A DNA stretch of 64,000 nucleotides from PVC group bacterium (GTDB lineage Bacteria; Auribacterota; Erginobacteria; Erginobacterales; Erginobacteraceae): the NCBI GenBank assembly GCA_040773245.1, contig JAXGWO010000003.1:6629-70628 (forward strand). Direction: 5' to 3'. Both the position numbers and the translations under genes were made by a program. Under the pieces are notes generated by a model. The model saw only the letters and a list, made by a program, of their open reading frames with translations, was not told the DNA's origin and did no database searches. Positions 1-64,000 of the stretch are shown here, piece after piece. Every line of letters starts with the position of its first letter. Within the stretch, counting starts at the first letter, position 1.

Positions 1-5
1 TGTAG

Positions 6-3000
6 ATGACCGAAGCTGCAAATGGGATTCCGCTGCCTCCATCGGACATTCGCAAACTGCGAGAGTGCCAACGACTGGCACTGCAGAAGATCGCATCTTG
101 GCATGGACCGAAGGCGCACGAGACCTTTCTTGCTTGTATGCCGACGGGGACCGGTAAAACGGGCGTCATTGCCCTTAGCGGGTTGTATTTCGCCAAGAAG
201 GATGTGCTGATTGTCACGCCTTGGGACAACCTTCGAACCCAGATGGTAGATGCTCTCGAAGCAAAATTCTGGGAGAACTCAGGAATCACCAAGCCCGAAG
301 GATTCCGAGCAAAGGCCTTCTCCGGCAAAGACCTCGCTGACGAGTTCAAGAAGATAAAACCAGACACGCCGCGAACGTTCTGGGTTACGACGTTCCAAGG
401 CCTCTGGACGACCAGCAAAAGCAAGGAAACCTTCTCTGAACTGCGATCACGTCTCGACCTGGTCGTAATCGATGAAGGACACTACGAACCCGCTATGTGG
501 TGGGGGCACGCCGCCAAAGAGCTCAAGACTCCTACAATCCTGTTTACCGCGACGCCCTACCGCAATGATCTGAAGTACTTCCGCATTCGGGAAAAGGATG
601 TGTCGCACTATAAATACAAGGATGCCGTAACTGAAGATGTCATTCGGCGCGTTGCGCCGACGCCACTCGGAGAAGCTGGAGGGTCCACTGAAGAAATTGC
701 GGCTGCCATCGCCGAGAAATGGAGTAGCGCCAAGAAGCGCACCTTGGCGAACCCGCATCCCAAGATGATTGTTTGCTGCCGCAATTTCCAAGCGGTAAAG
801 GCGTACACCCTCCAACTGGCGAAGCTTGACCTTCCGGTTATCGGCATTCACATCCGCGCGACTAAGAAGCATCTGTCGGCCAAGCAGCTGAAGCTCTTCA
901 GAAGCAAAGTACCGAAAGACCCTTCGGATGAGTCAGCAGAGATATGGGTTCACGAGAAGATGCTCACCGAGGGACTCGACCATCCGCCCTTCTGTTCGCT
1001 CGCAATCACCTACAATATGAGAAATGACCGCAAGTTGATTCAGCAAATCGGCAGGGTTGTGCGGCGAGCTAATGATGATCGGCATAACAACGCCGTTGTT
1101 TACTCGGTTGGCGACGCCTGCGTCGATGCCAGTTGGGAATCGTTTCAGGATTTCGAGGATGACTTTCGTGTGGTCACCACCGAGTACTACAGAGACTTCA
1201 TTGACAACCACCTGAGCAATCAACCTGCGGTGGAGTACTTCGGCAAGCGATTCAGGCGACAACTTGTACCCAAAGAGCTTTCCGCAGAGGTGGCGGGGCG
1301 CGAACTGCTTTCTCTTCCGAGCGTCATAGCGCGTCGCATTGGTGACAACTTTGATATCGACAAGTTCGTCTACGACGTAACCGATAATATCCAACTGCAA
1401 GAGGATTTCGTTGCTCTCGGCCCGATCAGGGACTCGCCGGTGTTATCGCCAGAGGACACTGCGCCCGTGAAGGGAGCGGTGTGGTTATATTGTAGGTTTT
1501 CCAACTCGCGTGCGTTACTTGCGCATTCTGCTTATGAGGTGAAGCTCTCGGCTCTTTGTGTTGTCCTGATCAATCCCTTTCTGTTTGTTTCCGATACGGA
1601 TGCGTTTGTGCCCGCGGAATCTCTTGAGAAACACACCTTCCCATTGCGTCTATCTGACCTGCGCCGAGCGTTCGCAAGTGGGTACCTGCCCACGCAAGTG
1701 CAACTGAAGAACTCCCTACCACACCAAAGCGTGGTACGTGGGACGACACGGTCAGGCAAGAACCTTGCGGAGGTACCCAACTCGCTCACCGAATCAAAGT
1801 ACATCTGTAGTTCGATTCGCGGGAGAAACCCGACCGAAGGGCGTAGGTATGTAGGCTTCACTACTGGACGTCTAAGCGATGATCGAAATGGTATGCGGCG
1901 CTACGAAATGTGCTTCACTGACTTAATCAGGTGGTGTGAAGAGGTTGCTAGGGTGCTGCGGACCTCTGCTGCCACTCACACCTTCTTCCTGCGATTCGCA
2001 CGCCTTGTAGACCCACCTGCGGCGATTGAGCCACACTATGGTTTCTTGGACTTCTGGTCTGGTGCCTTCACGCTCGTGGATCAGGACGGCAACACCAGGG
2101 AACCGATGGATGCCGTGTTTCAGTTTATTCCTGAGGATGCCGATGGAGACGATAAGACGACCAAGGCTTACAGGTTCCACATCCGCGGTGAACTCGACGG
2201 CAAGGAGGAAACAGCGGAGTTGAGAACCTTCTGGCGGGATGGACGATTTCACTTCAAAGCGGTCGAAACCAACGGCCTGGTCATCCGAGAGGCCATAACA
2301 AGCTCTAGCGGTGAGCAAGAATCTACCAGGGACGTTGAGATTGCCTCCTTCTGCAGCCGGAAGCAAGGCGACCTGTTCATTTCACTTGCCTCAAGTAACG
2401 TGATCTTCAATAGCGGAAGCTTCTTCGAGGTCGATCCTACGAGCAATTATTCAGACCTTGGCGGCATGTTCATCGGTTGCGATGAACTCAATCGGGAAGG
2501 ACTTTCCGAGAAGAACCCCAAAGGCAAGAAAAGGATGAAGAGCTGGTGCAAGCAGTCAATCTTCGGAATTGCCAGTTCAGACTCCTTTTTAGCCCGAGAG
2601 TTCGGTGGCAAGCCGGATCTGATTGTGTGTGACGACGGCTCCGACGAGATTGCCGACTTCGTCCTCGTCCAGTTCGATCCACCGAAGTTCGTGCTCGTCC
2701 ACTGCAAGTCTAAACCGCGTAAGGACGACGACAAGGAGCTGCGCGCTGTCTGCGAGCTCCAAGAGGTGGTGTCACAGGCATCAAAGAACCTGGTGTATAT
2801 GTCTGGGCGAAGTCAGATTCCGCCCCACATTGACGAGTGGACGAAGACCAAGAACGTGTACGGTTTCCAGGTGCCGCGGCTACTGCGCAAGGTTGGCACG
2901 AAGCTCTCGGGAACAGCTCTCTGGAATCATATCAGCGACAATGTCCTGCTCAGCAGAAACACAGAGAAGGAAGTGTGGATCATAGTCGGGGGCGCACTCA

Positions 3001-3149
3001 CAAAGTCATGGATCGACCGCGAACTTGCGAAGTGCAAACGAGCGCAGTCGAACCTGGCGTGTCTGTTTCATATGGTTGACGGCCTGAGCGCCTCTTGTAC
3101 GGAAGCCAACGCCAGGCTTAAGGTATTCTGCAACTCCGGAGATAGCTGA
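6..3149 (+). CDS. SF2 (ResIII/DEAD-like) helicase fused to a C-terminal Mrr-like PD-(D/E)xK-type nuclease-like domain; 1047 aa
   Basis: Complete SF2 motif set in the N-terminal ~360 aa: motif I MPTGTGKTG (nt ~139-165), Ia IVTPWDNL, II VVIDEGHY (DExH, nt ~463-486), III TATPYRN, VI QQIGRVVRR. C-terminal region has CDDGSDEIADFVLV ... VLVHCKSK (nt ~2614-2715), resembling the Mrr_cat DGxxD ... QCK core. Lower GC than downstream host genes. Stop overlaps next start (TGATG). Confidence 0.6.
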   Translation: MTEAANGIPLPPSDIRKLRECQRLALQKIASWHGPKAHETFLACMPTGTGKTGVIALSGLYFAKKDVLIVTPWDNLRTQMVDALEAKFWENSGITKPEGFRAKAFSGKDLADEFKKIKPDTPRTFWVTTFQGLWTTSKSKETFSELRSRLDLVVIDEGHYEPAMWWGHAAKELKTPTILFTATPYRNDLKYFRIREKDVSHYKYKDAVTEDVIRRVAPTPLGEAGGSTEEIAAAIAEKWSSAKKRTLANPHPKMIVCCRNFQAVKAYTLQLAKLDLPVIGIHIRATKKHLSAKQLKLFRSKVPKDPSDESAEIWVHEKMLTEGLDHPPFCSLAITYNMRNDRKLIQQIGRVVRRANDDRHNNAVVYSVGDACVDASWESFQDFEDDFRVVTTEYYRDFIDNHLSNQPAVEYFGKRFRRQLVPKELSAEVAGRELLSLPSVIARRIGDNFDIDKFVYDVTDNIQLQEDFVALGPIRDSPVLSPEDTAPVKGAVWLYCRFSNSRALLAHSAYEVKLSALCVVLINPFLFVSDTDAFVPAESLEKHTFPLRLSDLRRAFASGYLPTQVQLKNSLPHQSVVRGTTRSGKNLAEVPNSLTESKYICSSIRGRNPTEGRRYVGFTTGRLSDDRNGMRRYEMCFTDLIRWCEEVARVLRTSAATHTFFLRFARLVDPPAAIEPHYGFLDFWSGAFTLVDQDGNTREPMDAVFQFIPEDADGDDKTTKAYRFHIRGELDGKEETAELRTFWRDGRFHFKAVETNGLVIREAITSSSGEQESTRDVEIASFCSRKQGDLFISLASSNVIFNSGSFFEVDPTSNYSDLGGMFIGCDELNREGLSEKNPKGKKRMKSWCKQSIFGIASSDSFLAREFGGKPDLIVCDDGSDEIADFVLVQFDPPKFVLVHCKSKPRKDDDKELRAVCELQEVVSQASKNLVYMSGRSQIPPHIDEWTKTKNVYGFQVPRLLRKVGTKLSGTALWNHISDNVLLSRNTEKEVWIIVGGALTKSWIDRELAKCKRAQSNLACLFHMVDGLSASCTEANARLKVFCNSGDS

Positions 3150-4282
3150 TGGCTCGATCGAGCAAACTAAGGGTGATGATCTCGAGCAGATGTAATGACG
3201 TGTTTCCTCACGGCAGCGGCTCAGGAAGGACACTCTCGGATATCCGCCGTGATCTGAAGAAAGACATCGAAGCCGAGAAGGTACTTGGTAAGAAGACCTT
3301 TGATGTGTGGATCAATGAGGAGTCTCCGCCAAAGGGTGGCACCTGGGATAGCTGGGACACGTGCATTAAGGCTGCAAAAGATTGCGACATACTCCTGGTT
3401 CTGACGAATGGCAATGCTGGATGGGCTGGCGCGGCAGGAGATATCGGAATATGCCACGCGGAATTGTCGACAGGGCTTTCGTCCGCTCCTGGGAAGGTGT
3501 GGCTGATTTCTTTGGGGGACATCCCGTGTCCAGCCACTGCGGAAGGGAATCGCAACAAACGATTCCAAAATTTCGTGAACACCCAGAGCCTCTTCCGTGG
3601 AGGAGTCGTCAAGACAGAGGCTGACCTCAAGAATCGTGTAAAGGAGGCCCTGCAAAATGCTGTCGTTGACCTCGTGCAGAAGGGCGTTGCCGAGGCGAGC
3701 CGCGGGAAGTTCCACAGCGGCGCAGCGCTCGACTGGGATCGCCTAGATTTCGAAAATCGGCGGAGCAAGATGAAGTCGATAGTCCGCGATACCCTTCAGG
3801 GGCGATTAGGCACTAAGTCAGATGGGGATCATGAGGTTGTGAGTATTGGAGGAAAGGAAATCCTGCTTGTTTCCGATGCTATCCCTGCCGCCATGTCGAT
3901 ATCGGCAGCGCGGGAAAAGGTTGGACAGCCATTTCTTCATGACCACCTGTTAGTCGCTTCACTCAAGGGGGCTCGCGGAGGACCTGTTCACATCATTGCC
4001 TGTCACAAGGGCGTGACTGAGGCGCAAGCGCTTCGAATGCTTGGCTTCCCAGATGCAACCGTTGTGAACACGCCATTTGGAATCTATCTTGCGGACGGCA
4101 TACAGCGCATCCAGCTTGTGTTGATCTCCGGGTGCAGAGATGAGTCGACCACACGACATGGCATCCAAAGGTTCTTCGATTGGCTCCAGCAGACAGGCGA
4201 GGATAGACTGCTTGCACAAAGAGCTGTGTCACGAGCGAAGATTGTGGCCGTCATCTCAAAGGAGTTAGCGGTCGCCAAATGA
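3149..4282 (+). CDS. Hypothetical protein with DUF4062-like N-terminal domain (VMISSRCNDVF ... DIRRDLKKDIE); 377 aa
   Basis: ATG overlaps upstream stop by 1 nt (translational coupling). N-terminal pattern hISSxxxD ... DLKxxxE recalls the DUF4062 domain found at N-termini of many defence-island proteins. Remainder has no motif I can name. Confidence 0.45.
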   Translation: MARSSKLRVMISSRCNDVFPHGSGSGRTLSDIRRDLKKDIEAEKVLGKKTFDVWINEESPPKGGTWDSWDTCIKAAKDCDILLVLTNGNAGWAGAAGDIGICHAELSTGLSSAPGKVWLISLGDIPCPATAEGNRNKRFQNFVNTQSLFRGGVVKTEADLKNRVKEALQNAVVDLVQKGVAEASRGKFHSGAALDWDRLDFENRRSKMKSIVRDTLQGRLGTKSDGDHEVVSIGGKEILLVSDAIPAAMSISAAREKVGQPFLHDHLLVASLKGARGGPVHIIACHKGVTEAQALRMLGFPDATVVNTPFGIYLADGIQRIQLVLISGCRDESTTRHGIQRFFDWLQQTGEDRLLAQRAVSRAKIVAVISKELAVAK

Positions 4283-4291
4283 GGGCGGCGT

Positions 4292-4513
4292 ATGAAACAC
4301 CTCACTCAAACAGACCACGTATGGTCGCAGTTGGGTGACAATGCACTACTAAAGAATGCTTGGCCCCGGCTTTTTGTCGAAGAAATGGAATATGCAGGAG
4401 CAATTGCGCGAACAACAGCATACAGCGGACGGCGCTTCGCGCCGCCGCTGATGCTGAGCGTTCGGCAAAAAGAAATAGGAATCACCTATCGCAAATCGTC
4501 AATAGGAGATTAG
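4292..4513 (+). CDS. Small hypothetical ORF (73 aa) in the 232-nt gap between the DUF4062-like and HerA-like genes
   Basis: ORF exactly fills the intergenic gap and has a weak GAGGG upstream. No recognisable motif. May simply be a spacer or internal promoter region. Confidence 0.15.
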
Positions 4514-4514
4514 G

Positions 4515-6656
4515 ATGACTGACATCGTATCGAATCTGGCCGGAAGGTTAAGCGAACCGGAGTTGAGCGAGCCCCTGCAAGCGGCCAGCCGGGCGCTGAC
4601 AGCCCTAGTTGAGGACACCGCCTACGTCGGCGAAGTCTACTCGCTCGGATACGACGAAGCCCTTGTCCAGATACACGACTTCCACCGCCAACGGGTCGGC
4701 GGCATTCCTGCGCTCTCCTTCTTGATCGCTACCCGTGTCGGCACTGGCGCCTTGGCAGACGTGCGACAGGAGGACGCCTCCATCGTGCTCCTACGTGTTC
4801 TTGATAAAGCCGACCTACCCAATGCGGACGAAGCCCTGCGCGTCCGAGTCGAAACGGCACAGCGGGTAAGCGGTGAAGTAACTCGGCACTGGGACGACCG
4901 GACCGTTATGGACCCGACGACGCACAATCTGCTCAGCTACGCTGGCGTCCGATGCCGAGTGCTGGGAACCTATTATATGGTCAACGCCGGCTCCGACAAC
5001 GCCCCCGTGTTCCGCCTCTTCTTCGGCTCGGACCTCAGTAACTACTACCCCAACCGTGGCCTGAAGGTCTTCAAGCCGCGCGGCAGCGTGCTGGAGGACA
5101 TCGTCAACTTCCGTGACCCCCGGCTGCCTGTTGCCGCACACGACGGCGATGTCTCCATCGGACAGGTTCGCTACGCTTCGAGCCACCGGCCCTTCCAAGG
5201 CATCGACGGTGTGCCAGTGCAGATCACGCCGACGGACCTTCTCGGCCAGAAGACCGCACTCTTCGGGATGACACGTACCGGCAAGTCGAACACTACGAAG
5301 ATCATTCTCAAGTCCATCTTCGCCCTCAGGTGGGGCCACAACCCGATTCGTATCGGCCAGATCGTCTTCGACCCGAACGGCGAGTATGCAAACGAGAACG
5401 AGCAGGACTCCGGAGGCAAAGGACTCAACGCCGAAGCAATTAAGAACGTCTGGAAGTGCGGCCCGGCCGCTCAGCACCAGCGATTGCAGGCGGATGTCAT
5501 TACCTACGGCATCATGGCACACCCAAACGATCCCCACCGGAGGCTGATGCTGCTGAACTTCTACCTCGACGCCAATCTCCAGATCGGCAAGGAGATCATC
5601 AACGATGCGCTGTCGGACCAGACCTCCACCTACCTAAGCAACTTCCGGAACGTCACGTTTGACCCGCCCGACGCGAATGATCGTTCGGCCGTGACCAGAT
5701 ACAACCGTCGCGTTCTCGCCTACCGAGCGTTGCTATTCAAAGCCGGGCTGCAAGTGCCAAGCAGCCTGAGGCCAAACACCCGCAACCTGTTCAATGCGAA
5801 TCTGTTGGCGACCCTGCATACGGACGCACAGAATGGTACTGGCAAGTCGCCCGCCGACTACGGCGTCTGCGCAACCATTCTCGCCAAGCAAACGCCGACG
5901 TGGGCTGAGCTTGCCCAAGCGTTTGAGATACTCCGCGACTACATCGCCGATAGTGGCTCCGGCTGGGGTGCGTTCAACGCGGCTTACGTTCAGACAAGCA
6001 GTTCTGGCTCATGGGCAGACGACGACCTCAAGAAGATTCTGGAGATGTTCGCCTATCCCAACGGCTCCCGCCTGATCGGGCGAGTGAAGGAGCAGCACAC
6101 ACCGGACACAAGCTCCGACTATGCCGCTGACATCTACGAACACCTCAAGCAAGGCCGGCTGGTAATTGTCGATCAGTCGAGCGGCAATCCCGAAATCAAC
6201 AAGGCGGCGGCGGATCGGGTGATGCGGCTAATCTTCGAAGGGCATCAGCAGCAGTTCCGCACGGCACAGACACCGCCCGAGGTGCTGGTGTATGTCGAGG
6301 AGGCCCACAATATCCTACCGTCCTCGCGGGAGCTTGACTTCCAGGACATCTGGGTCCGCTCCGCGAAGGAAGGGGCGAAGTATCACATCGGCTTAGTCTA
6401 CGCGACGCAGGAGGTGAGTTCGATCCAGCAGAACATCCTGCGAAACACGGTCAACTGGTTCATCGGCCATCTAAATAACACCGACGAGACACGCGAAATC
6501 CGCAAGTTCTACGACTTCGCCGACTTCGAGGGTAGCATTCTCCGTGCCCAGGACAAGGGCTTCGTCCGTGTGAAGACACTATCAAACCCGTATGTCATCC
6601 CGGTGCAGGTGGACCGCTTCCTTATCGAAGACACCTCGAACCCTCAGGGGGCGTGA
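4515..6656 (+). CDS. HerA/FtsK-like (DUF87-type) P-loop ATPase; 713 aa
   Basis: Strong SD (AGGAG, 9 nt upstream of ATG). Walker [15 protein letters not shown] (nt ~5261-5300). Walker B with HerA-typical hhhhDEAH-like [14 protein letters not shown]-terminal region consistent with a HAS-barrel-like segment. Size typical of HerA-family ATPases. Confidence 0.55.
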
Positions 6657-6657
6657 C

Positions 6658-8022
6658 GTGCCATACGACGGTGAATACGCGACATACCGCCCTCTGCATC
6701 GGATCTCCGAGTGCCAAAGGGTGACGAGCCTTCTTGCCCGATCCAAGCTCTTGGAGGTAGCACGGGCCACCTACGCCCCGAAGCCCGTCGAAGCTCCTCC
6801 GCAGGCGCCAGCCTTGCCGCGGTTCATACTCGCGATAGACGGCAGCTACGCTGAAGTGGACGTGAAGAACGGCTATCCGGGCGCCAAGGTCGGCTACTGC
6901 ACTGCGGCGAGTGTGCTCCTTGACCTACACCTCATCGGCGAACTGGATGAAGAGCGTCCGGTTGATCCCGTCGAGTTCCGCAAGACAGAGCAAGCCGCAA
7001 GCGTCGACGCCGCGCTGCCGGGCAGCAACGTGGTCACGCGAAGGCAGAACTCCGCGCGGGCGTCGTTCCGCGAGGAACTCTACGACCTCTTCACCGACAT
7101 CGTCGTTGACGAAGACGACCGTATGAACTTGCTCTCGACCTACGAAGCACTGCTGGTGCTGAAACCGACGGCCAATCCTCAGAGTTGCCCATACAAGGAG
7201 TCGCACGGTTGCACGGCGGCATTCGCGGTTGGCTCCGGTTGCACGATGTGTCCGACCTGCGGTCGTCCCGTATACTCCACCGACGCCCTTCGCATCCATG
7301 AGCGGTTCAGGGACATCGGAACAAACGGCGAGGCGTTCGGCCTGGTAATGCAGGTTATGGAACGGCTGCTCGCAATCCATTTCCTCCGATGCTTTGAGCG
7401 CCGCAATCTGCTGCAACGTCTCCCGTCGCTCGCATTCTTCATCGACGGTCCATTGGCGGCGTTCGGCCCGCCGGCTTGGCTGAGCGCCGCTATCAGCCGG
7501 GAACTCAAACGACTCAATCAGAAGGTGCAGGCCGCAACCGGCCAGGACCTCTTGATCTTAGGCATCGAAAAGACCGGGGTTTTCGTGCAGCACTTCGAAG
7601 AAATCGACCAAACGGAAACGCCGGGACAGCAGCTTTTCTCCGCGCGGCAATACATACTCCTGACGGACGGCTATATCAAGGATCGTATCCTGCACTCCGA
7701 CAGCCACAAGCGGTACGGGGAAGATACCTATTTCGGCCGAAAGTTCTTCTACAAGGCGCAGAGTGGGGCTCGGATCGTCGCCAGCATTCCGTTTCTATCC
7801 GATGCTCAAGACACCATAGCCAATGACGACATCTCTCTCTATCCACAGTTCGCTGCCGTCTGCACGCTCCTGGATCGCGTGGTGTCGTCACGTTACGCGA
7901 ACTCGGTGTCGCCGTTGATTGCGGCCAATGCCCAGGCCGCTATCCCGCTGCAACTCGGATCGAAGGTGTTGACGCAACTGGCGAGGGCGCTTCTAGGAAC
8001 TGCTGAGAATGGCAGGAAATAG
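6658..8022 (+). CDS. NurA-like nuclease-domain protein with inserted Cys4 zinc ribbon; ~455 aa from GTG 6658 (ORF track alternative start ATG 6592 would overlap upstream gene by 65 nt)
   Basis: GTG at 6658 lies 1 nt after the HerA-like stop. N-terminal RFILAIDGSYAEVD (nt ~6824-6860) matches NurA motif I (catalytic Asp in IDGS). A second FFIDGP occurs later. CPYKESHGC ... CTMCPTCG cluster at nt ~7190-7265. Gene order ATPase then nuclease mirrors HerA-NurA operons. Confidence 0.4.
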   Translation: MPYDGEYATYRPLHRISECQRVTSLLARSKLLEVARATYAPKPVEAPPQAPALPRFILAIDGSYAEVDVKNGYPGAKVGYCTAASVLLDLHLIGELDEERPVDPVEFRKTEQAASVDAALPGSNVVTRRQNSARASFREELYDLFTDIVVDEDDRMNLLSTYEALLVLKPTANPQSCPYKESHGCTAAFAVGSGCTMCPTCGRPVYSTDALRIHERFRDIGTNGEAFGLVMQVMERLLAIHFLRCFERRNLLQRLPSLAFFIDGPLAAFGPPAWLSAAISRELKRLNQKVQAATGQDLLILGIEKTGVFVQHFEEIDQTETPGQQLFSARQYILLTDGYIKDRILHSDSHKRYGEDTYFGRKFFYKAQSGARIVASIPFLSDAQDTIANDDISLYPQFAAVCTLLDRVVSSRYANSVSPLIAANAQAAIPLQLGSKVLTQLARALLGTAENGRK

Positions 8023-9121
8023 CAAAACCTTCGGCACCGCGGCGAAGAGGTGGGAGGGAATCGGCCCATACTACGCCATGTTCCCGATTCGATTTGCCGA
8101 CGCGGTTATCAAAGAGCATACGGCAGCGGGTGACACAGTGCTTGACCCGTTCGCCGGCCGCGGGACCGCGATCTTCAGCGCATCGGCACTGGGGAGGCGC
8201 GGGTTCGGCGTTGAGATAAGTCCTGTCGGATGGGTCTACGCGAAGGCCAAGCTGGGCCCCGCGCCTCCGGAGCAAGTCGAGCAACGGCTACAGGAGATTG
8301 CTAATGCGGGCAGAGTCTATGCCGAGCAAGCCCGGTCTCTGCCGGAGTTCTTCAAGAAGTGCTTCTCTCCGTCTGTTCGGCGCTTCCTGCTCGCCGCGCG
8401 AGATGGACTCGACTGGCGTAGATGCACTTGCGACAGGACACTTATGGCGATCCTACTCGTCTACCTGCACGGGAAGGAAGGCCAGGCACTATCGAACCAG
8501 ATGAGGCAAACAAAGGCTATGTCACCGCAGTACGCCATCCAATGGTGGATTGAACACGGATCGAATCCGCCTGACTTAGATGCGGTGGAGTTTCTGCAGC
8601 AGCGAATCCGCTGGCGATACGCGAAGGGCGTGATTGAGGCGGATGACAGCCGGATTTTCCTGGGCAACAGCATCACCGTCCTTCCGCAATTGGCGAAGCG
8701 AATGCGCGAAGAGAAAGCCCCAAAAGCGAAGCTCTTGCTCACATCACCGCCGTACTTTGGCGTTACGAATTACCATTACGACCAGTGGCTTAGGCTCTGG
8801 TTGCTAGGATTTGAGACCGACGCCTACGTGGCCCGAGGGCCATACCAAGGCCGGTTCACCCATCCTGTCCGCTATCGAAGCTTGCTCAATAAGGTCTTCT
8901 GCCGCGCGGCGAAACTGATCGCGGACAACGCAGTGGTCTACGTCCGCACTAGCAAGGACCCGTTTACCAAGAAGGCGACGCTTGATACCATGCTCAAAGC
9001 CTTCCCGAAGAAGCGGCTGATCGAGCGATGCCAGCCATTCCGAAAACCGACGCAGACATTCCTTTTCGGCGACAACACGCCGAAGGCTGGCGAGGTAGAC
9101 TTAATCTTGTTGCCATCATGA
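8009..9121 (+). CDS. DNA methyltransferase, N6-adenine/N4-cytosine family (N6_N4_Mtase-like); 370 aa
   Basis: AdoMet motif I VLDPFAGRGTAIFSA (nt ~8140-8180) and catalytic motif IV LLTSPPYFGV (nt ~8744-8770; SPPY typical of N4C/N6A MTases). Order I ... IV with ~200 aa between. Start overlaps the NurA-like gene end by 14 nt. Confidence 0.75.
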   Translation: MAGNSKTFGTAAKRWEGIGPYYAMFPIRFADAVIKEHTAAGDTVLDPFAGRGTAIFSASALGRRGFGVEISPVGWVYAKAKLGPAPPEQVEQRLQEIANAGRVYAEQARSLPEFFKKCFSPSVRRFLLAARDGLDWRRCTCDRTLMAILLVYLHGKEGQALSNQMRQTKAMSPQYAIQWWIEHGSNPPDLDAVEFLQQRIRWRYAKGVIEADDSRIFLGNSITVLPQLAKRMREEKAPKAKLLLTSPPYFGVTNYHYDQWLRLWLLGFETDAYVARGPYQGRFTHPVRYRSLLNKVFCRAAKLIADNAVVYVRTSKDPFTKKATLDTMLKAFPKKRLIERCQPFRKPTQTFLFGDNTPKAGEVDLILLPS

Positions 9122-9221
9122 GAAACGAAACACAGTATGGGTTCCTAATGGAAGCAGCGCAATAGCCGATTGTGGCGGGCGATCCACTTTGCGGTCAGCC
9201 TCTGAAACGGGCTAGGAGGAA

Positions 9222-10151
9222 ATGACTATGCCGAACTTGGAAATCGCGGCTAGAAATTTCATAGGAACCTACACCTCACTAAACGGCACCACTATTCAGC
9301 CTATCAGTCGATTCGCCCTTCTCCGGTCCATGATCACTGTCGGGTATAAGTGCGAGGCCGACGCGATCGGGTATGGCTGGCGGAGTATCGGTTGGCATCT
9401 TTCGACCTGCTTTCTCACCATCGCTACGACCGTATCGCGGAACGGCAACTTGGTCGTATCTAAGCTTTTCCACTCCCTGGATTCATCCGAAAAGAATATG
9501 GTCAGCTACCGCTTGGGGATGGGTCTAACCAAGTACACTGCGGAAGTCAAACTCAACGTCCCGTGGCTCGTACACCTGGACAAGATATTCAATGCTGGTG
9601 GACTAACCTTGCAGGACGGGACTCTCGAACGTGGAGACCTTGCTGGGCAAGACGGCGCTGGGGTATGGCATGTGGTAGAGGCAAAGGGCAGATCCAATCC
9701 GCCATCCGGCAAGCTCCTCACCAAAGCCAAGAATCAGGTCTCGCGCGTTACCTCCATTAATGGACAGCCCCCGGCCACCAAGTCGGCGTCTATCATCCAT
9801 TTGTACAGAGACCCCATCAGAGCCGAATTGGTTGACCCACAGAAGCCGGAGAAGAAGCCACTCAAGATCCAGATATCGCTCGGTAAGTATTTCCCAACAT
9901 ACTATGCCATTCTCCTTCAACTCCTCGATCTCTCCGAAATACAGTCTCACGTGGTTGGCGATGTACCCTTTAGCCTGACTCCCTTTGATTTTGGTGGCAA
10001 TGTGATCGGAATCGGCCTTGCTGACGCTGTTCGGAGGAATCCCACGGAAGCCCAGAGATTAACAAAGGAAATTCTGGCGATGGACCTGCGGCAGCGGGAG
10101 AATCCAAAGAAAAGCATTGGCCTTGATGGGGTGATTGTGGCGCAAATGTGA
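9222..10151 (+). CDS. Hypothetical protein, possible PD-(D/E)xK restriction-endonuclease-like partner of the methyltransferase (start more likely ATG 9228, which has AGGAGG 8 nt upstream)
   Basis: Segment RGDLAGQDGAGVWHVVEAKGRS (nt ~9640-9700) fits a D-x(n)-ExK core. Sits immediately downstream of a DNA MTase. No other recognisable motif, so the functional call is weak. Confidence 0.3.
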   Translation: MTMPNLEIAARNFIGTYTSLNGTTIQPISRFALLRSMITVGYKCEADAIGYGWRSIGWHLSTCFLTIATTVSRNGNLVVSKLFHSLDSSEKNMVSYRLGMGLTKYTAEVKLNVPWLVHLDKIFNAGGLTLQDGTLERGDLAGQDGAGVWHVVEAKGRSNPPSGKLLTKAKNQVSRVTSINGQPPATKSASIIHLYRDPIRAELVDPQKPEKKPLKIQISLGKYFPTYYAILLQLLDLSEIQSHVVGDVPFSLTPFDFGGNVIGIGLADAVRRNPTEAQRLTKEILAMDLRQRENPKKSIGLDGVIVAQM

Positions 10152-10992
10152 CGGCAGCCCCAACAAGAGCATCCAGCCCTACAAACGGGCCGCGCGGATG
10201 CGGCTCTTTTTAAGGCTGAAGCTCGCCGTTGATCTGAATAATAAGATGCGGCACCAAAAGAATATCATTGCCTTTAATGGCAAAGCACGCGGTCCGTCCG
10301 AAGAGAAGGCGCGAGTGGCGTTTATCAATAAAGCCTCGGGGTTATTATTCATCGCAGCAAAGGAGGCCGCAAAACGTGCACTAAGAGCATCAGGCACACT
10401 CGGGGAGCAAAATGAGGCAATGACCGCTGTGGTTCTGTGCGGAGTAGTCGCAGAGGCCAGCATCAATGAAATCAGCGCGTGGTATGAATCTCATCATCTT
10501 CATCCCCAGTTCAGCGTTTCGCATAATCTTCCATATGGCTTTGACCGCTTGGAACTCCGTGTCAAGTGGTCATTGTTCCCGATGATTGTCAGGCAACGTA
10601 GTTTCAACACTGGTGCCGAACTATGGCAGAGCTTCAATGCTCTAGTTGAACTCCGCAACTTCATTGTTCACCTTCGAGATCGCCCCCTATCAAAGTCAGT
10701 CAATGGATTACTAAGATCAAAAAAACTGATAGAGGAGCACCATAGTTTTCTTGGCTTTCCGGTTGCACAGTGGGCCTGCGAAACCGTTGCTTCAATGTTC
10801 GAAGAGCTTACCAAGTTGGTGGCACCACCTCAGGAATGGATACCAATCGTCTGGCATTGGACCCCAACTCATTCGTTCCCTTATGGCTTGTCGACACCAG
10901 GTGATTCGTTTGTTGAAACAGAAAGCAAGAAGCTACCAACAAGACGATCTAGGGGAAGGATCACTCGCAGTGGGTTCGCCACCCGTGAATGA
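10135..10992 (+). CDS. Hypothetical protein (285 aa; true start uncertain, internal ATGs at ~10197 and ~10246)
   Basis: Last ORF of the low-GC plus-strand array. Codon usage like the island genes. No motif recognised. Confidence 0.3.
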   Translation: MWRKCDGSPNKSIQPYKRAARMRLFLRLKLAVDLNNKMRHQKNIIAFNGKARGPSEEKARVAFINKASGLLFIAAKEAAKRALRASGTLGEQNEAMTAVVLCGVVAEASINEISAWYESHHLHPQFSVSHNLPYGFDRLELRVKWSLFPMIVRQRSFNTGAELWQSFNALVELRNFIVHLRDRPLSKSVNGLLRSKKLIEEHHSFLGFPVAQWACETVASMFEELTKLVAPPQEWIPIVWHWTPTHSFPYGLSTPGDSFVETESKKLPTRRSRGRITRSGFATRE

Positions 10993-11146
10993 TAGCGTTG
11001 GCCAACCAGAACAGGAGGCAAACTATAGGAAAAGCAAATGACAAGAAGGTTGTTCGCAATGCACTATACATCCTTAGAACGAACAGTTATTGGCCGAGGC
11101 AGAAAACATAAATCGAAAACTGGGGGCGAAGACGTTACTGAATCGC

Positions 11147-12553
11147 TTACCACCAGCCCGGATAGGGAGGGACAAGGAAGAGGCGGAGGTGGAGGTCGCG
11201 GACTACTCTCAGGAGGAACTTGATAGCCCGCCAGTTTAGGGCCTTGAGGTTTCGGCGGAGGAAATAGAGGATGGTTGCGGGGTCGCGCTGGATTATCCGC
11301 ACTATCTTTTTGGAGGCGGCGGTTAGGTCGGAGTAGAAACTGGTCCAGGGGAGCTTGATCCAGGGCCAGGGGCCCTGCAGGTTCCAGTCGCCCTGCAGGG
11401 TTCCGTTCTTTTTGGCCTCCTCGTAGACCTCGGTTCCGGGGAGGGGATAGAGGACGGGGACGAAGCCTACTATCGGTTTGGCCTGGCGGAGGAAGGCGAT
11501 GGTTTCTTCGACGGTCTCGGGGGTCTCGCCCGGGAAGCCGACCATTATCTCGCCGTAGCAGCCAATTCCGGCTTCCTTGGTCAACCGCGCGGCTTCCAGG
11601 TTTTGAGCCACCGTGGTCCCCTTCCCCATCGCCTCCAGCACCCGGTCCGACCCGGACTCGAAGCCATAGACGATCTGCTCCACCCCTGCCCTCTTCAATT
11701 TCTCCAGCAGTTCCCGATCGACGGCGTCAACCCGGGAGCGGATCTTAAGCCGAAAATGGTATCCGCCACGGACCAGTCCATCGGCGATCTCCAGGCAGCG
11801 GGAACGGGCGGCGGTGAAGGCGTCGTCCTGGATGTGGACCGACCTCACCCCGCGACGCCGCAGTTCCTCGAACTCCACCATCAGGTTCTCGACGGACCGG
11901 ACGCGGCACTTCTTCTCCACCTGGAAACAGAATCGGCAGTTATAAGGACAGCCCCGGGAGCTGATCATCATATCCAGTTTTCCCCGGGCGGCCAGGTTCC
12001 AGTACAGGCCAGCTTGGTAGTAGCGGTCGAGGTAGCTTCGGTCGAGCGGGGGCAGGAGGTCGAGGTCCTCGATCCGGTCGGGGGGGTTGGAGGCGATCCC
12101 GCCTTCCGTCCGGTGAACCAGGCCGGGGACTTCCCGGGCGGGGATCTTTCCTTCCAGCATCTTGACCAGGGCGGGGAAGGAGCGGTCGGCCTCCCCCCGG
12201 ATGGCGTAGTCGAGCTGGGTAATCTTCTCCAGGGTCCACTCCGGCCGGGCGGTGGGGTGGGGACCGCCGACGACCATCGCCGCGTCGGGGAGGTAGGTCT
12301 TCATCCGCCGGGTGATCCGGTCGAAGGGGATCAGGTAGGGGGTGTAGCAGGTCAGTCCGACCAAGTCCGGGCGGTAGTCCCGGATCTCGGCGAAGAAGGG
12401 GTCCATCCGGCGGAACTCGCCGGAGTAGTCGAAGATCCTCGCCTCCTCCCCCGTTTCCCCGAGCTGGGTGGCCAGCCGGCAGAGGTGGAGGGGGGGGTAG
12501 TAGCCGGTGGACCTACCCTGGAAGGCGTCGTAAGCAACAAGGGCGATCTTCAT
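11147..12553 (-). CDS. B12-binding domain radical SAM protein; 468 aa
   Basis: N-terminal cobalamin-binding-like region (MKIALVAYDAF ... DLVGLTCYTP). Radical SAM CxxxCxxC: SSRGCPYNCRFCF. High-GC host-type codon usage begins here. Confidence 0.8.
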   Translation of the reverse strand: MKIALVAYDAFQGRSTGYYPPLHLCRLATQLGETGEEARIFDYSGEFRRMDPFFAEIRDYRPDLVGLTCYTPYLIPFDRITRRMKTYLPDAAMVVGGPHPTARPEWTLEKITQLDYAIRGEADRSFPALVKMLEGKIPAREVPGLVHRTEGGIASNPPDRIEDLDLLPPLDRSYLDRYYQAGLYWNLAARGKLDMMISSRGCPYNCRFCFQVEKKCRVRSVENLMVEFEELRRRGVRSVHIQDDAFTAARSRCLEIADGLVRGGYHFRLKIRSRVDAVDRELLEKLKRAGVEQIVYGFESGSDRVLEAMGKGTTVAQNLEAARLTKEAGIGCYGEIMVGFPGETPETVEETIAFLRQAKPIVGFVPVLYPLPGTEVYEEAKKNGTLQGDWNLQGPWPWIKLPWTSFYSDLTAASKKIVRIIQRDPATILYFLRRNLKALNWRAIKFLLRVVRDLHLRLFLVPPYPGWW

Positions 12554-12601
12554 TGCGCTGGCAGACTTTCTGATGCCCCTCCCCCTCCCTCGACAGGCTC
12601 G

Positions 12602-12634
12602 GGACAGGTTGCCCCCTCCCCACGGGGAGGGGGT
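12602..12634 (+). terminator. Intrinsic-terminator-like hairpin: 9-10 bp GC stem (CCCCCTCCCC / GGGGAGGGG) followed by TGC + T8 on the plus strand
   Basis: Read directly. Perfect stem with 3-4 nt loop then TTTTTTTT at 12627-12634. Lies between two minus-strand genes, so the U-tract is on the strand with no obvious upstream gene. On the minus strand it reads A-tract then hairpin. Confidence 0.4.
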
Positions 12635-12655
12635 GCTTTTTTTTAGGGGCGGGAT

Positions 12656-13885
12656 TTAGCTTGTGAACTTTCGCTCCCCGGGGATAAACCCCGGGGGGGC
12701 GGCCGGGTCAATTTTGGCTGGACGGCGGGCGGGTCGGGCGAAGAAGAGGCCGAGGAGGGCGACCGCGCCGGCCAGGAAATAAATCAGCCGGTAGCCGCCG
12801 AACTGGGCGGCGGCGCCCCAGATCAGGGACCCGGCCCCGATCCCGATATCGAAACTGCTGGTGAAGATCCCGGTCGCCGTCCCCCGGGAACAGGAGTGGA
12901 CCCGCTCGATCACCAGGGCGTTGAGGACCGGGTAGAGGAAGCAGTGCCCCAGCCCGCAGAGAAAGGCGGAGAGGATGAAGACCGGCCAGGAGCCGCTGAA
13001 CGCGATCAGGGCGATCCCGGCCCCGAAGACGACCAGGGCGGGGCCGAGCACCCGGACCCGGCCCAGCCGGTCGGGGAGGTGCCCGGCGGTGAAGCGGAAG
13101 AAGATGGTGGTCCCGGAGTAGACGGCCGAGAAGATCCCGATCGAGACAATCGCCTGAAGCCGGGAGTACTCGGCGAAGAAGGAGACGAAGGAAGCCCGGC
13201 TGACCGAGAAGAGGAGCGTCACCAGGAGGACGGCCGCCACCCCGTTCCCCATCAGGTCGCGGTAGGAGGGGAAGAGGGGTCCGCATTCGGCGACCGGCCG
13301 GCTCTCCCGAAGCCGGAAGGAGAGGGCGAGCGACAGGAACGAGAGGAGGGCGGCGAGTATGAAGACCCCCTGGAAACCGGCCCGGATCCCGGCAAAGAGT
13401 CTCATAATCATCTCCCCGGACCCGGGTCCGACGGCAAGGGCGACCATCCCGGCGGTCCCGAAGATGCCCAGAGACTGGGCGAGCCGGGCCGGGGGGCTGA
13501 TGTCGGCGGTGATGGTCCAGACCGCGGTGATGTTCCCCCCGAGGGCGACCCCCTGGAGAAACCGCAGGAAGACCAGCCAGGGTCCGGCGGTCTTCACGGT
13601 CAGGAAAGCGAGGATGGCGGCGGTATTGAGCAGGGAAGAGAAGATCAGCACCTTCCTTCGCCCGCCGCGGTCGAGGGAACGGCCCCAGAAGAACCGGCTG
13701 AGCACCGAACCGATCGGGGCCGCCCCCATCGCCAGGCCGATCTGCAGCGCCCCCCCGCCCAGTTCGTCGATCAGGATCGGGAGGACCAGGAAGATGGTCT
13801 GGGTGGTCATCACCAGAAAGAAGATCAGGGTGACCAGGAAGAAGGCCGGGGTGAAGAGCGGCGGGTTGGAAGTTCGGGCGGACAT
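12656..13885 (-). CDS. MFS transporter; 409 aa
   Basis: ~12 predicted hydrophobic helices. MFS-like loop motif GRSLDRGGRRKVL between TM2 and TM3. Confidence 0.8.
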   Translation of the reverse strand: MSARTSNPPLFTPAFFLVTLIFFLVMTTQTIFLVLPILIDELGGGALQIGLAMGAAPIGSVLSRFFWGRSLDRGGRRKVLIFSSLLNTAAILAFLTVKTAGPWLVFLRFLQGVALGGNITAVWTITADISPPARLAQSLGIFGTAGMVALAVGPGSGEMIMRLFAGIRAGFQGVFILAALLSFLSLALSFRLRESRPVAECGPLFPSYRDLMGNGVAAVLLVTLLFSVSRASFVSFFAEYSRLQAIVSIGIFSAVYSGTTIFFRFTAGHLPDRLGRVRVLGPALVVFGAGIALIAFSGSWPVFILSAFLCGLGHCFLYPVLNALVIERVHSCSRGTATGIFTSSFDIGIGAGSLIWGAAAQFGGYRLIYFLAGAVALLGLFFARPARRPAKIDPAAPPGFIPGERKFTS

Positions 13886-13911
13886 ATCGGTTCAACCGGG
13901 AATTTCGCCGG

Positions 13912-14712
13912 CTAAAGCCCGCGGCGGCGGCCGGAGTGCCGGAGAAAGAGGTCCCGGGCGGTGGCGCCGGTAACCCGGACGACCTCGTCCTCCGGGACCT
14001 TCTTCAGTTCGGCCAGGGCCCGGAGGGAGATGCGGACGTCGGCCGGCTCGGTGGGGATCCGCTCCTCCCCGACCTTGCGGGGAACGGGACAGTCGGTCTC
14101 GAGGAGGATCCGCTCCAGGGGGGCGGCGACGAGCACTTCCCTCAGCTGGGGGCTGGCGGCGGCGGCCGGGGTGGCCGAGACGTAATGGCCGCCGGCCAGG
14201 ATCCCTTCCAGGACCTCGAGCGGTCCGGTGTACCAGTGAAAGACCGCCCTCTTTACCCCCTCCTCCTCAACCAGCCTCAGGGAGTCGGCCCAGGCCCCCC
14301 GAGTATGGATGACCGGGACCAGTGAGTATTCTTTGGCTTTTCTCAATTGCAGACGAAAGGCCTCCTGCTGAAGCGCCTTCACCAGCTCCCGGCCGGGGGT
14401 CTTCTTGCGCAATTCCGGGACCCAGTAATCGAGACCGATCTCGCCCAGCGCGGCAAGTTCGGAGTGAACCTCGTCGATCAGGGACAGAATGGCGGGTATC
14501 TCCTCTTCGGTCACCTCGGTGGGGTGAAGCCCGACGGCGGGGTAGACCGGGGGCGAATTGTCGCCGCGGGCGAGCTCGAGGATCCGGCGGCTGGTGCGTG
14601 TATCCATCCCGACGCCGAGGATCCCCTCCACGGAGGCCGCCGCCGCCCGCTCCAGGACCGGACCGGGATCGGCAAACTCGTCAAGATGAGCGTGACAGTC
14701 GATCAGAGGCAT
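13912..14712 (-). CDS. TatD-family metal-dependent hydrolase/DNase; 266 aa
   Basis: N-terminal MPLIDCHAHLD (TatD IDxHxHLD signature). Conserved His/Asp/Glu ligands spaced as in TatD. Confidence 0.8.
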   Translation of the reverse strand: MPLIDCHAHLDEFADPGPVLERAAAASVEGILGVGMDTRTSRRILELARGDNSPPVYPAVGLHPTEVTEEEIPAILSLIDEVHSELAALGEIGLDYWVPELRKKTPGRELVKALQQEAFRLQLRKAKEYSLVPVIHTRGAWADSLRLVEEEGVKRAVFHWYTGPLEVLEGILAGGHYVSATPAAAASPQLREVLVAAPLERILLETDCPVPRKVGEERIPTEPADVRISLRALAELKKVPEDEVVRVTGATARDLFLRHSGRRRGL

Positions 14713-14715
14713 ATT

Positions 14716-14816
14716 ATCAAGTGCCTAAAGTTGGAAGTTATTACCGGGCGCCGGCTGACAGATCAAGTGCCTAAAGTTGGAAGTGACTAAAGTTGAAAGT
14801 TATTCCCTGGCGCCGG
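14716..14816. repeat. Imperfect tandem duplication in the tatD upstream region: ATCAAGTGCCTAAAGTTGGAAGT at 14716-14738 and 14762-14784; AAGTTATTACCGGGCGCCGG / AAGTTATTCCCTGGCGCCGG at 14735-14754 and ~14797-14816
   Basis: Read directly. Second unit carries a 15-nt insertion (GACTAAAGTTGAAAG) that itself echoes CCTAAAGTTGGAAG. Confidence 0.6.
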
Positions 14817-14907
14817 TGGAACGACTTTAAGTTTAACATCTGCCCGGCGCCTGAAGCATCCCGAAGATTTAGTTCAGGACAGGCTGGCCTTCCCGGGCAA
14901 AAATATA

Positions 14908-16635
14908 TCACACTTCCGCAATTTCCGGCCCGCAACGCGGACCGGAAATTGCGGAATGGAAGTCTTCCAGGATCAGCTGGATCCTCCGGCGGTTGCGGAA
15001 GGTATCGGCTTCCAGCCGGAAGGCGAGGTCGATCGGCCCGGCGGACAGCTCACCCGCCCGTCCGGCCATCCCCCAGCCGACACAGTCACACTCTCCCGGT
15101 GAACCCGGCAGGCTGAACTTGAGGTGGCTGTCCGTCTTCCCCATCACCCGGGGCGGCGAGGTAAGCCGATCGACCGTGGTCGAAAAGACCGGAAGGGGGT
15201 TCCCCTCCCCGCAGGGTTCGAGACGGTCGAGCTCCTCCAGCAGCTGGAGGCTGATCTCGGCCGGGTCGAGGGTGCCGTTCACCTCCAGGCAGGGGACCAG
15301 GTCTTCTTCCCGCAGTCCATCGGCGGCGGCGGCGAAGGCCCGCCGGAAGTCGCCGATCCGGGAGGTCTCGATCCGCAGCCCGGCGGCGGCCCGGTGGCCG
15401 CCGAAGGTGATCAGGTGCTCCCGGCAGCGCGAGATCGCCCCGAAGAGGTTGAAGCCGGGGATCGAGCGGCCGGAACCGGAGCCCAACTCGCCTTCCCGGG
15501 CGATCACCACCGTCGGCCGCCAGTACTTCTCCAGGATCTTGGAGGCAACAAGCCCCACGACCCCCTTGTTCCAGCCCTCCCCGTCGACCACGATCCCCTT
15601 CCCCAGGTATTTCCCGCGGTCGGACTCGATCATCTCCTCGGCCTGGCTGACGATCGCCCGCTGCTCGGCTTGCCGCTCCCGGTTTAACCGGTCGAGGAGG
15701 CCGGCCAGACCGGCGATCTCCGCCCGGTCGGAGGAGGTGAGCAGCCTGAGGGCCAGCTCAGCCCGCCCCAGCCGACCGGCGGCGTTGAGGCGGGGAGCGA
15801 TCTGGAAGGAGAGGTTGACAGCGGTCACCGGCCCGGCCTTGACCCCGGCGGCGTCGAGGAGGGCCCGCAGGCCGGGGTGGGGCCGCCGGGCGAGAAACGA
15901 GAGCCCGGCGGCGGCCAGGACCCGGTTCTCGTCGACCAGGGGGGTGACGTCGGCCACCGTCCCCAATCCGGCCAGCTGGTAGAGCCTCTCCCAGTCCAGC
16001 CTCACACCCCACCGGTCCTTCCCACCGTGGAGGAACTTGAAGACCACCCCGGCCGCGGCCAAGCCCTTGAACGGGTAAGGACAGTCCTCCCGGCTGGGGT
16101 TGAGGATAGCGAGGGCTTCCGGGAGCGGACCGGAGGGACGGTGGTGGTCGATCACGATCACGTCCAGTCCCCGACTCCGGGCCAGTTCGATCGGTTCGAC
16201 GGCCTCGGTTCCGCAGTCGAGAACCAGCATCAGGCCGGCGCCGAAATCGAGCGCCCGCTCCACCCCCTTCCGGCTCAGGCCGTACCCTTCTTTCAGCCGG
16301 TTGGGCTGGTAGAGCTGGCGGTCCAGGCCGGCCGCCTCCAGAAGGTGGTCGATCTGGGCGATCGAGGTCAGGCCGTCGACATCGTAATCGCCGAAGACGA
16401 AGATCCTCTCCCCCCCGGAGATCGCCCGGCCCATCCGCTCCACCGCCCGGTCCATATCCTGGAGGAGAAAGGGATCGTGGAAATGGGAGGGGCGGGGGTT
16501 GAGGAACCGCGCGGCCGACTCCGAGTCCGGATATCCCCGGCTCACCAGAAGGCGGGCCAGGGGGAGCGAGATCTTGAGGGCGGAAGCCAGCGGCCCGGCC
16601 GCCCGTTCATCCGGGCTTGCGTATCGCCAGATCAT
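14908..16635 (-). CDS. recJ: Single-stranded-DNA-specific exonuclease RecJ; 575 aa
   Basis: DHH family motifs (IFVFGDYDVDGLTS, IVIDHH) and DHHA1-like C-terminal region. Overall length and order typical of RecJ. Confidence 0.85.
   Translation of the reverse strand: MIWRYASPDERAAGPLASALKISLPLARLLVSRGYPDSESAARFLNPRPSHFHDPFLLQDMDRAVERMGRAISGGERIFVFGDYDVDGLTSIAQIDHLLEAAGLDRQLYQPNRLKEGYGLSRKGVERALDFGAGLMLVLDCGTEAVEPIELARSRGLDVIVIDHHRPSGPLPEALAILNPSREDCPYPFKGLAAAGVVFKFLHGGKDRWGVRLDWERLYQLAGLGTVADVTPLVDENRVLAAAGLSFLARRPHPGLRALLDAAGVKAGPVTAVNLSFQIAPRLNAAGRLGRAELALRLLTSSDRAEIAGLAGLLDRLNRERQAEQRAIVSQAEEMIESDRGKYLGKGIVVDGEGWNKGVVGLVASKILEKYWRPTVVIAREGELGSGSGRSIPGFNLFGAISRCREHLITFGGHRAAAGLRIETSRIGDFRRAFAAAADGLREEDLVPCLEVNGTLDPAEISLQLLEELDRLEPCGEGNPLPVFSTTVDRLTSPPRVMGKTDSHLKFSLPGSPGECDCVGWGMAGRAGELSAGPIDLAFRLEADTFRNRRRIQLILEDFHSAISGPRCGPEIAEV
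14914..14956 (-). terminator. Perfect 15-bp inverted repeat (TTCCGCAATTTCCGG n13 CCGGAAATTGCGGAA) overlapping the last codons of recJ, followed on the minus strand by a U-rich stretch (GUGUGAUAUAUUUUUG)
   Basis: Read directly. Candidate intrinsic terminator for recJ whose stem encodes the C-terminal residues. The stop codon lies just 3' of the stem. Confidence 0.3.
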
Positions 16636-16648
16636 ACCGCCGGCCGCC

Positions 16649-17326
16649 TCAAACCAGGAACCCGATCTGGATCCGGAGCACCGCCTGCCGCACCGCGAAG
16701 GTGGGAGAGAAAAGGAGGGAGAAGAGGCCGCCCGGGATGGGAAGGAGGTCGCCGAGCAGGATAACCCCGATCAGGACCATAAAACCGTAGCGGGAGAGGC
16801 TCAGGTAAGCGCGCTTGGCCTCGCCCTTGAGAAAGAAAGCCAGGATGTGGGAGCCGTCGAGCGGGGGGATGGGGAGGAGGTTGAAGTTGGCCAGGAGCAG
16901 GTTGATGAAGATCGCCAGGTTGAGCAGTTCCAGCAGCCGGACCGCCGCCGCTGTTCCGGTCGCCCGGTAGATCCCGATCATCACCAGGGAGAGGAGGAAG
17001 GCGGCCAGGGCCAGGAGGAGATTGGCCCCGGCGCCGGCGGCGGAGACCAGGACGTTGTCCCGTTCCCCCCTCCGGAAGAGGTAGGGGTTGACCGGGACCG
17101 GTTTCGCCCCCCCGATCACGATCCCGGCGCGGGTGACGATCAAGAGCAGGGGAAGCATAATGGTCATAAAGGGGTCGATATGGGGGATCGGGTTGAGGGT
17201 CAGCCTCCCGGCATCCCGGGCGGTGGGGTCGCCGCATTTGAGCGCGATCCAGCCGTGAGCGATCTCGTGAACGATCACCGAGAAGAGGAGAATCGGCAGG
17301 ACAATAATGATCTGGGAGAGGTCCAT
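16649..17326 (-). CDS. Site-2 protease family (peptidase M50) membrane metalloprotease; 225 aa
   Basis: HExxH in TM helix (VHEIAHGW). Multiple TM segments. Conserved NPIPHIDP-type region typical of small M50B proteases. Confidence 0.8.
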   Translation of the reverse strand: MDLSQIIIVLPILLFSVIVHEIAHGWIALKCGDPTARDAGRLTLNPIPHIDPFMTIMLPLLLIVTRAGIVIGGAKPVPVNPYLFRRGERDNVLVSAAGAGANLLLALAAFLLSLVMIGIYRATGTAAAVRLLELLNLAIFINLLLANFNLLPIPPLDGSHILAFFLKGEAKRAYLSLSRYGFMVLIGVILLGDLLPIPGGLFSLLFSPTFAVRQAVLRIQIGFLV

Positions 17327-18774
17327 CAGAAAGTCTGGTCGGGCTTGCCGATGGTCAGGACCCGGATGACGTTGGTGTGTCCGGGGTGGTTGATCGGGAC
17401 CCCGGCGGTGACCACCACCCGGTCGCCCTTCTTCAGCCGGCCGGATTTCAGCCCGGCGGCGGTGGCGCGGGATATCATCTCCTCGAAGTTCTTCGGGGGT
17501 GCGATCATAATCGCCTCCGCCCCCCAGGTCAGGGCCAGCGAGCGGCAGGTCTCCTCGCTCGAGGTCACGGCCAGGACCGGAACCGCCGGGCGGTACTTGG
17601 CCACCCTCCGGGCCGCCGAACCGCTGGCGGTGTGGACGATGATCCTCTCGGCCCCGATCCCGCCGGCCAGGAAACAGGCCGAACGGGCCACCGACTCCTC
17701 GACCGGGAGCCGCTCCTCTTCCTCGATCATCCGGGCGATCCAGTCCCGGATCGACTTCCGGTAGACCGGGTCGTTCTCCACCTGGCGGGCGACCGCGGCC
17801 ATCGCCTCCACCGCCCGGACCGGGTACTTCCCGGCGGCGGTCTCCTCGGAGAGCATCACGGCGTCGGTCCCGTCGAAGATCGCCCCGGCCACGTCGGAGA
17901 CCTCGGCCCGGGTCGGGCGGGGACTGGAGACCATCGACTCCATCATCTGGGTGGCGGTGATCACCGGCTTTCCCGCCCGGTGGGCGAGGTAGATGATCTT
18001 CTTCTGGATGATCGGGACCTCGGCGAAGGGGATCTCCACCCCCAGGTCGCCCCGGGCCACCATAATCCCGTCGGCGGCGGCGACGATCTCCCCGATGTTC
18101 TCCACGGCCTGGGGCTTCTCGATCTTGGCGATCAGGGGGGTCGAACAGCGGCGGCGCTGGAGCCAGGTGCGGACCTTCTCCACCTCGGCCCCGGTCCGGA
18201 CGAAGGAAAGACCGATGAAGTCCAGCCCCCGGCAGGCGATGAAACTCAGATCTCTCTTGTCCTTGGCCGTCAGGATCGGGATGCCCGACGACCGGGTGGG
18301 GAGGTTGATCCCCTTGCGGGAACTGAGCGTCCCCCCGATGGTCACCCGGCAGGTGATGTCGCGGCCCGAGGATGAGACGACCTCCAGTTCCAGCGAGCCG
18401 TCGCTGAGGAGGATGATGTCGCCCTTCTTCACCAGCCGGGGGAGCCCGGGGTAGCTGACCGAGACCTCTCCCGCGTCGCCGGGGACCTTCCGGTCGGTGA
18501 GGACAAAGGTCTGCCCGGTGGCCAGTTCCGCCGTCCCGGCGGCGATCTCACCGATCCGGATCTTGGGGCCGGCGATGTCGGCCAGGATCCCGACCGGCTT
18601 CGAGAGCTTCTTCGAGACCGCCCGGACCAGGCGGATCCGCTCGTTATGTTCCTCCTCGCTGCCGTGGGAGAAGTTGAGCCGGGCGACATCCATCCCGGCA
18701 AGCACCAGCCGCTCGATGACTTCCCGGGAGCTGGAGGCGGGGCCGAGCGTGCAGACAATCCTGGTCTTCTTCAT
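17326..18774 (-). CDS. pyk: Pyruvate kinase; 482 aa
   Basis: N-terminus TRIVCTLGPAS ... GMDVARLNFSHG is the canonical pyruvate kinase signature. Full length consistent with PK barrel plus C-terminal domain. Confidence 0.9.
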   Translation of the reverse strand: MKKTRIVCTLGPASSSREVIERLVLAGMDVARLNFSHGSEEEHNERIRLVRAVSKKLSKPVGILADIAGPKIRIGEIAAGTAELATGQTFVLTDRKVPGDAGEVSVSYPGLPRLVKKGDIILLSDGSLELEVVSSSGRDITCRVTIGGTLSSRKGINLPTRSSGIPILTAKDKRDLSFIACRGLDFIGLSFVRTGAEVEKVRTWLQRRRCSTPLIAKIEKPQAVENIGEIVAAADGIMVARGDLGVEIPFAEVPIIQKKIIYLAHRAGKPVITATQMMESMVSSPRPTRAEVSDVAGAIFDGTDAVMLSEETAAGKYPVRAVEAMAAVARQVENDPVYRKSIRDWIARMIEEEERLPVEESVARSACFLAGGIGAERIIVHTASGSAARRVAKYRPAVPVLAVTSSEETCRSLALTWGAEAIMIAPPKNFEEMISRATAAGLKSGRLKKGDRVVVTAGVPINHPGHTNVIRVLTIGKPDQTF

Positions 18775-18961
18775 AATTTAATCGCTATCCGCCTTGGCCC
18801 GCCGGAGCGGGCTACGGCGGAGAAAGTCGGGATCGGGATCGGGATCGGCTTTTCCGGGCTTCGATACCGATAGCGATCCCGATAGCGATAGCGAGCAGCT
18901 GACAATTATCTGGAATTCCCGTTATGATAGCGGTATATCTGATAAATCAAAGGAAAAAACG

Positions 18962-19765
18962 ATGAACCAGAATACCGCCAAGACCCGGTCCTACCTCGAA
19001 CTCCTGGTTGTTCTCCTGGCGGTGATGCTGATCCTTCCCGTCATTGAAGTCAAAAACGATCTCCTCAACAACATCATCCTCTCCCTCTTCTTCCTCCTCT
19101 TCCTCCTGGCCGGGCTGAAGGTGGCGATCACCAAGGGGGTGGCGCCCCACCGTCCCCTCTACAAGTGGACGATCAAGGGAACCATCCTGGTCTCCTTCTC
19201 CGCGGATGTCGCCCAGTCCGTGATCTACACCCTGAGGGGACAGAGAAAGGACTTCGCCTTCGACCTGGAGCCTCTCTCCCAGCTCACCGGGGGGACCTTC
19301 TGGCTCCAGCTGCTCAACCTGGCCGCCGTCGTCGGCTACGCCTTTCTCACCGTCTTCCTGATCATTATGATCATCCGGGACCTCTTCTCCGGGACCCGGG
19401 TCCGGATCAACAACATCTTCGGGGCGATCGTGGCTTACCTCCTCCTGGGGATCTTCTGGTCTTTTCTTTACGCCTCCCTGGAGCTGGTCGAACCCGGGGC
19501 GATCATCCGCGCGGACGGGACCGCCATCCTCAGTTACGCCGAAGCCAGCTACTACAGTTTTGTCACCCTCTGCACGGTCGGCTACGGCGACATCGTTCCC
19601 CGATCGCACCTGGCGATGGTCTTCTCCAACCTGGAGTCGGTCACCGGCCAGCTCTACCTGGCGATCCTGGTCGCCCGCCTGGTCTCGCTCTACACCGCCG
19701 CCGGCACCGGGAAGAACCCGGAAGTCGAAGCGGGTGAAGAGCACGCCGATGGGGAAGAAGCCTGA
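18962..19765 (+). CDS. Two-TM potassium channel family protein (Ion_trans_2-like); ~267 aa from ATG 18962 (ORF track starts earlier at 18794 in repeat-derived sequence)
   Basis: K+ selectivity filter TLCTVGYGDIVP (nt ~19565-19600) preceded by a pore helix and flanked by TM helices. Upstream part of the track ORF is low-complexity translation of GATCGG repeats. Confidence 0.7.
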   Translation: MNQNTAKTRSYLELLVVLLAVMLILPVIEVKNDLLNNIILSLFFLLFLLAGLKVAITKGVAPHRPLYKWTIKGTILVSFSADVAQSVIYTLRGQRKDFAFDLEPLSQLTGGTFWLQLLNLAAVVGYAFLTVFLIIMIIRDLFSGTRVRINNIFGAIVAYLLLGIFWSFLYASLELVEPGAIIRADGTAILSYAEASYYSFVTLCTVGYGDIVPRSHLAMVFSNLESVTGQLYLAILVARLVSLYTAAGTGKNPEVEAGEEHADGEEA

Positions 19766-19905
19766 TTACGGCCCGGCCCGATCGATTCCGATCCCGATCC
19801 CGATAGCGATAGCGATTAACCCCACCGTTGTTTAATCCATAAATTCTTGAAAAAAAGTTTGCCCCCGGCGGGGAGAAGTGGTATACCTACCGGTAGGTAT
19901 ATTAA

Positions 19906-20502
19906 ATGAAGGACTCCGATACCAAGCAGAAACTGCTCGAGGCGGCCCTGGAACTCTTTACCGAGAAGGGCTTTGCCGGCGCCTCCACCCGGGAGATCGT
20001 GGAACGGGCCGGGGTGACCAAGCCCGCCCTCTACTACCACTTCTCCTCCAAGGAGAACCTCTACCGGGTGTTGATCGAGGAAAATTTCGCCGGCTTTAAT
20101 CGGAATCTGGAACGGATCGCCGGGGAGAAGATTCCTTCCCGAAAGAAACTGCTGTGGATAGCGGATTACCATCTCGAGCACTGCCGCCAGAACCCCGAGG
20201 AGGTCAAGCTGGCCCTGATGGCATTTTACCGGGGCGACACCTTCGCCCCCGAGGTGGATATCGTCAACCTGGCCCGGAAGAGCATTGAGATCATCTCGGA
20301 TATCTTCCGGAAAGGCACCGCTGCCGGAGAGTTCCGGCCCGTGGATCCCCTCAAGCTGAGTCTGATCCTGTTGAGCATCCTCCACGGCCAGACCCTGGTG
20401 ATCCTGAAAAGTTCGGGATGGATGCCGCTGGCCACGCCGGAAGAGATAATCGAAATCTTTCTCAAGGGAATATCGGTTCAAGGAGCAGAGAACAATGAGT
20501 AA
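19906..20502 (+). CDS. TetR/AcrR-family transcriptional regulator; 198 aa
   Basis: N-terminal HTH LLEAALELFTEKGFAGASTREIVERAGVTKPALYYHFSSKENLY. Sits directly upstream of an efflux operon. Confidence 0.85.
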   Translation: MKDSDTKQKLLEAALELFTEKGFAGASTREIVERAGVTKPALYYHFSSKENLYRVLIEENFAGFNRNLERIAGEKIPSRKKLLWIADYHLEHCRQNPEEVKLALMAFYRGDTFAPEVDIVNLARKSIEIISDIFRKGTAAGEFRPVDPLKLSLILLSILHGQTLVILKSSGWMPLATPEEIIEIFLKGISVQGAENNE

Positions 20503-22072
20503 TTCTTCTGATCCGGCAGCCGGGCGCGCGGACCGGGGGGCGCCGGAGGAAGTCACGCGGACAAGAAAGCTGAAACCGGCCGTCATCCTGTTGCTGGGGG
20601 CGGGGCTGCTCGCCGCCTGCGCCAGTCAGAGGTCGATGTACCGGGGGATCGAGGAGAACCGGACCCGGGCCTACGATGCCTGGCTGGAGGCGCACCGGGG
20701 GGAGGAGGCCACCCGGCCCCGAGCCGAGGGGGCGCTCTCCCTCGCCGATGCCCTGAAGCTGGCCCTCACCTACAACAAGTCGCTCCAGGCGGTCAGCCGC
20801 GAACGGGAGATCGCCCGGGGCGGGGTGATCGAGGCCTACTCCGGCATACTCCCCGCCGTCACCGGGGAGGCGGAGTACGTCCGCCTGGACGAAGCGTCGG
20901 CCTTCGACGTCGGCGGGCAGATGATCTCGATGGGCGATGAGAACAACTACTCGGCGGGCCTCCAGGTCACCCAGCCGCTCTTCCGCGGCGGGGAGAGCGC
21001 GGCCAACTGGCGGGCGGCCCGCTGGAGCGCCCTGCTGGCGGACGACCGGATCCGGGAAGCCGTCCAGGACACCATCCATCAGACGGCCGTGGCCTACTAC
21101 GATACCCTCCTGGCCGGGCATCTCTTCGAGGTGAACCGGGCGGCGGTTGATTCGGCCCGGGATTACTTAAACGACGTCCGGATCAAGTACGACCAGGGGA
21201 TCGCCTCCAAGTTTGACATCCTCCGGGCCGAGGTCGATGTCTCGCTCTTCGAGGCCCAGATGATCCAGCAGCAGAACCAGGTCAACATCTCCCGGACCAA
21301 GCTGCTGCTGGCGATGGGGGCCTCCCAGGAGAGCGAGATCACGCTCAGCGATCGCCTGGAATTCATCCCCCTGGAACCGGAGATCGAGGAAGCGGTCCGG
21401 ATCGCCTACCTCAACCGGCCCGATCTCCACCAGGCCGAGCTGAACCTGAAATTGCAGGAGGAGTCCTGGCGGGCCGCCCGGAGCGGATACTGGCCGGACA
21501 TCAGCGCCTTCTTCGAGCAGGTCTGGGCCAACCCCGATCCCCACTCATCGACCAGGGTCGAGTGGGGCGACGCCTGGACGGCCGGGCTGGCCGCCCAATG
21601 GCCCCTCTTCGACGGGCTCGGACGCGAGGGCCGGGTGGCCCGGGAGAAGGCCCGAATCCGCCAGAGGGAACTCCAGCTGGCCTCGGCCGAGGAACGGGCC
21701 CTGCTCGAAGTCAAACAGGTCATCCTGAGTCTCCGCGACGCCGCGGAGTTCGTCGAGTCGCAGTCGCTCAACCTGGAACGGGCGAGAGAAGCGCTGCGGC
21801 TGGCCGAGATCGAGTACCGCGAGGGCATCCAGGACGCGGTGACGGTGACGGAGTCGAGGTCCGCCCTGACCCGGGCCGAGGGTCTCTACTACGAAGCCGT
21901 CTACTACCATACCGTGGCCCGGCTGGAGCTGCAGCGGGCGCTGGGCGTCCTCGGCCCGCGGGCCGGCCCTTCCGACTCCCCCACCCCGCCTCCCGCGCAG
22001 CCGGGGGTGATTGAAGAGTTCGTGGGAACTATCCCGGATTCGTCCGGGTCCCCTGAAGGAGATAAGCGATGA
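20495..22072 (+). CDS. TolC-family outer-membrane efflux protein (OMF); 525 aa
   Basis: Signal peptide with lipobox-like LLAACAS. Two repeated alpha/beta OEP repeats with characteristic LxxAL ... YxxG patterns. Confidence 0.8.
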   Translation: MSNSSDPAAGRADRGAPEEVTRTRKLKPAVILLLGAGLLAACASQRSMYRGIEENRTRAYDAWLEAHRGEEATRPRAEGALSLADALKLALTYNKSLQAVSREREIARGGVIEAYSGILPAVTGEAEYVRLDEASAFDVGGQMISMGDENNYSAGLQVTQPLFRGGESAANWRAARWSALLADDRIREAVQDTIHQTAVAYYDTLLAGHLFEVNRAAVDSARDYLNDVRIKYDQGIASKFDILRAEVDVSLFEAQMIQQQNQVNISRTKLLLAMGASQESEITLSDRLEFIPLEPEIEEAVRIAYLNRPDLHQAELNLKLQEESWRAARSGYWPDISAFFEQVWANPDPHSSTRVEWGDAWTAGLAAQWPLFDGLGREGRVAREKARIRQRELQLASAEERALLEVKQVILSLRDAAEFVESQSLNLERAREALRLAEIEYREGIQDAVTVTESRSALTRAEGLYYEAVYYHTVARLELQRALGVLGPRAGPSDSPTPPPAQPGVIEEFVGTIPDSSGSPEGDKR

Positions 22073-23238
22073 ATAGGAAGAAGAAATATCTCATCGGCCT
22101 GGGGATTCTGGTTATCCTCGGCTTGCTGGTCCTGCTCCGCGGATCGGGCGGCAAGAATCAGCCGGAATCGGCGGAGGCCGCCGGCCCGCTCAAGGCAATG
22201 GCGGCAACGGTCCAAAAGGGATCGATCAGCGAGAGCGTCTGGGTGACCGGGGAGGTGAACGCGCTCCAATCGGTGGACATCACCCCGAAGATCAGCGGGA
22301 GACTGCGGCAGATGCGCCGGCCGGACGGCGCTCCGATCGAGGAGGGGGTCGAAGTGGAAGAAGGACAGACCGTGGCCTGGATTGAGGACGACCAGTACCA
22401 GGCGGCGGTCCGTTCCGCCGAAGCGGCGCTGGCGGTCGCCCGAGCCGGGCGGGGACTGGCCGAGGTCAACCTCGCCGAGGCCATCCGGGAGAAGGAACGC
22501 TGGGATAAATTGCGCCAGGGGGGATCGGGCTCGGAGCAGCAACTCGACCGGGCCGTGACCGACCTGGAAAGGGCCCGGGCGGAACTGACGGCGGCCGAGG
22601 CCCGGATCGTCCAGGCCGAGGCCGCCCTCGCCCAGGCCCGGGTGGATCTGGCCGAGACCGTGATCCGGGCTCCCTTCTCCGGGGTGGTCAGCATCAAGCA
22701 CGTGGACGAGGGCTCCTTCGTCGGTCCGGCCACCCCCCTCTTCCAGCTCTCCGACATCAGCCGGGTCGAGATTACCGGGGGGGTCGCCGACCGGCATTAC
22801 CCGTTACTGCAAATCGGCCGGACCCGGGCCGCGATCGAGGTTGACGCCTACCCGGAAGAGGTGTTTTCCGGGGAGATCAGCCGGGTGCGCCCGGAACTGG
22901 ACCGGGTGACCCGGACCGTCGCCGTGACCATCCTGGCGGATAACCCCGACCGGAAGCTGAAGCCGGGGATGTACGCCCGGATCCGGCTGGTGCTGCGGGA
23001 GAAGAACGATATCCCGGTGATTGCCGACGAGGCCGTCCTTACCGGCGGCGGGGAAACCCGCGTCTACGTGGTCGAGGAGGGGATCGCCCGGTCCCGGAAG
23101 ATCCGGATCGGCCTGGAGGAAGGCAACCTCAACGAGGTGCTGGATGGACTTGAAGACGGCGAGAAGGTGGTCGTCCGGGGCCACCGGCGGCTGCGGGACG
23201 GGATGGCCGTGAAGGTTGAGGATTCGGAGGGACGATGA
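22069..23238 (+). CDS. Efflux RND periplasmic adaptor (membrane fusion protein, HlyD-like); 389 aa
   Basis: N-terminal TM/signal, coiled-coil hairpin (AEAALAQARVDLAETVIRAPFSGVV), beta-barrel/lipoyl-like segments. 4-nt overlaps with neighbours on both sides. Confidence 0.85.
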   Translation: MNRKKKYLIGLGILVILGLLVLLRGSGGKNQPESAEAAGPLKAMAATVQKGSISESVWVTGEVNALQSVDITPKISGRLRQMRRPDGAPIEEGVEVEEGQTVAWIEDDQYQAAVRSAEAALAVARAGRGLAEVNLAEAIREKERWDKLRQGGSGSEQQLDRAVTDLERARAELTAAEARIVQAEAALAQARVDLAETVIRAPFSGVVSIKHVDEGSFVGPATPLFQLSDISRVEITGGVADRHYPLLQIGRTRAAIEVDAYPEEVFSGEISRVRPELDRVTRTVAVTILADNPDRKLKPGMYARIRLVLREKNDIPVIADEAVLTGGGETRVYVVEEGIARSRKIRIGLEEGNLNEVLDGLEDGEKVVVRGHRRLRDGMAVKVEDSEGR

Positions 23239-26200
23239 GACTGTCGAAGACTTCCGTCAACAAACCCGTCACCACCCTGATGATCTTCCTCGGGGTGATT
23301 ATGGTGGGGCTGTTCTGCATCCGGCAGATGCCGATCGACCTCTACCCGGAGATGGACATCCCCGCCGTCACGGTCATCACCGCCTACGAGGGGGCCGGGC
23401 CGGAGGAGATCGAGGAGAAGGTCACCCAGGTCCTGGAGGAGCGGCTGGCCACGGTGGAGGACCTGAAGCACATCTACTCGTCTTCCCGGGAGGGACTCTC
23501 CACCATCCGGATGATGTTCGACTGGGGGACCAACCTGGAGAGCCGGGCCAACGACGTGAGGGACGCCATCGACCTGGCCCAGCGGGACATCCCCGACGAG
23601 GCCGACCGTTCCTGGATCTTCAAGCTCGACGTCAACCAGTTCCCGATTATGGTCTTCGGCGTGCGGGCCCGGGAGTCTTACGAGCAACTGGAGGAGATGC
23701 TGGAGGACGAGGTGGCCGACGGCCTGGAGACCATCCCGGGGGTGGGTTCGGTGCGGATTATCGTCCCCCTCCAGCGGCAGGTGAACATCGACCTCGACCG
23801 GGAGCGGATGGCCTCCTACCACCTGACCCCCCAGGACGTGGCCCGGGCGGTGATCGGCGAGAACCAGGAGGTCTCCGCCGGCAGCATCAAGATGGGCGAG
23901 ACCGACTACCTCCCCCGGGTCCCGGCCCAGTACCGGACCGTGGAACCGATGAACGAGATCGTGGTCCGCACCCGCGAGGGGACGATCGTCCGCCTGAAGG
24001 ATCTGGGGAAGGCCACCGACGGCTTCAAGGACATCAGCCTCGACGTCAAGATCAACGGGGAGCCGGGGGGGATCATCCTGGTCCAGAAGCAGTCCGACGC
24101 CAACACGGTCGAGGTCGCCCGGCGAGTCCGGGCGACCCTCCCCCGGCTGATGGAGAGGCTGCCGGAAGACGTCAGCCTGATCAACGTGATGGACTCCTCG
24201 GAGGACATCGAGCGGATGGTCCGCGACCTCTTCCAGACCCTGGTCATCGGGGGAGCCCTGGCGATGCTCGTGGTCCTGGTCTTCCTGCGACAGTGGCGGG
24301 GGACGGTGGTGATCGGGCTGGCCATCCCCTTCTCCCTGATCGCGGCCGGGATCGTGATGTACTTCCTCGACTACTCGATCAATATGATCACCCTCTTCGC
24401 CCTGATCGTGGCCATCGGGATGGTGGTCGACAACGCGGTGGTCGTCCTGGAGAACATCGCCCGCCACCGCGAGGACGGCGAGGGCCCCTTCCAGGGGGCG
24501 GTCTTCGGCGCCGGGGAGGTGGGGATGGCGGTGGTCGCCTCGACCCTGACCACGCTCTGCATCTTTTTCCCCCTCTTCTTCATCCAGGGGATCGCCCGCA
24601 TCCTCTTCACCCCCTTCGCCGTGGTGGCGGCCGCGATTATGCTCGCTTCCCTCTTCACCGCGCTGACGATGACCCCGATGCTCTCCTCCCGCCTCCTGGC
24701 CCGGGCCTACGGCTCCGGCCCGGCCCCCGGCCGATTCTTCCGGACCACGGAAAAGTGGTTTGACGGGCTCGCTGACGCCTACTCCAACCTGCTCGGCTGG
24801 TGTCTCGGCCACCGGAAACTGGTACTGATCGGCGTGACCCTCTTCTCCCTGCTCAGCCTCCTCTGGATCCCCCGGATCGGGTCGGAGTTTATGCCCAAGC
24901 AGGACCGGGCGATGATCAGCGGGACGCTGGAACTGCCGATCGGCACCCGGGTGGAACGGACGGCCGAGGTGGCGGAGGAGTTTATCCGGATCATCGCCGA
25001 GGAGATCCCGCCCGGAGACGCCGTCTCCTCCTTCGTCCGGGCCGGGGTCACCGACCGGGGGTTCGGCGGAGACGAGGGGAGCCACATCGCCGCCTTCGGT
25101 TTCAAGCTGGTTCCCCAGGACGACCGCGGTTATCACGTCACCGAGGTCGCCGACCGGATCCGGAAGCGGATCGGGAAGATCGCCAGCGTCCGCGACATCG
25201 AGACCTTCCGGATCGACCTCCAGGACCCGATGTCCAGTATGATGACGGGGGGCGAGATGCCGCTCTCCGTTAATATCCTGAGCAAGGACCTGGACGCCGC
25301 CGACGGCTTCGCCGACCGGGTCCGGGCCGTGATGGCGGAGATCCCCGGGACGGTGGACATCGCCAAGTCGCTGAAGAAGGGAGCCCCGGAGGTCTGGGTC
25401 GACGTGGACCGGCAGAAGGCCGCGGCGCTGGGGATTAACGTCTCCGACGTGGCCGGGACCGTCCGTGCCGCCATCTACGGTTACCCGGCCGGCAAGTTCC
25501 GGCCGGCGGGGGACGAGTACGACATTATGGTCCGCTTCCGGGAGGAAGACCGCGACGACCTCGACGCCCTCCGGCACGTCCCGGTGCGGCTGCCTTCCGG
25601 CGAGCTGATCCGGACCGGGGACGTGGCGGAAATCTCCCGCAAATTCGGCCCCCTGGAGATCCAGCGCAAGGACCAGCAACGGGTGGTCCGGGTGGAGGGC
25701 GACGTCTCCGGACGGTCGCTGGGCGAGGTCACCTCCGAGGTGGAGAGAACCATCGCCGGGATCGGGATTCCGGAGGGGGTGACCGTCGACCTGGGCGGCC
25801 AGACCGAGGATATGCGCGAGGCCTTCCTCTGGCTGACCGTCTCCCTGGTGATCGGGATCATCCTGGTCTATATGGTGATGGCCTCCCAGTTCGAGTCCCT
25901 CCTCGACCCCTTCGTGGTGATGTTCTCGGTGCCGGTGGCCTTTGTCGGTGTGCTCTGGTCCCTCGGCCTGGGCGGCCATACCCTGAACATCGTGGTCTTC
26001 CTCGGGATGCTGCTCCTGATCGGGATCGTGGTCAACAACGCCATCGTCCTGGTCGACTACATCAACATCCTGCGGGCGCGGGGGAAGAAGATGGAGGAGG
26101 CGGTCCGGGAGGCGGGACGGACCCGGCTGCGGCCGGTGCTGATGACCGCGATCACCACCATCGTGGCCCTGCTCCCGATGGCCTTCCGGGGGGGGCAGGG

Positions 26201-26330
26201 AGCGGAGACCTGGAACCCGCTGGGGCTGACGATCCTGGGCGGGCTGCTGGTCTCCACCCTGGTCACCCTGGTCCTGGTCCCGACCATCTACAGCGTCTTC
26301 GAGAGCCACATCAGGCGGAGAAGGGATTGA
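23235..26330 (+). CDS. Efflux RND permease (AcrB/CzcA superfamily); 1031 aa
   Basis: Typical N-terminus MRLSKTSVNKPVTTLMIFLGVIMVGL ... LYPEMDIPAVTVIT. Two pseudo-repeated 6-TM bundles with large periplasmic loops. Confidence 0.9.
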   Translation: MRLSKTSVNKPVTTLMIFLGVIMVGLFCIRQMPIDLYPEMDIPAVTVITAYEGAGPEEIEEKVTQVLEERLATVEDLKHIYSSSREGLSTIRMMFDWGTNLESRANDVRDAIDLAQRDIPDEADRSWIFKLDVNQFPIMVFGVRARESYEQLEEMLEDEVADGLETIPGVGSVRIIVPLQRQVNIDLDRERMASYHLTPQDVARAVIGENQEVSAGSIKMGETDYLPRVPAQYRTVEPMNEIVVRTREGTIVRLKDLGKATDGFKDISLDVKINGEPGGIILVQKQSDANTVEVARRVRATLPRLMERLPEDVSLINVMDSSEDIERMVRDLFQTLVIGGALAMLVVLVFLRQWRGTVVIGLAIPFSLIAAGIVMYFLDYSINMITLFALIVAIGMVVDNAVVVLENIARHREDGEGPFQGAVFGAGEVGMAVVASTLTTLCIFFPLFFIQGIARILFTPFAVVAAAIMLASLFTALTMTPMLSSRLLARAYGSGPAPGRFFRTTEKWFDGLADAYSNLLGWCLGHRKLVLIGVTLFSLLSLLWIPRIGSEFMPKQDRAMISGTLELPIGTRVERTAEVAEEFIRIIAEEIPPGDAVSSFVRAGVTDRGFGGDEGSHIAAFGFKLVPQDDRGYHVTEVADRIRKRIGKIASVRDIETFRIDLQDPMSSMMTGGEMPLSVNILSKDLDAADGFADRVRAVMAEIPGTVDIAKSLKKGAPEVWVDVDRQKAAALGINVSDVAGTVRAAIYGYPAGKFRPAGDEYDIMVRFREEDRDDLDALRHVPVRLPSGELIRTGDVAEISRKFGPLEIQRKDQQRVVRVEGDVSGRSLGEVTSEVERTIAGIGIPEGVTVDLGGQTEDMREAFLWLTVSLVIGIILVYMVMASQFESLLDPFVVMFSVPVAFVGVLWSLGLGGHTLNIVVFLGMLLLIGIVVNNAIVLVDYINILRARGKKMEEAVREAGRTRLRPVLMTAITTIVALLPMAFRGGQGAETWNPLGLTILGGLLVSTLVTLVLVPTIYSVFESHIRRRRD

Positions 26331-26635
26331 GCGAGGAACGTTCGATGAAAATGGTGATAATCGTCTACAACGGGGCCCTGGACCGGGAAGTCGGGGAGAT
26401 CACCAGCTCCGCCGGGGTCGAAGGCTACACCAAGTGGGTCGAGGTTTACGGCCGGGGCCGGACCAGCGACCCCCACCTGGGGACCCACGTCTGGCCGCAG
26501 GTGAACTACCTGATGCTGATCGGCGCCGGGGACGAGCAGGCGAAGCAGCTGCTGGACGGGGTCCGCGAGCTGAGAAAACGGCTGGGGAAGGAGGGGGTGA
26601 AAGCCTTCCTGCTCCCCTGCGAGGATGTGACCTGA
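26327..26635 (+). CDS. Small PII-like (GlnB/DUF3240-like fold) protein coupled to the RND permease; 102 aa
   Basis: Overlaps RND stop by 4 nt. MKMVIIVY ... GVEGYTKWVEVYGRG ... LIGAGDEQ pattern resembles the PII fold. Weak by-eye similarity only. Confidence 0.4.
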   Translation: MSEERSMKMVIIVYNGALDREVGEITSSAGVEGYTKWVEVYGRGRTSDPHLGTHVWPQVNYLMLIGAGDEQAKQLLDGVRELRKRLGKEGVKAFLLPCEDVT

Positions 26636-26659
26636 ACCACTCGGGTACTCCCGGCGGAT

Positions 26660-27103
26660 CTACCGGGGAGGAGAATTCAGGACCGCTTCCATCTCGTCCA
26701 GGGCCTGGCGGATGACGGGGTCACCGCCGTACTCCTCTTCGATCCTTCGCCAGGCGGCAATGAATCCCGGGGTGGCCTCCTCAATCCGCTCGAGGGCGGC
26801 CCGCACGTCTTCGGGGAGGCCATCCTTTTCCAGGCGGGGCAGGCCGGGATGTTCCCCGGCCAGCTTCGCCATCAACTCCCGGCCCGCCACTGCCTCGTTC
26901 CGGAATTTCTCCAGGGCGCCGGAGATCTCTTCCGGGCCGGAAGCCCCGGCCACCGCGACCGTGAACTCGTCCATCATCCGGTGCTGGTGGCGGAGGGCCT
27001 TCCGGAAATCGCCGTACTCGTCCCCGCCGCAGGAGAGCAGGGACAGGGATAGAACCGCCGACAGGAACAGATAGTATCTCTTCATAATTTTGTTCCTCTC
27101 CAT
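26660..27103 (-). CDS. Hypothetical lipoprotein; 147 aa
   Basis: Signal peptide with lipobox (LSLLSCGG). Otherwise a helical soluble domain. Confidence 0.5.
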
Positions 27104-27113
27104 CCAGAGCAGG

Positions 27114-28010
27114 TCAGGCCCGGGGATGGGTCTGATCGTAGACCTTCTTCAGCCGCTCCTTGGAGACGTGGGTGTAGATCTGGGTGGTGCTGAGCGATTC
27201 GTGGCCGAGCAGTTCCTGGACGGCGCGGAGGTCGGCGCCGGCGTTGAGGAGATGGGTGGCGAAGGAGTGCCGCAGCGCGTGGGGGGTGATCTTCTTCCCG
27301 ATCGCCGCCTGCTTGATGTACTTATCCAGGAGTTTGCGGACCGAAGCGGCGCCGAGGCGCCGGCCCGAGCGGTTGACGAAGAACGGGTCGCCGGAACCGC
27401 CCTCCGGGAAGGCCTTCAGGTAATCCCGCAGCGCCCGGACCGCCCAGGAACCCAGGGGGCAGAGACGCTCTTTCTTCCCCTTCTCCCGGACCCGGACCAG
27501 GTCGCCGATCAGGTCGACGTCTCCCCGGTTCATCGCCACCAGCGCCCCGACCCGGATCCCGGTGGAGTAGAGAGTCTCGAGGATGGCCCGGTCCCGCAGC
27601 CCGAGCAGGGTCGAGGAGGAGGGGGCGGCCAGGAGGGACTCGACCTCCTCCCGGGTCAGGAAAGACGGCAGCCGCTTCTCCACCCGGGGGAGCCAGACCT
27701 GGCGGGCCGGGTTGTCGTCGAGCAGGCCTTCCCGCCGCAGGAACCGGAAGAAGGAACGGAGCGCCGAGATCTTCCGGGAGAGCGAGCGCTTGCCCACCCC
27801 CCGCTCCTGGAGCGCGGCCATATAACCCCGGATGACCAGCCGGTCGATCCCCTTCAGCCGGGCCGGCGACCCGCTGGCGGGGTCGCGGAGAAAACCGAGA
27901 AACTGGACCAGGTCCGACCGGTAGTTGCGCAGGGTGTGGGGCGAGGCGTTCCGCTCCAGGCGGAGGTAGCGGATATAGGCGTCGATGTACTGTTCGAATT
28001 TCTCGACCAC
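27114..28010 (-). CDS. Tyrosine site-specific recombinase, XerC/XerD type; 298 aa
   Basis: Catalytic R ... HxLRH ... Y motifs ([28 protein letters not shown]). N-terminal SAM-like core-binding domain. Typical Xer length. Confidence 0.85.
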
Positions 28011-28027
28011 TGCCTCTAACCTCTTGG

Positions 28028-28115
28028 ACGGGATTTACGGGATGATTTTTTAGACAGGATAACAGGATCTACAGGATAGTGTTTGGGGAATGGGGAATGG
28101 AGAATGGGGAATGGG
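28028..28115. repeat. Short tandem repeats in the xer upstream region: ACGGGAT x2 (28028-28046), ACAGGAT(A) x3 (28054-28078), GGGGAATG-type heptamers x4 (28085-28115)
   Basis: Read directly from sequence. Confidence 0.6.
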
Positions 28116-28123
28116 ACAATTCA

Positions 28124-29044
28124 TTAGTTATCATCTCCGGCGGCGAAGCGGGCGGTGTAATCGCGGAAGAGCTCCATTAATTTTTTCGTCCGCTCGCCGG
28201 GGAGACCGGAGGAGATCGGGGTCCCGTCGATCTGGACCACCGGGACCACCTCCTTGTTGGTGGCGGTCAGGAAAACCTCGGAGGCGGCGAGCATTTCCTC
28301 GAGGGTGAACTCCCGGACCTCGACCGGGAAGACGTCAGCCGCCAGTTTCAGGACCAGGGACCGGGTCACGCCGGGAAGGACCCCCTCCCGGTTAGTCACC
28401 AGCCGGTCCCCGATCCAGGCGAAGACCGTCACCGTCTGCCCCTCGCGGACCCGGCCGGCGCGGTCAACCAGGATCGCCTCCACCGCCTCTCTCTCGGCGG
28501 CCTGCTGGAGGGCGACGATCGTCGCGAGGTAGTTGAGGGTCTTGGCGGCGGGGATCGGCCTCCGGCCCCGGTTGGTGATCACCTTCACCCCGCGGTCGTA
28601 CCACCAGCCGGGGAAGGGCTTCAGGGGGGTAACCAGGACCAGGAGCCGGGGCCGGCCGGCCGGCATCAGGGAATCCGGGCTGGGACCCCCGGTCACGATC
28701 ACCCGGATATTCGATTCCACCCGGGGGTTCTGCTCCAGGGTCCGGCGGACGATGGCGGCTATCTCCAGATCCGGCCAGGGGCAGGGAAGCCGGATCAGGC
28801 GGGCCGACTCCCGGAGCCGGGCCAGATGGTCTTCCAGCAGGAAGGGTCTCCCCCCGTAAGTCCGGATGAAGTCGAAGACGCCGTAGCCCCGCAGGAGGGC
28901 GAGATCGTCTACCGGGATCGCCGCCCGGTCAGCCGGAAGATACCGGCCGTCGATATAATAGATGTTGGCTCCCTTCACGCCGACAGCATAACAATCCGGA
29001 TGGGGAAGGACAATCATATTGCCGTACCGGGCGGGCGGGAACAC
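28124..29044 (-). CDS. Class IV aminotransferase (branched-chain / D-amino-acid aminotransferase family); 306 aa
   Basis: Fold-type IV signatures: GYGVFDFIRTY, EVFLTATNKEVVPVVQIDG, LPGVTRSLVLKLA. Confidence 0.8.
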   Translation of the reverse strand: MFPPARYGNMIVLPHPDCYAVGVKGANIYYIDGRYLPADRAAIPVDDLALLRGYGVFDFIRTYGGRPFLLEDHLARLRESARLIRLPCPWPDLEIAAIVRRTLEQNPRVESNIRVIVTGGPSPDSLMPAGRPRLLVLVTPLKPFPGWWYDRGVKVITNRGRRPIPAAKTLNYLATIVALQQAAEREAVEAILVDRAGRVREGQTVTVFAWIGDRLVTNREGVLPGVTRSLVLKLAADVFPVEVREFTLEEMLAASEVFLTATNKEVVPVVQIDGTPISSGLPGERTKKLMELFRDYTARFAAGDDN

Positions 29045-29120
29045 TTTCCCTTGTACCCCGCCCGGAATTCTGCTATAAGGGAAGTCTAACGATCAACCCA
29101 ATCATACCTGGGGGAAGAAG

Positions 29121-30365
29121 ATGGTCAGAATCCGAGAGTTCAAGGCCCTCCGGCCGCGGGAGGACGAGGCCGCCGCGGTCGCCTCGCCGCCCTACGACGT
29201 GCTCGATTCCCGGGAGGCGCGAGTGCTCGCCCGGGGAAAGCCCTACAGTTTCCTCCACGTGGTCAAGCCGGAGATCGACCTGCCGGAGGAGACCGACCCC
29301 TACGACGAAACGGTCTACCTCAAGGGCCGGGAGAACCTGGACCGGCTGGCCGCCGACGGGGTATTGATCGATGATGAAGAACCGGCCCTTTACTTCTACC
29401 GCCAGGTAATGGGGAAGCACTCCCAGACCGGGCTGGTGGTCTGCGCCTCGATCGAGGATTACGAGAACGACCGGATCAAGAAGCACGAGCATACCCGGGC
29501 CGAGAAGGAAGCCGACCGGATCCGCCACGTCGAGACCCTGAACGCCAACACCGGCCCCGTCTTTCTCACCTACCGCGCTGACCGGGAGATGGACCGGCTG
29601 GCGGGCGAACTTACCTCCGCCGAACCGCTCTATGACTTCACCGCCGGTGACGGGGTCAGGCACACGGTCTGGAAGGTAACCGGCGCGGAGACGGTGAGGA
29701 AGATCAAGGGATTCTTCAGCCGCCTCGACAGTCTCTACGTGGCCGACGGCCACCACCGCTCGGCTTCCGCCGTCCGGGTCGGCCAGAAACGGCGGGAGGC
29801 CAACCCGGCCCATACCGGGGAGGAAGAGTACAACTTCTTTCTCGCCGTCCTCTTCCCCCACGATCAGCTCCAGATTATGGACTACAACCGGGTGGTGAAG
29901 GACCTGAACGGTTTCTCCCCGGAGGAGTTCCTCGGGAGGGTGGCCGAAAAGTTCGAAGTTGAAGCCTCCCGGAACAACCGGCCCGGCCGGCCCGCCGGCC
30001 TCCACGAGTTCGGGATGTACCTGGGCGGGCACTGGTACCGGCTGCGGGCCCGGCCGGGAAGTTTCCCGGCCCAGGACCCGGTTAAGTCCCTCGACGTCTC
30101 CATCCTCCAGGATAACCTCCTCGCCCCGATCCTGAAGATCGGCGACCCCCGAAAGGACAAGAGGATCGACTTCGTGGGGGGGATCCGGGGACTGGAGGAG
30201 CTGGCCCGGCGGGTGGACGGCGGGGAGGCGGTGGCCTTCGCCCTCCACCCCACCTCGATCGAGCAGCTGATGGCGATCGCCGACCGCGGCCTGGTTATGC
30301 CCCCGAAGTCGACCTGGTTCGAGCCCAAGCTCCGTTCCGGCCTCCTCGTCCACCGCCTGGACTGA
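29121..30365 (+). CDS. DUF1015-family protein; 414 aa
   Basis: N-terminal FKALRP ... SPPYDVLDSREAR pattern that I associate with DUF1015 proteins. Assignment is by recall and tentative. Confidence 0.5.
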   Translation: MVRIREFKALRPREDEAAAVASPPYDVLDSREARVLARGKPYSFLHVVKPEIDLPEETDPYDETVYLKGRENLDRLAADGVLIDDEEPALYFYRQVMGKHSQTGLVVCASIEDYENDRIKKHEHTRAEKEADRIRHVETLNANTGPVFLTYRADREMDRLAGELTSAEPLYDFTAGDGVRHTVWKVTGAETVRKIKGFFSRLDSLYVADGHHRSASAVRVGQKRREANPAHTGEEEYNFFLAVLFPHDQLQIMDYNRVVKDLNGFSPEEFLGRVAEKFEVEASRNNRPGRPAGLHEFGMYLGGHWYRLRARPGSFPAQDPVKSLDVSILQDNLLAPILKIGDPRKDKRIDFVGGIRGLEELARRVDGGEAVAFALHPTSIEQLMAIADRGLVMPPKSTWFEPKLRSGLLVHRLD

Positions 30366-30370
30366 AAAAA

Positions 30371-30577
30371 ATGAAGAAAGCTTTCATCCTGCTCCTCCTG
30401 GTTACTTTCATCTTCGTCTTTGTCGACAGCGGGACGCTCGAAGTCCGGATGGTGACCACGCCTCGAATCCAAGGCGGGGTCCAGATCGCGGAGGATCATC
30501 ACCGGGAATACACACTCCACTGGGACCGGTTCTTCAACTACCTGAAAAACATCCCGCACCGTCTGGGATGGCGATGA
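30371..30577 (+). CDS. Small hypothetical secreted/membrane protein; 68 aa
   Basis: Signal-peptide-like N-terminus MKKAFILLLLVTFIFVFV. Fills gap between DUF1015 and DUF503 genes. Confidence 0.3.
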   Translation: MKKAFILLLLVTFIFVFVDSGTLEVRMVTTPRIQGGVQIAEDHHREYTLHWDRFFNYLKNIPHRLGWR

Positions 30578-30855
30578 AGATCCGCTTGCTGGTGGTTGAT
30601 TTCCATCTGCCCGGCTGCCGTTCCCTGAAGGAGAAGCGTCACCGGACCCGGGGGATCCGGGACCGGTTCGGGAAGCAGTCCAACCTGGCGGTGGCCGAGT
30701 GCGATTTCCAGGACGACCACCAGCGCGCCCGCTGGGCTTTTGTCCTCCTCGCCTCCGACGCCGGGTCCCTCGACCGGGCGGCCTCCGACCTGGAGAACCG
30801 GCTGGAGCTCTCGGTGGACGGGGTGATCACCGGCATCGAGACCAACCACCTCTGA
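30568..30855 (+). CDS. DUF503 (YlxP-like) family protein; 95 aa
   Basis: Matches the DUF503 pattern: L-x-LPG-x-RSLKEKR ... NLAVAECDFQDDHQRARWAFVLLASD. Confidence 0.65.
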   Translation: MAMKIRLLVVDFHLPGCRSLKEKRHRTRGIRDRFGKQSNLAVAECDFQDDHQRARWAFVLLASDAGSLDRAASDLENRLELSVDGVITGIETNHL

Positions 30856-30877
30856 ACCCCTTATTTTACAAATCAAG

Positions 30878-31681
30878 TCATACCTGTTTTGTAAAATAAG
30901 GATCGAGCAGGCGGGCGATCCGGGCTTCCATCGCCCGGTGGTGGGACCCGGACCAGTAGACCTTGCCGCAGGCTGTGCAGAGCCGGAAGAGGTGATGTTC
31001 CTCGCGGGTCCGGGGGGGAAGGCGGTCGAGGACTTCCTCCCGGGGGACGTCCTCGAGAAGACCGTTGCAGGTCAGGCAGCGGCTGAAGGGCCGGCTCTTA
31101 TCCCGAAGCCCGAACCTCTCCAGCACTTCCCGGACCTGATCTTCCGGGTTCTGCGCCCGGACCCAGCAGCCGCGGCGGACCAGGGAGTTCTTCAGCAGCC
31201 CCTGGTCCCGGGTCAGGATAATCCGCTCCTCGCGGAGGGCGACCCGGATGATCTCCTCGTCCGGATAGTCGTTGCGGTAGAGACTGTCGAAGCCGAGCAT
31301 CCTCAGCCACCGGGCCGGCTTGCCGAGGTGGACATCGAGGATGAAGGCGGACCTTTCCGGCGGGGGCGGCTGGAGACGCTTCAGGGGGGCGAGATCGAGA
31401 GCGGTAAAAGCCGGATAGACGGCGATCCGCTCCCCCGGCGAGAGCCGGTGTTCGAACCCCACCGACCGGCCGGAAGCAACAATGAGATCGACTTCCGGAT
31501 GGGGAACTCCGATGGCCTCGATGGCGTCCTTGACCGCGGGCGTGCCCGAGAAATCATATCGGACCGTCCGCTGCCTTAATTCCGGGGGGAGAAAGTCGTT
31601 CAAGTTCCCGTAAAACCGAAAATCGGCACTCCCCTCCCCCACTCCGACCGGAGCCGTCTCGGGCCTCTCACCAGTGTTCAT
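30878..31681 (-). CDS. Mut7-C RNase-domain protein with N-terminal Ub-Mut7C (MoaD/ThiS-like) domain and C-terminal zinc ribbon; 267 aa
   Basis: FYGNLNDFLPPELRQRTVRYDFSGTPAVKDAIEAIGVPHPEVDLIVASGRSVGFEHRLSPGERIAVYP is the Ub-Mut7C signature. CLTCNG ... CTACG Zn ribbon at the C-terminus. Confidence 0.7.
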   Translation of the reverse strand: MNTGERPETAPVGVGEGSADFRFYGNLNDFLPPELRQRTVRYDFSGTPAVKDAIEAIGVPHPEVDLIVASGRSVGFEHRLSPGERIAVYPAFTALDLAPLKRLQPPPPERSAFILDVHLGKPARWLRMLGFDSLYRNDYPDEEIIRVALREERIILTRDQGLLKNSLVRRGCWVRAQNPEDQVREVLERFGLRDKSRPFSRCLTCNGLLEDVPREEVLDRLPPRTREEHHLFRLCTACGKVYWSGSHHRAMEARIARLLDPYFTKQV

Positions 31682-32180
31682 AACGGACGATCGCTTCCCT
31701 TGGCAGCCGGGCTTTCTCCGCCGGGGGGGAGTCCTTTGGATATCCGACCGGGAGGAGGGCGACCACCCGGATCTCTTCGGGGATGGCGAGAATCTCCTTC
31801 ACCCGGTCCTCGAAGAAGGCCCCGATCCAGCAGGTTCCCAGACCCTCGGCCGCCGCCGCCAGGGTGATGTGGTCGACCGCGATCGCCAGATCGATCGGGT
31901 AGCAGAGCTGGCCGCAGGTCATCACGTGGTGGTCGGTCTCGGCGCAGCAGGCCAGGACCACCGGAGCCTGGCCGACGAACCGCTGGCCCCGGGCCGCCTC
32001 CGCCAGCTTCCGGCGGGTTTCGGGATCGCGGACGACGATGAACCGCCACTCCTGAAAATTCTTGGCCGAAGGCGCCAGGCGGCCGGCTTCCAGCAGGCGG
32101 TTCAACACTTCATCGGCGATCTCCCGTTCGGCAAAAGCCCGGACACTCCGGCGGCGACGAATTGCTTCGTAGATATCCAT
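31668..32180 (-). CDS. Nitroreductase-family protein; 170 aa
   Basis: RRSVRAF ... LLEAGRLAPSAKNFQEWRFIVV nitroreductase signature. Confidence 0.8.
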   Translation of the reverse strand: MDIYEAIRRRRSVRAFAEREIADEVLNRLLEAGRLAPSAKNFQEWRFIVVRDPETRRKLAEAARGQRFVGQAPVVLACCAETDHHVMTCGQLCYPIDLAIAVDHITLAAAAEGLGTCWIGAFFEDRVKEILAIPEEIRVVALLPVGYPKDSPPAEKARLPREAIVRYEHW

Positions 32181-32189
32181 AATCTCCTC

Positions 32190-33053
32190 CTAACTTGATT
32201 CGAGGTATCGACGGAATAAACGGTAAAATCCTTTCCCCCCGGTCACCCCTCTCTCCCCTTCCGGTCCGGCGGCCAGGGCCGTGACATCGTACCAGTGTTT
32301 CAGCCGGAAGAACCGGAAGAGCCGGGGGGAGATCGCCCCCCGGGGACAGATATAGATACAGCGCATACAGATGATACAGCGGTCGGAGAAGACGATCTTC
32401 CCGCCGCTCTCCCGGATGTTGCCCACCGGGCAGCTCCGGGCGCAGAGGCCGCAGAGGTCGCAGGCGGAAGAGGCCTGGAGGTCGCGGCCGAAATACTTCC
32501 CGCCCCTCCGCTCCAGCCGGCTCAGGTGCCGGGTGAGAAAGCGGGCGACCCGGCCGGGATTCTCCAAGCGGGAGATTCCGGCGGCCACCTCGGCGGCGAT
32601 GGTCTCCGTCCGGCTCTCCGCCGCTGCCAGCAGCCGGCGGATGAAGGCATCGGGGTAGCGGACAAAGACGTTGGAGGGCATCACCACCATACTCTCGTGG
32701 AAGACCTCCCAGCCCCGGTTCCTGAAAGCCCGGATCACCAGGTGGGAGGAGCCGCCGTTGAATAAGGGGTCGGCCGGACCCTTGACGATGAAGACCCTCC
32801 GGCCCTCCCCGTCCGGGAGGGCGGCGATGAAGTCGAAGACCGGAGCGGGGGCGTTGAGAGCGTGGATAGGATAGGCCAGACCGAGCACCCCGCCGGCCGG
32901 CGGGGCAAAGTCAGTCCGGGTGTCTTCAATCCGGACCAGGCGGACCGGCCTATCCCGGCGGGCGAATTTTTCCGCCAGCCGCCCGACCAGGTGCTCGGTA
33001 TTACCGGTCCCGGAGAAATAGGCCAGCTCGATGGAATCCGGTTTAAAGCTCAT
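32190..33053 (-). CDS. Flavodoxin-like domain fused to 4Fe-4S dicluster ferredoxin domain; 287 aa
   Basis: N-terminal AYFSGTGNTEHLV (flavodoxin-like FMN site). C-terminal CDLCGLCARSCP and CIICMRCIYICP ferredoxin motifs. Confidence 0.65.
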   Translation of the reverse strand: MSFKPDSIELAYFSGTGNTEHLVGRLAEKFARRDRPVRLVRIEDTRTDFAPPAGGVLGLAYPIHALNAPAPVFDFIAALPDGEGRRVFIVKGPADPLFNGGSSHLVIRAFRNRGWEVFHESMVVMPSNVFVRYPDAFIRRLLAAAESRTETIAAEVAAGISRLENPGRVARFLTRHLSRLERRGGKYFGRDLQASSACDLCGLCARSCPVGNIRESGGKIVFSDRCIICMRCIYICPRGAISPRLFRFFRLKHWYDVTALAAGPEGERGVTGGKGFYRLFRRYLESS

Positions 33054-33110
33054 ACCGGGCTTATCTTACCATCTCAAGCGTTCCCGGGCGAGATTGAAGC
33101 CTCTTCTGCG

Positions 33111-33147
33111 AAAAAAAATGCGCGCCCCGGCGTTAGCCGGGGCGCGC
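33111..33147 (-). terminator. Intrinsic terminator for the Hsp20 operon: 12-bp GC stem (GCGCGCCCCGGC / GCCGGGGCGCGC, loop GTTA) followed on the minus strand by U8
   Basis: Read directly. A8 at 33111-33118 on the plus strand equals U-tract on the minus strand immediately 3' of the stem. 36 nt downstream of the Hsp20 stop. Confidence 0.65.
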
Positions 33148-33183
33148 GGCGGGGCGCCGGCCAGGGGGGTGGCCGGGTGTTGA

Positions 33184-33543
33184 TTACCCCGCCTTGATCT
33201 CGATCTTCCGGGCCTTCGGCTTGGCCACCTTGCCCAGGATCAGTTCGAGAACACCGTCCTTGAGGGTGGCGTTGACCTTCTCCCGGTCGATCACGTTGCC
33301 GAGGACGAAGGTCCGGCGGAAGTCATAGGGATACCTTTCACCGTAAACCATACTGATCCCCTGGGCTTCCGGAGACCGTCTCCCGGTGATGGTCAGCCGG
33401 TCCCCGTCGATGTCGATATCGAGGTTCTCCCGGTTCACCCCGGGAAGTTCGGCCTGGAGAACGATCCGCTCCTCCTCCTCATAGATGTTAACCCGGGGCT
33501 CGATGAACCGGGATTCTCTATCTCTCTCCGTTTTCATCTTCAC
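33184..33543 (-). CDS. Hsp20/alpha-crystallin family small heat-shock protein; 119 aa
   Basis: Alpha-crystallin domain ERIVLQAELPGVNRENLDIDIDGDRLTITG. Confidence 0.85.
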   Translation of the reverse strand: MKMKTERDRESRFIEPRVNIYEEEERIVLQAELPGVNRENLDIDIDGDRLTITGRRSPEAQGISMVYGERYPYDFRRTFVLGNVIDREKVNATLKDGVLELILGKVAKPKARKIEIKAG

Positions 33544-34091
33544 TCACCCCCTTTGCCCTTCTTCCCCGGTTTCTCCCCGGCCTTGATCGCGATCTTCTTC
33601 CCCTTGACCGCCTCTTTCTTGGGGAGCTTCACCTCGAGGACCCCGTCCTTGTAGGAAGCCTCGACCTTGGCCTCATCGACTTCGGAAGGCAGCGCCACCG
33701 ATCTCTGGAAGAGGCCGTAACTCCTCTCCACCCGGTGGAAATTTTCCTCCTTGACCTCGGTCTCGCTCTTCTTCTCCCCCTTGATGGTCAGGGTGTTGCC
33801 GAGAATCGAGAGATCGATGTCCTCCTTCTTCAGGCCGGGAAGATCCGCCCGGACCAAAACGCTGTCCTTGTCCTCGCAGACATCGACCAGGGGGCTCCAG
33901 GCGCCTTCCAGCAGGTCGCCTTCCGAGGCCTGCCAGGGGGCGAGCTTCCTCTCAAAGAACTGGTCGAGATCGTCGCGGAACCCGCTCAGCCAGGAGAAGG
34001 GGTCCAGCTCCGCTCTCGGACGGTACCGGATCAGTTTCATCACCTTCACCTCCTTTGGTTTGAGGGTTTCCTTCTCGGGGTTAAACCTCAC
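33540..34091 (-). CDS. Hsp20/alpha-crystallin family small heat-shock protein; 183 aa
   Basis: Alpha-crystallin domain DSVLVRADLPGLKKEDIDLSILGNTLTIKGEKK. 4-nt overlap with downstream Hsp20 paralogue. Confidence 0.85.
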   Translation of the reverse strand: MRFNPEKETLKPKEVKVMKLIRYRPRAELDPFSWLSGFRDDLDQFFERKLAPWQASEGDLLEGAWSPLVDVCEDKDSVLVRADLPGLKKEDIDLSILGNTLTIKGEKKSETEVKEENFHRVERSYGLFQRSVALPSEVDEAKVEASYKDGVLEVKLPKKEAVKGKKIAIKAGEKPGKKGKGGE

Positions 34092-34201
34092 CCTTCGCCT
34101 TAATTAAAAGCATAACCCGTGCCATAAGAATGAGAAGATGATGTTTTTTGTTATCTTATTACTTATCAACCGATTAGATCATTAATCCCGGAAATAACAA
34201 C

Positions 34202-34238
34202 GCCCCGCCGATGTAACATTATGTTACATCGGCGGGGC
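34202..34238 (-). terminator. Perfect 17-bp inverted repeat (GCCCCGCCGATGTAACA tta TGTTACATCGGCGGGGC). Likely terminator of the AraC-family gene (U-rich tail on the minus strand). Located in the AT-rich Hsp20 promoter region.
   Basis: Read directly. On the minus strand the stem is followed by GUUGUUAUUUCC. Lies 50 nt 3' of the AraC-family stop and ~110 nt upstream of the Hsp20 operon start. Confidence 0.5.
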
Positions 34239-34287
34239 TAAAAATACAAATGTGTCAGATAGGAACACTTATCCTGATCCGGGGAAT

Positions 34288-35190
34288 CTACTCGAGCGGG
34301 ACGTAAATCTCGGTCCGGAGCTGGGCGGGCGGGGTCCGGTGGGGATCGTTAAGATAGATCTCCAAGCAGGGGTCGGAGCTGATCACCCGCCCGTTCCGGG
34401 GCGCCCACTCCCCGGAGATCCGGCCGTAGGTTTCGGCCAGCTTTTCGTAAGGACCATTATGGACCGTCATCGCGTAATCCCCGCCCTTGAGAGTCTGCAC
34501 CCCGATCTCCCCTTCCGGCTCGACCGTCTCGTCGACCGTGACGCAGGCGTCATAGCGGATCTTCTCCGGGGGGGTGACCTCGGGGTCATCGTAGGAGATC
34601 CCGATGACCGTGGTCCGGGGGCCGAGCAGTCCCCGGCGGCCGGCCCAGGCGCAGAGCTTGCCCCAGGCTTCTCCGCACTCCGCGTAGGGTCCGATATGCC
34701 GGACGAAAGCGACCCGGGTCGGTTGACGTTTGACTATTTTCATCTTCATCTCCATCTCCGCACCTCCTTGGGTTAGCGGTTGGAACTTCGGGATTTCACC
34801 CCGGGGCTGGTAGTGGACCCCGGAGCGGGGGCCGTCCGCCCCCGCCGGACCGGCCCCCCGGCGCGCGCGGGAAGGAGCCAGGCCGAACTGGGAACGGAAG
34901 GCCCGGGTGAAAGATTCGTGGGTTTCGTACCCCGCCTCGAGGGCGATGTCGAGGATGGAGCGTCTGGTGGACCGGAGCCGGAGAAGCGACCGCTCCAGGC
35001 GGAGACGCCGGATATGCTCCATCACCGACTCGCCGACCAGGCCGCGAAAGATCCGGTGGAAATGAAAGGGCGAAAAGTAAGCGATCGCCGCCAGCTCGTT
35101 CAGCTCCAGGGGTTCGTCGAGGTGGCGCTGGATATGAATCAGGACCCGCAGGATCCGCTCCTGGTAAACTTGTCTGGTTTCGCTTCTCAT
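34288..35190 (-). CDS. AraC-family transcriptional regulator with GyrI-like effector-binding C-terminal domain; 300 aa
   Basis: N-terminal AraC HTH (LNELAAIAYFSPFHFHRIFRGLVGESVMEHIRRLRLERS ... ETHESFTRAFR). C-terminal alpha/beta GyrI-like region. Confidence 0.8.
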   Translation of the reverse strand: MRSETRQVYQERILRVLIHIQRHLDEPLELNELAAIAYFSPFHFHRIFRGLVGESVMEHIRRLRLERSLLRLRSTRRSILDIALEAGYETHESFTRAFRSQFGLAPSRARRGAGPAGADGPRSGVHYQPRGEIPKFQPLTQGGAEMEMKMKIVKRQPTRVAFVRHIGPYAECGEAWGKLCAWAGRRGLLGPRTTVIGISYDDPEVTPPEKIRYDACVTVDETVEPEGEIGVQTLKGGDYAMTVHNGPYEKLAETYGRISGEWAPRNGRVISSDPCLEIYLNDPHRTPPAQLRTEIYVPLE

Positions 35191-35271
35191 CTGCCATCAT
35201 CTCCTGCCCGACCGGGGACAACTGATTGCGGCCCACCATACCACCGCCACTGGCGGTTTGCTTGACCATTC

Positions 35272-36327
35272 TTGCGGATTACGTATAATGAACTTATGGA
35301 CGACCTCAAGGAACAGCTCGCCTACTGCCACCGGGTTCTACCCCGGGTCAGCCGGACCTTCGCCCTCGGCATCAAACTGCTCCGCCAGCCCCTGCGGGAC
35401 CGGGTCGCGGTCGCCTACCTGATCTGCCGGATTCTCGACACCATCGAGGATACCGCTTCGATCCCCGCTCCGGACCGGGCGGAACTTCTGGAACGGGCCG
35501 GGAGCGAACTGGCCGACCCCGAGCGCTGGCGGGGTTGCTGCCGGGCGATCGGCGCCGTCTTCACCGCGGAGGAATTCCCCGGCGATGAAGCCGGTCTCTG
35601 CCGGAGGGCCGGCGCGGTGCTGGAGGTCTATCACCGTTTCGATCCGGCGGTCCGGGCGGCGATCGCCGGTCCGGCGGGGGAGATGGCGTCCGGGATGGCC
35701 GGGACCGTGCGGCGGGAAGCCGCGACGGGCGGCCTGCGCCTGGAGACGGTTGCGGACCTGGAGGAGTACTGCTACTATGTCGCCGGGACGGTCGGGGCGA
35801 TGCTCACCGATCTTTTCCGCCTCGACCGGCCGGCCCTCCGCACCCCGGCGGAAGCGAAACTCCGCGCGGCCGGGGTGGACTTCGGACTGGGGCTCCAGCT
35901 GACCAACATCATCAAGGGGATCACCGACGACATCTCCCGGGGGGTCAGCTACCTCCCCCGGCGGATCCTGGAAGAAATCGGGGCCACCCTGGAGGAGTTG
36001 ATCAGGGAGCCCGCCGATCCCCGGGCCCGGGCAGTGGCGGAGAGTCTGGTCCGCCTCGCCCTCCCCCGCCTGGACCGGGGGCTGGAGTATACCCTGGCCA
36101 TCCCCGCCGGCGAGAGCGACCTCCGGCTCTTCTGCGCCCTGCCGCTCTTCTTCGCCGTCCGCACCCTGGGCCGGGCGGCGGATGTCAGCCGGGTCTTCGG
36201 GCGGGAACCGCTGAAGATCGGCCGGGAGGAGGTGGCGGAGATCCACCGACGGCTTGAGAAGATCGCCGGCGACGACGACAACCTGCGGGAAGAATACGAC
36301 CGGGAGAAGGACCGGCAGGGATTCTAA
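35272..36327 (+). CDS. Phytoene/squalene synthase family protein; 351 aa (TTG 35272 in track; ATG 35296 MDDLKEQ is an alternative start)
   Basis: YCHRVLPRVSRTFALGI ... YLICRILDTIED (first Asp-rich motif) and YCYYVAGTVGAML, typical of trans-isoprenyl diphosphate synthase head-to-head family. Confidence 0.75.
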   Translation: MRITYNELMDDLKEQLAYCHRVLPRVSRTFALGIKLLRQPLRDRVAVAYLICRILDTIEDTASIPAPDRAELLERAGSELADPERWRGCCRAIGAVFTAEEFPGDEAGLCRRAGAVLEVYHRFDPAVRAAIAGPAGEMASGMAGTVRREAATGGLRLETVADLEEYCYYVAGTVGAMLTDLFRLDRPALRTPAEAKLRAAGVDFGLGLQLTNIIKGITDDISRGVSYLPRRILEEIGATLEELIREPADPRARAVAESLVRLALPRLDRGLEYTLAIPAGESDLRLFCALPLFFAVRTLGRAADVSRVFGREPLKIGREEVAEIHRRLEKIAGDDDNLREEYDREKDRQGF

Positions 36328-36343
36328 ATTTGGGAGACCGGGA

Positions 36344-37180
36344 ATGGAGAAGGATATCGACAAGATCATCAATTGCGCGGTGGTCCAGATGAACTCCGGA
36401 GAGGCGCTGGCCGAAAACCTCCGGCGGGCGGGGGAACTGGTGGCCGAGGCGTCCGCGGCCGGGGCCGAACTGGTAGCCCTGCCGGAGAACTTCGCCCGTA
36501 TGCGCAAGAACGACCGGGAACCGATCGTCGGCGAACCGGAAGAAGGACCGGTCCAGGCCTGGGCGAGGAAGACGGCGGCCGCCGAGGGGATCTACCTCCT
36601 GGCGGGGAGCTTTGCGGAAGCTGCCCCGCATCGGAGCAAGGTCTACAACACCTCGCTCCTAATCGATCCTCAGGGCCGCCTGGTCGCCGCCTACCGGAAG
36701 ATCCATCTCTTCGACGTCGCCGTCCCCGGCGGGGAGACCCACCGGGAATCGGACCGGGTGCTGGCGGGGAAGGAGGCGGTGACGGCGGAGATCCCCTGGG
36801 GGAAGGCGGGGTTCTCGATCTGTTACGACCTGAGGTTCCCCGAACTCTACCGGAGGCTGGCCGAGCAGGGGGCGCTGATCATCTTCGCCCCCGCCGCCTT
36901 CACCGAGCGAACCGGCCAGGCCCACTGGGAAATCCTGGTCCGGGCACGGGCGATCGAGAACCAGGTCTTTATGGTCGCCCCGGCCCAGGAAGGCGGCCAC
37001 CCCGGCGGGCGGCGGACTTACGGCCACAGCCTGATCGTCGATCCCTGGGGCGAGGTCCTGGCCGAGATCCCTCAAGGCGAGGGGATCGCCCTCGCCCGGC
37101 TGGACCTGGAACGCCAGGCCGAGATCCGCCAGGCGATGCCCTGCCTGGAACACCGGGTAATTCCGGGGCCGCCCACTTAA
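36344..37180 (+). CDS. Carbon-nitrogen hydrolase (nitrilase superfamily) protein; ~278 aa from ATG 36344 (track ORF begins earlier at 36254)
   Basis: INCAVVQMNSG ... ELVALPENF (Glu), K, and GFSICYDLRFPE (catalytic Cys) triad. Confidence 0.8.
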   Translation: MEKDIDKIINCAVVQMNSGEALAENLRRAGELVAEASAAGAELVALPENFARMRKNDREPIVGEPEEGPVQAWARKTAAAEGIYLLAGSFAEAAPHRSKVYNTSLLIDPQGRLVAAYRKIHLFDVAVPGGETHRESDRVLAGKEAVTAEIPWGKAGFSICYDLRFPELYRRLAEQGALIIFAPAAFTERTGQAHWEILVRARAIENQVFMVAPAQEGGHPGGRRTYGHSLIVDPWGEVLAEIPQGEGIALARLDLERQAEIRQAMPCLEHRVIPGPPT

Positions 37181-37254
37181 TTTCCCCGAGCCAGGTTGCC
37201 GGTCTTGACGTCTTCAGGAAGACTAAGGGGGCGGCCCCGGAATTATTTCTAACT

Positions 37255-37761
37255 TCAGGCGGCCTCGATCGCCTCGATGGCGGAGGCGACCAGGGCCTGG
37301 TCGAGGCAGCCGATGATCTGCTCGTCCCGCTCCGCCCCGACTTTCTCCTGGAGGAAGCCCCTCACCTTCTCCCGCCGCCAGCCCTTGTTCAGGGCCTTGG
37401 CCCAGAGAGCCCGCATCTGGGCGGCGGTGGCCTTCCCCGGGACCTCCGGGGCGTAAACCCCGTTGATCAGGCGGGAGAACTCCTTCCGGTCCGCCACCCC
37501 GACGATCTCGTCGGCCCGCGAGGTCCCCAGGTTCTTCTCCAGGTACTCCCGGACCTGCTCCTTGGACCAGCCGGCCGAGGAAGCCCGGGCGTAAAGGGCC
37601 CGGAGCTGTCCGGCCGTAACCTTGCCGGGCTCCCCCACGGCCTCGACCTCCCCCAGGAGCCGGCTGACGGCGGCGGCGACGTCCTCCGCCGGCTCCAGAT
37701 CCTGTTTCAGGGTCACCATCTTCTCCCCGATCTCGAACGACAGGCTGACCGTCTTCATCAT
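37255..37761 (-). CDS. Hypothetical protein with an internally duplicated ~35-aa module; 168 aa
   Basis: GKVTAGQLRALYARASSAGWSKEQVREYLEKNLG and GKATAAQMRALWAKALNKGWRREKVRGFLQEKVG are clear tandem repeats. No catalytic motif. Confidence 0.5.
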   Translation of the reverse strand: MMKTVSLSFEIGEKMVTLKQDLEPAEDVAAAVSRLLGEVEAVGEPGKVTAGQLRALYARASSAGWSKEQVREYLEKNLGTSRADEIVGVADRKEFSRLINGVYAPEVPGKATAAQMRALWAKALNKGWRREKVRGFLQEKVGAERDEQIIGCLDQALVASAIEAIEAA

Positions 37762-37847
37762 CCTCCCTCCTTGGTTCTCCGGCGGGAAGCCGGAAGTTCG
37801 CCTTTACCTGACAGTCGGTGGAGGGGAAGGATTTATTCCATTTTTTT

Positions 37848-37875
37848 TCATTTCCCGATGGGAATCGGGAAATGA
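37848..37875. promoter_or_regulatory. Perfect 12-bp inverted repeat TCATTTCCCGAT ggga ATCGGGAAATGA in the intergenic region upstream of the repeat-module gene, preceded by T8
   Basis: Read directly. Not a canonical terminator in either orientation. Candidate operator. Confidence 0.3.
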
Positions 37876-38004
37876 ACAAGTGAAGTCATTTCGAGGCGGG
37901 GGGATAAAGATAATCCGCGGCGAAGGCGGGTTCTCCACGGGGCAGGGCACTCCGGAGGACGGCCGGAGCCCGGCAAATTGGGCGCCGAACGAACCGGGCG
38001 GCGG

Positions 38005-39018
38005 TCAGACTTCCGGGGAGGCATTTTCCCCGGCCAGGAGTTTCTTCACCATCCTCGACTCCCAGGCGTAAAGCTGCTTGGCCTCCCGCAACGGGCGGGC
38101 GGGGGCGCCGAGGAGGATCTGGTCGGAAGCGACCTTCTTCTTGGCGGCCAGCCCGGACTTCCCGGCCATCATCACCCGGTCTCCGATCACGACGTGGTCG
38201 GCGATCCCGACCTGCCCGGCCATCATCACGTTCCTCCCCACCTTGACCGATCCGCTGATCCCGACCTGGGCGCAGAGCACCGAGTCCTCGCCGATCTCGT
38301 CGTTATGGGCGATCTGGACCAGGTTGTCGATCTTCACCCCCCGCCGAATGACCGTGTCGCCGAAGGTTCCCCGGTCGATGGTGGTGTTGCAGCCGATCTC
38401 GACGTCGTCCTCGATCACCACCCGGCCGACCTGGGGGATCTTCACGTTTCTCCCCTCCGGATCGGCGACATAACCGAAGCCGTCGCCCCCGATCACCGCG
38501 CCGGCGTGAATGATGCAGCGGTCGCCGATGACGTTGTTGTCGTTGACCACCGCGTGGGGGAAGAGCCGGGTATCGGCGCCGACCCGGGAGTTCATCCCGA
38601 CCAAGGCTCCCGCCCCGATCACCGCCCGGTCGCCGATGACCGCCCCCTCCTCGATCACCGCCCCGGGCTGGATGGATACCCCCTCCCCGATCCGGGCCGC
38701 CGGGCTGACCACGGCGGTGGGCGCGATCCCGGGGGCGTATTTCCGCGGCGGGAAGAAGATTTGGGCCAGCCGGGCGAAGGCCAGCCGGGGATTCTTCACC
38801 CGAACCAGAGGTTTGGAGGAGGTCTCGATATCCGCCGGCACGATCACCGCGGCCGCCGGGGATTCCTCGGCCGCCTTCATAAACCTCCGTTTCTCGATCC
38901 AGGCCAGGGACCCCTCCCCCGCGTTCTCCAGGCCGGAAATGGTCCGAACGGCCACCGCCGGATCTCCGATCACTTCCCCGCCGATCCGCTCGGCGACTTC
39001 CTGCAGCGTCATTTCCAT
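38005..39018 (-). CDS. lpxD: UDP-3-O-(3-hydroxyacyl)glucosamine N-acyltransferase LpxD; 337 aa
   Basis: N-terminal LpxD domain ([35 protein letters not shown]) followed by long left-handed beta-helix hexapeptide repeats and a C-terminal helix. Confidence 0.85.
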
Positions 39019-39063
39019 AATTTCCTCCCTCTGACTGGAATTTCCGTTTCGATGGCTCCGAGG

Positions 39064-39978
39064 TCAGGTTAACGCCGGACCGGGCCTGACCGCAATCACA
39101 ATATCCTGCCCGCTCACCCCGTCGGGACGGCCGCTCCAGAAACCGTAATGGATCGGTTCGACGATCTCGAGCCCGGCCCGGCAGTAGAGTTCCCGGACAT
39201 AGGGTTCCTCGAAGGCGATCGCCTTCTCCGGTTCCGAACGGCTGACGGCCAAGCCGTGTAAAACCGGATAGCAGAAATCAAACTGGCTGAGCCCGGCGGC
39301 CAGGCCGACCCGGGATTCCTCGTTGAGCAGGAAGAAGGTATGGAGAGACCGGCCGCCCGGCTTCAGCACCCGGCGGGTCTCCCGGAGATACTGTTCCACG
39401 ACTTGCGATTGCAGGTGGGTGAAGACCGACTTGGTGAAGACCAGGTCGAACCGGTTGTCGGCATAGGGAAAACTGAACCGGCGGGCGCTTTCCCGTCCCC
39501 CGGGATGGTAGGTCGGGTTGGCCAGGTCGATATGGCGGAAGTGGAAGTTGGGATAACGGGAGGAAATATTCTCCCGGCACCATCTGATTCCATCCCGGCG
39601 GATATCGAATCCGCAGTACTCCCCGTCAGCGTTGAGGTACCGCGCCAGGGGGGTGGCGCACCGCCCGATCCCGCACCCGATGTCGAGGACACTCCCATCC
39701 GGAGGCAGCCCGCCGAAGCGGGCAAAATAACCGACAAACTCCTCTCCCACCCGGGCGAAATCCGGGTCAAAGCCGTAGACGAAGGAGAGATGACGCGGAG
39801 GCTTCTCGCCGCTGTCCCGGTGACGACGGAAGAGCCGGTAATATCCCCGTCCGAGCGCGTGATAGGCCGGGCTGGGAAGATGACGCACGGTCCACCGGTG
39901 CAGGATCCGGCCGGCCTTCTTGATGACCATAGATCTTCTCACTCCGTCCGCTCCGGTCAGGTCGGTACCATCAGGCAA
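39064..39978 (-). CDS. Class I SAM-dependent methyltransferase; 304 aa
   Basis: Motif I VLDIGCGIGRCATPLA and downstream acidic loop DLVFTKSVFTHL. Confidence 0.7.
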   Translation of the reverse strand: MPDGTDLTGADGVRRSMVIKKAGRILHRWTVRHLPSPAYHALGRGYYRLFRRHRDSGEKPPRHLSFVYGFDPDFARVGEEFVGYFARFGGLPPDGSVLDIGCGIGRCATPLARYLNADGEYCGFDIRRDGIRWCRENISSRYPNFHFRHIDLANPTYHPGGRESARRFSFPYADNRFDLVFTKSVFTHLQSQVVEQYLRETRRVLKPGGRSLHTFFLLNEESRVGLAAGLSQFDFCYPVLHGLAVSRSEPEKAIAFEEPYVRELYCRAGLEIVEPIHYGFWSGRPDGVSGQDIVIAVRPGPALT

Positions 39979-41008
39979 ACCGGGCGTAGATCCTCTCGTG
40001 TTCGGCCAGAAAACGGTCGAGCGAGAAATATCGGGCCGCTCCGGCCGGCGGGCCGCTCAGTTCCGCCAGATTATCCCTCAATTCGGCAATCGCCCCGGCG
40101 AGGCTCCCGGAACTCCAGCCGCGGACCACGACCCCGCACCGCTGCTCGCGGACGAAATCCGCCATCGCGATCCGGTCGTTGAGAATCAGGGGCCGGCCGA
40201 CCTGGAGCGCCTCGATCAGGGAATGGGGATAAGACTTGACCAGGCCGGCGTCTTGGGCCAGGAGGATGGCCGCGTGACCCGCCGCCATCAACCCGCGGAC
40301 GTCGACCCGGCCGGTGACCAGGCTGACTTGAGCCTCCAGCCGGCAGCGCCGGATCAGGGCGCGCAGGTCGCCGTCGCCAACGCCCCTCCCGACCAGCTGC
40401 AATCGGAGATCCGGCAGCTTCCGGACCGTCTCCAGCAGGAGAACGAACCCCTTGGTCCGCAGCTGGCGCCTGGTCCAGGGCCCGGACGCGCAGGTAATTA
40501 TCAAAGGCGGCGGACCGGGGGCAGGTCCGTAATCCCGGGCGGGGGGAGGGAGGCCCGGGAGAATGCGGCTCGCGCCGATCCCCCATTTCCTTTTCACCTC
40601 GGCGACGACCCGGGGATCGGCGGAGATGACGTGCTTAAGCCACCCCGGACCTTTTCGGCCCCGGACCGTCCGGGAAGCGGAGATGGTGCAGACCACTGGC
40701 AACTCAAGCCGCCGCAAAAACGGGAAATCCAGGAAACGGGCGCAATAAAGGTGCACACAGTCATATTGTCGCCGGATCCGGGTGGCGTCTCCCGCCAGAG
40801 TACGCCCATACCAACTCCGGGGAATAAACGCGCGGGGTCTCTTTAATGGATAAGCCGTAACCAGGTCGCCCCCGAAGTTGTCCTTGAGCAGAGAGGCTTC
40901 CTGGAATACGGCGTCCGTTCCCCCGATTTCGGGAAAGGGCGCGGTCATCACATAAAGAATGTTTATGGCGCCTCCTCGGGGATGAACAACCCGTTGCGAT
41001 CCCCCCAT
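39971..41008 (-). CDS. Glycosyltransferase family 1 (GT4-like); 345 aa
   Basis: C-terminal GT-B domain with EGFGLPLIEA-like SYPHSLIEALQVGRPLI. Confidence 0.65.
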   Translation of the reverse strand: MGGSQRVVHPRGGAINILYVMTAPFPEIGGTDAVFQEASLLKDNFGGDLVTAYPLKRPRAFIPRSWYGRTLAGDATRIRRQYDCVHLYCARFLDFPFLRRLELPVVCTISASRTVRGRKGPGWLKHVISADPRVVAEVKRKWGIGASRILPGLPPPARDYGPAPGPPPLIITCASGPWTRRQLRTKGFVLLLETVRKLPDLRLQLVGRGVGDGDLRALIRRCRLEAQVSLVTGRVDVRGLMAAGHAAILLAQDAGLVKSYPHSLIEALQVGRPLILNDRIAMADFVREQRCGVVVRGWSSGSLAGAIAELRDNLAELSGPPAGAARYFSLDRFLAEHERIYARFA

Positions 41009-41940
41009 CTCCCCAGCAGGCCGTCCCGCCCGGCCAGGAGAAGGGCGCGGGCCTGGAGCCGGTTGCCGGAGAGGCCCGCCCGCCCGGCCGCCGCCGCGGT
41101 GAGCCCGGACCAGTAAACAACCATCCCCAGCGATTTCAGTCCCCGGTAATGCTTGCGGACGAACAGGAACCGGTTGCGGAACGAATAGTAGGGATAGAGA
41201 TCATTGCGGCGGCCGGATTTTTCCACGTCGTGGTTGACGGCCACCTCCCGGTTGACGGCGCACTTCCAGCCCCGGTCCCGGATCCGGCGGCAGTAATCGG
41301 CCACCTCGCCGCTGAAGAAGTAATCCTCGTCGAGGAGACCGCATTGCTCGAACACCGAGCGGCGGATCACGATCAGGGTTCCCGGAACATAATCCACGAT
41401 GACCGGGGGCCCCGGTTCCTCCGAGGGCGACAGGGACCTTCTCGTTTCCAGAAAACGCCCGATGTCCCGGCCCCCCGCAAACCGCCTCTCCCCCTCCCGG
41501 AGGACCGGTCCGACAGCGCCGATCTCCGGATACCGGGCCAGGGTATCGATCAGGCGGATCAGGGTCTCCTCGGCAAAGTCCGCGTCGTAATTGCAGAGGG
41601 CGACCTGTCCGACGTCCTTCTCCAGCGCCTTCTCTATCCCGCGGTTACTTCCCCCGGCGAAACCTCCATTTTCCTGGTTGAATACCAGTTCCGCTCTTCC
41701 GGCCAGCGCCCCGGCCAGCAAATCCCGATCGGCCGGTTCGGAAGCGTTGTCCACGATCAGGACATCGGGCCGGAGTTCGCGCCACCGGAGCACCCGATTG
41801 ACGCAGCGGATGGTCTCCCCGGCGTGGTTCCAGTTGATGAAGACCACGGCTGTCGAATGTTCGGCGCTCCAGGAAATCCCGCCCTCGGGAGCCGGCTGAT
41901 CACAATTTTCTTGCATCTGAACCGGAGTGTGATATAGCAA
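40963..41940 (-). CDS. Glycosyltransferase family 2; 325 aa
   Basis: GT-A fold N-terminus VVFINWNHAGETIRCVNRVL ... VLIVDNASEP and DxD region. Confidence 0.7.
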   Translation of the reverse strand: MLYHTPVQMQENCDQPAPEGGISWSAEHSTAVVFINWNHAGETIRCVNRVLRWRELRPDVLIVDNASEPADRDLLAGALAGRAELVFNQENGGFAGGSNRGIEKALEKDVGQVALCNYDADFAEETLIRLIDTLARYPEIGAVGPVLREGERRFAGGRDIGRFLETRRSLSPSEEPGPPVIVDYVPGTLIVIRRSVFEQCGLLDEDYFFSGEVADYCRRIRDRGWKCAVNREVAVNHDVEKSGRRNDLYPYYSFRNRFLFVRKHYRGLKSLGMVVYWSGLTAAAAGRAGLSGNRLQARALLLAGRDGLLGRWGDRNGLFIPEEAP

Positions 41941-41950
41941 ATCCTGCTGC

Positions 41951-42024
41951 GGCGGAGTAGCTCAGCTGGTTAGAGCAGCGGAATCATAATCCGCGTGTCG
42001 GGGGTTCGAGTCCCTCCTCCGCTA
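41951..42024 (+). tRNA. tRNA with anticodon CAT (elongator tRNA-Met or tRNA-Ile2/lysidine type); 74 nt, CCA not encoded
   Basis: Cloverleaf read by eye. Acceptor GGCGGAG/CTCCGCT (one G-U). D-arm GCTC-AGCTGGTTA-GAGC. Anticodon stem GCGGA/TCCGC with loop ATCATAA. Variable loop GTGTC. T-arm GGGGG-TTCGAGT-CCCTC. Discriminator A. Anticodon stem lacks the three G:C pairs of an initiator tRNA. Confidence 0.85.
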
Positions 42025-42170
42025 TTCCCGATTTCCCCGGCCGCCGGCCGGGGCAATCGGGAAGTGAAGTTTTCTCTCTCCAAACGGGCTGAAGAATTCT
42101 CCGACGACGGCTCGATCGGCAGACTTCCCTCCCTTCTCCGTTCAGCTTGACCATCTTCTGCGCCCCCGGT

Positions 42171-42899
42171 TCAGGGGGCCGGATGGCCGACGGGGATGAG
42201 GTAGAGCGGGGTCTCCCGCTCCAGCCCCAGGACCTCCTGCACCGCCTCGTCCCGGAAAGCCCCCACGATCACCGAACCGAGGCCGAGCGCCCGGGCCTGG
42301 AGGGAGACGTTCTGGCCGGAGTGGCCGGCGTCCATCGGGACGTAGCGGTTCTCCCCCCTTTCCCCGTAGCGGGCCGCGGTCCGGGGGATATCCCCGGCGA
42401 TAACGATCACGGCCGGCGCACCCCCGACACACCCCTGGCCGTACGAGGCCCGGGCCAGGGCATCCCGATGATCGCCCGGACGGAGGGGGTGAAGGGAATT
42501 TCCTTCCCAGCCGTAACGGTAGATCCCCGGGGGAAGCCCCTCGACCCCGCCGGCAGCCAGGAGGATGGAAAGGGGATAGATCCCCCCGGCCGAAGGGTAG
42601 GAACGGGTCGGTCCGGTAATCCCGTCAATTGTTTTGCCCCCCGCGGCCCAGAGAAGCTGGGAGACCTGGGTCAGGGTCAGGGGCCGGGGGGAGAAGGAGC
42701 GGACCGAGCGGCGGGTCTGGATCGCCTCCTCGAGCGTGGTCTCACCGCGGGTGGACGGGGGGGGAAGAGTGATGGCGGACGGGGGCGGGCCGGCCGGGAT
42801 GCCGGGTTCATCGCCGTGACAGGCCGGAACAGCCAGCAAGCCAAAGAGAAGAAGGAGAAAACTGCGGACGGCAGCTATTTCCCGCGCCCCGATCTTCAT
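42171..42899 (-). CDS. Secreted nitroreductase-superfamily (SagB-type dehydrogenase-like) protein; 242 aa
   Basis: Signal peptide. EAIQTRRSVRSFSPRPLTLTQVSQLLWAAGG and YPSAGGIYP motifs typical of SagB/ThcOx-type nitroreductase domains. Confidence 0.55.
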   Translation of the reverse strand: MKIGAREIAAVRSFLLLLFGLLAVPACHGDEPGIPAGPPPSAITLPPPSTRGETTLEEAIQTRRSVRSFSPRPLTLTQVSQLLWAAGGKTIDGITGPTRSYPSAGGIYPLSILLAAGGVEGLPPGIYRYGWEGNSLHPLRPGDHRDALARASYGQGCVGGAPAVIVIAGDIPRTAARYGERGENRYVPMDAGHSGQNVSLQARALGLGSVIVGAFRDEAVQEVLGLERETPLYLIPVGHPAP

Positions 42900-44779
42900 T
42901 TTCCCGAGCTTTTCCCCGCCTGCTCCTTCGCCCGGACATCGTCGATGGCCGACTTTGCCGCCTGAATCCTCTCCATCGGGACGTCGACCGCCGCCTTCAG
43001 GTTCGGGCCGTCCACGGTCAGGTAGGCGACCAGGGGGAGGTCGAGCCGGCCCAGGGCCCGGATGACCTCGCCCGCCGGCGGCGCGGCCGGGGGCGGAGGC
43101 GGTGGGCTGGCCAGATCGATCATCGGCGCCAGGAAGTCGTTCAGGTAGCGGCTGAGGGAGAAATATATCACCCCGTTGGCGTCCGACCAGGACGCTCCCA
43201 GACGGTCGGTGTCGAAGGAACTTTTTCCGGCCGCGATCCGTTCCAGCCGGTCCTTGAGGTTGGGCTCTCCCCCCCAGGACATCTCGGTCACGGCCACGGC
43301 CAGGTCCTCGGAGGCGGCCATCTGGACCACCAGGGGAGCTTCCATCAGGGTGAAGATCTTCTTCTGATCCCCGGGGATCTCCTGCCCCTGGGAGAGCTTC
43401 TTGAAGTCGAAAGTCATCCGCAGGGTGTAGATCTCGACCTTCCCGAAGATCTCCGGTTTCTCCACCCCCGAATCATCGACGCTGATGCCCAGCCCGGCGT
43501 AGAACGGGGCCAGGATTTCCCGGTTGGAAAGTACACTCTTCCGGATGTATTCCCGAAAGGCCTTAACTGACCGGATCCTCTGGATGGTGACCCCGGTCAT
43601 AAAGCATCCCGGAGAGGAGGAGACCGAGAAGGCCAGCTCGTCGCCGGCGCATTCTTTCAGGTAATCCTCCATCAGGGGAAGATAGGAGCTCCAGACCGCG
43701 GCCAGCGGCCGGGAGGCCTCCCGGCCGCCATCGTCCTCGCCGGTTTCCGGCAGAGCCTGCTGGAAGACAGCGAAGAGCCGCGCGTAAACATCCGCCAGCA
43801 TCTCCGGCTCGTCGATCCGGCCGGAGAAGGCCAGCCAGGGCGAAGGCTCGAGGAAACGGGCCAGGGACAGTTTGCCCTTCTTCTGGGCGGAGAGGAACCT
43901 GGCCAGGCCGGTCCCCGGACGCGCCTGGATCATCTCCTCCAGCTTGACCCCGGAGCCGTCCAGGGTCAACCCGCCGAGGTAATTGTCAACCTGCCGGGCA
44001 TAGTGGAGGTAGAGATCGAGGTAGGCCTGGGCCTGGGCCTGGAAGTTTCCCGTTGGCAGGCTGGCACCTTCCGGAGAGACCGGAATCCTGCCCAGCACCT
44101 CGCGCAGCGATTCTTCCGCGATCTCCAGAAGGGGCTCGACCCGCACCTTGGCCACCAGGGCCCCGGAGATTGGAACCGGAAAGTCGGCGGGAACCAGGGA
44201 AGCCACATCCTTCAGGAGCTCCGGCCGGGGGGAGATCCAGGCCCGCTTCTCCTGCCAGGCCACCGCCAGGATCTTCTCCCGGGTTCGATAGAAGGAATCC
44301 ATATCCTTCCGCTCCTCCGGGTCGGCGGCCCCGAAGGCCTCGCTGTCCAATTCCCTGATCTCCCGGCGGTAAAGGCTGATCCCGGTCTTCTCGTCGGAGG
44401 ACTGCAGTTCCCAGCTCTTGACCAGGGCCCGCCGGTAAGCTTCGGGCGAGGAGAGGGACAGGGAGACCGCCCAGGCCTCAGCCTGATCCGGCTGGAAACT
44501 GGCCAGGACGGCCGGCCCCGACAGATCGACCCCGAGCAGGTCGGGGTTCTCGATCATCCGCCCCAACTGCCGCGTCACGGAGCCGGCGACCGGAGGGGGG
44601 ACTTCCAGCTTCAGAAGCCCCTGGAGAAAGCCCTCCAGCCCCTTGAGCATCCCGTCGGGGTTTTCCACCCGCAGGTAACCAAGCAGGGCGGGGGGCAATT
44701 CCGCCGCCGGCGCGGGAGCAAATGCCGCCCCCAGAAAAGCCGAAACCACGACCAGCACAGCAAAATTCATCTTCGACAT
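42896..44779 (-). CDS. Hypothetical secreted protein; 627 aa
   Basis: N-terminal signal peptide (MSKMNFAVLVVVSAFLGAAFAPAPAAE). No recognisable motif. 4-nt overlap with the SagB-like gene. Confidence 0.5.
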   Translation of the reverse strand: MSKMNFAVLVVVSAFLGAAFAPAPAAELPPALLGYLRVENPDGMLKGLEGFLQGLLKLEVPPPVAGSVTRQLGRMIENPDLLGVDLSGPAVLASFQPDQAEAWAVSLSLSSPEAYRRALVKSWELQSSDEKTGISLYRREIRELDSEAFGAADPEERKDMDSFYRTREKILAVAWQEKRAWISPRPELLKDVASLVPADFPVPISGALVAKVRVEPLLEIAEESLREVLGRIPVSPEGASLPTGNFQAQAQAYLDLYLHYARQVDNYLGGLTLDGSGVKLEEMIQARPGTGLARFLSAQKKGKLSLARFLEPSPWLAFSGRIDEPEMLADVYARLFAVFQQALPETGEDDGGREASRPLAAVWSSYLPLMEDYLKECAGDELAFSVSSSPGCFMTGVTIQRIRSVKAFREYIRKSVLSNREILAPFYAGLGISVDDSGVEKPEIFGKVEIYTLRMTFDFKKLSQGQEIPGDQKKIFTLMEAPLVVQMAASEDLAVAVTEMSWGGEPNLKDRLERIAAGKSSFDTDRLGASWSDANGVIYFSLSRYLNDFLAPMIDLASPPPPPPAAPPAGEVIRALGRLDLPLVAYLTVDGPNLKAAVDVPMERIQAAKSAIDDVRAKEQAGKSSGK

Positions 44780-44803
44780 CTGAGACCTCCTGTAAGGAAA
44801 AAA

Positions 44804-44831
44804 TTGGAATTTGTTGATTCCATATTATACT
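44804..44831 (+). promoter_or_regulatory. Candidate sigma70-type promoter TTGGAA-16 nt-TATACT in the AT-rich divergent intergenic region upstream of the ParB-like gene
   Basis: Read directly. -35 at 44804-44809, -10 at 44826-44831, 62 nt upstream of the ATG at 44893. Confidence 0.25.
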
Positions 44832-44892
44832 ATGAGAGCGAAGAAACGCTAAGGACAAATTCACCAGACCGGCACCGGCGAGGAGTTTCCTG

Positions 44893-45417
44893 ATGAAGAT
44901 ACCGATCGGTAGTATCACCCTGGACGAAGAATCGAGGATCCGGCAGGATCCGGGGGATATCGCTTCCCTGGAGAACTCGATCCGCAAGGTGGGACTGTTG
45001 AACCCGATCCTGGTCGACGAGAGCAACCGGCTGGTCGCCGGCTACCGGCGGCTGGCGGCCTGCCGCAACATCGGCTGGACGGAGATCGATGTTTCCGTCG
45101 TCCGGTTCGAGGGCGACCTGTTGAAGCTGCTCGAGGCCGAGGCGGATGAAAACCTCCTGCGGAAGGACTTCACCCCGGAGGAGATCGAATCGATCGAGCA
45201 GCGCCGCGAGGAGATCCTCCGGAAACTGAGGGGCGGCATCTGGCGGAGGCTCTGGCGGTGGCTGAAGAAAATCTTCCGGCGCGGATCAGGAGAAGGTGGG
45301 AAGGATAGAAAAACCGATCGAGGCGGCGGCGAAGAGGAAAAAAACCGTCACCAGCCCGTAACCGACCGGGCGTTCCCACCGGACCGGGAAGAGAGAACTC
45401 CAGCCCAGGGGAAATAA
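44893..45417 (+). CDS. ParB-like nuclease (ParB/Srx N-terminal) domain protein; 174 aa, C-terminal tail possibly over-extended
   Basis: GLLNPILVDESNRLVAGYRRLAACRNIGWTEIDVSVV matches the ParB N-terminal domain. The last ~45 aa are low-complexity and overlap the convergent membrane-protein gene. Confidence 0.6.
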   Translation: MKIPIGSITLDEESRIRQDPGDIASLENSIRKVGLLNPILVDESNRLVAGYRRLAACRNIGWTEIDVSVVRFEGDLLKLLEAEADENLLRKDFTPEEIESIEQRREEILRKLRGGIWRRLWRWLKKIFRRGSGEGGKDRKTDRGGGEEEKNRHQPVTDRAFPPDREERTPAQGK

Positions 45418-46683
45418 CACCCCCCAGGCAGGCGACATCAGGAAAAAATGTCTGCCCTGGGTGGTGGTGACGGACCCCTTCAGGCCCCAGAATATGTAAT
45501 ACGAGGCCAGTGCCGTCCCGGCCAGGAAGAGCAGGGTTACAATCGCTTCCCCCCCCCATCCGCGCGGTATCTTTCGCTTCCAGAGCCAGCGGGCCAGAAA
45601 CAACCCCGTCCCCGTCAGCGCAATCACCGTGGCCATTGCCAGGATCCGGTAGGCGGCCGCCGGCAGCTCAAACTGCAGCCAGCCGTACTTGAGCCAGAAG
45701 CTTTTAAACAGTTCGCTGTTGAACCAGGACCAGTAACCGGGGGGGAAATAGGTCCGGCCCCGGATGAACGAGCCCACGATCGAACAGAGCAGACCGATCC
45801 GGACGATAAAGATACGCGCCACCTCCGGAGAGTACCAGACCAGCACGGAATAAGCCCCCGACAGAATCAACAGAAGCAGACCGGCCCCGGCCGCCAGCTT
45901 CCCCGGCGCCGGGAATCTTCGGCCCGGAGATACGAAGCGGATAATCGCCACTCCCGGCAAGGCGGCCAGGAGGATCAAGGCTTTATAATTGATCAGGAGA
46001 CTCAGCCCGAGGCAGAGCAACAGCATTAGAATCCGGAAGGGAGTGAACCCCGCCTTCTGGAACCGGAGGACCAGGTAAATCACGGCCGCGCCGCAAAAAT
46101 TAATCGCGGGATCCGGGCTGGCCGAGACGCCGATCACCAGAAACTGGGGAAGAAAAGCCACCGCCGCCGCCGCCGCCGGCACCAGGGGAGAAGATCTCCC
46201 GAAGACCTCGCCGGCGCAGGCGCCGACCAGGGCGATGGTCAGCAGGGTGAAAAACAGCGAAAGCAGACGGAGGCGGTAGAGCTCGGCTTCCAGCGACCGG
46301 GCGGGGGATAATCGCAAGACCAGGGAAGCCAGGAAGTAATACAGGGGTGGGTTCTTCCCGATCTGGGACGGCGCGGCGGCCAAGAAAGGCGTCTCCCGGA
46401 AAGTCACCGGGAGAGGCGACGGCCTCTCCACCCCGACATACCGCCAGTAATCGTACCGGTCGAGGGAGCTGATGATCTCCCCCTGGGCCGCAAGATCAGG
46501 GCGGGGAGCCCAGGGGGAAACCCCCCGGGCCAACACCCTGGCGTACTCCAGATGAGTCGGCTCGTCCGGCAATTGCCAGGGCGGAATGATGACCGCACAG
46601 GCCAGCCCCAGGATGGCGGCCGCCGCCAGCACCAGGATCAGCATCAGCCTGTTGCCGGGGTCGTGTCCCGGGCAGTCGGCCAT
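45286..46683 (-). CDS. Polytopic membrane protein, DUF2142-like/GT-C-like putative glycosyltransferase; 465 aa
   Basis: ~11 TM segments. Periplasmic loop motif PWQLPDEPTHLEYARVLARG after TM1. Sits next to the Wzt/Wzm genes. Confidence 0.5.
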   Translation of the reverse strand: MADCPGHDPGNRLMLILVLAAAAILGLACAVIIPPWQLPDEPTHLEYARVLARGVSPWAPRPDLAAQGEIISSLDRYDYWRYVGVERPSPLPVTFRETPFLAAAPSQIGKNPPLYYFLASLVLRLSPARSLEAELYRLRLLSLFFTLLTIALVGACAGEVFGRSSPLVPAAAAAVAFLPQFLVIGVSASPDPAINFCGAAVIYLVLRFQKAGFTPFRILMLLLCLGLSLLINYKALILLAALPGVAIIRFVSPGRRFPAPGKLAAGAGLLLLILSGAYSVLVWYSPEVARIFIVRIGLLCSIVGSFIRGRTYFPPGYWSWFNSELFKSFWLKYGWLQFELPAAAYRILAMATVIALTGTGLFLARWLWKRKIPRGWGGEAIVTLLFLAGTALASYYIFWGLKGSVTTTQGRHFFLMSPAWGVLFPLGWSSLFPVRWERPVGYGLVTVFFLFAAASIGFSILPTFS

Positions 46684-46686
46684 CGC

Positions 46687-48000
46687 TCAACCTCTCTCCC
46701 GGTCTGTTTCTCGATACTCCGGTTCCCCGGACATTTTCTGCGGGATATTTTCGGAACCGGAATCGGCAATTTCCATATCGATCCGCGTCGGGATGCTGAC
46801 GTAGCCCTCCATCGGGATGGAATTTTGAATCTCGATTACGGCCGCGTTATTTATCCAGTCGAGGGTGCGATAGGTTCGCCTCCCGGTAACGGCCGAAACG
46901 GCGGGGTTGATGGAATAGGAACCCGCGGCGAGGTTGGCCCGATGGTGAAAAGTCACCAGGCACTCCTGGCCTTTCTTCAAGCTCCCCGGCGGCAGGCCGA
47001 GCCAGTCCGCGTTGGTGCCGTAGACGTTGAACCCATAGCGGTTACGGAATATGTTGCCGAGGACGAACCGGTCGATGTCGGCGTTGGATTTCACCCGGAA
47101 CCGAAGATGGAAATTTTCCCCGTAGTTGAAAACGTTCCGGCGCCGGCCGTTGTCATCGAGGACTTCAATCGCGATAATCTCGGCCTCCCTGGTGCCGTAA
47201 CGGCTGTAATCGGCCGGAGCCCGGTCCGCCCGGGGCGACCTCTCTTGGGCGGACCGTTCCCTTTCCCGGCTGTCAATCAAGGCCAGGTACTGCGCGGCGA
47301 TCGGCCCCGGTTCCCCCCGGGCCAGGAGGCGGGAATAATCCAGGATCATCGCCTGGTGGCAGATATTTCGGACCGCCTCGGCATCGTGGGTCACGTAAAC
47401 CAGGGTCTTCCCCTCCTCCTGGAAGTCCCGGATCTTCCGGACGCATTTATGCTGGAAATAACTGTCACCGACCGCCAGGATCTCGTCGATCAGGAGGATA
47501 TCGGGGTCGAGGGTAACGGCAACCGCGAAGGCCAGCCGTACGTACATCCCGTTGGAGTAGGTCTTTACGGGTTGGTCGATAAATTCGCCGATCTCGGCGA
47601 AAGCGATGATCTCGTCCAGCTTGCCCCGGATCTCCCCCGGGGACATACCATAGATCAATCCGCTCAAGAAAACGTTGTTCCGGCCGGTGAACTCAGGATT
47701 GAAACCGGCGCCCAGTTCCAGTATGGTCGCCACCCGGCCGCAGATCTCGATCTCTCCCCGGGTGGGCGCCATAATCCCGGCCATCAACTGGAGGAGGGTG
47801 GTCTTGCCGGAGCCGTTCTGCCCCAGGACCCCGAGGGTCGTCCCGGCCTCCAGATCGAGAGTGATATCCCGCAGGGCCCAGAACTCCCGGTGGAACTTCT
47901 TCCGCTTCCAGTGCGCCACTTCCCGCAACCGCTGCAAGGGACTGTCGTAGATCGGGAACTTCTTCGAAATATTTTTCAGGGCTAGGACGATATCGCTCAT
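46687..48000 (-). CDS. ABC transporter ATP-binding protein, Wzt/TagH type, with C-terminal carbohydrate-binding-like extension; 437 aa
   Basis: Walker A GQNGSGKTTLL, ABC signature, Walker B ILLIDEILAVGD. ~180-aa C-terminal beta-rich domain as in Wzt. Confidence 0.85.
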   Translation of the reverse strand: MSDIVLALKNISKKFPIYDSPLQRLREVAHWKRKKFHREFWALRDITLDLEAGTTLGVLGQNGSGKTTLLQLMAGIMAPTRGEIEICGRVATILELGAGFNPEFTGRNNVFLSGLIYGMSPGEIRGKLDEIIAFAEIGEFIDQPVKTYSNGMYVRLAFAVAVTLDPDILLIDEILAVGDSYFQHKCVRKIRDFQEEGKTLVYVTHDAEAVRNICHQAMILDYSRLLARGEPGPIAAQYLALIDSRERERSAQERSPRADRAPADYSRYGTREAEIIAIEVLDDNGRRRNVFNYGENFHLRFRVKSNADIDRFVLGNIFRNRYGFNVYGTNADWLGLPPGSLKKGQECLVTFHHRANLAAGSYSINPAVSAVTGRRTYRTLDWINNAAVIEIQNSIPMEGYVSIPTRIDMEIADSGSENIPQKMSGEPEYRETDRERG

Positions 48001-48040
48001 CTTGAATCAGGCTCGGACGGCTGACCCCGCCGGCGGCGCT

Positions 48041-48874
48041 TCAGATCAAGTCCACGAAGGTCTTCTTCGATTTCTTAAACCACTTCCAACCGGCGACAAA
48101 CAACCCGATCCCCAATCCCATCAGGTAGAGAAACATCATCCAGTCGGGAGGCATCCCCAGGAGAAAGACGCGCCGGTAATTATGGAGAAGGGCGGCGGCG
48201 GGGTTAAGGGTGAGCCAGAAGTGGAACCTGCCCCCCAGGGCGGTCCGGAGGAGGTCCTCGGGATAAAAGATCGGGGTGACGAACATCCAGCAGATTGTCC
48301 CCAGGGAGACGGCCTGGCGGATATCCCGGATAAAGACGGCGATACTGGCGACCAGCCAGCCCAGCCCCGCCGTGATCAGGAACTGCGGCAGGAGGAGCAG
48401 GGGGAAGAACAGCCAGGTCCAGAAGACGCCCTTCCCCAGCAGGACCAGGCCGGCCGCCAGCACCGCCAGGCCGATCAACTGGTGGATGAGCGCGGCCAGA
48501 ACCACCTGGAGGGGGAGAACCTCCACCGGGAAGATGACTTTTTTCACCATACTGACGTGCTCGATGATAACGGTCGTGCAGCGGTTGATCCCCTCGCTGA
48601 TCGCCATCCAGACCACGATCCCGCAGAATACATAGAGCGCGAAAGCGCTGATGGAGGCATCGTAGGGAAGCCGCAACCGGAACAATCCCCCGAAGACCAG
48701 GGTGTAGATGCCGAGCAGGATCACCGGTTCGACCAGCGACCAGACCAGGCCGAAGACGGAACCCTTGTACTTTCCCGTCACGTCCCGCCGGACGAGGGCG
48801 AAGAGGAGATAATGATTTTTGCGCAGAAATTTCAGCGCGGAGAGACTCATAATCACAATATAGATGTTCCCCAT
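48041..48874 (-). CDS. ABC-2 type transporter permease (Wzm-like); start more likely at MSLSALKF (~48850)
   Basis: Six hydrophobic helices. ABC-2 signature region. 40 nt downstream of the Wzt start on the same strand. Confidence 0.8.
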   Translation of the reverse strand: MGNIYIVIMSLSALKFLRKNHYLLFALVRRDVTGKYKGSVFGLVWSLVEPVILLGIYTLVFGGLFRLRLPYDASISAFALYVFCGIVVWMAISEGINRCTTVIIEHVSMVKKVIFPVEVLPLQVVLAALIHQLIGLAVLAAGLVLLGKGVFWTWLFFPLLLLPQFLITAGLGWLVASIAVFIRDIRQAVSLGTICWMFVTPIFYPEDLLRTALGGRFHFWLTLNPAAALLHNYRRVFLLGMPPDWMMFLYLMGLGIGLFVAGWKWFKKSKKTFVDLI

Positions 48875-48984
48875 TCCCCCGGCAAGCCTTTTGCCGGGAA
48901 GTTCGATATTGCGGGCGCGACCGAAGACCCATATATTATGAACTTGTTGTCAACTGCGGGGTTGCTGACTTTGCCGCCACCGAC

Positions 48985-51900
48985 GTGACGGGCACCGGCG
49001 AACGCGGGCCTTTCCCGGACCCGGCGTTTGACGCAGCCGGAAATTGTTCTCCAGTAAAAATGACAAAGTTCGGATTAAAAAGGCTGGCGGCCGGTGGCCT
49101 GAGGTGGGCCAACCGCTTTCCTCCCTCCCGGCGGGTGCTGGCCACCGCCTCCCGGCACTACCGGGCTTTTTTAGGCGCTTATTACTGGGGACTGGCCGAC
49201 GGGATTCTCCGATTCCGGAAGCGGCATCTTCCCGAGACGGGCAATGAGCCGGGACCGCTCTCCTTCCTGGGCGATTTAAGGTCATTAAGCGGCCGGCCGG
49301 CGCCCGAGCCTTATTCGGCCTGGGAGGAAGTGAACCGCCTCCACCCCAACAAGCGCAGCCTCCTGGCCGGCCGGCTCCAGGGGGAAGAAGCCGCTGCTGA
49401 AGACGGGCACCAGATATCCGTCCCGGCGGGAGGGGGCAGCGCCCGCCTCACCGCGGTTGACCATTTCGTCTCGCTCCTGATCGACCGGCAGGTGGAGGCG
49501 GTTTCTTTCGACCTGTTCGACACGCTGGTCGGCCGGCGGCTGGAGCGGCCCCGCGATTTATTTTTGGTCATCGACCGGAAACTGGCCGGACGCTGGCCTC
49601 TCCCGAGGCCCTACTCCAGTTACCGGATCTCCGCGGAGGAGGCGGTCCGGAAGTCCTCTCCCCGGGAGGAGGTAACGCTGGCGGAGATCTACGATGAACT
49701 GGCGCGGGCGGCCGGATTGGACGAAGGCGCCAGAACGGAGCTGCTCAACCTGGAGATCGAGACCGAGCTTAAATTCATTCGACCCCGGCCGGCCGGGGTC
49801 GAGCTCCTGAACCAGGCCCGGGAACAACGGCGCCGGATTTATCTGGTCTCCGATATGTACCTGGGGCGGGAAGAGATCGAACGGATACTGGATTCCTGCG
49901 GAATGGGAAAATTTTCCGGGATCTACCTTTCCTCGGAGGAAGGGAAGACCAAGCATTCCGGGGGACTCTTCGAGCTGTTCCTCCGGCGGGAGCAGCTGGC
50001 GGCGGGAAGGGTTCTCCACGTCGGGGACAACCGCCACAGCGACCGGGACGTCCCCTCCCGCCTGGGACTGGAGACCTTCCTCGTCCGGCCCCCCGCACCC
50101 CCGGCCGGCGGACCGGACGGGAAAGACGGCGACCGGCTGGCGGATGGTATCTTTTCCGCCCTGGAGCGGACGGTCCTCTCGGAGACCCGGCGAGTCCACG
50201 GAGAATTCGGGCCCCGGTACGGGGGAGATCCTTTCCTTCTGGGCTACTGCGCCCTCGGCCCCCTGCTGCTCGGGTTCACCTCCCGCATCTGCCAGGCGGT
50301 CAGGAACGGAGACTTCCCGCGGCTGTATTTCGTCTCCCGGGACGCCTATTATTTCCAGGCCTGTTACGAACTGATCCGGAGACACGACCCCGCCCTTCCC
50401 CCTTCAACCTATCTTTACTCCTCCCGCAAGCTGATCTACCGCGCTTCAATGGCCGACGGGGCGGCGATCGCCGAGGCCGCGGACCGCGACTATTTCCCTG
50501 CCCGGCTCCGCGACCTCTTGACCGGCCGCTTCTGCTTCAGCGACGGGGAATGCTCCGCCCTCCCCGCCGGGCTGCTGGAAAAGCACGGTTTCTCATCTCT
50601 CGACGACCGGGTCGAGAAGACGGCCAACCACCGGCAGCTGCTGGGACTGGTGCTCGCCTGCCGGGAGGAGATCTGCCGGCAAGCCCGGCGATACCGCGAA
50701 CGTTACGTCTCCTACCTGCGGGAGACGGTCGCGGACGGGCCGGGGCTGCTGGTGGATATCGGCTACAGCGGGACCCTGCAGAGGTTCATCCGGGACCACG
50801 CCGGCCGGGAGCTGGAGGGCCTTTACCTGATCGTCCTGGATCGCATATCCGCCCTGAAGCGGGAGGGCTCGAGATTCCAGGCCTATATCCGGCCGGGCGA
50901 CCCGGAGCACCCCCGGTTTTTCCGCCACGTCCAGATGTTCGAACTGCTGTTATCCGCCCGCCATCCCTCGGTCATCGACGTGGGCCAGGACCCGGCGGGC
51001 CGGTGGGCGCCCGTGTACGACCGCCACCGGGTGCCCCCCGGGAGCGCGGACGCGCTCGAACGTCTCCACCGGGGCGCCCTGCAGGCCGCGGAAGACTTCC
51101 TGGAGCTGACCCGGGAGTCCGTCACCGCCGGGACCTGGGGGGCCGGGCGGGCGATGAGGCGCCTGCTCGACTACCTTGACGCTCCCGATTACGCCGACTG
51201 CCTTCACTGGGAAGATCTGTTCTTCGAGGACTCCTTCGCCGGGCGCAGCCGGCAATACGCCTTCTCTCGAGGCTCCGGACCCGGACCGGTCTGGAAGGAG
51301 GGGGAGGCGGCCCGCCGGACCCCGATCGAACCCCGACTGATTCCATCCGGACGAGCCGCCGGCGAGGACCGGCCGGATCACCTGCACGACCCGCTCCCCC
51401 TTCCCGGCAACGCAGATCACCTGACCCTGTGGGCTTTCTTCCGGGAAGGGGAGGAGGAAGAGCTCCGGAGGCTGCTCTTCTCGCTCCGGCACCAGATGTA
51501 TTCCGCCTGGACCCTGATCATCGGACTGGAGGCGGGACTGAAAACCGCCTTCGATCGCTGGCGGGAGATCCTGCCGCCGGGAGGCGGCCGGATCCGGACC
51601 TCCTTCTTCCCGCCGGGGGAGGAATCCTTTCGGCGGTTCATCGAAATGGGCGTCGCGGGAGAAAGGTTCGGCTGGGGATTTTTCTGCCTCCCCGGGGTCA
51701 AGCTGAAGCCGGAGGCGCTGGCCGAAGTGGCAGCGGCGCTGAAAGAAAACCCGGATTCTGACGGATTTTATTGCGACGAGATCAGGGTTCCCGCCGGAGG
51801 CGAGCCGCGGACTTTTTTCAAACCCGACTGGTCGCCGGAACTCCTGCTCTCCGGCCCCTACCCCGGCCCGTTCTGGGGGGGGAGAAAAGACTTCTGGAAT

Positions 51901-54171
51901 TTTTCCCCCGGAGGGGCTCCGTCCCGCCGGGGGTGGCTTTTCGGGCAGTTCCTGCGGTGGGCGGAAGACAACCGCCGCGTTTTCCACCTCCCCCGGGCGC
52001 TTTACGAGTACTCTCCTCCCGATCCGGACCCCGACTTCACCTCGGTTATCCAGGATTCACTGGACCGGCGGAAGATCCCGGGCCAAGCCTACAACTTTTT
52101 CTCCTCCCTCGGCCAGAAGGGCGGGGTTTACTCGGTGGAATTCCCCGATCGGGGACCGGAGGTGGCGGTGATCATTCCCACCCGGAACCAGTCGGCTATC
52201 CTGAAGAGATGCCTCGATTCCCTCCGCCTCACGACCTACCAGAACTACCGCGTTTATATAGTGGACAACGGGAGCGACGACCCGGAAACCCTGGAATTTC
52301 TCGGGACCTGCGGGCACCGCGTCTTCCGGATCGAATCCCCCCCCGGCGGGTTCAATTATTCCTACCTCAATAATCAGGCGGCCGGAAGGGTCGGGGAGGA
52401 TTATCTCCTTTTCCTCAACAACGACACCGAAGTCATCAACCCGCGCTGGCTCAGCCAGCTCGTGGGGTGGCTCCAGTTCCCGGGAGTGGGGGCGGCGGGC
52501 GGCCGCCTCGTCTTTGCCGATGGACGGGTGCAGCACGCGGGTATCGTCAACCGGCTCCTCTACCGGATCCTGCCGGCGCCGGCCTTCAAGCTTCTGGCCG
52601 GGAACGATCCCGGCTACAACAACCTGGCCCTCCGCCCCCGGAACTGCTCGGCCCTGACCGCCGCCTGCCTGCTCACCCCGCGCCGGCTTTTCCTGGAGAA
52701 CTCCGGCTTCGACGAAAAAAATTTCGGGGTGGCCTATAACGACTGCGATTACGGCTTCCGGCTCACCCGTTCGGGCTATCGGAACGTCTACTGCCCGGAA
52801 GCCCTGCTCTATCACCACGAGGGTTCCTCCCGGGGAACCGGGGCCGGCAACGACAACCCGGCGGAAGAAGCGGCCTGCATCCGGCGATACAGCAGCTGGG
52901 CCGACCCCTGCTACAATCCCAACCTCTCCCTGGAGAACACGGGCTTCGCGCTCTCCTCCCGCCACCCTTACGTTTACCGGAAGAAGAAGAAGCTCCGACT
53001 CCTGCTCTTCTCCCATAACTACAACCTTGAAGGCGCCCCCCTGGTCCTTTACGAAGTCGCCCGGGGCCTGAAAGGGCGGGGCCATTTCCCAGTGGTGCTT
53101 TCCCCGATGCCCGGTCCCCTCAACCGCAAATACCGGGACCTGGACATCCCCGCCGGCGTGCTGACCGGCCTGGATAGTTCCGCCGCCTTCCGGCCGAAAA
53201 CCTATATCAGGGAGATGAAGCGGATCACGCAGGATATCGGCCGGCTGGGGGTGGACGCGGCCGCCGGCAATACCATCCTGACCTGGTGGGAACTGGCGGC
53301 GGCCGGACTGCTGGAAATCCCCTATCTGTGGATCATCCACGAGAGCGAACCGCCTTTTCGCCATCGCGATCTTCTACTCTACGGAACCCTGGCCCGGAAA
53401 CAGGCGGAGGCGGTGTTTTACCGGTCCTACCAGAATGTCTTCGTGGCCGATTCGACCCGGGCGCTTTACCGGGCGTACAGCCGGAACCATAACCTGGCGG
53501 TTATCCATAACAGTTTCGATCCCGGAGCCGAAGGGGAGGAATGGGAAGGGACACGGCGAGAACAAGCGAGAAGACAGCTGGGCCTCCGTGATGACGAACT
53601 ATGCGTCCTCACCCCGGGGACCATCTGCGAGCGGAAGTCCCAGCTCGACGTGATCTCAATGATCGACCGGTTGCCGGAAAGACTTTTAGCCAACGTCAAA
53701 TTCCTTATTGTCGGCGACCGTCCTTCTCCCTACAGTGATCAACTTCATAAGGCGGTAAATATGCTTCCCGGGCGGAAAAGCGAAAAAGTCGAGATTATCC
53801 CCATAACCGAACGGATCAGCCGGTATTATCTCGCTTCGGATATCCTGGCTTTCCCCTCCCGAATGGAATCCTTCCCCCGGGTGATTATGGAAGCGATGCA
53901 AACGGCACTGGCCATAGTTACCACCCCCGTCTTCGGGATTCGGGAGATGGTCTCGGACGAAGTCAGCGCGCTTTTCTTCCCCCCGGGGGAGATCGGCGCG
54001 TTCGCCGACCGGATGCAGAGGGTGCTGGAGTCGAAACCGTTGCGGGAGAGGTTGGGGCGCAACGCGAAAATCTCCCTCGGGAAGCTGCCCACCCCGAAGG
54101 AGATGATCGATCAATACGAAGACCTGTTCCTGGAAGCCTGGCTGAGCGGGACTCCGCGAAGAATACGTTAG
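48985..54171 (+). CDS. Giant multidomain glycan-biosynthesis protein (1728 aa in track; ATG at 49060 is a likelier start): HAD-like hydrolase region + GT2 domain + C-terminal GT1 domain
   Basis: HAD motif I VSFDLFDTLVGR (nt ~49500). GT2 core VAVIIPTRNQSAILKRCLDSL ... YRVYIVDNGSDD (nt ~52160-52290). C-terminal GT1/GT4 domain (LLLFSHNYNLEGAPLVLYEVARGL ... FPSRMESFPRVIMEAM). Track start codon is GTG. Confidence 0.7.
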   Translation: MTGTGERGPFPDPAFDAAGNCSPVKMTKFGLKRLAAGGLRWANRFPPSRRVLATASRHYRAFLGAYYWGLADGILRFRKRHLPETGNEPGPLSFLGDLRSLSGRPAPEPYSAWEEVNRLHPNKRSLLAGRLQGEEAAAEDGHQISVPAGGGSARLTAVDHFVSLLIDRQVEAVSFDLFDTLVGRRLERPRDLFLVIDRKLAGRWPLPRPYSSYRISAEEAVRKSSPREEVTLAEIYDELARAAGLDEGARTELLNLEIETELKFIRPRPAGVELLNQAREQRRRIYLVSDMYLGREEIERILDSCGMGKFSGIYLSSEEGKTKHSGGLFELFLRREQLAAGRVLHVGDNRHSDRDVPSRLGLETFLVRPPAPPAGGPDGKDGDRLADGIFSALERTVLSETRRVHGEFGPRYGGDPFLLGYCALGPLLLGFTSRICQAVRNGDFPRLYFVSRDAYYFQACYELIRRHDPALPPSTYLYSSRKLIYRASMADGAAIAEAADRDYFPARLRDLLTGRFCFSDGECSALPAGLLEKHGFSSLDDRVEKTANHRQLLGLVLACREEICRQARRYRERYVSYLRETVADGPGLLVDIGYSGTLQRFIRDHAGRELEGLYLIVLDRISALKREGSRFQAYIRPGDPEHPRFFRHVQMFELLLSARHPSVIDVGQDPAGRWAPVYDRHRVPPGSADALERLHRGALQAAEDFLELTRESVTAGTWGAGRAMRRLLDYLDAPDYADCLHWEDLFFEDSFAGRSRQYAFSRGSGPGPVWKEGEAARRTPIEPRLIPSGRAAGEDRPDHLHDPLPLPGNADHLTLWAFFREGEEEELRRLLFSLRHQMYSAWTLIIGLEAGLKTAFDRWREILPPGGGRIRTSFFPPGEESFRRFIEMGVAGERFGWGFFCLPGVKLKPEALAEVAAALKENPDSDGFYCDEIRVPAGGEPRTFFKPDWSPELLLSGPYPGPFWGGRKDFWNFSPGGAPSRRGWLFGQFLRWAEDNRRVFHLPRALYEYSPPDPDPDFTSVIQDSLDRRKIPGQAYNFFSSLGQKGGVYSVEFPDRGPEVAVIIPTRNQSAILKRCLDSLRLTTYQNYRVYIVDNGSDDPETLEFLGTCGHRVFRIESPPGGFNYSYLNNQAAGRVGEDYLLFLNNDTEVINPRWLSQLVGWLQFPGVGAAGGRLVFADGRVQHAGIVNRLLYRILPAPAFKLLAGNDPGYNNLALRPRNCSALTAACLLTPRRLFLENSGFDEKNFGVAYNDCDYGFRLTRSGYRNVYCPEALLYHHEGSSRGTGAGNDNPAEEAACIRRYSSWADPCYNPNLSLENTGFALSSRHPYVYRKKKKLRLLLFSHNYNLEGAPLVLYEVARGLKGRGHFPVVLSPMPGPLNRKYRDLDIPAGVLTGLDSSAAFRPKTYIREMKRITQDIGRLGVDAAAGNTILTWWELAAAGLLEIPYLWIIHESEPPFRHRDLLLYGTLARKQAEAVFYRSYQNVFVADSTRALYRAYSRNHNLAVIHNSFDPGAEGEEWEGTRREQARRQLGLRDDELCVLTPGTICERKSQLDVISMIDRLPERLLANVKFLIVGDRPSPYSDQLHKAVNMLPGRKSEKVEIIPITERISRYYLASDILAFPSRMESFPRVIMEAMQTALAIVTTPVFGIREMVSDEVSALFFPPGEIGAFADRMQRVLESKPLRERLGRNAKISLGKLPTPKEMIDQYEDLFLEAWLSGTPRRIR

Positions 54172-54213
54172 CCCGATTGATCGGGTCGGGCGGATCGGCC
54201 GAAGGGGGAAAAA

Positions 54214-55242
54214 ATGAAATTATCCCGGGAAAGAATGACCTTCGATCTCCGGCAGCGCTACCGGATGACCTCGGAGCTGGTGGAAGCCGTCCGGATCCGG
54301 AAGCCGCTGCGGATTCTGGACGCCGGAAGCCGGGAGGGGTTTTTGCGGCACTACCTCCCCGAGGATGTGATCATCAACCTCGATCTGGAGTTTTTCCCCG
54401 GCGACTCATTCCTGGTTGGCAACCTGCTGCATCTCCCCTTCGCCTCCGGGGCTTTCGATCTGAGCTTATCCCTCGATGTCCTGGAGCATATCGAGCCCGG
54501 CCGGCGCCTGGACTTTCTCGACGAAATGGCCCGGGTAAGCCGGGATTACTTCATCATCGGGGCGCCTTTTCACGATGAGAAGGTGGCGGAGGCGGAAAAA
54601 CTGGCCAATGACTTCTACCTCCAGGCGACCGGCCGGGAGAACCAGTTCCTGGCCGAGCATTTCCGCTTCGGGCTGCCGGCCCTGGAGGAGGTCACCTCCT
54701 GGATCGCCCGGCGGGATTACCGGGCCGTCATCCTGCCCAATAACTACCTGCCTTTCTGGCTGGTGATGATGGGACTGAGCGCTTATCTCTCCGGCATTCC
54801 CCGCTCGGGGGACCTGATGGCGACCGTGACCGATCTCTACGAACGCAATCTGGCCGATTATGACTACCGCTCCCCTTCTTATCGGAAGATTGTACTGGTG
54901 GCCAAGTCCGCTCCTCTCGACGAGGCGGCGATCCGCCGGCGGCTCGTCCCGGCTCACCAGCCGGCGGATCTCCAGGACCGGGCCTGGGATTTCGCCGAGC
55001 GGACCTTGAGCGAACTCAACCCGCATCTGGAGCGGACGATCTTTGAACTTCAGGAGGAGAACTCCCGGCTCCGGGAGGAGATCTCCCGACTCCGGGAGGA
55101 ACTGGCCCTCTTGCGGGCGGGGCTCGAGGAAGAGAAGGCCCGGCACCGGGCGACGCGGGCGGAGCTGGAAGGAATCAAGAACACCGCGGCCTATCGGTTA
55201 TTCAAACAGACCTGGGGCAGGCTCCGGGACGCATTAAGGTAA
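54214..55242 (+). CDS. Class I SAM-dependent methyltransferase with C-terminal coiled coil (WbdD-like chain terminator candidate); 342 aa
   Basis: MTase motifs LRILDAGSREG, FDLSLSLDVLEHI. C-terminal heptad-rich segment with duplicated ENSRLREEISRLREELALLRAGLEEE (nt ~55050-55200). Confidence 0.65.
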   Translation: MKLSRERMTFDLRQRYRMTSELVEAVRIRKPLRILDAGSREGFLRHYLPEDVIINLDLEFFPGDSFLVGNLLHLPFASGAFDLSLSLDVLEHIEPGRRLDFLDEMARVSRDYFIIGAPFHDEKVAEAEKLANDFYLQATGRENQFLAEHFRFGLPALEEVTSWIARRDYRAVILPNNYLPFWLVMMGLSAYLSGIPRSGDLMATVTDLYERNLADYDYRSPSYRKIVLVAKSAPLDEAAIRRRLVPAHQPADLQDRAWDFAERTLSELNPHLERTIFELQEENSRLREEISRLREELALLRAGLEEEKARHRATRAELEGIKNTAAYRLFKQTWGRLRDALR

Positions 55243-55279
55243 CCCCGTCACCCTGCGGAAAATCGCCGCCGCCGAGAGT

Positions 55280-56461
55280 ATGACCGAGGGAGTCTCCATC
55301 ATCATCCCCACCCTGAACGGCGGGGCGAGATTCAAGCAGTGCCTGGAAGCGGTCAAGGCGCAGCGTTGCTCCCGGTCCCAGCAGTTGATCGTGGTCGACT
55401 CGGGCTCGTCCGACGGTACGATCGAAACTGCCCAAGGAGCGGGGGCCCTGGTCATCAGGATCGAACGGAAGGATTTTCACCATAGCCGGACCAGGAATTA
55501 TGCTCTCCAGCACGCCATTCACGACCGAGTGATCTTTATGACCCAGGACGCGGTCCCGACTTCGGCGGACTGGCTGGAGATTATCTCCGGCGGACTGGAA
55601 CCGGAGGGGGTCGCCGCCGCCTACGGCCGGCATCTTCCCCACGATGACGCCGATCTCTTCGCCTGGTTTGAAACCACCGCCGGCGGCGAGTTTCTGGGAG
55701 ATCGGGTGCTCGTCCAGGAACTGGGCGCGAACGATGATTTCCGCCGGATGCCCTACGGCCGGGCGGTCAGGTTGGCCCGCTGCGACAATGTCTGCGCCAT
55801 CTACCGGCGCGCCGGGCTGCTGAAGGTCCCCTTTCCCGATCTGGTCTTCGGTGAAGATATGGCCTGGGCCAAGGCGGCCTTGTCCCGGGGAATGAAAATC
55901 AAGTACGACCCGGCAATTCAAGTCCGCCATTCCCACAACCGGGGGCCGGATTACCGGTTCCGGCGGGCGCTGATCGCCAACTTCGTTACCGCCGAGATCC
56001 TGGGCCGGGTCAGGGAAGACCTGTCCTTTCTCACCGGCCGGGACCTGGAACGAGCGTCGGAAATACTGGAGGCCCAGCAGGCACGGATCGCCGGCGGGCT
56101 CGCGGGAAGGGAAGGCGCCGAACGGCGGCGGATCTCGCCGCTCTGGTCGATTCTCGATCGCCGGCCCGGCTTGCTGTCCGCCCTGACGCTGGCGCAGAGG
56201 CGGCTGGCCGTCCTCGGGGGGCGGAGGCGGTGGCTGCATAGTTTCCCCGGCGTGGCGGCCGCCAAGATCAACCTGGTGCTGAGCCGGGTGTCCCGGGCGT
56301 TCCCCCAGGCGGACGATCAATCATTGCTGGCCTGCGCGGAGCAGATGATCGGCTCGATTAAAGGGACCCTGTACGGGGAAGTGGCGGCCAGTCACCGGAT
56401 CAAGGGCCGCCTTCCTCCCGATCTGGACAGCATCGTCCGACCGTTTTTAAACGGCGTGTAA
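55280..56461 (+). CDS. Glycosyltransferase family 2; 393 aa
   Basis: VSIIIPTLNGGARFKQCLEAVKAQ ... LIVVDSGSSDGT GT-A signature. Confidence 0.75.
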   Translation: MTEGVSIIIPTLNGGARFKQCLEAVKAQRCSRSQQLIVVDSGSSDGTIETAQGAGALVIRIERKDFHHSRTRNYALQHAIHDRVIFMTQDAVPTSADWLEIISGGLEPEGVAAAYGRHLPHDDADLFAWFETTAGGEFLGDRVLVQELGANDDFRRMPYGRAVRLARCDNVCAIYRRAGLLKVPFPDLVFGEDMAWAKAALSRGMKIKYDPAIQVRHSHNRGPDYRFRRALIANFVTAEILGRVREDLSFLTGRDLERASEILEAQQARIAGGLAGREGAERRRISPLWSILDRRPGLLSALTLAQRRLAVLGGRRRWLHSFPGVAAAKINLVLSRVSRAFPQADDQSLLACAEQMIGSIKGTLYGEVAASHRIKGRLPPDLDSIVRPFLNGV

Positions 56462-56537
56462 ACAATCCTTTACGCTCATAAGCCTGCCACCAGCTGCCCG
56501 GCAGTGAAGCCGGTTGGCGCATCTTATCCCCACTCTT

Positions 56538-57776
56538 ATGCGGATCCTGCTGATAACCTCCCGGCTCCCCGCCCCCCCAGCCGGCCCCGGCGCGGGTCAA
56601 TTGACCTGCCGCTGGGCGCGGGAACTCTCGGGAACCCATTCCTACTCCCTCCTCTCCTTCGCCCGGAAGGAAGAGGAATCCCGGCTGCCCGCCCTGAGGG
56701 AACAATTCTCAACAGTCCGGATCGTCCCCGCCGAACGGGGAACGTTCAGCCGGCTGACCCGGATGCCGCTGGCCCTGAACAGGCCCTGGCCCGTCGCCGC
56801 CGCCGCCTCGCGGAGGCTGCCGGCCGCCCTGGGGGAGTTGCTGGCGGAGGGCGGGTACGACTGCGTGCAGCTGGAGAATTTCCCGATGGGACAGTTTGCC
56901 CGTTCCATCCCCGGGGATATACCGCGAATCCTGGTCTATCAGGACCTGGCCTCCGATCTCCTCCGGCAGCAGGTCCGGCTGACGCGGGGCCTGAAGAAAT
57001 ACCACTGCTTCCGCCAGTGGAGACTGAGCCGTTACTGGGAGAAGTGGTACGCGATCTGGTCGGGGAACGTCTTCGTGATGTCGCTCAAGGACCGGCGGGA
57101 GGTCGATTCCTGGGATATCGGAGTCAAGACTTTCATTATGCCTCCCCTGCCCGACCCCGGCCTCCTCTCCCGGCCGGAAGGGGATCGCGACGGGAAGACG
57201 GTGCTCTTCACCGGCGCCCTCCAGCATCCGGGTAACATCGACGCGGTCATCCGCCTGAAAGAGGAGATTATGCCCCGGGTCCGCCGGGAGTGTCCGGAGG
57301 CGAGATGCGTCATCGCGGGGGCCGGGGCGCCGGAACGGATCCGCCGGCTGGCGGCCGCTGATTTTCTGGTGACCGGGGAGGCGGAGCGGATCGAACCCTA
57401 TCTTTCCTCGGCTTCTTTGCTGGCGTTACCGCTCCGGGTGGCGGGGGGGATCAGCCTCGAGATCGTCGAGGCGATGTCCGCCGCCGGCCCGGTGGTGGCC
57501 ACCCGGGCGGCCAACGCCGGGGTCGGGGCCCGGGACGGGAGGGAGATCCTGCTCGCCGACCGGACGGAGGACTTCGCCGCCGCCGTGGTCCACTTGCTCC
57601 GGTCTCCCGGGGAGCGGCGGCGGCTGGGCCGGGCCGGACGGGATTGGGTGAAGGAACGATACGACCGGGAAGAGTCCCGCCGGAAGATGGAGGAGATCTA
57701 CCGGAAGATCGCCGAGGGCGGCGGACCCCCGGCCGGAGGTCGGATCCCGACCTTCCCGCCCTCCGGACAACATTAG
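56538..57776 (+). CDS. Glycosyltransferase family 1 (GT4); start taken at MRILLITS (track ORF starts at 56514)
   Basis: Typical GT4 N-terminus MRILLITSRLP and C-terminal GT-B domain (LEIVEAMSAAGPVVAT). Confidence 0.75.
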   Translation: MRILLITSRLPAPPAGPGAGQLTCRWARELSGTHSYSLLSFARKEEESRLPALREQFSTVRIVPAERGTFSRLTRMPLALNRPWPVAAAASRRLPAALGELLAEGGYDCVQLENFPMGQFARSIPGDIPRILVYQDLASDLLRQQVRLTRGLKKYHCFRQWRLSRYWEKWYAIWSGNVFVMSLKDRREVDSWDIGVKTFIMPPLPDPGLLSRPEGDRDGKTVLFTGALQHPGNIDAVIRLKEEIMPRVRRECPEARCVIAGAGAPERIRRLAAADFLVTGEAERIEPYLSSASLLALPLRVAGGISLEIVEAMSAAGPVVATRAANAGVGARDGREILLADRTEDFAAAVVHLLRSPGERRRLGRAGRDWVKERYDREESRRKMEEIYRKIAEGGGPPAGGRIPTFPPSGQH

Positions 57777-57895
57777 TATTGCATCGCCGCCGCTTACCGG
57801 ATATGGTGGCGGAACTCGCCGGCTCCGTTTTCACCCCGGTCGGCCGGTGATCCGGATTCAGTTCAACCCTTCAAAGACGGAAGAAATTCATAACG

Positions 57896-58882
57896 ATGAA
57901 GATACTGGTAACCGGCGGAACGGGATTCACGGGCAAGGCCCTGGTTCTCAAGCTCCTGCGCGACGGACACGAGGTCACCGCCTTGGACTACCAGGAAGGC
58001 CTGAAGAATGAGGAGATCCGCCGGTCCGGCGGGCGGGTGGTGATCGGGTCGGTAACCGATCCGGAGGTGGTGAAGTCCTGCCTGAACGGCGTCGAGGTCG
58101 TCCACCACCTGGCGGCCGCCTTCCGCGAACTGAACGTACCCAACAGCCACTACGAGAAGGTCAACATCGAGGGAACCCGGACGGTGCTCGACGCGGCGGT
58201 CCGGGCCGGGGCCTCCCGCTTCATCTACTGCAGCACCTGCGGGGTCCACGGCAACGTCGAAAACCCCCCCGGCGACGAGAACGCCCCCATCCATCCGGCC
58301 GACTACTACCAGCGGACCAAGTACGAGGCTGAACCGCTGGTCCTGCGTTATCACTCTGAAGGCAAGATTCCGGGGGTGATTCTCCGCCCCGCCGCCATCT
58401 ACGGCCCGGGCGATCCGGAGCGCTTCCTGATGATCTTCAAGCGGGTGGCCCGGGGCCGGTTCCCGATGTTCGGCAGCGGCCAGACCCTCTACCACCCACT
58501 CTACATCGACAACCTGGTGGACGCCTTCCTGCTGGCGATGGAGCCGGGCAAAGGCGACGGCAGCGCCTACCTGATCGCCGACCGCGAGTACCTCTCGATC
58601 GAGGAGCTGGTCCGGAAGACCGCCCGGGCCCTGGGGGTCGAGGTCCGGATCCCCCACTACCCGGTCTGGCCGGTGGTGGCGGCGGGACACCTCTGCGAGA
58701 AGGTCTGCCAGCCGTTCGGCCTCACCCCCCCGATCTTTCCCCGCCGGGTGGACTGGTACCGGCAGAACCGGGCCTTCGACATCGGCAAGGCCTGCCGGGA
58801 GCTGGGCTACGATCCGAAGGTCGGGATCGACGAGGGCCTGCGGAAAACGGCCGCCTGGTACCGGGAGAACGGGTACCTGTAG
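57896..58882 (+). CDS. NAD-dependent epimerase/dehydratase (SDR extended family); 328 aa
   Basis: MKILVTGGTGFTGKAL Rossmann motif. YxxxK (YQRTKYEAE). Confidence 0.85.
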   Translation: MKILVTGGTGFTGKALVLKLLRDGHEVTALDYQEGLKNEEIRRSGGRVVIGSVTDPEVVKSCLNGVEVVHHLAAAFRELNVPNSHYEKVNIEGTRTVLDAAVRAGASRFIYCSTCGVHGNVENPPGDENAPIHPADYYQRTKYEAEPLVLRYHSEGKIPGVILRPAAIYGPGDPERFLMIFKRVARGRFPMFGSGQTLYHPLYIDNLVDAFLLAMEPGKGDGSAYLIADREYLSIEELVRKTARALGVEVRIPHYPVWPVVAAGHLCEKVCQPFGLTPPIFPRRVDWYRQNRAFDIGKACRELGYDPKVGIDEGLRKTAAWYRENGYL

Positions 58883-58884
58883 AT

Positions 58885-60747
58885 ATGTGCGGCATCTGCG
58901 GCATCAACTGGCGCGACCCCGGGCTGGTCGCCGCGATGACCCGGGAGATCACCCACCGCGGACCCGACCAGGACGGGCTCTTCGGCGACGATCACGTCTC
59001 CCTCGGCCACCGCCGGCTCAGCATCATCGACCTCAGCGAGAACGGCCGGCAGCCCCTGCACAACGAGGACAACACGGTCCACCTGGTCTTCAAGGGCGAG
59101 ATCTATAACTTCCAGGAACTCCGCCCGCAGCTGGAGGCCCGGGGCCACCGCTTCTCCAGCCGCACCGACTCGGAAGTCATCATCCACGCCAACGAGGAGT
59201 ACGGGGTCGGCTGCCTGGAGAAGCTGCGGGGGATGTTCGCCTTCGCCATCTGGGACGCCCCCCGACAGAGGCTCTTCCTGGCCCGCGACCGGATCGGGAT
59301 CAAGCCCCTCTACTATCATTACTCCGGCGGCCGGCTGACCTTCGCCTCGGAGATCAAGGCCATCCTGGCCAACCCCGCCGTGCCCCGGAAGCTCAACCGG
59401 CAGGCACTCTTCGACTACCTCGGTTTCGAGTTCGTCCCCGCCCCGGAGACGATGTTCGCCGGGATCAGCAAGCTCCCGGCCGGCCACTACCTGTTGCTGG
59501 AAAACGGCAAACTGACCGTCGAACCATACTGGGACCTCCATTTCACCCCCCCCACCCAACTCACTTACCGGGAGGCCGCCGAACGGCAGATGGAGCTGCT
59601 CGACGACGCCGTCCGTTCCCACCTGATCAGCGATGTCCCCCTGGGCGTCTTCCTCTCCGGGGGGCTGGACTCCAGCTCGCTGGTGGCGATGATGCGCCGC
59701 CACATCCCCGGTTCCCTGAAGACCTTCACCATCGGATACCGGGACCGGACCTTCAGCGAACTCGAATACGCCCAGCAGGTGGCCGACTTCTTCGGCACCG
59801 AGCACACGGTGCTCTACATCGACGGGATGAAGCCGGAGTATGTCGAACGGGCGCTCTGGCACCTGGACGAGCCGATGACCGATCTCTCGGCCGTGCCGCT
59901 CTTCCTGGTCTGCCGGGAGGCGCGGAAGCACGTCACCGTCTGCCTGAGCGGCGAAGGCGGCGACGAGAGCTACGCCGGTTACGACCGCTTCAAGGCCAGC
60001 CGGCTGAACCGTTATTACTCCAGCCTGCCCGGTTTTCTTCGGCAAGGACTGATCCAGCGGCTGGCCGCCCGCTTGCCCGACCGTCCGCAGAAGAAGGGCG
60101 CGGTCAACGTCCTCAAGCGCTTCCTCGAGGGCTCCGCGCTGGACCCCGGGGGCGGGCACCTGCGCTGGCAGTATTTCCTCGGGCCGGCCCTGCGGGCCTC
60201 CCTCTTCCGGGACGCCTTCTGGGAGGGTGTCGACGACCACCCCTTCCGACAGCTCTCGGAAATGGCGGAAAAGTGCGACGCCGCCGACACCGTGAACCGG
60301 GAGATCTACCTGGATATGCGCTTTATGATGGCGGACAGCGTGTTGATGAAGGTGGACAAGATGAGTATGGCCAGCGCCCTCGAAGTCCGCGTGCCGCTGC
60401 TCGACCACGTCCTGGTCGAGTTCATCGCCTCGCTCCCCGGCAACTGGAAGCTGCGGGGATTGCAGACCAAGGCGATCCTCCGCACCGGTCTGAAGGGGGT
60501 GCTGCCGGAGAACATCGTCCACCGGGGCAAGCAGGGATACAGCCTCCCGGTCAAGCAGCTGCTCCGCAACGAACTGAAGGGCTATATGGTCGAGCTGCTC
60601 AACGATTCCCCCATCCTCCGGGAGCACCTCGATCTGGCCTACGTCAACCGGTTGATCGAGGAACACGCCGCGCTGGTCCACAACCACAACCACATCCTCT
60701 GGGCGCTGATCAACGTCGCGATCTGGCACAACCGTTTTTTCCGGTAA
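58885..60747 (+). CDS. asnB: Asparagine synthase (glutamine-hydrolysing); 620 aa
   Basis: N-terminal Ntn amidotransferase MCGICGI. PP-loop SGGLDSS in the synthetase domain. Confidence 0.9.
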   Translation: MCGICGINWRDPGLVAAMTREITHRGPDQDGLFGDDHVSLGHRRLSIIDLSENGRQPLHNEDNTVHLVFKGEIYNFQELRPQLEARGHRFSSRTDSEVIIHANEEYGVGCLEKLRGMFAFAIWDAPRQRLFLARDRIGIKPLYYHYSGGRLTFASEIKAILANPAVPRKLNRQALFDYLGFEFVPAPETMFAGISKLPAGHYLLLENGKLTVEPYWDLHFTPPTQLTYREAAERQMELLDDAVRSHLISDVPLGVFLSGGLDSSSLVAMMRRHIPGSLKTFTIGYRDRTFSELEYAQQVADFFGTEHTVLYIDGMKPEYVERALWHLDEPMTDLSAVPLFLVCREARKHVTVCLSGEGGDESYAGYDRFKASRLNRYYSSLPGFLRQGLIQRLAARLPDRPQKKGAVNVLKRFLEGSALDPGGGHLRWQYFLGPALRASLFRDAFWEGVDDHPFRQLSEMAEKCDAADTVNREIYLDMRFMMADSVLMKVDKMSMASALEVRVPLLDHVLVEFIASLPGNWKLRGLQTKAILRTGLKGVLPENIVHRGKQGYSLPVKQLLRNELKGYMVELLNDSPILREHLDLAYVNRLIEEHAALVHNHNHILWALINVAIWHNRFFR

Positions 60748-60754
60748 GGCAGGT

Positions 60755-63334
60755 ATGAAAAAACGGCAACTCCTGCCGGTCTCGCTGGGCGTATCCCTGC
60801 TTATCTGGTCCATCTGGAGCTGGCCCCTCCCCCGCTGGGCCGGGCGCGGAATCCCCTTCACTTACTGGGGCGGACCCGGGGCCGCCATCCGGCAGATGGA
60901 GGCCGGCGACCACCTCCAGCTGCTCTATCACTTCTGGATCTTCAGCGATATGCTCTCCGGCCGCACGCCCTGGATGTCCAACCCCTACGAGTTCCACACC
61001 GGCGACGAGGCGGCGCGGCGGGAGCCCGGACCCTACTACGCCCCGTTCTCCTGGCTGTACGCCCTGCTCGCCGTCTTCGGCAGCCGGGCGCTGGCCTACA
61101 ATCTCTCCGGATTGGCCGCCCTCTGGCTCACCTACCTCTTCACCTGGCTGCTGGTCCGCCGCTACGTCCCCTCGGGCTGGCTGGCCGGGATCTCGTCGGT
61201 GATCGCCATCATCCTCCCCTACCGGTGGATCAACCTGCTGGGGGGCAGCCCGACCGGGTTCGGGATGGCCGTCACCCCCTTTCTCCTCTGGGGCCTTGAC
61301 CGCGCCGTCCGCGACGGTTCCCTGGCCGGCGGCCTCTGGGCCGGCCTGGCGATCGTCTTCAGCTATACCAGCGATCTCCATATCTTCCTCTTCAACGTCC
61401 TGCTCGTCCTCCCCTGGTGCGCGGTCGCCCTGGCCGCCCGCGGCGGGTTCGAGTGGCGGTCGGCGGCGGCTTACCGGCGGCTGGGAGCGGCGCTGCTGCC
61501 GGTGGCGGCCGGCCTGGCCGCCGCGGTGATCGTCAGCCTGGGGACGAGGCGCGGCCTGGCCGGGAGCGTGATGGCGGAGGGCCGCACCCTGGAGGAGGTG
61601 GGGCTCTTCTCCCCCCACCTCAGCGGCCTCCTGGGCCGGTTTGACGATCACGTCTCCGGGCATATCTTCCTGGGCTACACGCTGCCGCTCCTCTTCCTGG
61701 CCGGGGCCGCGGCCACGGGAATCCGGCTCTGGCGCGACCGGCCCCGCCCCTGGCGGGACGGCCTGATTTACCTGCTTCTGTTCGGGGGGGCGGCGGTGAT
61801 CGTGATGCTGGCGACCGGGCCCTTCGGGCCGCACGGAGGCGTGTTCTGGAGGAAAGCCCGGGACTTTATCCCGCATTACAATATGATCCGTCAAACGGCC
61901 AAGGCCTACGGCATCCTGCCGCCGCTTTTGGCGCTCCTGGTTGCCCTCGCCGGCGCTTCCCTCGCCCGCCTGATCCGGTTCCCTCCGGCGGCCGGCCTCG
62001 CCGCCGGGGCGGCGGTGCTCCTGGCGGGATGGGAGTACCGGGCCCGCATCGATCCGGCCGTCTGCCTGCTGGCCGGGGAGGAACCCGTCTACGCGGCGGT
62101 CGCCGCCGACGCCGCCGGCCGGGGGATCGAACCCCATATCCTGGCGATCCCTCTCTGGCCGGGGAACTCCCACTACTCCTCACTCTACCAGTACTACTGC
62201 TCGCTCTACCGGATCCGGATGGTCAACGGCTACCGGCCGGCGGTGGACAGCGGTTACTTCAACGATATCTTCCTGGCCTACCAGGGCCTCAACCAGGGCT
62301 GCCTGACCGGCGAGCAGGCCGACAGCCTTCAGGCCCGGGGAGTGTCCCACCTGGTCCTGCACGAAGACATCTTCCCCGGCCAGGTCAGTCCCTTCCCCCA
62401 CGGCTACACGTTAGCTTCCCTGCTGGCCAACCCCCGCCTGGAGTTGCTGGCCCGCGAGGGGCCGGTCTGGTCATTCCGCATCGTCGCCGGGTCCGCGGAG
62501 GACCCCCGCTACCTCCCCGGCTCCGATATCTTCCCCGCGGCCCGGCACTGGATCTTCCGGAAAGAGGAAGAGGATCCCGACCGGCCGGATGAGAGGTCCG
62601 CGATCGGTTACGACGCGGACGCCAGCAACGGAAGTTATCTCGCCCTGCTGGAGAGCGGAGCCTCAACCGAGATCCCCGGCCAACCCGCGCCGCCGGCCCC
62701 GGACCTGCGCTGGATGGTGAGGCTGCGCGGCCAGGGGGCGCTGGAAGCGGAGGTCACGATGGATGGCCGGACCGTCGCGGGGGAGGTCGTCACCGTAGAG
62801 GCGCCGGAGTGGACCTGGATCACCCTCCCTGTACCCCGGGACGAGCACGCCGGGGTGGGACTGAGGCTCACGTTGCGCTCGGGGAGAGTCGACCTCTGCT
62901 CCGCGCTGCTCACCGCCGGACGGCCCTTCTGGCCGGAGGAGGCGGAGGCCGTCGAGGTCCCCGCCGGCAACTTCTTCCACCGGGGGGCGTCGGATCCGGA
63001 GAGCCGGTCCGTCGAGTTCCGGCCCGACCGGGACCGCCGGGGCCCGGCGCTTTACGGCCCCCGGCTCCCGCTCCCGGAGGGCCGTTACGAGATCGGCCTT
63101 GACTTCGACAGCCCCGCTCCGCCCGGCACCATCCTCGGCGGCCTCCAGGCGGAGCAGCTCTTTTCCGGGGGGAAGCGTCCCGTGGTCCACGTCATCGCCG
63201 GCCGGCCGGCCGGGCTGAAGTTCAACGTCCTGGGCAACCTGCCCTTCAACATCATCTTTCACTTTGACGGTAACGCGCCGGTCACCGTTCGCGAACTGAC
63301 GGTCCGGCGGCGCCCCCGGCGCGGGGAGGAGTGA
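60755..63334 (+). CDS. Large polytopic membrane protein (about 13 TM + ~350-aa C-terminal soluble domain), possible GT-C-type glycosyltransferase/polymerase; 859 aa
   Basis: Hydrophobic N-terminal two-thirds with periplasmic-loop acidic motifs. No catalytic signature I can name. Last gene before the acetyltransferase. Confidence 0.55.
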   Translation: MKKRQLLPVSLGVSLLIWSIWSWPLPRWAGRGIPFTYWGGPGAAIRQMEAGDHLQLLYHFWIFSDMLSGRTPWMSNPYEFHTGDEAARREPGPYYAPFSWLYALLAVFGSRALAYNLSGLAALWLTYLFTWLLVRRYVPSGWLAGISSVIAIILPYRWINLLGGSPTGFGMAVTPFLLWGLDRAVRDGSLAGGLWAGLAIVFSYTSDLHIFLFNVLLVLPWCAVALAARGGFEWRSAAAYRRLGAALLPVAAGLAAAVIVSLGTRRGLAGSVMAEGRTLEEVGLFSPHLSGLLGRFDDHVSGHIFLGYTLPLLFLAGAAATGIRLWRDRPRPWRDGLIYLLLFGGAAVIVMLATGPFGPHGGVFWRKARDFIPHYNMIRQTAKAYGILPPLLALLVALAGASLARLIRFPPAAGLAAGAAVLLAGWEYRARIDPAVCLLAGEEPVYAAVAADAAGRGIEPHILAIPLWPGNSHYSSLYQYYCSLYRIRMVNGYRPAVDSGYFNDIFLAYQGLNQGCLTGEQADSLQARGVSHLVLHEDIFPGQVSPFPHGYTLASLLANPRLELLAREGPVWSFRIVAGSAEDPRYLPGSDIFPAARHWIFRKEEEDPDRPDERSAIGYDADASNGSYLALLESGASTEIPGQPAPPAPDLRWMVRLRGQGALEAEVTMDGRTVAGEVVTVEAPEWTWITLPVPRDEHAGVGLRLTLRSGRVDLCSALLTAGRPFWPEEAEAVEVPAGNFFHRGASDPESRSVEFRPDRDRRGPALYGPRLPLPEGRYEIGLDFDSPAPPGTILGGLQAEQLFSGGKRPVVHVIAGRPAGLKFNVLGNLPFNIIFHFDGNAPVTVRELTVRRRPRRGEE

Positions 63335-63341
63335 ACCGGTT

Positions 63342-64000
63342 ATGAACGACGGCCAACGGTATAAATTCAAGGACACCCTCGGGGAAGTCCGGAAGTCGTC
63401 TTTCCGGAGATACCGGGATCTCTATTACGGCGATGCTTCTCTCTGGTACGTCATCAAATCCGAGCTGATCACCACCCTGACGGCCGGGGTCGCCGGGGCG
63501 CTCGGCCTGGCCTTGCGCCGGCGGCTCTATCCGGGTCTCTTCCGCTCCTGCGGACGCGGGGCGGTCTTCGGCCGGGGTCTCACCCTGCGCCACGCCCGGA
63601 AGATCTCCCTGGGGGACAACGTGATCCTCGACGACAACGCGGTGGTTGACGCCAAGGGCGGGTCCAACCGGGGGATCGAGATCGGGGACAACGTTTACGT
63701 GGGCCGCAACACCATCATCAACTGCAAGAACGGGGACGTGGCGCTGGAAACCGGGGTCAATATCTCGTCCAACTGCCAGATCTTCTCCTCCAACCGGGTC
63801 ACGGTCGGCGCCGGGACCGTGATCGCCGCCTTCACCTACATCCTCAGCGGGGGACAGTACGACCCCAACGACCGGACCAGGACTTTCGCCGGGCAGGACG
63901 GGACGATCACCCGGGGACCGACGGTCGTGGGCCCCAACTGCTGGCTGGCGGCCCAGGTGGTGGTCGCCGATGGCGTGAGCATCGGCGAGCACTGCGTGAT
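63342..64000 (+). CDS. Hexapeptide-repeat acyl/acetyltransferase (left-handed beta-helix), partial: runs off the window end
   Basis: ATG at 63342 after AGGAG-like GGGGAGGAG. Repeated [LIV]GxxxxI hexapeptides (IGDNVYVGRNTIINCKNGDVALETGVNISSNCQI). No stop before 64000. Confidence 0.6.
   Translation, partial: MNDGQRYKFKDTLGEVRKSSFRRYRDLYYGDASLWYVIKSELITTLTAGVAGALGLALRRRLYPGLFRSCGRGAVFGRGLTLRHARKISLGDNVILDDNAVVDAKGGSNRGIEIGDNVYVGRNTIINCKNGDVALETGVNISSNCQIFSSNRVTVGAGTVIAAFTYILSGGQYDPNDRTRTFAGQDGTITRGPTVVGPNCWLAAQVVVADGVSIGEHCV

Follow-up and report, generated by a model that had tools for sequence, protein, structure and literature searches.

TdpABC, described from thermophiles, is a restriction-modification system based on phosphorothioate (An et al., Nat Chem Biol 2025, as cited in PMC12914056; PDB 8wet, 8wfd, 8y1k). 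It pairs a HerA-family hexameric ATPase with a NurA-fold nuclease, encoded beside a single DNA-modifying enzyme, and the same arrangement is found at 4515-9121 of the window, that is, the whole stretch of 64,000 nucleotides analysed here. The phosphorothioate mark reportedly blocks translocation and cleavage by TdpAB on self DNA. Among PDB sequences, the window HerA is matched best by TdpA (2.4e-18), whereas the next HerA reaches 1.7e-7 and all others are at that value or worse, several of these lower-ranking chains being HerA subunits of SIR2-HerA/DUF4297-HerA systems; TdpB is in turn the best fold match of the window NurA model. In contrast to TdpABC, the window modifier is an N6_N4-family methyltransferase (Dam-class in distant relatives) rather than TdpC, no phosphorothioation gene is present, sequence similarity between HerA and TdpA is mainly confined to the ATPase core, and similarity between TdpB and the window NurA was undetectable at the sequence level, even with a profile. 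We consider it likely that positions 1-11146 of the window form the right part of an island of at least 12.5 kb inserted in the 3' end of a B12-radical-SAM gene, whose cargo includes this mobile, Tdp-like, methylation-based cassette.

Three further groups of systems share parts of the arrangement. The archaeal and Deinococcus HerA-NurA end-resection complexes consist of the same two folds encoded by adjacent, translationally coupled genes, and the NurA catalytic DGS motif and the HerA Walker motifs are kept in the window; however, the cassette has no mre11/rad50 neighbour and an obligatorily adjacent methyltransferase gene, its HerA is about 200 residues longer, its NurA is divergent, and its genomic distribution resembles that of a mobile element. 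In Type II/III restriction-modification systems, too, a methyltransferase whose catalytic motifs are intact stands in tight linkage with a nuclease, and the two travel in compact mobile cassettes that often lie in defence islands; here, however, the nuclease is an ATP-driven HerA-NurA rather than a PD-(D/E)xK, HNH or PLD endonuclease, and the cassette includes neither a specificity subunit nor a Res helicase. SIR2-HerA/DUF4297-HerA systems likewise have compact defence operons in which a HerA ATPase is paired with an effector, and the PADLOC HerA models match the window protein; the effector here is NurA instead of SIR2 or a Cap4-like nuclease, and those systems lack the methyltransferase that the window cassette has.

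The first cassette gene (4515..6656, plus strand) encodes a HerA-type hexameric ATPase/translocase of 713 aa (Pfam DUF87), in which the Walker motif and the Walker B sequence VYVEEAHN are kept across 71 sequences. It is followed by a NurA-type nuclease of 454 aa with a GTG start (6658..8022, plus strand; Pfam NurA 6e-10) and conserved AIDGS and GIEKxG motifs, whose AlphaFold model is of medium confidence (pLDDT 63, pTM 0.69) and is closest in fold to TdpB in 8wfd (E 2e-5, at low TM-scores of 0.35/0.42), then to Deinococcus and Sulfolobus NurA. The third gene (8009..9121, plus strand) encodes an N6_N4-family DNA methyltransferase of 370 aa (Pfam N6_N4_Mtase 3.4e-11; PADLOC Type II MTase 1.3e-17) with motif I DPFAGRGT and motif IV TSPPY kept in 48 sequences, and cytosine-N4 methyltransferases are among its relatives in the PDB. 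In neither HerA nor NurA was a methyl-reader domain identified. Judged from its sequence, the cassette may be a methylation-based, Tdp-like restriction system, in which the methyltransferase would mark host DNA, possibly as m4C because of its SPPY motif, while a HerA hexamer would load on DNA and pass it to the NurA nuclease. NurA would then degrade DNA without the methyl mark, following the logic described for TdpAB with methylation replacing TdpC phosphorothioation.

A search of metagenomes yielded 397 HerA candidates, the best 80 of which are 66-93% identical to the window protein. The order HerA-NurA-MTase was found in all sufficiently long loci among these best 80 of 397, the methyltransferase always follows NurA among the 80 fetched loci, and none of the 80 shares any other gene of the window island. 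At the nucleotide level, the window is homologous to other loci from 4499-4515 through to 9114-9141, and the flanks are unrelated from locus to locus, ranging from housekeeping genes to GmrSD, HEPN, Type ISP, BrxC/D and Mrr, with one flank type being a TerB-BrxC/D-helicase cluster similar to Shango. In MAGs of five further phyla (Chloroflexota, Nitrospirota, Acidobacteriota, Pseudomonadota and Myxococcota; six in all), NurA is 85-92% identical, and on a phage contig, L099, which ends inside NurA, the pair lies behind tail genes (HerA 85%, NurA 81% identical). Averaged over 34 loci, cassette GC is 5.7 points below that of the flanks. More distant relatives also occur on plasmids, and distant HerA-NurA pairs (34-38% identity; 28-43% for the IS-disrupted HerA of L098) adjoin non-homologous methyltransferases, of the D12/Dam class in L097, L100 and L101 and N6_N4-like in L098, while in a distant pair on a Nostoc plasmid an AbiTii neighbour takes the place of the methyltransferase. 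These comparisons indicate that the cassette at 4515-9121 is complete in itself and is transferred en bloc among genomes, phages and plasmids, and that the methylase link of HerA-NurA holds at depth. We found no published description of this very widespread three-gene HerA-NurA-DNA-methylase cassette.

The dN/dS values of the cassette (0.04-0.17, mostly below 0.10, at dS of about 0.8-2.6) point to strong purifying selection, and values as low as these are unusual for defence genes. As values of 0.04-0.10 resemble those of housekeeping genes, they are in line with a different function, namely that the cassette serves as a DNA end-resection/repair module or as a selfish addiction module instead of immunity. 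HerA-NurA is best known from double-strand-break resection, a module resembling restriction-modification can behave as an addiction module, and in one locus (L102) the cassette sits among oxidative-stress genes. Against such a role, cassette loci have no Mre11/Rad50 partner, the distribution is patchy with flanks that always differ and GC below that of the host, phages and plasmids carry the cassette, non-homologous DNA methylases have been recruited repeatedly, known defence genes are often found in the flanks, and the solved structures closest to it belong to the Tdp restriction pair and not to repair enzymes. We therefore regard a repair or addiction function as quite unlikely and favour restriction.

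The DNA that surrounds the cassette is foreign in composition, as the original prediction had proposed for the first 11 kb from a lower GC content and different codon usage. In a quantitative window analysis, GC is 0.556 at 1-11146 as opposed to 0.651 at 11147-64000, so that the remainder of the window, which had been put at ~70%, is closer to 65%. Windows of 1 kb range from 0.505 to 0.599 inside the island and mostly from 0.60 to 0.71 outside. GC3 is 0.52-0.76 in the seven large island ORFs and 0.76-0.95 in all other called genes except for one doubtful ORF abutting the window end (Mann-Whitney p = 3e-5 for island ORFs against the other window genes). In tetranucleotide usage deviation, the three 4-kb windows covering 1-12000 correlate with the rest of the window at only 0.31-0.63, compared with 0.81-0.94 for every 4-kb window beyond. 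The island is itself a compositional mosaic, with a GC of 0.54 in the helicase and DUF4062-like genes, 0.58-0.60 in the HerA-NurA-MTase genes, 0.49-0.53 in the last two genes and 0.45 in the AT-rich non-coding junction between the cargo and the radical-SAM stop codon (10993..11146). Alignment revealed no counterpart of this junction in the spacer between the PGM gene and the radical-SAM gene of relatives. The right boundary lies where it had been placed, since GC in 200-nt windows rises from 0.50 at 11001-11200 to 0.595-0.69 within the radical-SAM gene and three relatives lose their nucleotide synteny with the window at 11140-11147, i.e. at the stop codon of that gene; the left end is outside the window.

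The host is an Auribacterota-like bacterium related to Ca. Erginobacter, and the comparison with relatives covered Ca. Erginobacter occultus together with related MAGs and metagenome contigs, about eight loci in total at 74-84% nucleotide identity. The insertion target, a B12-binding radical-SAM gene on the minus strand (11147..12553; GC3 0.85; Pfam B12-binding and Radical_SAM), is intact, with whole-length orthologues in relatives (74-82% nt) and a C-terminus, ...RDLHLRLFLVPPYPGWW, common to the window and these relatives. Ca. Erginobacter occultus (L005) and two further loci (L006, L007) are collinear with the window between 11.14 and 20.4 kb, at 75-83% nucleotide identity, and past the radical-SAM stop they run on into PGM, uvrA, exbB, exbD and dnaE, none of which is found in the window. 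L012-L015 have the same gene order, and the island is thus missing from the syntenic site in 7/7 related loci (L005-L007, L012-L015). The eighth relative, L010, has a single extra gene of host GC between PGM and the radical-SAM gene, hence this junction also changes by other routes. Together with the non-uniform composition, absence from the seven syntenic sites bears out a foreign insert, horizontally acquired, that ends where the minus-strand radical-SAM gene has its 3' end, its right-hand 11.1 kb being 1..11146 of the window.

The same pattern could in principle arise if the segment were ancestral and had been deleted in the relatives, its low GC reflecting local selection rather than foreign origin, and it is in line with this view that the loci examined number only about eight and that none of them is an empty-site strain of the same species. 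We nevertheless judge ancestry to be very improbable, given that PGM and the radical-SAM gene are directly adjacent in seven relatives at differing distances, that the 3' end of the target is duplicated, a signature of insertion and not of deletion, that the cassette shares 85-92% protein identity with copies in the five further phyla in unrelated contexts, and that GC3 and tetranucleotide usage are foreign.

That duplication was found on a separate contig, L011 (Logan SRR27544762, same sequencing series), which carries the N-terminus of uvrA, PGM, a spacer that aligns to the ancestral spacer of L006, a degenerate 47-nt version of the 3' terminus of the radical-SAM gene and then low-GC DNA. 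The right, attR-like copy of this flanking direct repeat (11150..11196) corresponds to the 16 terminal codons of the radical-SAM gene in their functional form and matches L011:1941-1987 in register at 35/47 bases (binomial P = 4e-10 at fixed register), while the L011 copy has decayed and lost both reading frame and stop codon. From this order of elements on L011, it follows that the island sits in a gene 3' end and is flanked by direct repeats; as the two copies are only 74% identical, the precise crossover core cannot be named. L011 and the window are not physically joined, and the stretch between them is missing from the assemblies. The PGM of L011 shows a distance pattern to relatives that matches that of window genes. 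Beyond the repeat, L011 has a GC of 0.37-0.59 and encodes a 48-aa ORF, a zinc-ribbon membrane protein and a DUF2007 protein.

A mis-joined assembly or bin, with the first 11 kb stemming from another organism, would also account for the change in composition; the window does begin inside the island, and the region is evidently hard to assemble, because all assemblies break within 80 nt of one common point at the left. We hold such a chimera to be extremely improbable, as the join between island and radical-SAM gene recurs with every base identical in contigs from independent Logan runs (L001 from 8 samples, L003 and L004) and L011 supplies the reciprocal junction of PGM, radical-SAM 3' remnant and low-GC DNA.

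The island shares with integrase-borne islands in the 3' ends of tRNA, tmRNA or protein genes the foreign composition, the absence from relatives, the intact target gene and a displaced partial 3' copy at its far side; it differs in that the target is a radical-SAM gene and not a tRNA, that the repeat is short and diverged (35/47), and that no integrase is seen in its DNA. It most likely entered the last ~50 nt of the B12-radical-SAM gene, between this gene and the convergent PGM gene; by analogy with such islands, a site-specific recombinase with a surrogate 3' end in its attP would have carried out the insertion. The absence of any integrase, tRNA or direct repeat at the boundary, as first described, was upheld within the window, where no island ORF has a recombinase domain and the only tRNA is at 41951, but not beyond it, where the second repeat copy lies next to PGM on L011. 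Integrase, excisionase and transposase genes were found neither in the 11.1 kb of the window (domain and family searches) nor in the ~1.2 kb of island DNA on L011 (Pfam), so the recombinase step is one that we infer, and its gene may have been lost or may sit further left, in sequence that is not assembled.

This unassembled left part could be of any length, and a flanking repeat in a gene 3' end is typical of prophages and integrative conjugative elements, of which the island might be one end, with the defence genes as accessory load. Related cassettes do lie at the ends of (pro)phages, behind tail genes in L099, beside an integrase in L097 and near one in L101. An origin of this kind seems unlikely, though it deserves consideration: a PHROGs search of the 11.1 kb of the window detected no phage structural, replication or conjugation genes (the ~1.2 kb of L011 was scanned by Pfam only), and the contigs with the left and right junctions are 3-13 kb long, so that the gap need not be large.

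Apart from the cassette, the island that we prefer to see here carries other putative anti-phage genes, and its cargo is a mosaic of independent conflict-type modules, namely a helicase, a DUF4062-like protein, the HerA-NurA-MTase cassette and a pair of 307-aa and HEPN-like proteins. The helicase (6..3149, plus strand; 1047 aa) has an SF2 N-terminus with ResIII (3.5e-14) and DEAD (2e-12) Pfam matches, and its residues 508-1043 match the PADLOC candidate PDC-S71 (1.3e-23); the model thus covers the C-terminal 540 residues, whereas the SF2 N-terminus (residues 17-186, Pfam) falls outside the matched region. PDC-S71 is a computational single-gene phage-defence candidate for which we know of no tested function. 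Full-length relatives of the helicase at about 25% identity are single genes on plasmids, e.g. beside Tn7-like genes, and linkage to the HerA cassette was seen in 0/80 loci. The start of the next gene (3149..4282, plus strand; 377 aa) overlaps the helicase stop, and its product shows a weak Pfam DUF4062 match (0.0042) and is 48% identical to a DUF4062-annotated protein on a Comamonas plasmid, where the neighbours differ.

Downstream of the cassette, a 307-aa protein (9228..10151, plus strand) contains a D...EAK motif, noted by eye in the translation, that is possibly PD-(D/E)xK-like. It has no family or PDB match, and its single-sequence structure prediction reached a pLDDT of 30; relatives at 28% identity are found on 110 plasmids, mostly of Agrobacterium and Rhizobium, and in the one context examined a relative adjoins a RES-family toxin gene. 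The neighbouring 264-aa protein (10198..10992, plus strand) has a HEPN-like Rx4H motif, ELRNFIVH, on which a weak PADLOC RTasHEPN match (0.0086) is centred, the only match in family and sequence searches. Between the DUF4062-like gene and the cassette lies a doubtful 73-aa ORF (4292..4513, plus strand) that is called as a gene in Logan contigs and gave no match in family searches. Within it, 52 nt (window 4411-4462) recur at 94% identity in another genome, as L028:4207-4258, on the downstream side of the cassette there and 16 nt beyond the point where homology to the window cassette ceases.

The first 11.1 kb of the window (1–11146) differ in composition from the other 52.9 kb, with a GC content of 0.556 versus 0.651. 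All eleven 1-kb windows up to position 11000 lie at 0.505–0.599 and those past 12000 mostly at 0.60–0.71, and GC3, for coding frames chosen by GC3, is 0.52–0.76 in the seven large ORFs of this segment as opposed to 0.76–0.95 in the other window genes, one doubtful ORF at the far end of the window excepted (Mann-Whitney p = 3e-5). Tetranucleotide usage deviations correlate with the rest of the window at 0.31–0.63 for the three 4-kb windows covering 1–12000, versus 0.81–0.94 elsewhere. The lower GC and different codon usage that the original prediction had read by eye from the first ~11 kb are thus borne out by the GC, GC3 and tetranucleotide values, while its estimate of a ~70% GC remainder was too high, the measured figure being about 65%. 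Since the adjoining radical-SAM gene, a B12-binding host gene on the minus strand (11147–12553), has a host-like GC3 of 0.85, the switch sits between its stop codon and the last ORF of the island; GC, GC3 and the position of that ORF agree on the 3' end of this gene, where the switch had been placed.

Comparison with related genomes revealed the same site without the island. The radical-SAM protein has three close genomic relatives with 74–81% protein identity, in Candidatus Erginobacter occultus (L005; Auribacterota, PVC group) and in two MAGs (L006 and L007), whose DNA aligns collinearly with window positions from about 20.4 kb to 11140–11147, with 75–83% identity, and this collinearity breaks exactly at the radical-SAM stop codon. 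Past the break the three match one another at 79–85% over genes of host-like GC for PGM/PMM (convergent with the radical-SAM gene), UvrA, ExbB, ExbD and DnaE, none of which lies inside the window. Four further loci found via the PGM protein (L012–L015) show the order dnaE-exbD-exbB-uvrA-(sulfatase)-PGM, followed by radical-SAM-MFS-TatD-RecJ-M50-pyruvate kinase. PGM directly adjoins the radical-SAM gene in all seven relatives, and the island is absent there. Uniform composition in a quantitative window analysis and syntenic presence of the segment in all relatives had been named as the outcomes that speak against an insert; neither was observed, and an insert is therefore favoured. At another related locus (L010:1411–2763), one extra gene of host GC (450 aa, weak GDSL-like match) lies between PGM and the radical-SAM gene, so that this junction is variable in the lineage beyond the island itself. 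Further into the host DNA, an element of roughly 50 nt at window 28027–28098 has 83–85% matches about 1.6–2.2 kb beyond the radical-SAM gene in L005–L007 (L005:13225–13275, in the spacer just upstream of a UvrA-like ORF; L006:11150–11193; L007:9829–9877); it returned no Rfam match and could be conserved for a role in regulation or as an RNA.

The window starts within the island and, as had been noted, contains only its right boundary. The reciprocal junction is carried by L011, a 3.2-kb Logan contig from SRR27544762, which belongs to the same run series as the window's own Logan assemblies. Its PGM orthologue is 80% identical to that of Ca. Erginobacter, and its distances to the relatives are patterned like those of the window genes (83–84% to L005 and L006, 79.5% to L007). 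The contig reads uvrA N-terminus, PGM, a spacer aligning with the PGM-radical-SAM spacer of L006, CCACCTCTTCGGGCAGAGTGGAACGAGGAAGAGACGGAGGTGGAAGT and then low-GC DNA. The stretch CCACCTCTTCGGGCAGAGTGGAACGAGGAAGAGACGGAGGTGGAAGT (L011:1941–1987) corresponds in register to window 11150–11196, the final 16 codons of the radical-SAM gene, with 35 of 47 positions identical, and has lost the stop codon and reading frame. Past this remnant, GC is 0.37–0.59 and a 48-aa ORF, a zinc-ribbon membrane protein and a DUF2007 protein cut at the contig end are encoded, bringing the island to at least about 12.5 kb. The earlier statement that no direct repeat marks the island therefore stands inside the window and fails outside it, where the copy of 11150–11196 lies beside PGM, the two copies being on separate contigs. 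The window gene itself is orthologous along its whole length and keeps the C-terminus of its family; replacement of a larger part of its 3' region by island DNA was rejected, as the gene matches the relatives equally well from end to end. Such an arrangement is classical for elements that enter a gene at its 3' end and restore it, with a copy of the old end displaced to the far side. Past this 3'-end repeat, no inverted repeats or further similarity between both junctions were found. As a check for a repeat marking an island end or an IS, the opening 24 nt of the Logan contigs were compared with the window and the loci, and no further copy turned up in either. Comparison of the window with itself returned only a 34-nt direct repeat (91%; 18861–18894 and 19782–19815), whose copies lie about 0.9 kb apart and bracket an ORF at 18794–19765; the relatives have similar copies between their genes, in L005 for instance in the MFS/radical-SAM spacer, and these make it look like a small repeat family dispersed over the intergenic regions of the lineage.

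Searches of the 11.1 kb with Pfam, NCBIfam, PADLOC and PHROGs detected no recombinase, transposase, phage or conjugation gene, in line with the reported lack of a visible integrase, and Pfam detected no mobility gene in the 1.2 kb of island DNA on L011. Nor does a tRNA mark the boundary: the only tRNA in the window is tRNA-Met at 41951–42024, Rfam returned nothing but tRNA over the window, and the gene in which the island has inserted encodes a protein, not a tRNA or tmRNA. A promoter and terminator scan gave nothing above chance. An identical island is present in Logan assemblies of SRR27544751/53/54/58 and SRR27558887, reaching just 78 nt further left, and the four Logan contigs listed for the helicase (L001, L002, L106 and L107) share the same first base, 83 nt before the helicase start, no matter where they end. 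This shared start suggests that the assembly graph branches just left of the window, at a repeat or at a junction that varies between strains. Three Logan contigs all stop at about window 12701, another recurrent assembly break, and this one falls in the radical-SAM/MFS spacer (12554–12707), which contains a strong terminator-like hairpin (12610–12635) followed by a T-run. Exact-pattern scans for a bridge between L011 and the window found none, either in JGI metagenomes with the helicase 5' end or in IMG/VR with the right end of L011 and with the 78 nt preceding the window, and a full-length version of the cut DUF2007 protein was absent from the protein collection searched. With no recombinase detected and this stretch unbridged, a mobilising enzyme is presumed rather than observed. 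That the island and the host contig were merely joined by chimeric assembly is very unlikely, as the join between island and radical-SAM gene recurs in independent assemblies and the reciprocal junction is present on another contig. The data thus support horizontal acquisition of a defence-type island, which sits in the radical-SAM gene's 3' end, has a short, diverged direct repeat at its borders and shows the usual features of genomic islands except a tRNA target and a visible integrase. As a compositional island it is ordinary; it is nevertheless a clean, well-delimited horizontal acquisition in Auribacterota, a candidate phylum that has hardly been studied, and its target encodes a protein in place of a tRNA.

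All island genes lie on the plus strand. From the left, they encode an SF2 helicase (6–3149; 1047 aa), whose C-terminal half matches the PADLOC candidate PDC-S71 (1.3e-23), a DUF4062-like protein (3149–4282; 377 aa) overlapping the helicase gene, a doubtful ORF of 73 aa (4292–4513), HerA (4515–6656; 713 aa), NurA (6658–8022; 454 aa), a DNA methyltransferase of the N6_N4 family (8009–9121; 370 aa), a 307-aa protein with a D...EAK motif and no assigned function (9228–10151), which follows after a 100-nt gap, and, rightmost, a 264-aa protein with the HEPN-like motif ELRNFIVH (10198–10992). Several genes of known or candidate defence families are thus clustered here, with PADLOC matches to PDC-S71 (1.3e-23), HerA (3e-22), a Type II MTase (1.3e-17) and, weakly, HEPN, in addition to the DUF4062-like protein, and PADLOC v2 recognised no complete named defence system in the island. 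PDB searches with the 307-, 264- and 377-aa proteins gave no match, and a single-sequence AlphaFold model of the 307-aa protein was of too low confidence (pLDDT 29.6) for a fold search.

The cargo is worth more than the island, as its genes for HerA, NurA and the methyltransferase (4515–9121), which abut or overlap, form a cassette that crosses phyla almost unchanged at the protein level and matches no complete PADLOC v2 system. Relatives of HerA in JGI metagenomes comprised 397 candidates, the best 80 of which are 66–93% identical and lie on contigs with a GC of 0.38–0.71. In every sufficiently long locus among these 80, NurA and the methyltransferase follow HerA in the same order and spacing, and the flanks contain no recurrent gene cluster apart from duplicate contigs. 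Nucleotide homology to the closest loci starts at window 4499–4515 and stops at 9114–9141. The helicase, the DUF4062-like protein, the 73-aa ORF and the 307- and 264-aa proteins were rejected as parts of the HerA system, being absent from all 80 loci; plasmid homologues of the helicase, DUF4062-like and 307-aa proteins have other neighbours and lie in different surroundings of conflict-type or mobile character, and these three genes are treated here as independent modules. Flanking genes of the cassette are housekeeping genes mixed with known defence genes (GmrSD, HEPN, HNH, ResIII, EcoRI methylase, BrxC/D, Type ISP, Mrr, PIN). In a 4.8-Mb genome (L102) it stands bare among rubrerythrin genes, and on another contig it follows a TerB-BrxC/D-helicase cluster, which we read as Shango-like.

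NurA proteins 85–92% identical to that of the window are annotated in MAGs of Promineifilum (Chloroflexota), Nitrospiraceae, Acidobacteriota, Burkholderiaceae and Cystobacterineae, and more distant ones in Alistipes (71%) and Planctomycetales (64%). On an IMG/VR phage contig (L099; 1718–6055; 10001–12792), which ends inside NurA, HerA (85% identical) and NurA (81%) come directly after neck, major-tail and tape-measure genes, and the contig is a phage vehicle of the cassette. Across 34 loci, cassette GC tracks that of the flanks (r = 0.74, slope 0.6) and averages 5.7 points lower, with the same offset in the window. Between the window cassette and four others, dN/dS is 0.04–0.17, mostly below 0.10, at a dS of about 0.8–2.6, and the similarity across phyla therefore reflects strong constraint and not only recent spread. 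A radical-SAM comparison between the window and L005 was left out of the dN/dS values as a frame artefact. Mosaic loci were also found, one (L103) with HerA 76% but NurA 91% identical to the window and one (L038) with HerA 73% but NurA 85% and the methyltransferase 79% identical; as different genes of one cassette have different closest relatives, recombination between cassette variants is indicated.

Conserved motifs comprise Walker A and B in HerA, DGS and EK in NurA, and motif I (DPFAGRGT) and motif IV (TSPPY) in the methyltransferase. Judged from these motifs, the methyltransferase is predicted to be active; its linkage to the nuclease holds in all loci and recurs with a non-homologous Dam-class enzyme in distant relatives, which would give the linked pair of active DNA methyltransferase and nuclease that characterizes R-M systems. 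With TdpABC, a phosphorothioate R-M system, the cassette shares a TdpA-type HerA ATPase, whereas TdpC is missing, the third gene encodes an N6_N4 DNA methyltransferase and no other modification gene is present in the island; because TdpC is absent, the cassette is not Tdp. Roles in repair or in pure addiction compete with restriction as readings of the cassette. The archaeal-type HerA-NurA repair operon is linked to mre11 and rad50, and these are absent here, the methyltransferase being the sole conserved neighbour in the 80 loci, so that the cassette is not such an operon. Likewise, it is neither SIR2-HerA nor DUF4297-HerA, since the effector differs and those systems are devoid of a methylase, and it is not MADS (mad1-mad8, eight genes), as the only match was a partial one of HerA to mad8 (4.8e-12), with no other mad model matching the island proteins. 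For NurA, no PADLOC model matched. Searches of open-access full-text literature turned up no description of a HerA-NurA-methylase defence system, an absence that is not proof of novelty; the related work that surfaced comprised only SIR2-HerA, DUF4297-HerA, archaeal HerA-NurA, comparative genomics of Dnd/BREX and an unrelated ICE hotspot.

HerA has its best PDB match in TdpA (8wet; 2.4e-18), the next, a HerA at 1.7e-7, being about 11 orders of magnitude weaker. NurA gave no PDB match at the sequence and profile level; its AlphaFold model (35 homologues; pLDDT 63, pTM 0.69) has as its top Foldseek match TdpB in the TdpAB-DNA complex (8wfd_G; E 2e-5, probability 1.0), with a TM of just 0.35/0.42 at this model pLDDT of 63, and Deinococcus and Sulfolobus NurA rank after it. 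Phosphorothioate on self DNA reportedly blocks both translocation and cleavage by TdpAB. HerA-NurA pairs at 34–38% identity also keep an adjacent DNA methyltransferase, of another family or in another position: two IMG/VR contigs, one of them with an integrase, have a Dam/D12 class enzyme upstream; in a Vibrio prophage, HerA-NurA adjoins the integrase and a Dam class enzyme lies on the opposite strand between the pair and the excisionase; and a Deferribacter megaplasmid has an N6_N4-like enzyme upstream of an IS-disrupted HerA that is 28–43% identical. On a Nostoc plasmid, AbiTii takes the place of the methyltransferase. Methylases of unrelated families have been recruited time and again, an argument for functional coupling between methylation and the nuclease machine. 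Tdp has been cited as a third R-M system based on phosphorothioate, its mark being made by tdpC alone (PMC12914056).

By analogy, the cassette would work like Tdp with a methyl mark in place of phosphorothioate, possibly m4C, as suggested by the SPPY motif and by cytosine-N4 methyltransferases among the PDB matches; HerA would thread DNA into NurA, and NurA would degrade unmarked DNA. We infer this Tdp-like, methylation-based mechanism from sequence, a structural model and the Tdp precedent; no reader domain for the methyl mark was identified in HerA or NurA, the candidate for this role being an N-terminal extension of HerA of ~230 residues. A new methylation-based variant of the HerA-NurA (Tdp-like) restriction system is a plausible description of the core cassette. 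The fuller proposal, which we advance tentatively and hold to be somewhat short of an even chance, is that the cassette represents an undescribed, widespread R-M class in which an ATP-driven HerA translocase and NurA would processively destroy DNA devoid of the methyl mark, a methylation counterpart of TdpABC assembled repeatedly with unrelated methyltransferases and spread as a bare three-gene unit through phages, plasmids and six or more bacterial phyla, with purifying selection on it that is unusually strong. If a methylation analogue of Tdp is indeed present, the HerA-NurA resection machine would have been put to use in telling self from non-self by two or more different chemical marks, and the cassette would offer a compact, highly conserved system for studying how a ring translocase reads DNA modification.

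At the ends of the cassette, no sequence common to the loci was found. In one cassette locus (L072), a 68-nt direct repeat (90%) brackets the cassette, 115–182 nt upstream of herA and 274–341 nt downstream of the methyltransferase stop codon, and another (L065) has a 27-nt inverted pair. In the window, a 52-nt GC-rich segment upstream of herA (4411–4462) is 94% identical to positions 4207–4258 of L028, the closest cassette relative, and is thus more conserved than the cassette itself (87%). The L028 copy lies downstream of the methyltransferase gene, beginning 16 nt past the end of cassette homology, and the contig ends after it; the segment could be a trace of a circular intermediate, of tandem cassettes or of a shared small gene.

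Follow-up and report, generated by a model that had tools for sequence, protein, structure and literature searches.

On comparative sequence evidence, the closely packed array of eight genes flagged at the start of the 64,000-nt window analysed here, a contig segment from a PVC group bacterium of the Erginobacterales, is a patchwork of separate mobile modules and not one system. The same evidence indicates that, of the flagged DNA, just one stretch recurs as a unit: a three-gene cassette (4491–9137, forward strand) encoding a HerA-type ATPase, a NurA-type nuclease and a DNA methyltransferase (MTase). We consider it reasonably probable that this triad is the core of the island, a self-contained, mobile, restriction-modification (R-M)-like cassette from which the helicase and DUF4062 genes upstream, as well as the genes downstream, are separate.

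An earlier note on this DNA had treated positions 6–10151 as a single defence system in which a helicase-nuclease, a DUF4062 protein, HerA-NurA and a methylase cooperate. Its description of the locus is largely reproduced when ORF coordinates, junctions and base composition are derived anew, and most of its domain calls also stand. The ORFs are co-directional, all on the forward strand, with stop and start codons that overlap or abut: g1 and g2 share one base of a TGATG at 3149, the HerA TGA ends at 6656 with 1 nt before the NurA GTG at 6658, and NurA and MTase overlap by 14 nt (8009–8022). G+C is 0.49–0.59 across 1–11000 versus 0.651 in the remaining window, and the 6–10151 arrangement is repeated exactly in several assemblies from metagenomes of this population. 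Tight packing does not, however, imply one system. In tblastn searches anchored on HerA, the HerA, NurA and MTase genes lie together, in the same order and on the same strand, in all 79 loci recovered from different species, whereas g1, g2, g3, g7 and g8 are each missing within 10 kb of the triad in every one of them, and no flanking gene is common to the 79. DNA homology has equally sharp limits: blastn against triads of other phyla (75–84% identity) begins at 4491–4515 and stops at 9100–9137, such that it is limited to the interval from 24 nt 5′ of the HerA start through 16 nt 3′ of the MTase stop. Moreover, both g1 and g2 are found at loci lacking the triad, in most cases without the other gene as well, an attC-like recombination site lies between g2 and HerA, and the modules differ in G+C, with the triad at 0.593 (host, 0.651) and g8 lowest at 0.489. 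The comparative data thus contradict the single-system reading, which we regard as highly improbable.

The earlier view of the region as foreign, conflict-type DNA fares better, and the best explanation for 1–11000 is a horizontally acquired, low-G+C island of independent modules that includes a recurring mobile triad. The attC-like site, an imperfect palindrome at 4407–4466 recognized by DNA folding and by its match to an integron, sits 49 nt 5′ of the HerA ATG and is the sole such site within 1–12000. It has R″ (CGCGAAC) and R′ (GTTCGGC) boxes, two unpaired bases on one arm and a fold energy of −29.4 kcal/mol (z scores of −5.9 and −6.2 for the two strands). In a gammaproteobacterial genome (L024) the triad is an integron cassette, accompanied by IntI (TIGR02249, 472 bits) and with attC-like sites on both sides; the one at the close of that cassette shares 94% identity with the central 52 nt of the palindrome at 4407–4466. 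The triad is sparse and patchy: a search of 185,579 species genomes gave at least 285 matches (~0.15%), from over 20 phyla plus one archaeon. Its proteins are 84–92% identical between Chloroflexota, Planctomycetota, Desulfobacterota and Fermentibacteria. Plasmids of haloarchaea, Deferribacter and Nostoc carry distant variants, and a temperate Vibrio phage has one in the accessory slot between its integrase and excisionase genes. Copies that are disrupted by IS elements or decayed are present in L092, L017 and L065.

The tight cassette limits, the integron, plasmid and prophage vehicles, the invariable co-inheritance of the three genes and these broken copies would also suit a mainly selfish addiction module, with phage defence as a side effect. 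As in some R-M systems, methylation would be diluted out in cells that lose the genes, and HerA-NurA would then attack the chromosome, killing those cells and stabilizing the carrier. The same sequence evidence fits addiction or defence, which are not mutually exclusive, but the neighbours of the triad are often other defence genes (among them SLFN-type helicases, PIN_8, GajB-like UvrD, Type I S subunits, SngC, AbiTii and PDC-S41) rather than plasmid-maintenance genes, and we judge a primarily selfish role unlikely.

The genes on either side are best explained as separate neighbours and not as triad subunits. Upstream, g1 (6–3149) encodes a 1047-aa protein whose SF2 helicase assignment is borne out by a Pfam ResIII/DEAD match above cut-off over residues 17–186. 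Its C-terminal domain, previously called an Mrr-like PD-(D/E)xK nuclease, does have the restriction-endonuclease fold; D877, E881, D884, H899-x-K901, Q924 and K927 are conserved, and the motif is D-x14-HxK and not ExK. In architecture g1 resembles single-gene helicase-nuclease systems, for instance Hna, as well as Type ISP enzymes and HamA, the Hachiman nuclease, but matches no PADLOC Hna or Hachiman model; the PADLOC candidate PDC-S71 matches its C-terminal half only, and g1 adds the N-terminal SF2 helicase. Homologues of g1 (30–52% identity) stand alone in unrelated contexts. The translationally coupled g2 (3149–4282; 377 aa) is a divergent DUF4062-family protein: g2 itself scores 17.7 bits, under the Pfam cut-off of 24.7, and does not bear out the earlier call as it stood, although a homologue at 64% identity (L096) scores 28.3. 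In 80 metagenomic loci homologues of g2 occur without g1, 13–14 of them between hsdM and hsdS in Type I R-M operons; others adjoin GmrSD, SIR2-pYEATS or subtilase genes, and the g1-g2 pairing is seen elsewhere only in a 74% relative (L090). The 73-aa ORF g3 (4292–4513) spans the attC-like hairpin, lacks any family match, has no counterpart at the triad, g1 or g2 loci other than the match to the hairpin, and is probably not a real gene.

Downstream, the 309-aa product of g7 (9222–10151) had been proposed as a possible ExK nuclease, a suggestion that found no backing in Pfam, PADLOC, NCBIfam, PHROG or the PDB. Homologues at 28% identity lie on 110 Agrobacterium/Rhizobium plasmids, directly 3′ of a RES NAD+ phosphorylase (toxin) gene, and a terminator-like hairpin follows g7 at 10187–10206. 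The 264-aa ORF g8 (10198–10992) contains an RNFIVH (Rx4H) motif, and its sole match is a sub-threshold one to PADLOC RTasHEPN (E 0.0086).

Within the triad, all three family assignments of the earlier note are upheld. HerA (g4; 4515–6656; 713 aa) is a ring ATPase of a TdpA-like clade, with Walker A (GMTRTGKS) at 251–258, Walker B/EEAHN at 594–599 and ~240 aa without a family match between them. Pfam DUF87/HerA matches above cut-off (7.7e-11) and PADLOC HerA models reach 3e-22; the PADLOC and NCBIfam HerA models match the C-terminal ATPase core, all NCBIfam scores being far below cut-off. Among PDB sequences it comes closest to TdpA (8wet, E 2–3e-18), 11 orders of magnitude in E-value ahead of the next, with other HerA structures at 1e-7 or worse. 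NurA (g5; 6658–8022; 454 aa), an RNase H-fold, TdpB-like nuclease, matches Pfam NurA above cut-off (6e-10). The GTG at 6658 is its true start, because the N-terminus common to all its homologues, MPYxGE[YF]A, begins there and gene calls made independently on this sequence also yield the 454-aa product. The proposed Cys4 ribbon corresponds to a Cys cluster in one clade; family-wide, only C198 is conserved. The AF2 model (pLDDT 75, pTM 0.78) finds as its best Foldseek match 8wfd_G of the TdpAB-DNA complex (5e-6; TM 0.42–0.51), followed by NurA of Sulfolobus, Deinococcus, Thermococcus and Pyrococcus. It is this match between folds that suggests the link to TdpB; at sequence level NurA matches no PDB chain, TdpB included. 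The MTase (g6; 8009–9121; 370 aa), with motif I (DPFAGRGT, 46–53) preceding motif IV (TSPPY, 245–249), matches Pfam N6_N4_Mtase above cut-off (3.4e-11), PADLOC MTase_II over residues 21–303 (1.3e-17) and, in the PDB, modification methylases, N4-C MTases and CcrM. Catalytic motifs are conserved at more than 95% throughout, namely Walker A and B (73 loci), the NurA residues D61, E111, D209, E235, H241, D263, E304, H312 and D317 (67–73 loci) and MTase motifs I and IV (67 loci), which counts in favour of activity.

Archaeal and Deinococcus HerA-NurA share the two folds, with a likely 6:2 translocase-nuclease architecture that degrades dsDNA; the T. kodakarensis pair degrades both strands, and its authors proposed a defence role. 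The Pfam matches, the fold likeness and the NCBI name of the homologues, "DNA double-strand break repair nuclease NurA," would accommodate a housekeeping pair for double-strand-break repair or end resection. However, the patchy distribution, the near-identical copies across phyla, the lack of conserved synteny or of mre11/rad50 nearby, and the obligate link to a methylase on horizontally spreading vehicles all make such a role very unlikely.

The earlier note recognized no named system in this locus, yet two come close. Tdp (TdpABC) is described as a phosphorothioate (PT)-based, R-M-type defence of thermophiles in which one gene, tdpC, provides modification (An et al. 2025, Nat Chem Biol). Like the triad, Tdp (PDB 8wet, 8wfd and 8y1k) is a cluster of three genes, for a HerA-type hexameric ATPase, a nuclease of the NurA fold and one DNA-modifying enzyme, and among PDB entries it supplies the best sequence match of HerA and the best fold match of NurA. 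Self-protection in Tdp reportedly arises by inhibition of TdpAB by PT sulfur. The two differ in that TdpC forms PT whereas the triad has an N6_N4-family base methyltransferase; the triad HerA exceeds TdpA by ~130 aa and its NurA exceeds TdpB by ~100 aa; and triad carriers are mesophilic and span the phyla noted above. SIR2-HerA and DUF4297-HerA (the "Her" of Gao) also combine a HerA hexamer with an effector in phage defence, but the effector is SIR2 or DUF4297 rather than NurA plus a methylase, and their structures fit the triad HerA far worse than TdpA does (1e-7 versus 1e-18).

The second is the tdtA operon of ICEth1 in Thermus thermophilus HB27, comprising Tth111II, NurA-like TTC1878, HerA-like TdtA (TTC1879) and the PF01555 methylase TTC1880, in which nurA and tdtA knock-outs abolish donation of chromosomal DNA ("transjugation") (PMC5365140). 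It is the one operon combining these domain families side by side for which experiments exist, a likeness at domain-family level; it counts against defence and, together with the clear mobility of the triad, would favour a DNA-export or processing module of a mobile element. ICEth1, however, is an integrative element with integrase and att repeats, and its order is NurA-HerA-MTase behind a Type IIG restriction enzyme, whereas the triad runs HerA-NurA-MTase, has no conserved neighbours for conjugation, a relaxase, an integrase or a Type IIG enzyme in the 79 loci, and has its closest solved relatives, TdpA and TdpB, in a defence system. Export is thus an unlikely alternative.

For an R-M-like cassette, the coupled HerA/NurA/MTase junctions and the defence-type neighbours listed above count in favour. 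Against it count the MTase, which has no hypervariable target-recognition region but is evenly conserved along its length (67 loci), unlike most R-M methylases, and one distant variant, on the Nostoc plasmid, with HerA-NurA but no methylase. The earlier pairing of HerA with NurA stands, and restraint of the pair by a co-transcribed methylase remains plausible as self-protection. We infer a defence role in which the methylase would mark host DNA, while a HerA-hexamer/NurA-dimer complex would thread onto unmodified incoming double-stranded DNA, translocate with ATP and degrade both strands; on methylated self DNA its loading, translocation or cutting would be blocked. The triad appears to be a relative of Tdp in which DNA methylation takes the place of that anti-phage system's sulfur mark.

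The earlier note on this DNA read positions 6–10151 as one multigene defense system. Our comparative analysis supports a smaller unit, consisting of the HerA ring ATPase (g4, 713 aa, 4515–6656), the NurA nuclease (g5, 454 aa, 6658–8022), and a DNA methyltransferase (g6, 370 aa, 8009–9121). All eight plus-strand ORFs called in the first 11 kb were searched against 80 HerA-anchored loci with 10-kb flanks from genomes of different species, one of which duplicates L005. In every locus uncut by a contig end, HerA, NurA, and the methylase are all present and follow this order on a single strand, with three exceptions: two decayed copies (L017 and L065) and a copy carrying a 4-kb insertion (L070). 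The other five ORFs, g1 (6–3149), g2 (3149–4282), g3 (4292–4513), g7 (9222–10151), and g8 (10198–10992), were found in none of these loci, so conservation of the gene set across unrelated genomes holds for the triad and fails for the rest. Nucleotide similarity of the window to its closest triads extends from 0–24 nt 5′ of the HerA ATG to 0–16 nt past the methylase stop. Thus, from the preserved order of the triad, the absence of the other window genes, and these DNA limits, the conserved unit is a three-gene cassette at ~4491–9137. The features that had made the segment look like one system are real: TGATG gives g1 and g2 one base in common, the g4 stop ends at 6656 with a GTG at 6658, g5 and g6 overlap by 14 nt, and the G+C content is 0.49–0.59 in the first 11 kb compared with 0.651 for the remaining window. 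The GTG at 6658 is the real start of g5, because the conserved N terminus of all homologs begins there. However, only HerA–NurA–methylase recurs across loci, and the comparative data from 79 of them leave a single large system very improbable. The lesson is that, within a defense island, close packing and stop–start overlaps do not delimit a system.

The genes that immediately adjoin the triad elsewhere are heterogeneous: several are of defense type (SLFN-like helicases, PIN_8 proteins, GajB-like UvrD, Type I S subunits, SngC, and PDC-S41), and others are ordinary metabolic genes. In the four loci from actinobacteria, HerA is preceded at 29–182 nt by the gene for a PIN_8-domain protein (390–440 aa; L032, 1043–2275; L047, 2612–3787; L059, 8506–9819; L060, 8647–9972), perhaps a fourth gene particular to that lineage. 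Two loci only, from Terriglobia and Terrimicrobiaceae (L016, 186–761; L019, 9738–10004), have a truncated DndC-like PP-loop fragment (FSGGKDST) whose end coincides with the HerA start, and there the cassette may have inserted into or beside a dndC gene; with two loci and truncated fragments, a link to Dnd was rejected. The NCBI annotation names the NurA protein as a repair enzyme, and HerA–NurA might accordingly be read as a housekeeping repair pair. Against this reading, clustering of all flanking ORFs revealed no gene common to more than 4 of the 79 loci, with neither mre11/rad50 nor stable-locus synteny, and protein identity across unrelated phyla is as high as 84–92%, with no pattern of vertical inheritance. 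We therefore consider a repair role highly unlikely.

Within the window, g1, g2, g7, and g8 are separate neighbors in a defense-island-like mosaic. Homologs of the helicase–nuclease g1 (30–52% identity, full length) stand alone in unrelated, often mobile contexts, and residues 508–1043 match positions 78–588 of the 589-position PADLOC profile PDC-S71, a candidate single-gene system (E 1.3e-23), with the helicase half lying outside the profile. Pfam backs the ResIII/DEAD assignment of g1, and the Mrr domain proposed for its C terminus fell away: Mrr_cat (PF04471) gave no match at E ≤ 0.01 with the whole protein or at E ≤ 10 with residues 801–1047, no Pfam family matched the middle or C-terminal parts at E ≤ 10, and the C-terminal fold is a generic PD-(D/E)xK with Mrr outside the top matches. 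The DUF4062 (PF13271) assignment of the 377-aa g2 product is borderline: g2 itself scores 17.7 bits against a Pfam gathering threshold of 24.7, while its 64% homolog in L096 reaches 28.3 bits; g2 also shows weak similarity (E 0.002) to a bona fide DUF4062 protein. A g2 homolog follows a g1 homolog stop-to-start only in the 74% relative L090. In 80 metagenomic loci (L095–L174), g2 homologs (40–66% identity) occur without g1; in 13–14 of the 80, g2 sits 3 nt after hsdM and 6–9 nt before hsdS in a Type I R-M operon (e.g., L096, 2293–9873), and elsewhere its neighbors are GmrSD, SIR2-pYEATS, or subtilase genes. These contexts make g2 look like an add-on to ATP-dependent restriction enzymes, and its family is a candidate accessory or back-up effector linked to restriction. 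Full-length relatives of g7 (28% identical) are found on 110 Agrobacterium/Rhizobium plasmids (e.g., L176, 2420–3999), each directly 3′ of a gene for a RES-family NAD+ phosphorylase (RES toxin); a metagenome scan returned no g7 relatives. The g8 product, an orphan, contains an Rx4H motif, and its one match, to HEPN, is sub-threshold. Pfam gave no match for g3, g7, or g8 even at E ≤ 10, and PHROGs added nothing for g2, g3, g5, g7, or g8. The 73-aa g3 was considered as a controller of the triad and rejected, as no homolog lies 5′ of HerA elsewhere and the ORF overlaps an attC-like hairpin; from this palindrome and the absence of homologs, g3 is probably not a gene.

The island ends at a radical-SAM gene on the opposite strand at 11147. 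At its left edge, the four independent Logan assemblies that contain g1 (L001–L004), the only ones carrying these exact proteins, all start at the same base, 83 nt 5′ of the g1 ATG, which suggests a repeat or a population-variable junction. Away from the island lie the sole tRNA gene of the window (tRNA-Met, 41951–42024, plus strand) and a tyrosine recombinase, probably Xer-type (27165–27785, minus strand), with 33% identity to the IntI of locus L024.

Pfam confirms DUF87/HerA on g4, NurA on g5, and N6_N4_Mtase on g6. The Walker A and B motifs of HerA, the acidic and His residues of NurA, and both methylase motifs are >95% conserved across 67–73 loci; from this conservation all three enzymes appear active and under selection. 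Between Walker A and Walker B, HerA bears an insert of ~240 aa (residues 301–540; window 5415–6134) that is conserved within the family and makes the protein ~130 aa longer than TdpA, the ATPase of the TdpABC phosphorothioate (PT) defense system; neither this insert nor the HerA N terminus matched any Pfam family at E ≤ 10. In the methylase, motif I (DPFAGRGT) precedes motif IV (TSPPY) by ~190 residues, and an SPPY motif favors N4-cytosine as the target base. The family lacks a hypervariable segment among 67 species, which is unusual for an R-M methylase, and residues 81–240 include conserved SNQMR..K and WW elements between motifs I and IV. This pattern suggests one common target rather than diversified specificities. 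The tools tested do not recognize the set: PADLOC 2.0 matched the triad only with generic HerA and MTase_II models (the latter over g6 residues 21–303) and had no model matching the NurA protein, and NCBIfam scores fell far under cut-off, with HerA_antiphage at 37.8 bits against a cut-off of 800. The literature collection searched in full text contained no account of a HerA–NurA–methylase defense system.

The closest characterized counterpart is Tdp. Searched against all PDB sequences, HerA has TdpA as its top match (8wet; E 2.4e-18 by sequence, 3.2e-18 by profile), with the Walker A and B regions aligned; the TdpA structures 8wet, 8wfd, and 8y1k all score about 3e-18, whereas SIR2–HerA, DUF4297–HerA, and archaeal HerA match at 1e-7 or worse. 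The NurA protein, encoded 1 nt after HerA, matched no PDB chain by sequence or profile. Its AlphaFold model (pLDDT 75, pTM 0.78) finds 8wfd_G, TdpB from the TdpAB–DNA complex, first in Foldseek (E 5e-6, TM 0.42/0.51), followed by NurA of Sulfolobus, Deinococcus, Thermococcus, and Pyrococcus. Reportedly, a TdpA hexamer and a TdpB dimer degrade PT-free DNA and are inhibited by the PT sulfur of self-DNA. Published accounts cite Tdp, found in extremophiles, as a third phosphorothioate system; a single gene, tdpC, makes its modification, and it is grouped with the PT-based R-M defenses. In contrast to Tdp with its PT-forming TdpC, the third gene of the window cassette encodes an N6_N4 DNA methyltransferase (DPFxGRG, TSPPY), and the cassette contains no PT enzyme; lacking TdpC, the triad is not a Tdp member. 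It also differs from SIR2–HerA and DUF4297–HerA systems, since its HerA adjoins NurA instead of a SIR2 or DUF4297 effector. The HerA–NurA pair of Thermococcus kodakarensis degrades both strands of dsDNA, and its authors suggested a role in defense.

By published description, the same domain content occurs in the tdtA operon of the Thermus element ICEth1, where NurA-like, HerA-like (TdtA), and PF01555 methylase genes are adjacent, in an order that differs from that of the window triad, and follow a Type IIG enzyme (PMC5365140). The nuclease and the ATPase of ICEth1 are needed for transjugation (PMC5365140). On that model, the triad would be a DNA-donation machine. Across the 79 loci, neither Type IIG nor ICE genes are conserved neighbors of the triad, and we regard donation as unlikely. 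Both the principle, from Tdp, and the gene association, from ICEth1, were known before.

The cassette is widespread. A pattern scan of 185,579 species genomes yielded at least 285 relatives, and carriers come from >20 phyla and from soil, water, and gut. Cultured carriers include Planctomycetales bacterium 10988 (CP043547), Sediminibacterium roseum SYL130, Bacteroides hominis CLA-AA-H207, and Micromonospora sp. HK10. The 80 loci alone span Chloroflexota, Planctomycetota, Verrucomicrobiota, Acidobacteriota, Actinomycetota, Cyanobacteriota, Bacteroidota, Myxococcota, Gemmatimonadota, Nitrospirota, Spirochaetota, several candidate phyla, and one archaeon. The NurA-like protein belongs to a separate family of modest size: 1.84 billion representatives gave 175 clusters at E ≤ 1e-30. 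One vehicle is visible in L024, a gammaproteobacterial MAG, where an integron holds the triad as its second cassette: upstream is a divergent intI (961–1935, minus strand; TIGR02249, 471.8 bits; cut-off 265), and the triad is flanked by attC-like palindromes at 3041–3115 (69 nt before HerA) and 7797–7856 (73 nt after the methylase). The window has an attC-like palindrome 5′ of HerA (4407–4466; fold z ~ −6), the sole such site in its first 12 kb, which over a central stretch of 52 nt shares 94% identity with the downstream site of L024 (7797–7856); an Rfam search gave no match for this hairpin. The two near-identical palindromes stand on opposite sides of the triad. No IntI is encoded within the window, which begins just 5′ of g1, and the other junctions of the island are without attC-like hairpins, so the whole island as an integron array was rejected. 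An integron cassette of this kind, with three defense-type genes in 4.6 kb, is unusual.

More distant relatives occupy other vehicles. Triads at 28–36% identity include one on a haloarchaeal plasmid with the same gene order and one on the Deferribacter megaplasmid pDF308 (L092, 4791–11264), with the methylase first and HerA split by IS200/IS605 tnpA–tnpB. Another of these triads fills an accessory slot between integrase and excisionase in the temperate Vibrio phage 10N.286.54.E5_PE002 (L175, 1–6053); its HerA is covered by two ORF calls, its nuclease gene is NurA-like, and its Type II methylase is convergent. The Nostoc plasmid pANSO36C (L091, 5695–10503) encodes an HTH regulator–HerA–NurA followed by AbiTii, without a methylase, and is a methylase-free relative of the HerA–NurA pair in a defense context. 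Since a viral-contig scan found a close HerA in only one contig, the close clade is not typically phage-borne. That the triad is mainly a selfish addiction module seems to us unlikely.

Our preferred reading, which we hold to be more likely than not, is a self-contained mobile cassette that works like an R-M system. In this model, the methylase would mark the host genome, and HerA and NurA would assemble into a nuclease-gated ring translocase that pulls in dsDNA and degrades both strands. Incoming unmethylated DNA would be destroyed, and, by analogy with Tdp, methylated DNA would block loading, movement, or cutting. Tight translational coupling would favor co-expression of the three proteins. 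A bolder reading, to which we give slightly less than an even chance, takes the widespread cassette as an anti-phage system in its own right, with a ring translocase–exonuclease gated by base methylation rather than PT, that spreads between phyla as an integron-type cassette. Because the target-recognition region of the methylase is unusually invariant, all carriers may share one mark, read directly by the translocating HerA ring or the NurA gate.

If this is true, then the triad is a compact (4.6 kb), self-contained system missed by the tools tested, and an example of a multigene defense system that moves as an integron cassette. It is also a tractable case for studying how a ring translocase senses base modification. 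Furthermore, should the cassette prove to restrict unmethylated DNA, it would carry the principle of Tdp, a HerA–NurA motor–nuclease kept off self DNA by modification, beyond the rare sulfur modification of thermophiles to ordinary base methylation.

Follow-up and report, generated by a model that had tools for sequence, protein, structure and literature searches.

The 1047-aa protein encoded at the start of the window (the whole 64-kb stretch of DNA analysed) is best explained as a self-contained ATP-dependent helicase-nuclease that, with a probability of roughly 55%, protects the cell from phages or other mobile DNA as a one-gene system. A role as a single-gene immune protein is probable because the family is widespread in islands of mobile and anti-phage genes. 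The domain anatomy (as predicted), the residue conservation, the solitary behaviour of the gene and its genomic context were computed here; that the protein is an ATPase and a nuclease, that it acts on DNA, that it serves in defence, and what triggers it, are inferred.

The open reading frame list gives the gene an ATG start, and its coordinates (Table 1) include the stop codon. An in-frame TAG, seen in a longer contig, lies immediately 5′ of the ATG, and thus the N-terminus is complete. An identical protein (P0001) is present on 6 public contigs. Its full-length homologues number more than 800, among them Terriglobus roseus WP_083344300.1, Alcaligenes WP_429641506.1 and a copy on a plasmid of the Bacillus cereus group, and all of them are named "DEAD/DEAH box helicase" in the databases and nothing more; about 650 residues of the protein are without any Pfam model. 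At a 50% identity cutoff the family falls into at least 1459 clusters; it is found in more than 10 phyla, on plasmids and in a prophage. One member, P0240 (1444 aa), has a duplicated helicase. Matches of about 590 aa were considered as helicase-less stand-alone versions, but the first residue of those inspected is V or L, and they seem to be open reading frames cut short in metagenomes.

Table 1. Features of the helicase-nuclease gene and its product, with positions in the window
Feature	Residues	Position	Strand	Basis
Complete helicase-nuclease gene	1-1047	6..3149	+	ORF list, identical protein on public contigs, homologues
SF2 helicase/translocase core, two RecA-like lobes	1-365	6..1100	+	Pfam, PHROG, PDB profile, motifs
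Helical linker	366-404	1101..1217	+	AF2 secondary structure, invariant columns
Predicted RdgC-like alpha+beta module (boundaries approximate)	about 405-665	1218..2000	+	AF2 fold match
Beta-rich domain, no specific assignment	about 666-825	2001..2480	+	AF2 model
Predicted C-terminal PD-(D/E)xK-fold nuclease domain	826-1047 (core 850-1047)	2481..3146	+	AF2 fold
Invariant E835 and near-invariant K836 ("EKG" family motif), before nuclease core	835-836	2505..2525	+	conservation
Putative active-site segment, "D...HxK" motif	C875 to K901	2628..2714	+	positions, AF2 strands, invariance
Invariant Q924, K927, N928 on long helix after strand 3	924-928	2775..2792	+	conservation, AF2

The initial annotation placed helicase motifs I to VI in the first ~360 aa, and this was borne out. 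All SF2 motifs lie within residues 18-354 and are kept across the family of homologues: a Q-like motif LRECQ (residues 18-22), motif I MPTGTGKTG (45-53), Ia TPW (71-73), II DEGH (156-159), III TAT (181-183), IV KMIVCC (253-258), V TEGLD (321-325) and VI QQIGRVVR (346-353). Residues 17-186 match Pfam ResIII (E=3.5e-14) and DEAD (E=2e-12), residues 248-354 give a weak match to Helicase_C, and the core matches PHROG 16, "DNA helicase", with E=2.7e-24. The protein is an SF2 helicase of the ResIII/DEAD type. Searches of the PDB with the full protein and with the family profile returned matches to the helicase lobes only (RecQ5, UvrB, XPB, RadD); the best matches of the family profile are UvrB, XPB/Rad25 and RadD.

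Residues 366-1047 show no sequence match in Pfam, NCBIfam or the PDB, and to that extent the earlier description of ~450 aa in the middle with no nameable motif stands. However, AF2 models of this portion, with pLDDT of 90-93, divide it into four parts: a linker, a module resembling RdgC, a domain rich in beta strands and, at the C-terminus, an alpha/beta domain. The linker helices are at 373-385, 387-390 and 392-404, with conserved W377 and E384, and the following module starts with a conserved QPxxEYFxxRF motif (406-416). The solved structure closest to the model of this module is RdgC, considered here together with the RexA / IML3 / CHL4 / CENP-L/N fold group (PMC11077077). RdgC is a free, ring-forming dimer, whereas the module described here is an internal domain and has no sequence homology to it. 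Pfam RdgC (PF04381) does not match the protein, and hhalign of the middle region with an RdgC alignment gave a probability of 0.2%, with an RdgC profile that is shallow (Neff about 1.8), since the sequences returned for it were all enterobacterial and at >=85% identity.

The C-terminus had been likened to the Mrr_cat core on the basis of two strings, CDDGSDEIADFVLV and VLVHCKSK. Both were located, at residues 875-888 and 896-903, and a PD-(D/E)xK fold is predicted for the domain that holds them. The Mrr_cat assignment itself was not upheld: Mrr_cat (PF04471) gives no Pfam match in the full protein at E<=0.1, nor in the C-terminal domains of 30 members at E<=10. The Mrr_cat motif, which we take to be D...QxK, differs from that found here, D884...H899-C-K901. 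Searched singly against Pfam at E<=10, the C-terminal domains gave scattered single matches only, and the top PDB match of a profile built from the 30 sequences, at E=0.52, is spurious. In the AF2 model, C875-D876-D877 end strand 1, E881 is in a loop, D884 starts strand 2 and H899-C-K901 end strand 3. C875, E881, D884, F885, H899, K901, Q924, K927 and N928 are invariant in alignments of 40 and of 120 homologues, although identity to the protein is only 22-33%, and, as judged from these alignments, such conservation is far beyond chance. By one mark of membership the domain belongs with the PD-(D/E)xK superfamily, and D884 and K901 are at the positions expected on strands 2 and 3, as judged from the secondary structure of the model. 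The D/E position of the (D/E)-x-K motif is occupied by His899 in every member, with a family pattern H[AC]K, and the divergent members P0144, P0190 and P0240 also carry HAK or HCK. Structural matches of the modelled nuclease domain include AspBHI, McrC and LlaBIII, and the CdiA-CT EC869 DNase is among the top ones. Upx, a dual-nuclease protein without a helicase, was also considered and was set aside, having the nuclease fold alone in common.

One computational counterpart is PDC-S71 of PADLOC (PDLC05077), a computationally defined single-gene candidate for phage defence. Positions 78-588 of its 589-position profile match residues 508-1043 (E=1.3e-23), and the profile matches 8 of 9 family members tested at 1e-29 to 1e-48; its coverage leaves out the helicase and the initial 100 residues of the RdgC-like part. 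The match scores are moderate (82-163 bits), and thus the family is a relative of the PDC-S71 seed rather than the seed itself. Literature searches found, among the papers covered, no publication on PDC-S71, and none describing this architecture under RdgC combined with helicase, nuclease or defence.

Two characterised defence systems are analogous to the protein, but not homologous. Hna is a helicase-nuclease abortive-infection protein of Sinorhizobium meliloti (PMC13381803), with 845 aa, a DinG/XPD-like SF2 helicase, a reduced Arch domain and a PD-(D/E)xK domain, but without the RdgC-like or beta-rich insert. Identity with Hna was rejected on helicase class, length and lack of a sequence match. 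Hachiman is made of two proteins, with the gene for HamA (a DUF1837 nuclease) preceding that for HamB (an SF2 helicase). The motif of HamA is a canonical ExK (mutated to E138A/K140A in the solved structure, 8VXY), whereas HxK is found here, and the likeness of the modelled domain to HamA is one of fold only. PADLOC gave no HamA match in any member tested, and neither HamA nor HamB matched the protein at E<=0.1.

The comparison with Type III Res and Type ISP restriction proteins, made in the initial annotation, holds only in outline. As in Type III Res (e.g., EcoP15I), a ResIII helicase is followed by a C-terminal endonuclease domain, but there is no Mod partner (no gene is a conserved neighbour in 78 loci), an RdgC-like and beta-rich insert of ~450 aa is present, and HxK replaces ExK. 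A single chain of a Type ISP enzyme (LlaGI/LlaBIII) unites a nuclease and a helicase with a methyltransferase and a target-recognition domain; the last two are lacking here, and searches of Pfam and PADLOC detected no methyltransferase or recognition-domain match within the protein, in agreement with the earlier statement that no methylase is fused. The PADLOC type IIG model gave a marginal match to the helicase lobe only (E 0.034). Structural similarity to Mrr-like nucleases (Mrr, the Type ISP LlaGI/LlaBIII nuclease domain, AF1548) is weaker than that to FokI (2FOK, with active-site residues D450/D467/K469) or HamA.

Across the 78 loci no neighbouring gene is conserved, methyltransferases included. 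Around the gene lie type I R-M and other defence genes as well as integrases and transposons, and the family's genes sit in low-GC islands, plasmids and prophages, with no fixed chromosomal neighbourhood. Among 105 neighbour proteins scanned, the methyltransferases in the top-25 table are N6_Mtase (3), Eco57I-type (2) and UPF0020 (3), none of them recurrent. R-M loci often enclose the gene; replacement of HsdR there was rejected, since in each of the three loci checked an HsdR-like protein is encoded close to HsdM as well. This setting, a solitary helicase-nuclease without a cognate methylase, would suit a Type IV-like modification-dependent restriction enzyme with SauUSI/McrBC logic, in which the middle domains read modified bases, the motor translocates and the nuclease cuts modified foreign DNA. 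The resemblance of the nuclease domain to AspBHI, McrC and LlaBIII is consistent with such an enzyme, and the large middle region could serve as the reader module. It is nevertheless unlikely: Pfam and fold searches of the protein detected no modified-base reader (SRA, DUF3427, YTH or similar), and RdgC, which the middle region matches best, is a non-specific DNA binder.

The arrangement in the window itself could suggest a multi-gene system. The gene is one of eight co-directional, tightly packed genes (6-10992), its stop overlaps the start of the next gene (TGATG), and downstream are a DUF4062 protein and a HerA-NurA-methyltransferase cluster. Either or both could be partners, for example with the sole methylase of the window (8009-9121, in this other gene cluster, 4.9 kb downstream) protecting self DNA, and the 377-aa neighbour also adjoins the 74%-identical homologue P0004, at 75% identity. 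However, synteny among copies that are 74-100% identical says little, homologues at 50% and 30% identity are without these neighbours, and at one locus (L010) the pair is present without HerA or NurA. The DUF4062 family moves independently into other operons and, according to two 2026 preprints, is a single-gene NADase defence; a 1015-aa ResIII protein beside a DUF4062 gene in another locus (L095) is unrelated (BLASTP E=0.044). A multi-gene system is very unlikely. Just as improbable is a housekeeping helicase-nuclease of DNA repair or recombination, comparable in function to RecBCD, AddAB or UvrB, with the RdgC-like module modulating recombination. The best profile matches of the helicase and the recombination-associated nature of RdgC point that way, but the mobile surroundings described above and a very patchy occurrence do not: 174 loci, a lower bound from a scan with two exact peptide patterns, among 185,579 species genomes. 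Finally, the His899 found in every member could mark a catalytically dead fold, used for DNA binding or regulation only in a pure translocase or sensor, and inactive restriction-endonuclease-like folds do exist. Yet the (near-)invariance of D884, K901, E881, D876/877 and Q924/K927/N928 is as expected of an active site, and active relatives tolerate a non-acidic residue at this position, QxK in Mrr/LlaGI and SxK in the CdiA-CT EC869 DNase, itself one of the top structural matches; loss of activity seems very unlikely.

In the preferred reading, a stand-alone defence protein, the N-terminal SF2 motor with its DEGH box would bind DNA and translocate along it or unwind it, and the RdgC-like and beta-rich modules would hold or recognise DNA and may mediate dimerisation. 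The C-terminal domain would cut DNA at a putative metal-dependent site formed by D884, H899 and K901, with E881, D876/D877 and Q924/K927/N928 in a supporting part. Since the gene is not accompanied by a methyltransferase, discrimination of self from non-self is probably not based on methylation; the cue is more likely to be a DNA structure, a modification of the DNA or some factor from the phage, as for Hna and Hachiman. A bolder version, possible but doubtful, is that of an undescribed, widespread single-protein immune system in which an RdgC-like DNA clamp couples the SF2 motor to a His-containing (D-HxK) nuclease, and the protein senses the DNA ends of invaders, or intermediates of their replication or recombination, rather than methylation status. 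If the D-HxK nuclease is read correctly, the histidine would imply a metal chemistry unlike that of canonical restriction nucleases.

Bacterial immunity has come to use helicase-nucleases repeatedly (Hachiman, Hna, Nhi, Cas3, Type I/III R subunits), with differing triggers. The domain assignment provides targets for point mutants (K51 of Walker A, D156/E157, D884, H899, K901), a domain definition usable by annotation resources, and a possible link of the RdgC/RexA DNA-binding fold with defence. If activity is confirmed, the family would add one more single-gene defence system, and a new active-site variant, to bacterial immunity and the restriction-endonuclease superfamily, respectively.

The helicase-nuclease is encoded by a 1047-aa open reading frame with an ATG start. 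In a longer public contig with an identical gene, a TAG lies in frame immediately 5′ of this ATG, thus the N-terminus is complete. The full set of SF2 helicase motifs that the initial annotation placed in the N-terminal ~360 aa is located inside residues 18-354, and residues 17-186 match Pfam ResIII (E=3.5e-14) and DEAD (E=2e-12), with a weak Pfam Helicase_C match at residues 248-354. Residues 366-1047 gave no match in Pfam, NCBIfam or PDB sequence searches, in agreement with the description of a middle region that has no nameable motif. The two C-terminal strings quoted in that annotation are present as well, CDDGSDEIADFVLV at residues 875-888 and VLVHCKSK at residues 896-903. What the initial annotation observed is correct throughout.

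Positions of features in the helicase-nuclease (residues) and in the window (nt)
Feature	Position	Detail
Helicase-nuclease ORF	window 6..3149 (+)	1047 aa
Q-like motif	residues 18-22	LRECQ
Motif I	residues 45-53	MPTGTGKTG
Motif Ia	residues 71-73	TPW
Motif II	residues 156-159	DEGH
Motif III	residues 181-183	TAT
Motif IV	residues 253-258	KMIVCC
Motif V	residues 321-325	TEGLD
Motif VI	residues 346-353	QQIGRVVR
Helical linker	residues 373-404	AlphaFold2 secondary structure
Alpha+beta module	residues about 405-665	AlphaFold2 secondary structure
Beta-rich domain	residues about 666-825	AlphaFold2 secondary structure
Alpha/beta domain	residues about 850-1047	AlphaFold2 secondary structure
DUF4062-like gene	window 3149-4282 (+)	377 aa; ATG overlaps helicase stop (TGATG)
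Tightly packed cluster	window 4292-9121 (+)	begins with 73-aa ORF
HerA-like ATPase	in window 4292-9121 (+)	713 aa; DUF87; PADLOC HerA and mad8 matches
NurA-domain nuclease	window 6592/6658-8022 (+)	
N6/N4 DNA methyltransferase	window 8009-9121 (+)	overlaps NurA stop
ORF	window 9222-10151 (+)	309 aa; no Pfam, NCBIfam or PHROG match
ORF	window 10135-10992 (+)	285 aa; no Pfam, NCBIfam or PHROG match
Giant multi-glycosyltransferase	window 48985-54171	1728 aa; ordinary host gene

Residues 361-1047 were modelled with AlphaFold2 from a 120-sequence alignment (mean pLDDT 90.4, pTM 0.85). The module at residues 405-665 is labelled RdgC-like by predicted fold, and tentatively so, because sequence support is absent: the middle region does not match Pfam RdgC, and hhalign of the family middle region gave a probability of 0.2% against an RdgC alignment of little depth, since the sequences retrieved for it were all enterobacterial. 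Structural matches to the beta-rich domain are generic (TBP-like or helix-grip).

In the predicted structure the C-terminal domain has a PD-(D/E)xK fold; modelled separately, residues 820-1047 reach a pLDDT of 92.8 and a pTM of 0.92. The core of the initial reading, a helicase joined to a restriction-type nuclease fold, therefore withstands the refuting condition set for it, evidence that the C-terminus has some other fold. The highest-scoring structural matches are FokI (7.7; 126 residues, 3.3 A), N.BspD6I (7.4), HamA of Hachiman (7.0; 146 residues) and two chains of CdiA-CT DNases (6.9 each). These are followed by the R.BspD6I small subunit (6.4), Upx (6.3), SfsA (6.1), SduA (5.8), LlaBIII (5.7), NucS (5.6), Cap4, Can2 and AspBHI (5.4 each), McrC, HindIII, AF1548 and Avs3 (5.3 each), an EcoP15I chain (4.8) and Hna (4.7). 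The proposed link to Mrr_cat and to Type III and ISP enzymes holds only at the level of the superfamily and as analogy. The protein is not a member of Pfam Mrr_cat. It shares the domain order of Type III Res but has no Mod, and it lacks the target-recognition domains of Type ISP enzymes and also, as had been pointed out, their fused methylase.

The homology search yielded 833 proteins (E<=0.001). Of the matches listed, 120 in number, nearly all are 980-1095 aa long with query coverage of 95-100%, and none has a more specific name than “DEAD/DEAH box helicase”. Alignments of 40 and of 120 members, which for the most part are only 22-33% identical to the query, show residues E835, C875, E881, D884, F885, H899, K901, Q924, K927, N928, P939, W945 and W973 to be invariant, and K836, D876 and D877 to be kept in at least 90%. 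A profile of the final 233 residues, run against 1.84 billion cluster representatives, matched 1459 clusters with E<=0.001, 893 of them with E<=1e-10. The domain is C-terminal in every case, and the length of complete proteins is ~960-1090 aa. The shorter matches inspected have V or L as their first residue and resemble truncated ORFs; P0240, a metagenomic protein of 1444 aa, carries two tandem helicase modules before the RdgC-like, beta-rich and nuclease region. H[AC]K is retained in all of these.

With one genome scanned per species, the family gene turned up at 174 loci, a lower bound since the scan relied on two exact peptide patterns. The loci are in Verrucomicrobiota, Acidobacteriota, Chloroflexota, Planctomycetota, Actinomycetota, Bacillota, Bacteroidota, alpha-, beta- and gamma-Proteobacteria, Spirochaetota, Atribacterota and one Hodarchaeota archaeon. 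Clustering of the 555 ORFs that flank the gene at 78 loci (at most 4 genes on each side) revealed no conserved partner gene; the largest cluster, HsdM, is present at 7 of the 78 loci. The 105 nearest large neighbours matched 109 different Pfam families, with type I R-M subunits, integrases, other ResIII/DEAD/SNF2 helicases, DUF4062, SIR2_2, AbiEii-type ATPases and Eco57I-type methylases recurring. At three loci (L013, 148-5880, with the order HsdM-[helicase-nuclease]-HsdS; L019; L055) the gene is inside or adjoins a type I R-M cluster. A role as replacement R subunit was rejected there, and the gene is regarded as a passenger, because an HsdR-like gene is also encoded.

The settings of individual homologues vary. 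Megaplasmids carry copies in Mycobacterium avium, the Bacillus cereus group and rhizobia. On the M. avium plasmid pP7a (396 kb; L102, 5932-8946) the homologue adjoins a Tn7-like TnsA/TnsB/TnsC set, and in Mycobacterium abscessus prophage prophiT36-1 (L101, 5800-9285) gene 86 adjoins three consecutive tyrosine integrases; neither has an annotation beyond ‘DNA helicase’ or ‘DEAD/DEAH box helicase’. An Alcaligenes homologue immediately follows a tyrosine integrase and is close to MmeI, YopA and RhuM genes, and two metagenomic contigs have phage-like genes around the homologue. The Terriglobus roseus homologue lies among ordinary chromosomal genes, with an HNH gene.

In the window, G+C is 54-59% in bases 1-12,000 versus 62-69% in 12001-64000, where ordinary host genes such as an MFS transporter, RecJ and an OEP/AcrB RND efflux system are found. 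The rise, near 12 kb, is where an island acquired by horizontal transfer ends on the right. All four contigs shown with an identical gene (L001-L004) begin at one point, 78 bases before the window starts; this suggests that the assembly breaks at the island's left edge, perhaps at a repeat or the end of a mobile element.

The adjacent 377-aa protein belongs to a strikingly conserved DUF4062 family (>1300 matches at ~60-65% identity, many phyla); the window copy scores under the Pfam threshold (E=0.0042). According to two preprints of 2026, DUF4062 proteins are single-gene defences of the TIR-like NADase kind, named Swarozyc and Evangelion. Family members occur within a type I R-M operon, HsdM-[DUF4062]-HsdS-HsdR (L092), and within a BrxR-ResIII-methylase-[DUF4062]-UvrD operon (L095); the former is the same passenger pattern as that of the helicase-nuclease. 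The pairing of helicase-nuclease and DUF4062 gene is retained at a 74%-identical homologue and is absent beside homologues of 50% or 30% identity. Further downstream, positions 4292-9121 look like a HerA-NurA-methylase defence module, and the 285-aa ORF has a marginal HEPN-like PADLOC match (RTasHEPN, E=0.0086).

That the helicase-nuclease forms part of a larger system with these neighbours is improbable: neither the 73-aa ORF, the HerA-like, NurA and methylase genes nor the two ORFs downstream accompany the family elsewhere, and thus the left 11 kb is a defence island of several, probably independent, systems. We give similarly little credence to a housekeeping enzyme of repair or recombination. 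A catalytically dead nuclease fold is equally doubtful. The putative active-site motif is an invariant “D...HxK” variant, whose residues we take as equivalent to the PD-(D/E)xK catalytic residues. Active relatives have non-acidic residues at the His position: Mrr and LlaGI carry QxK, and the CdiA-CT EC869 DNase, a Zn-dependent enzyme that ranks among the top structural matches, carries SxK. A Type IV-like, modification-dependent enzyme is somewhat less improbable than these, and still unlikely.

The best-supported reading, at a probability of about 0.55, is a self-contained ATP-driven enzyme that acts by restriction of invading DNA or by setting off abortive infection; its enzymatic activities and defence role are all what we infer. 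The SF2 motor would engage DNA, the RdgC-like and beta-rich modules, which may dimerise, would hold or recognise it, and the D-HxK domain would cut it. Because no methylase co-travels, self/non-self discrimination is probably not methylation-based. The logic is like that of Hna and Hachiman, which likewise couple a PD-(D/E)xK nuclease to an SF2 helicase, but no profile or sequence match places the protein in either family; its helicase class differs from that of Hna, and Hachiman comprises two proteins, not one. The closest catalogued relative is the PADLOC single-gene candidate PDC-S71, itself uncharacterised and without mention in a literature search, which matches residues 508-1043 (E=1.3e-23) and eight of nine family members tested (1e-29 to 1e-48). 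Helicase-nuclease fusions in defence islands are unsurprising in themselves. What is new is a widespread, unannotated single-chain helicase-nuclease with a putative RdgC-like insert and, in its putative active site, a His-containing variant motif, a family that supplies clear, testable targets.
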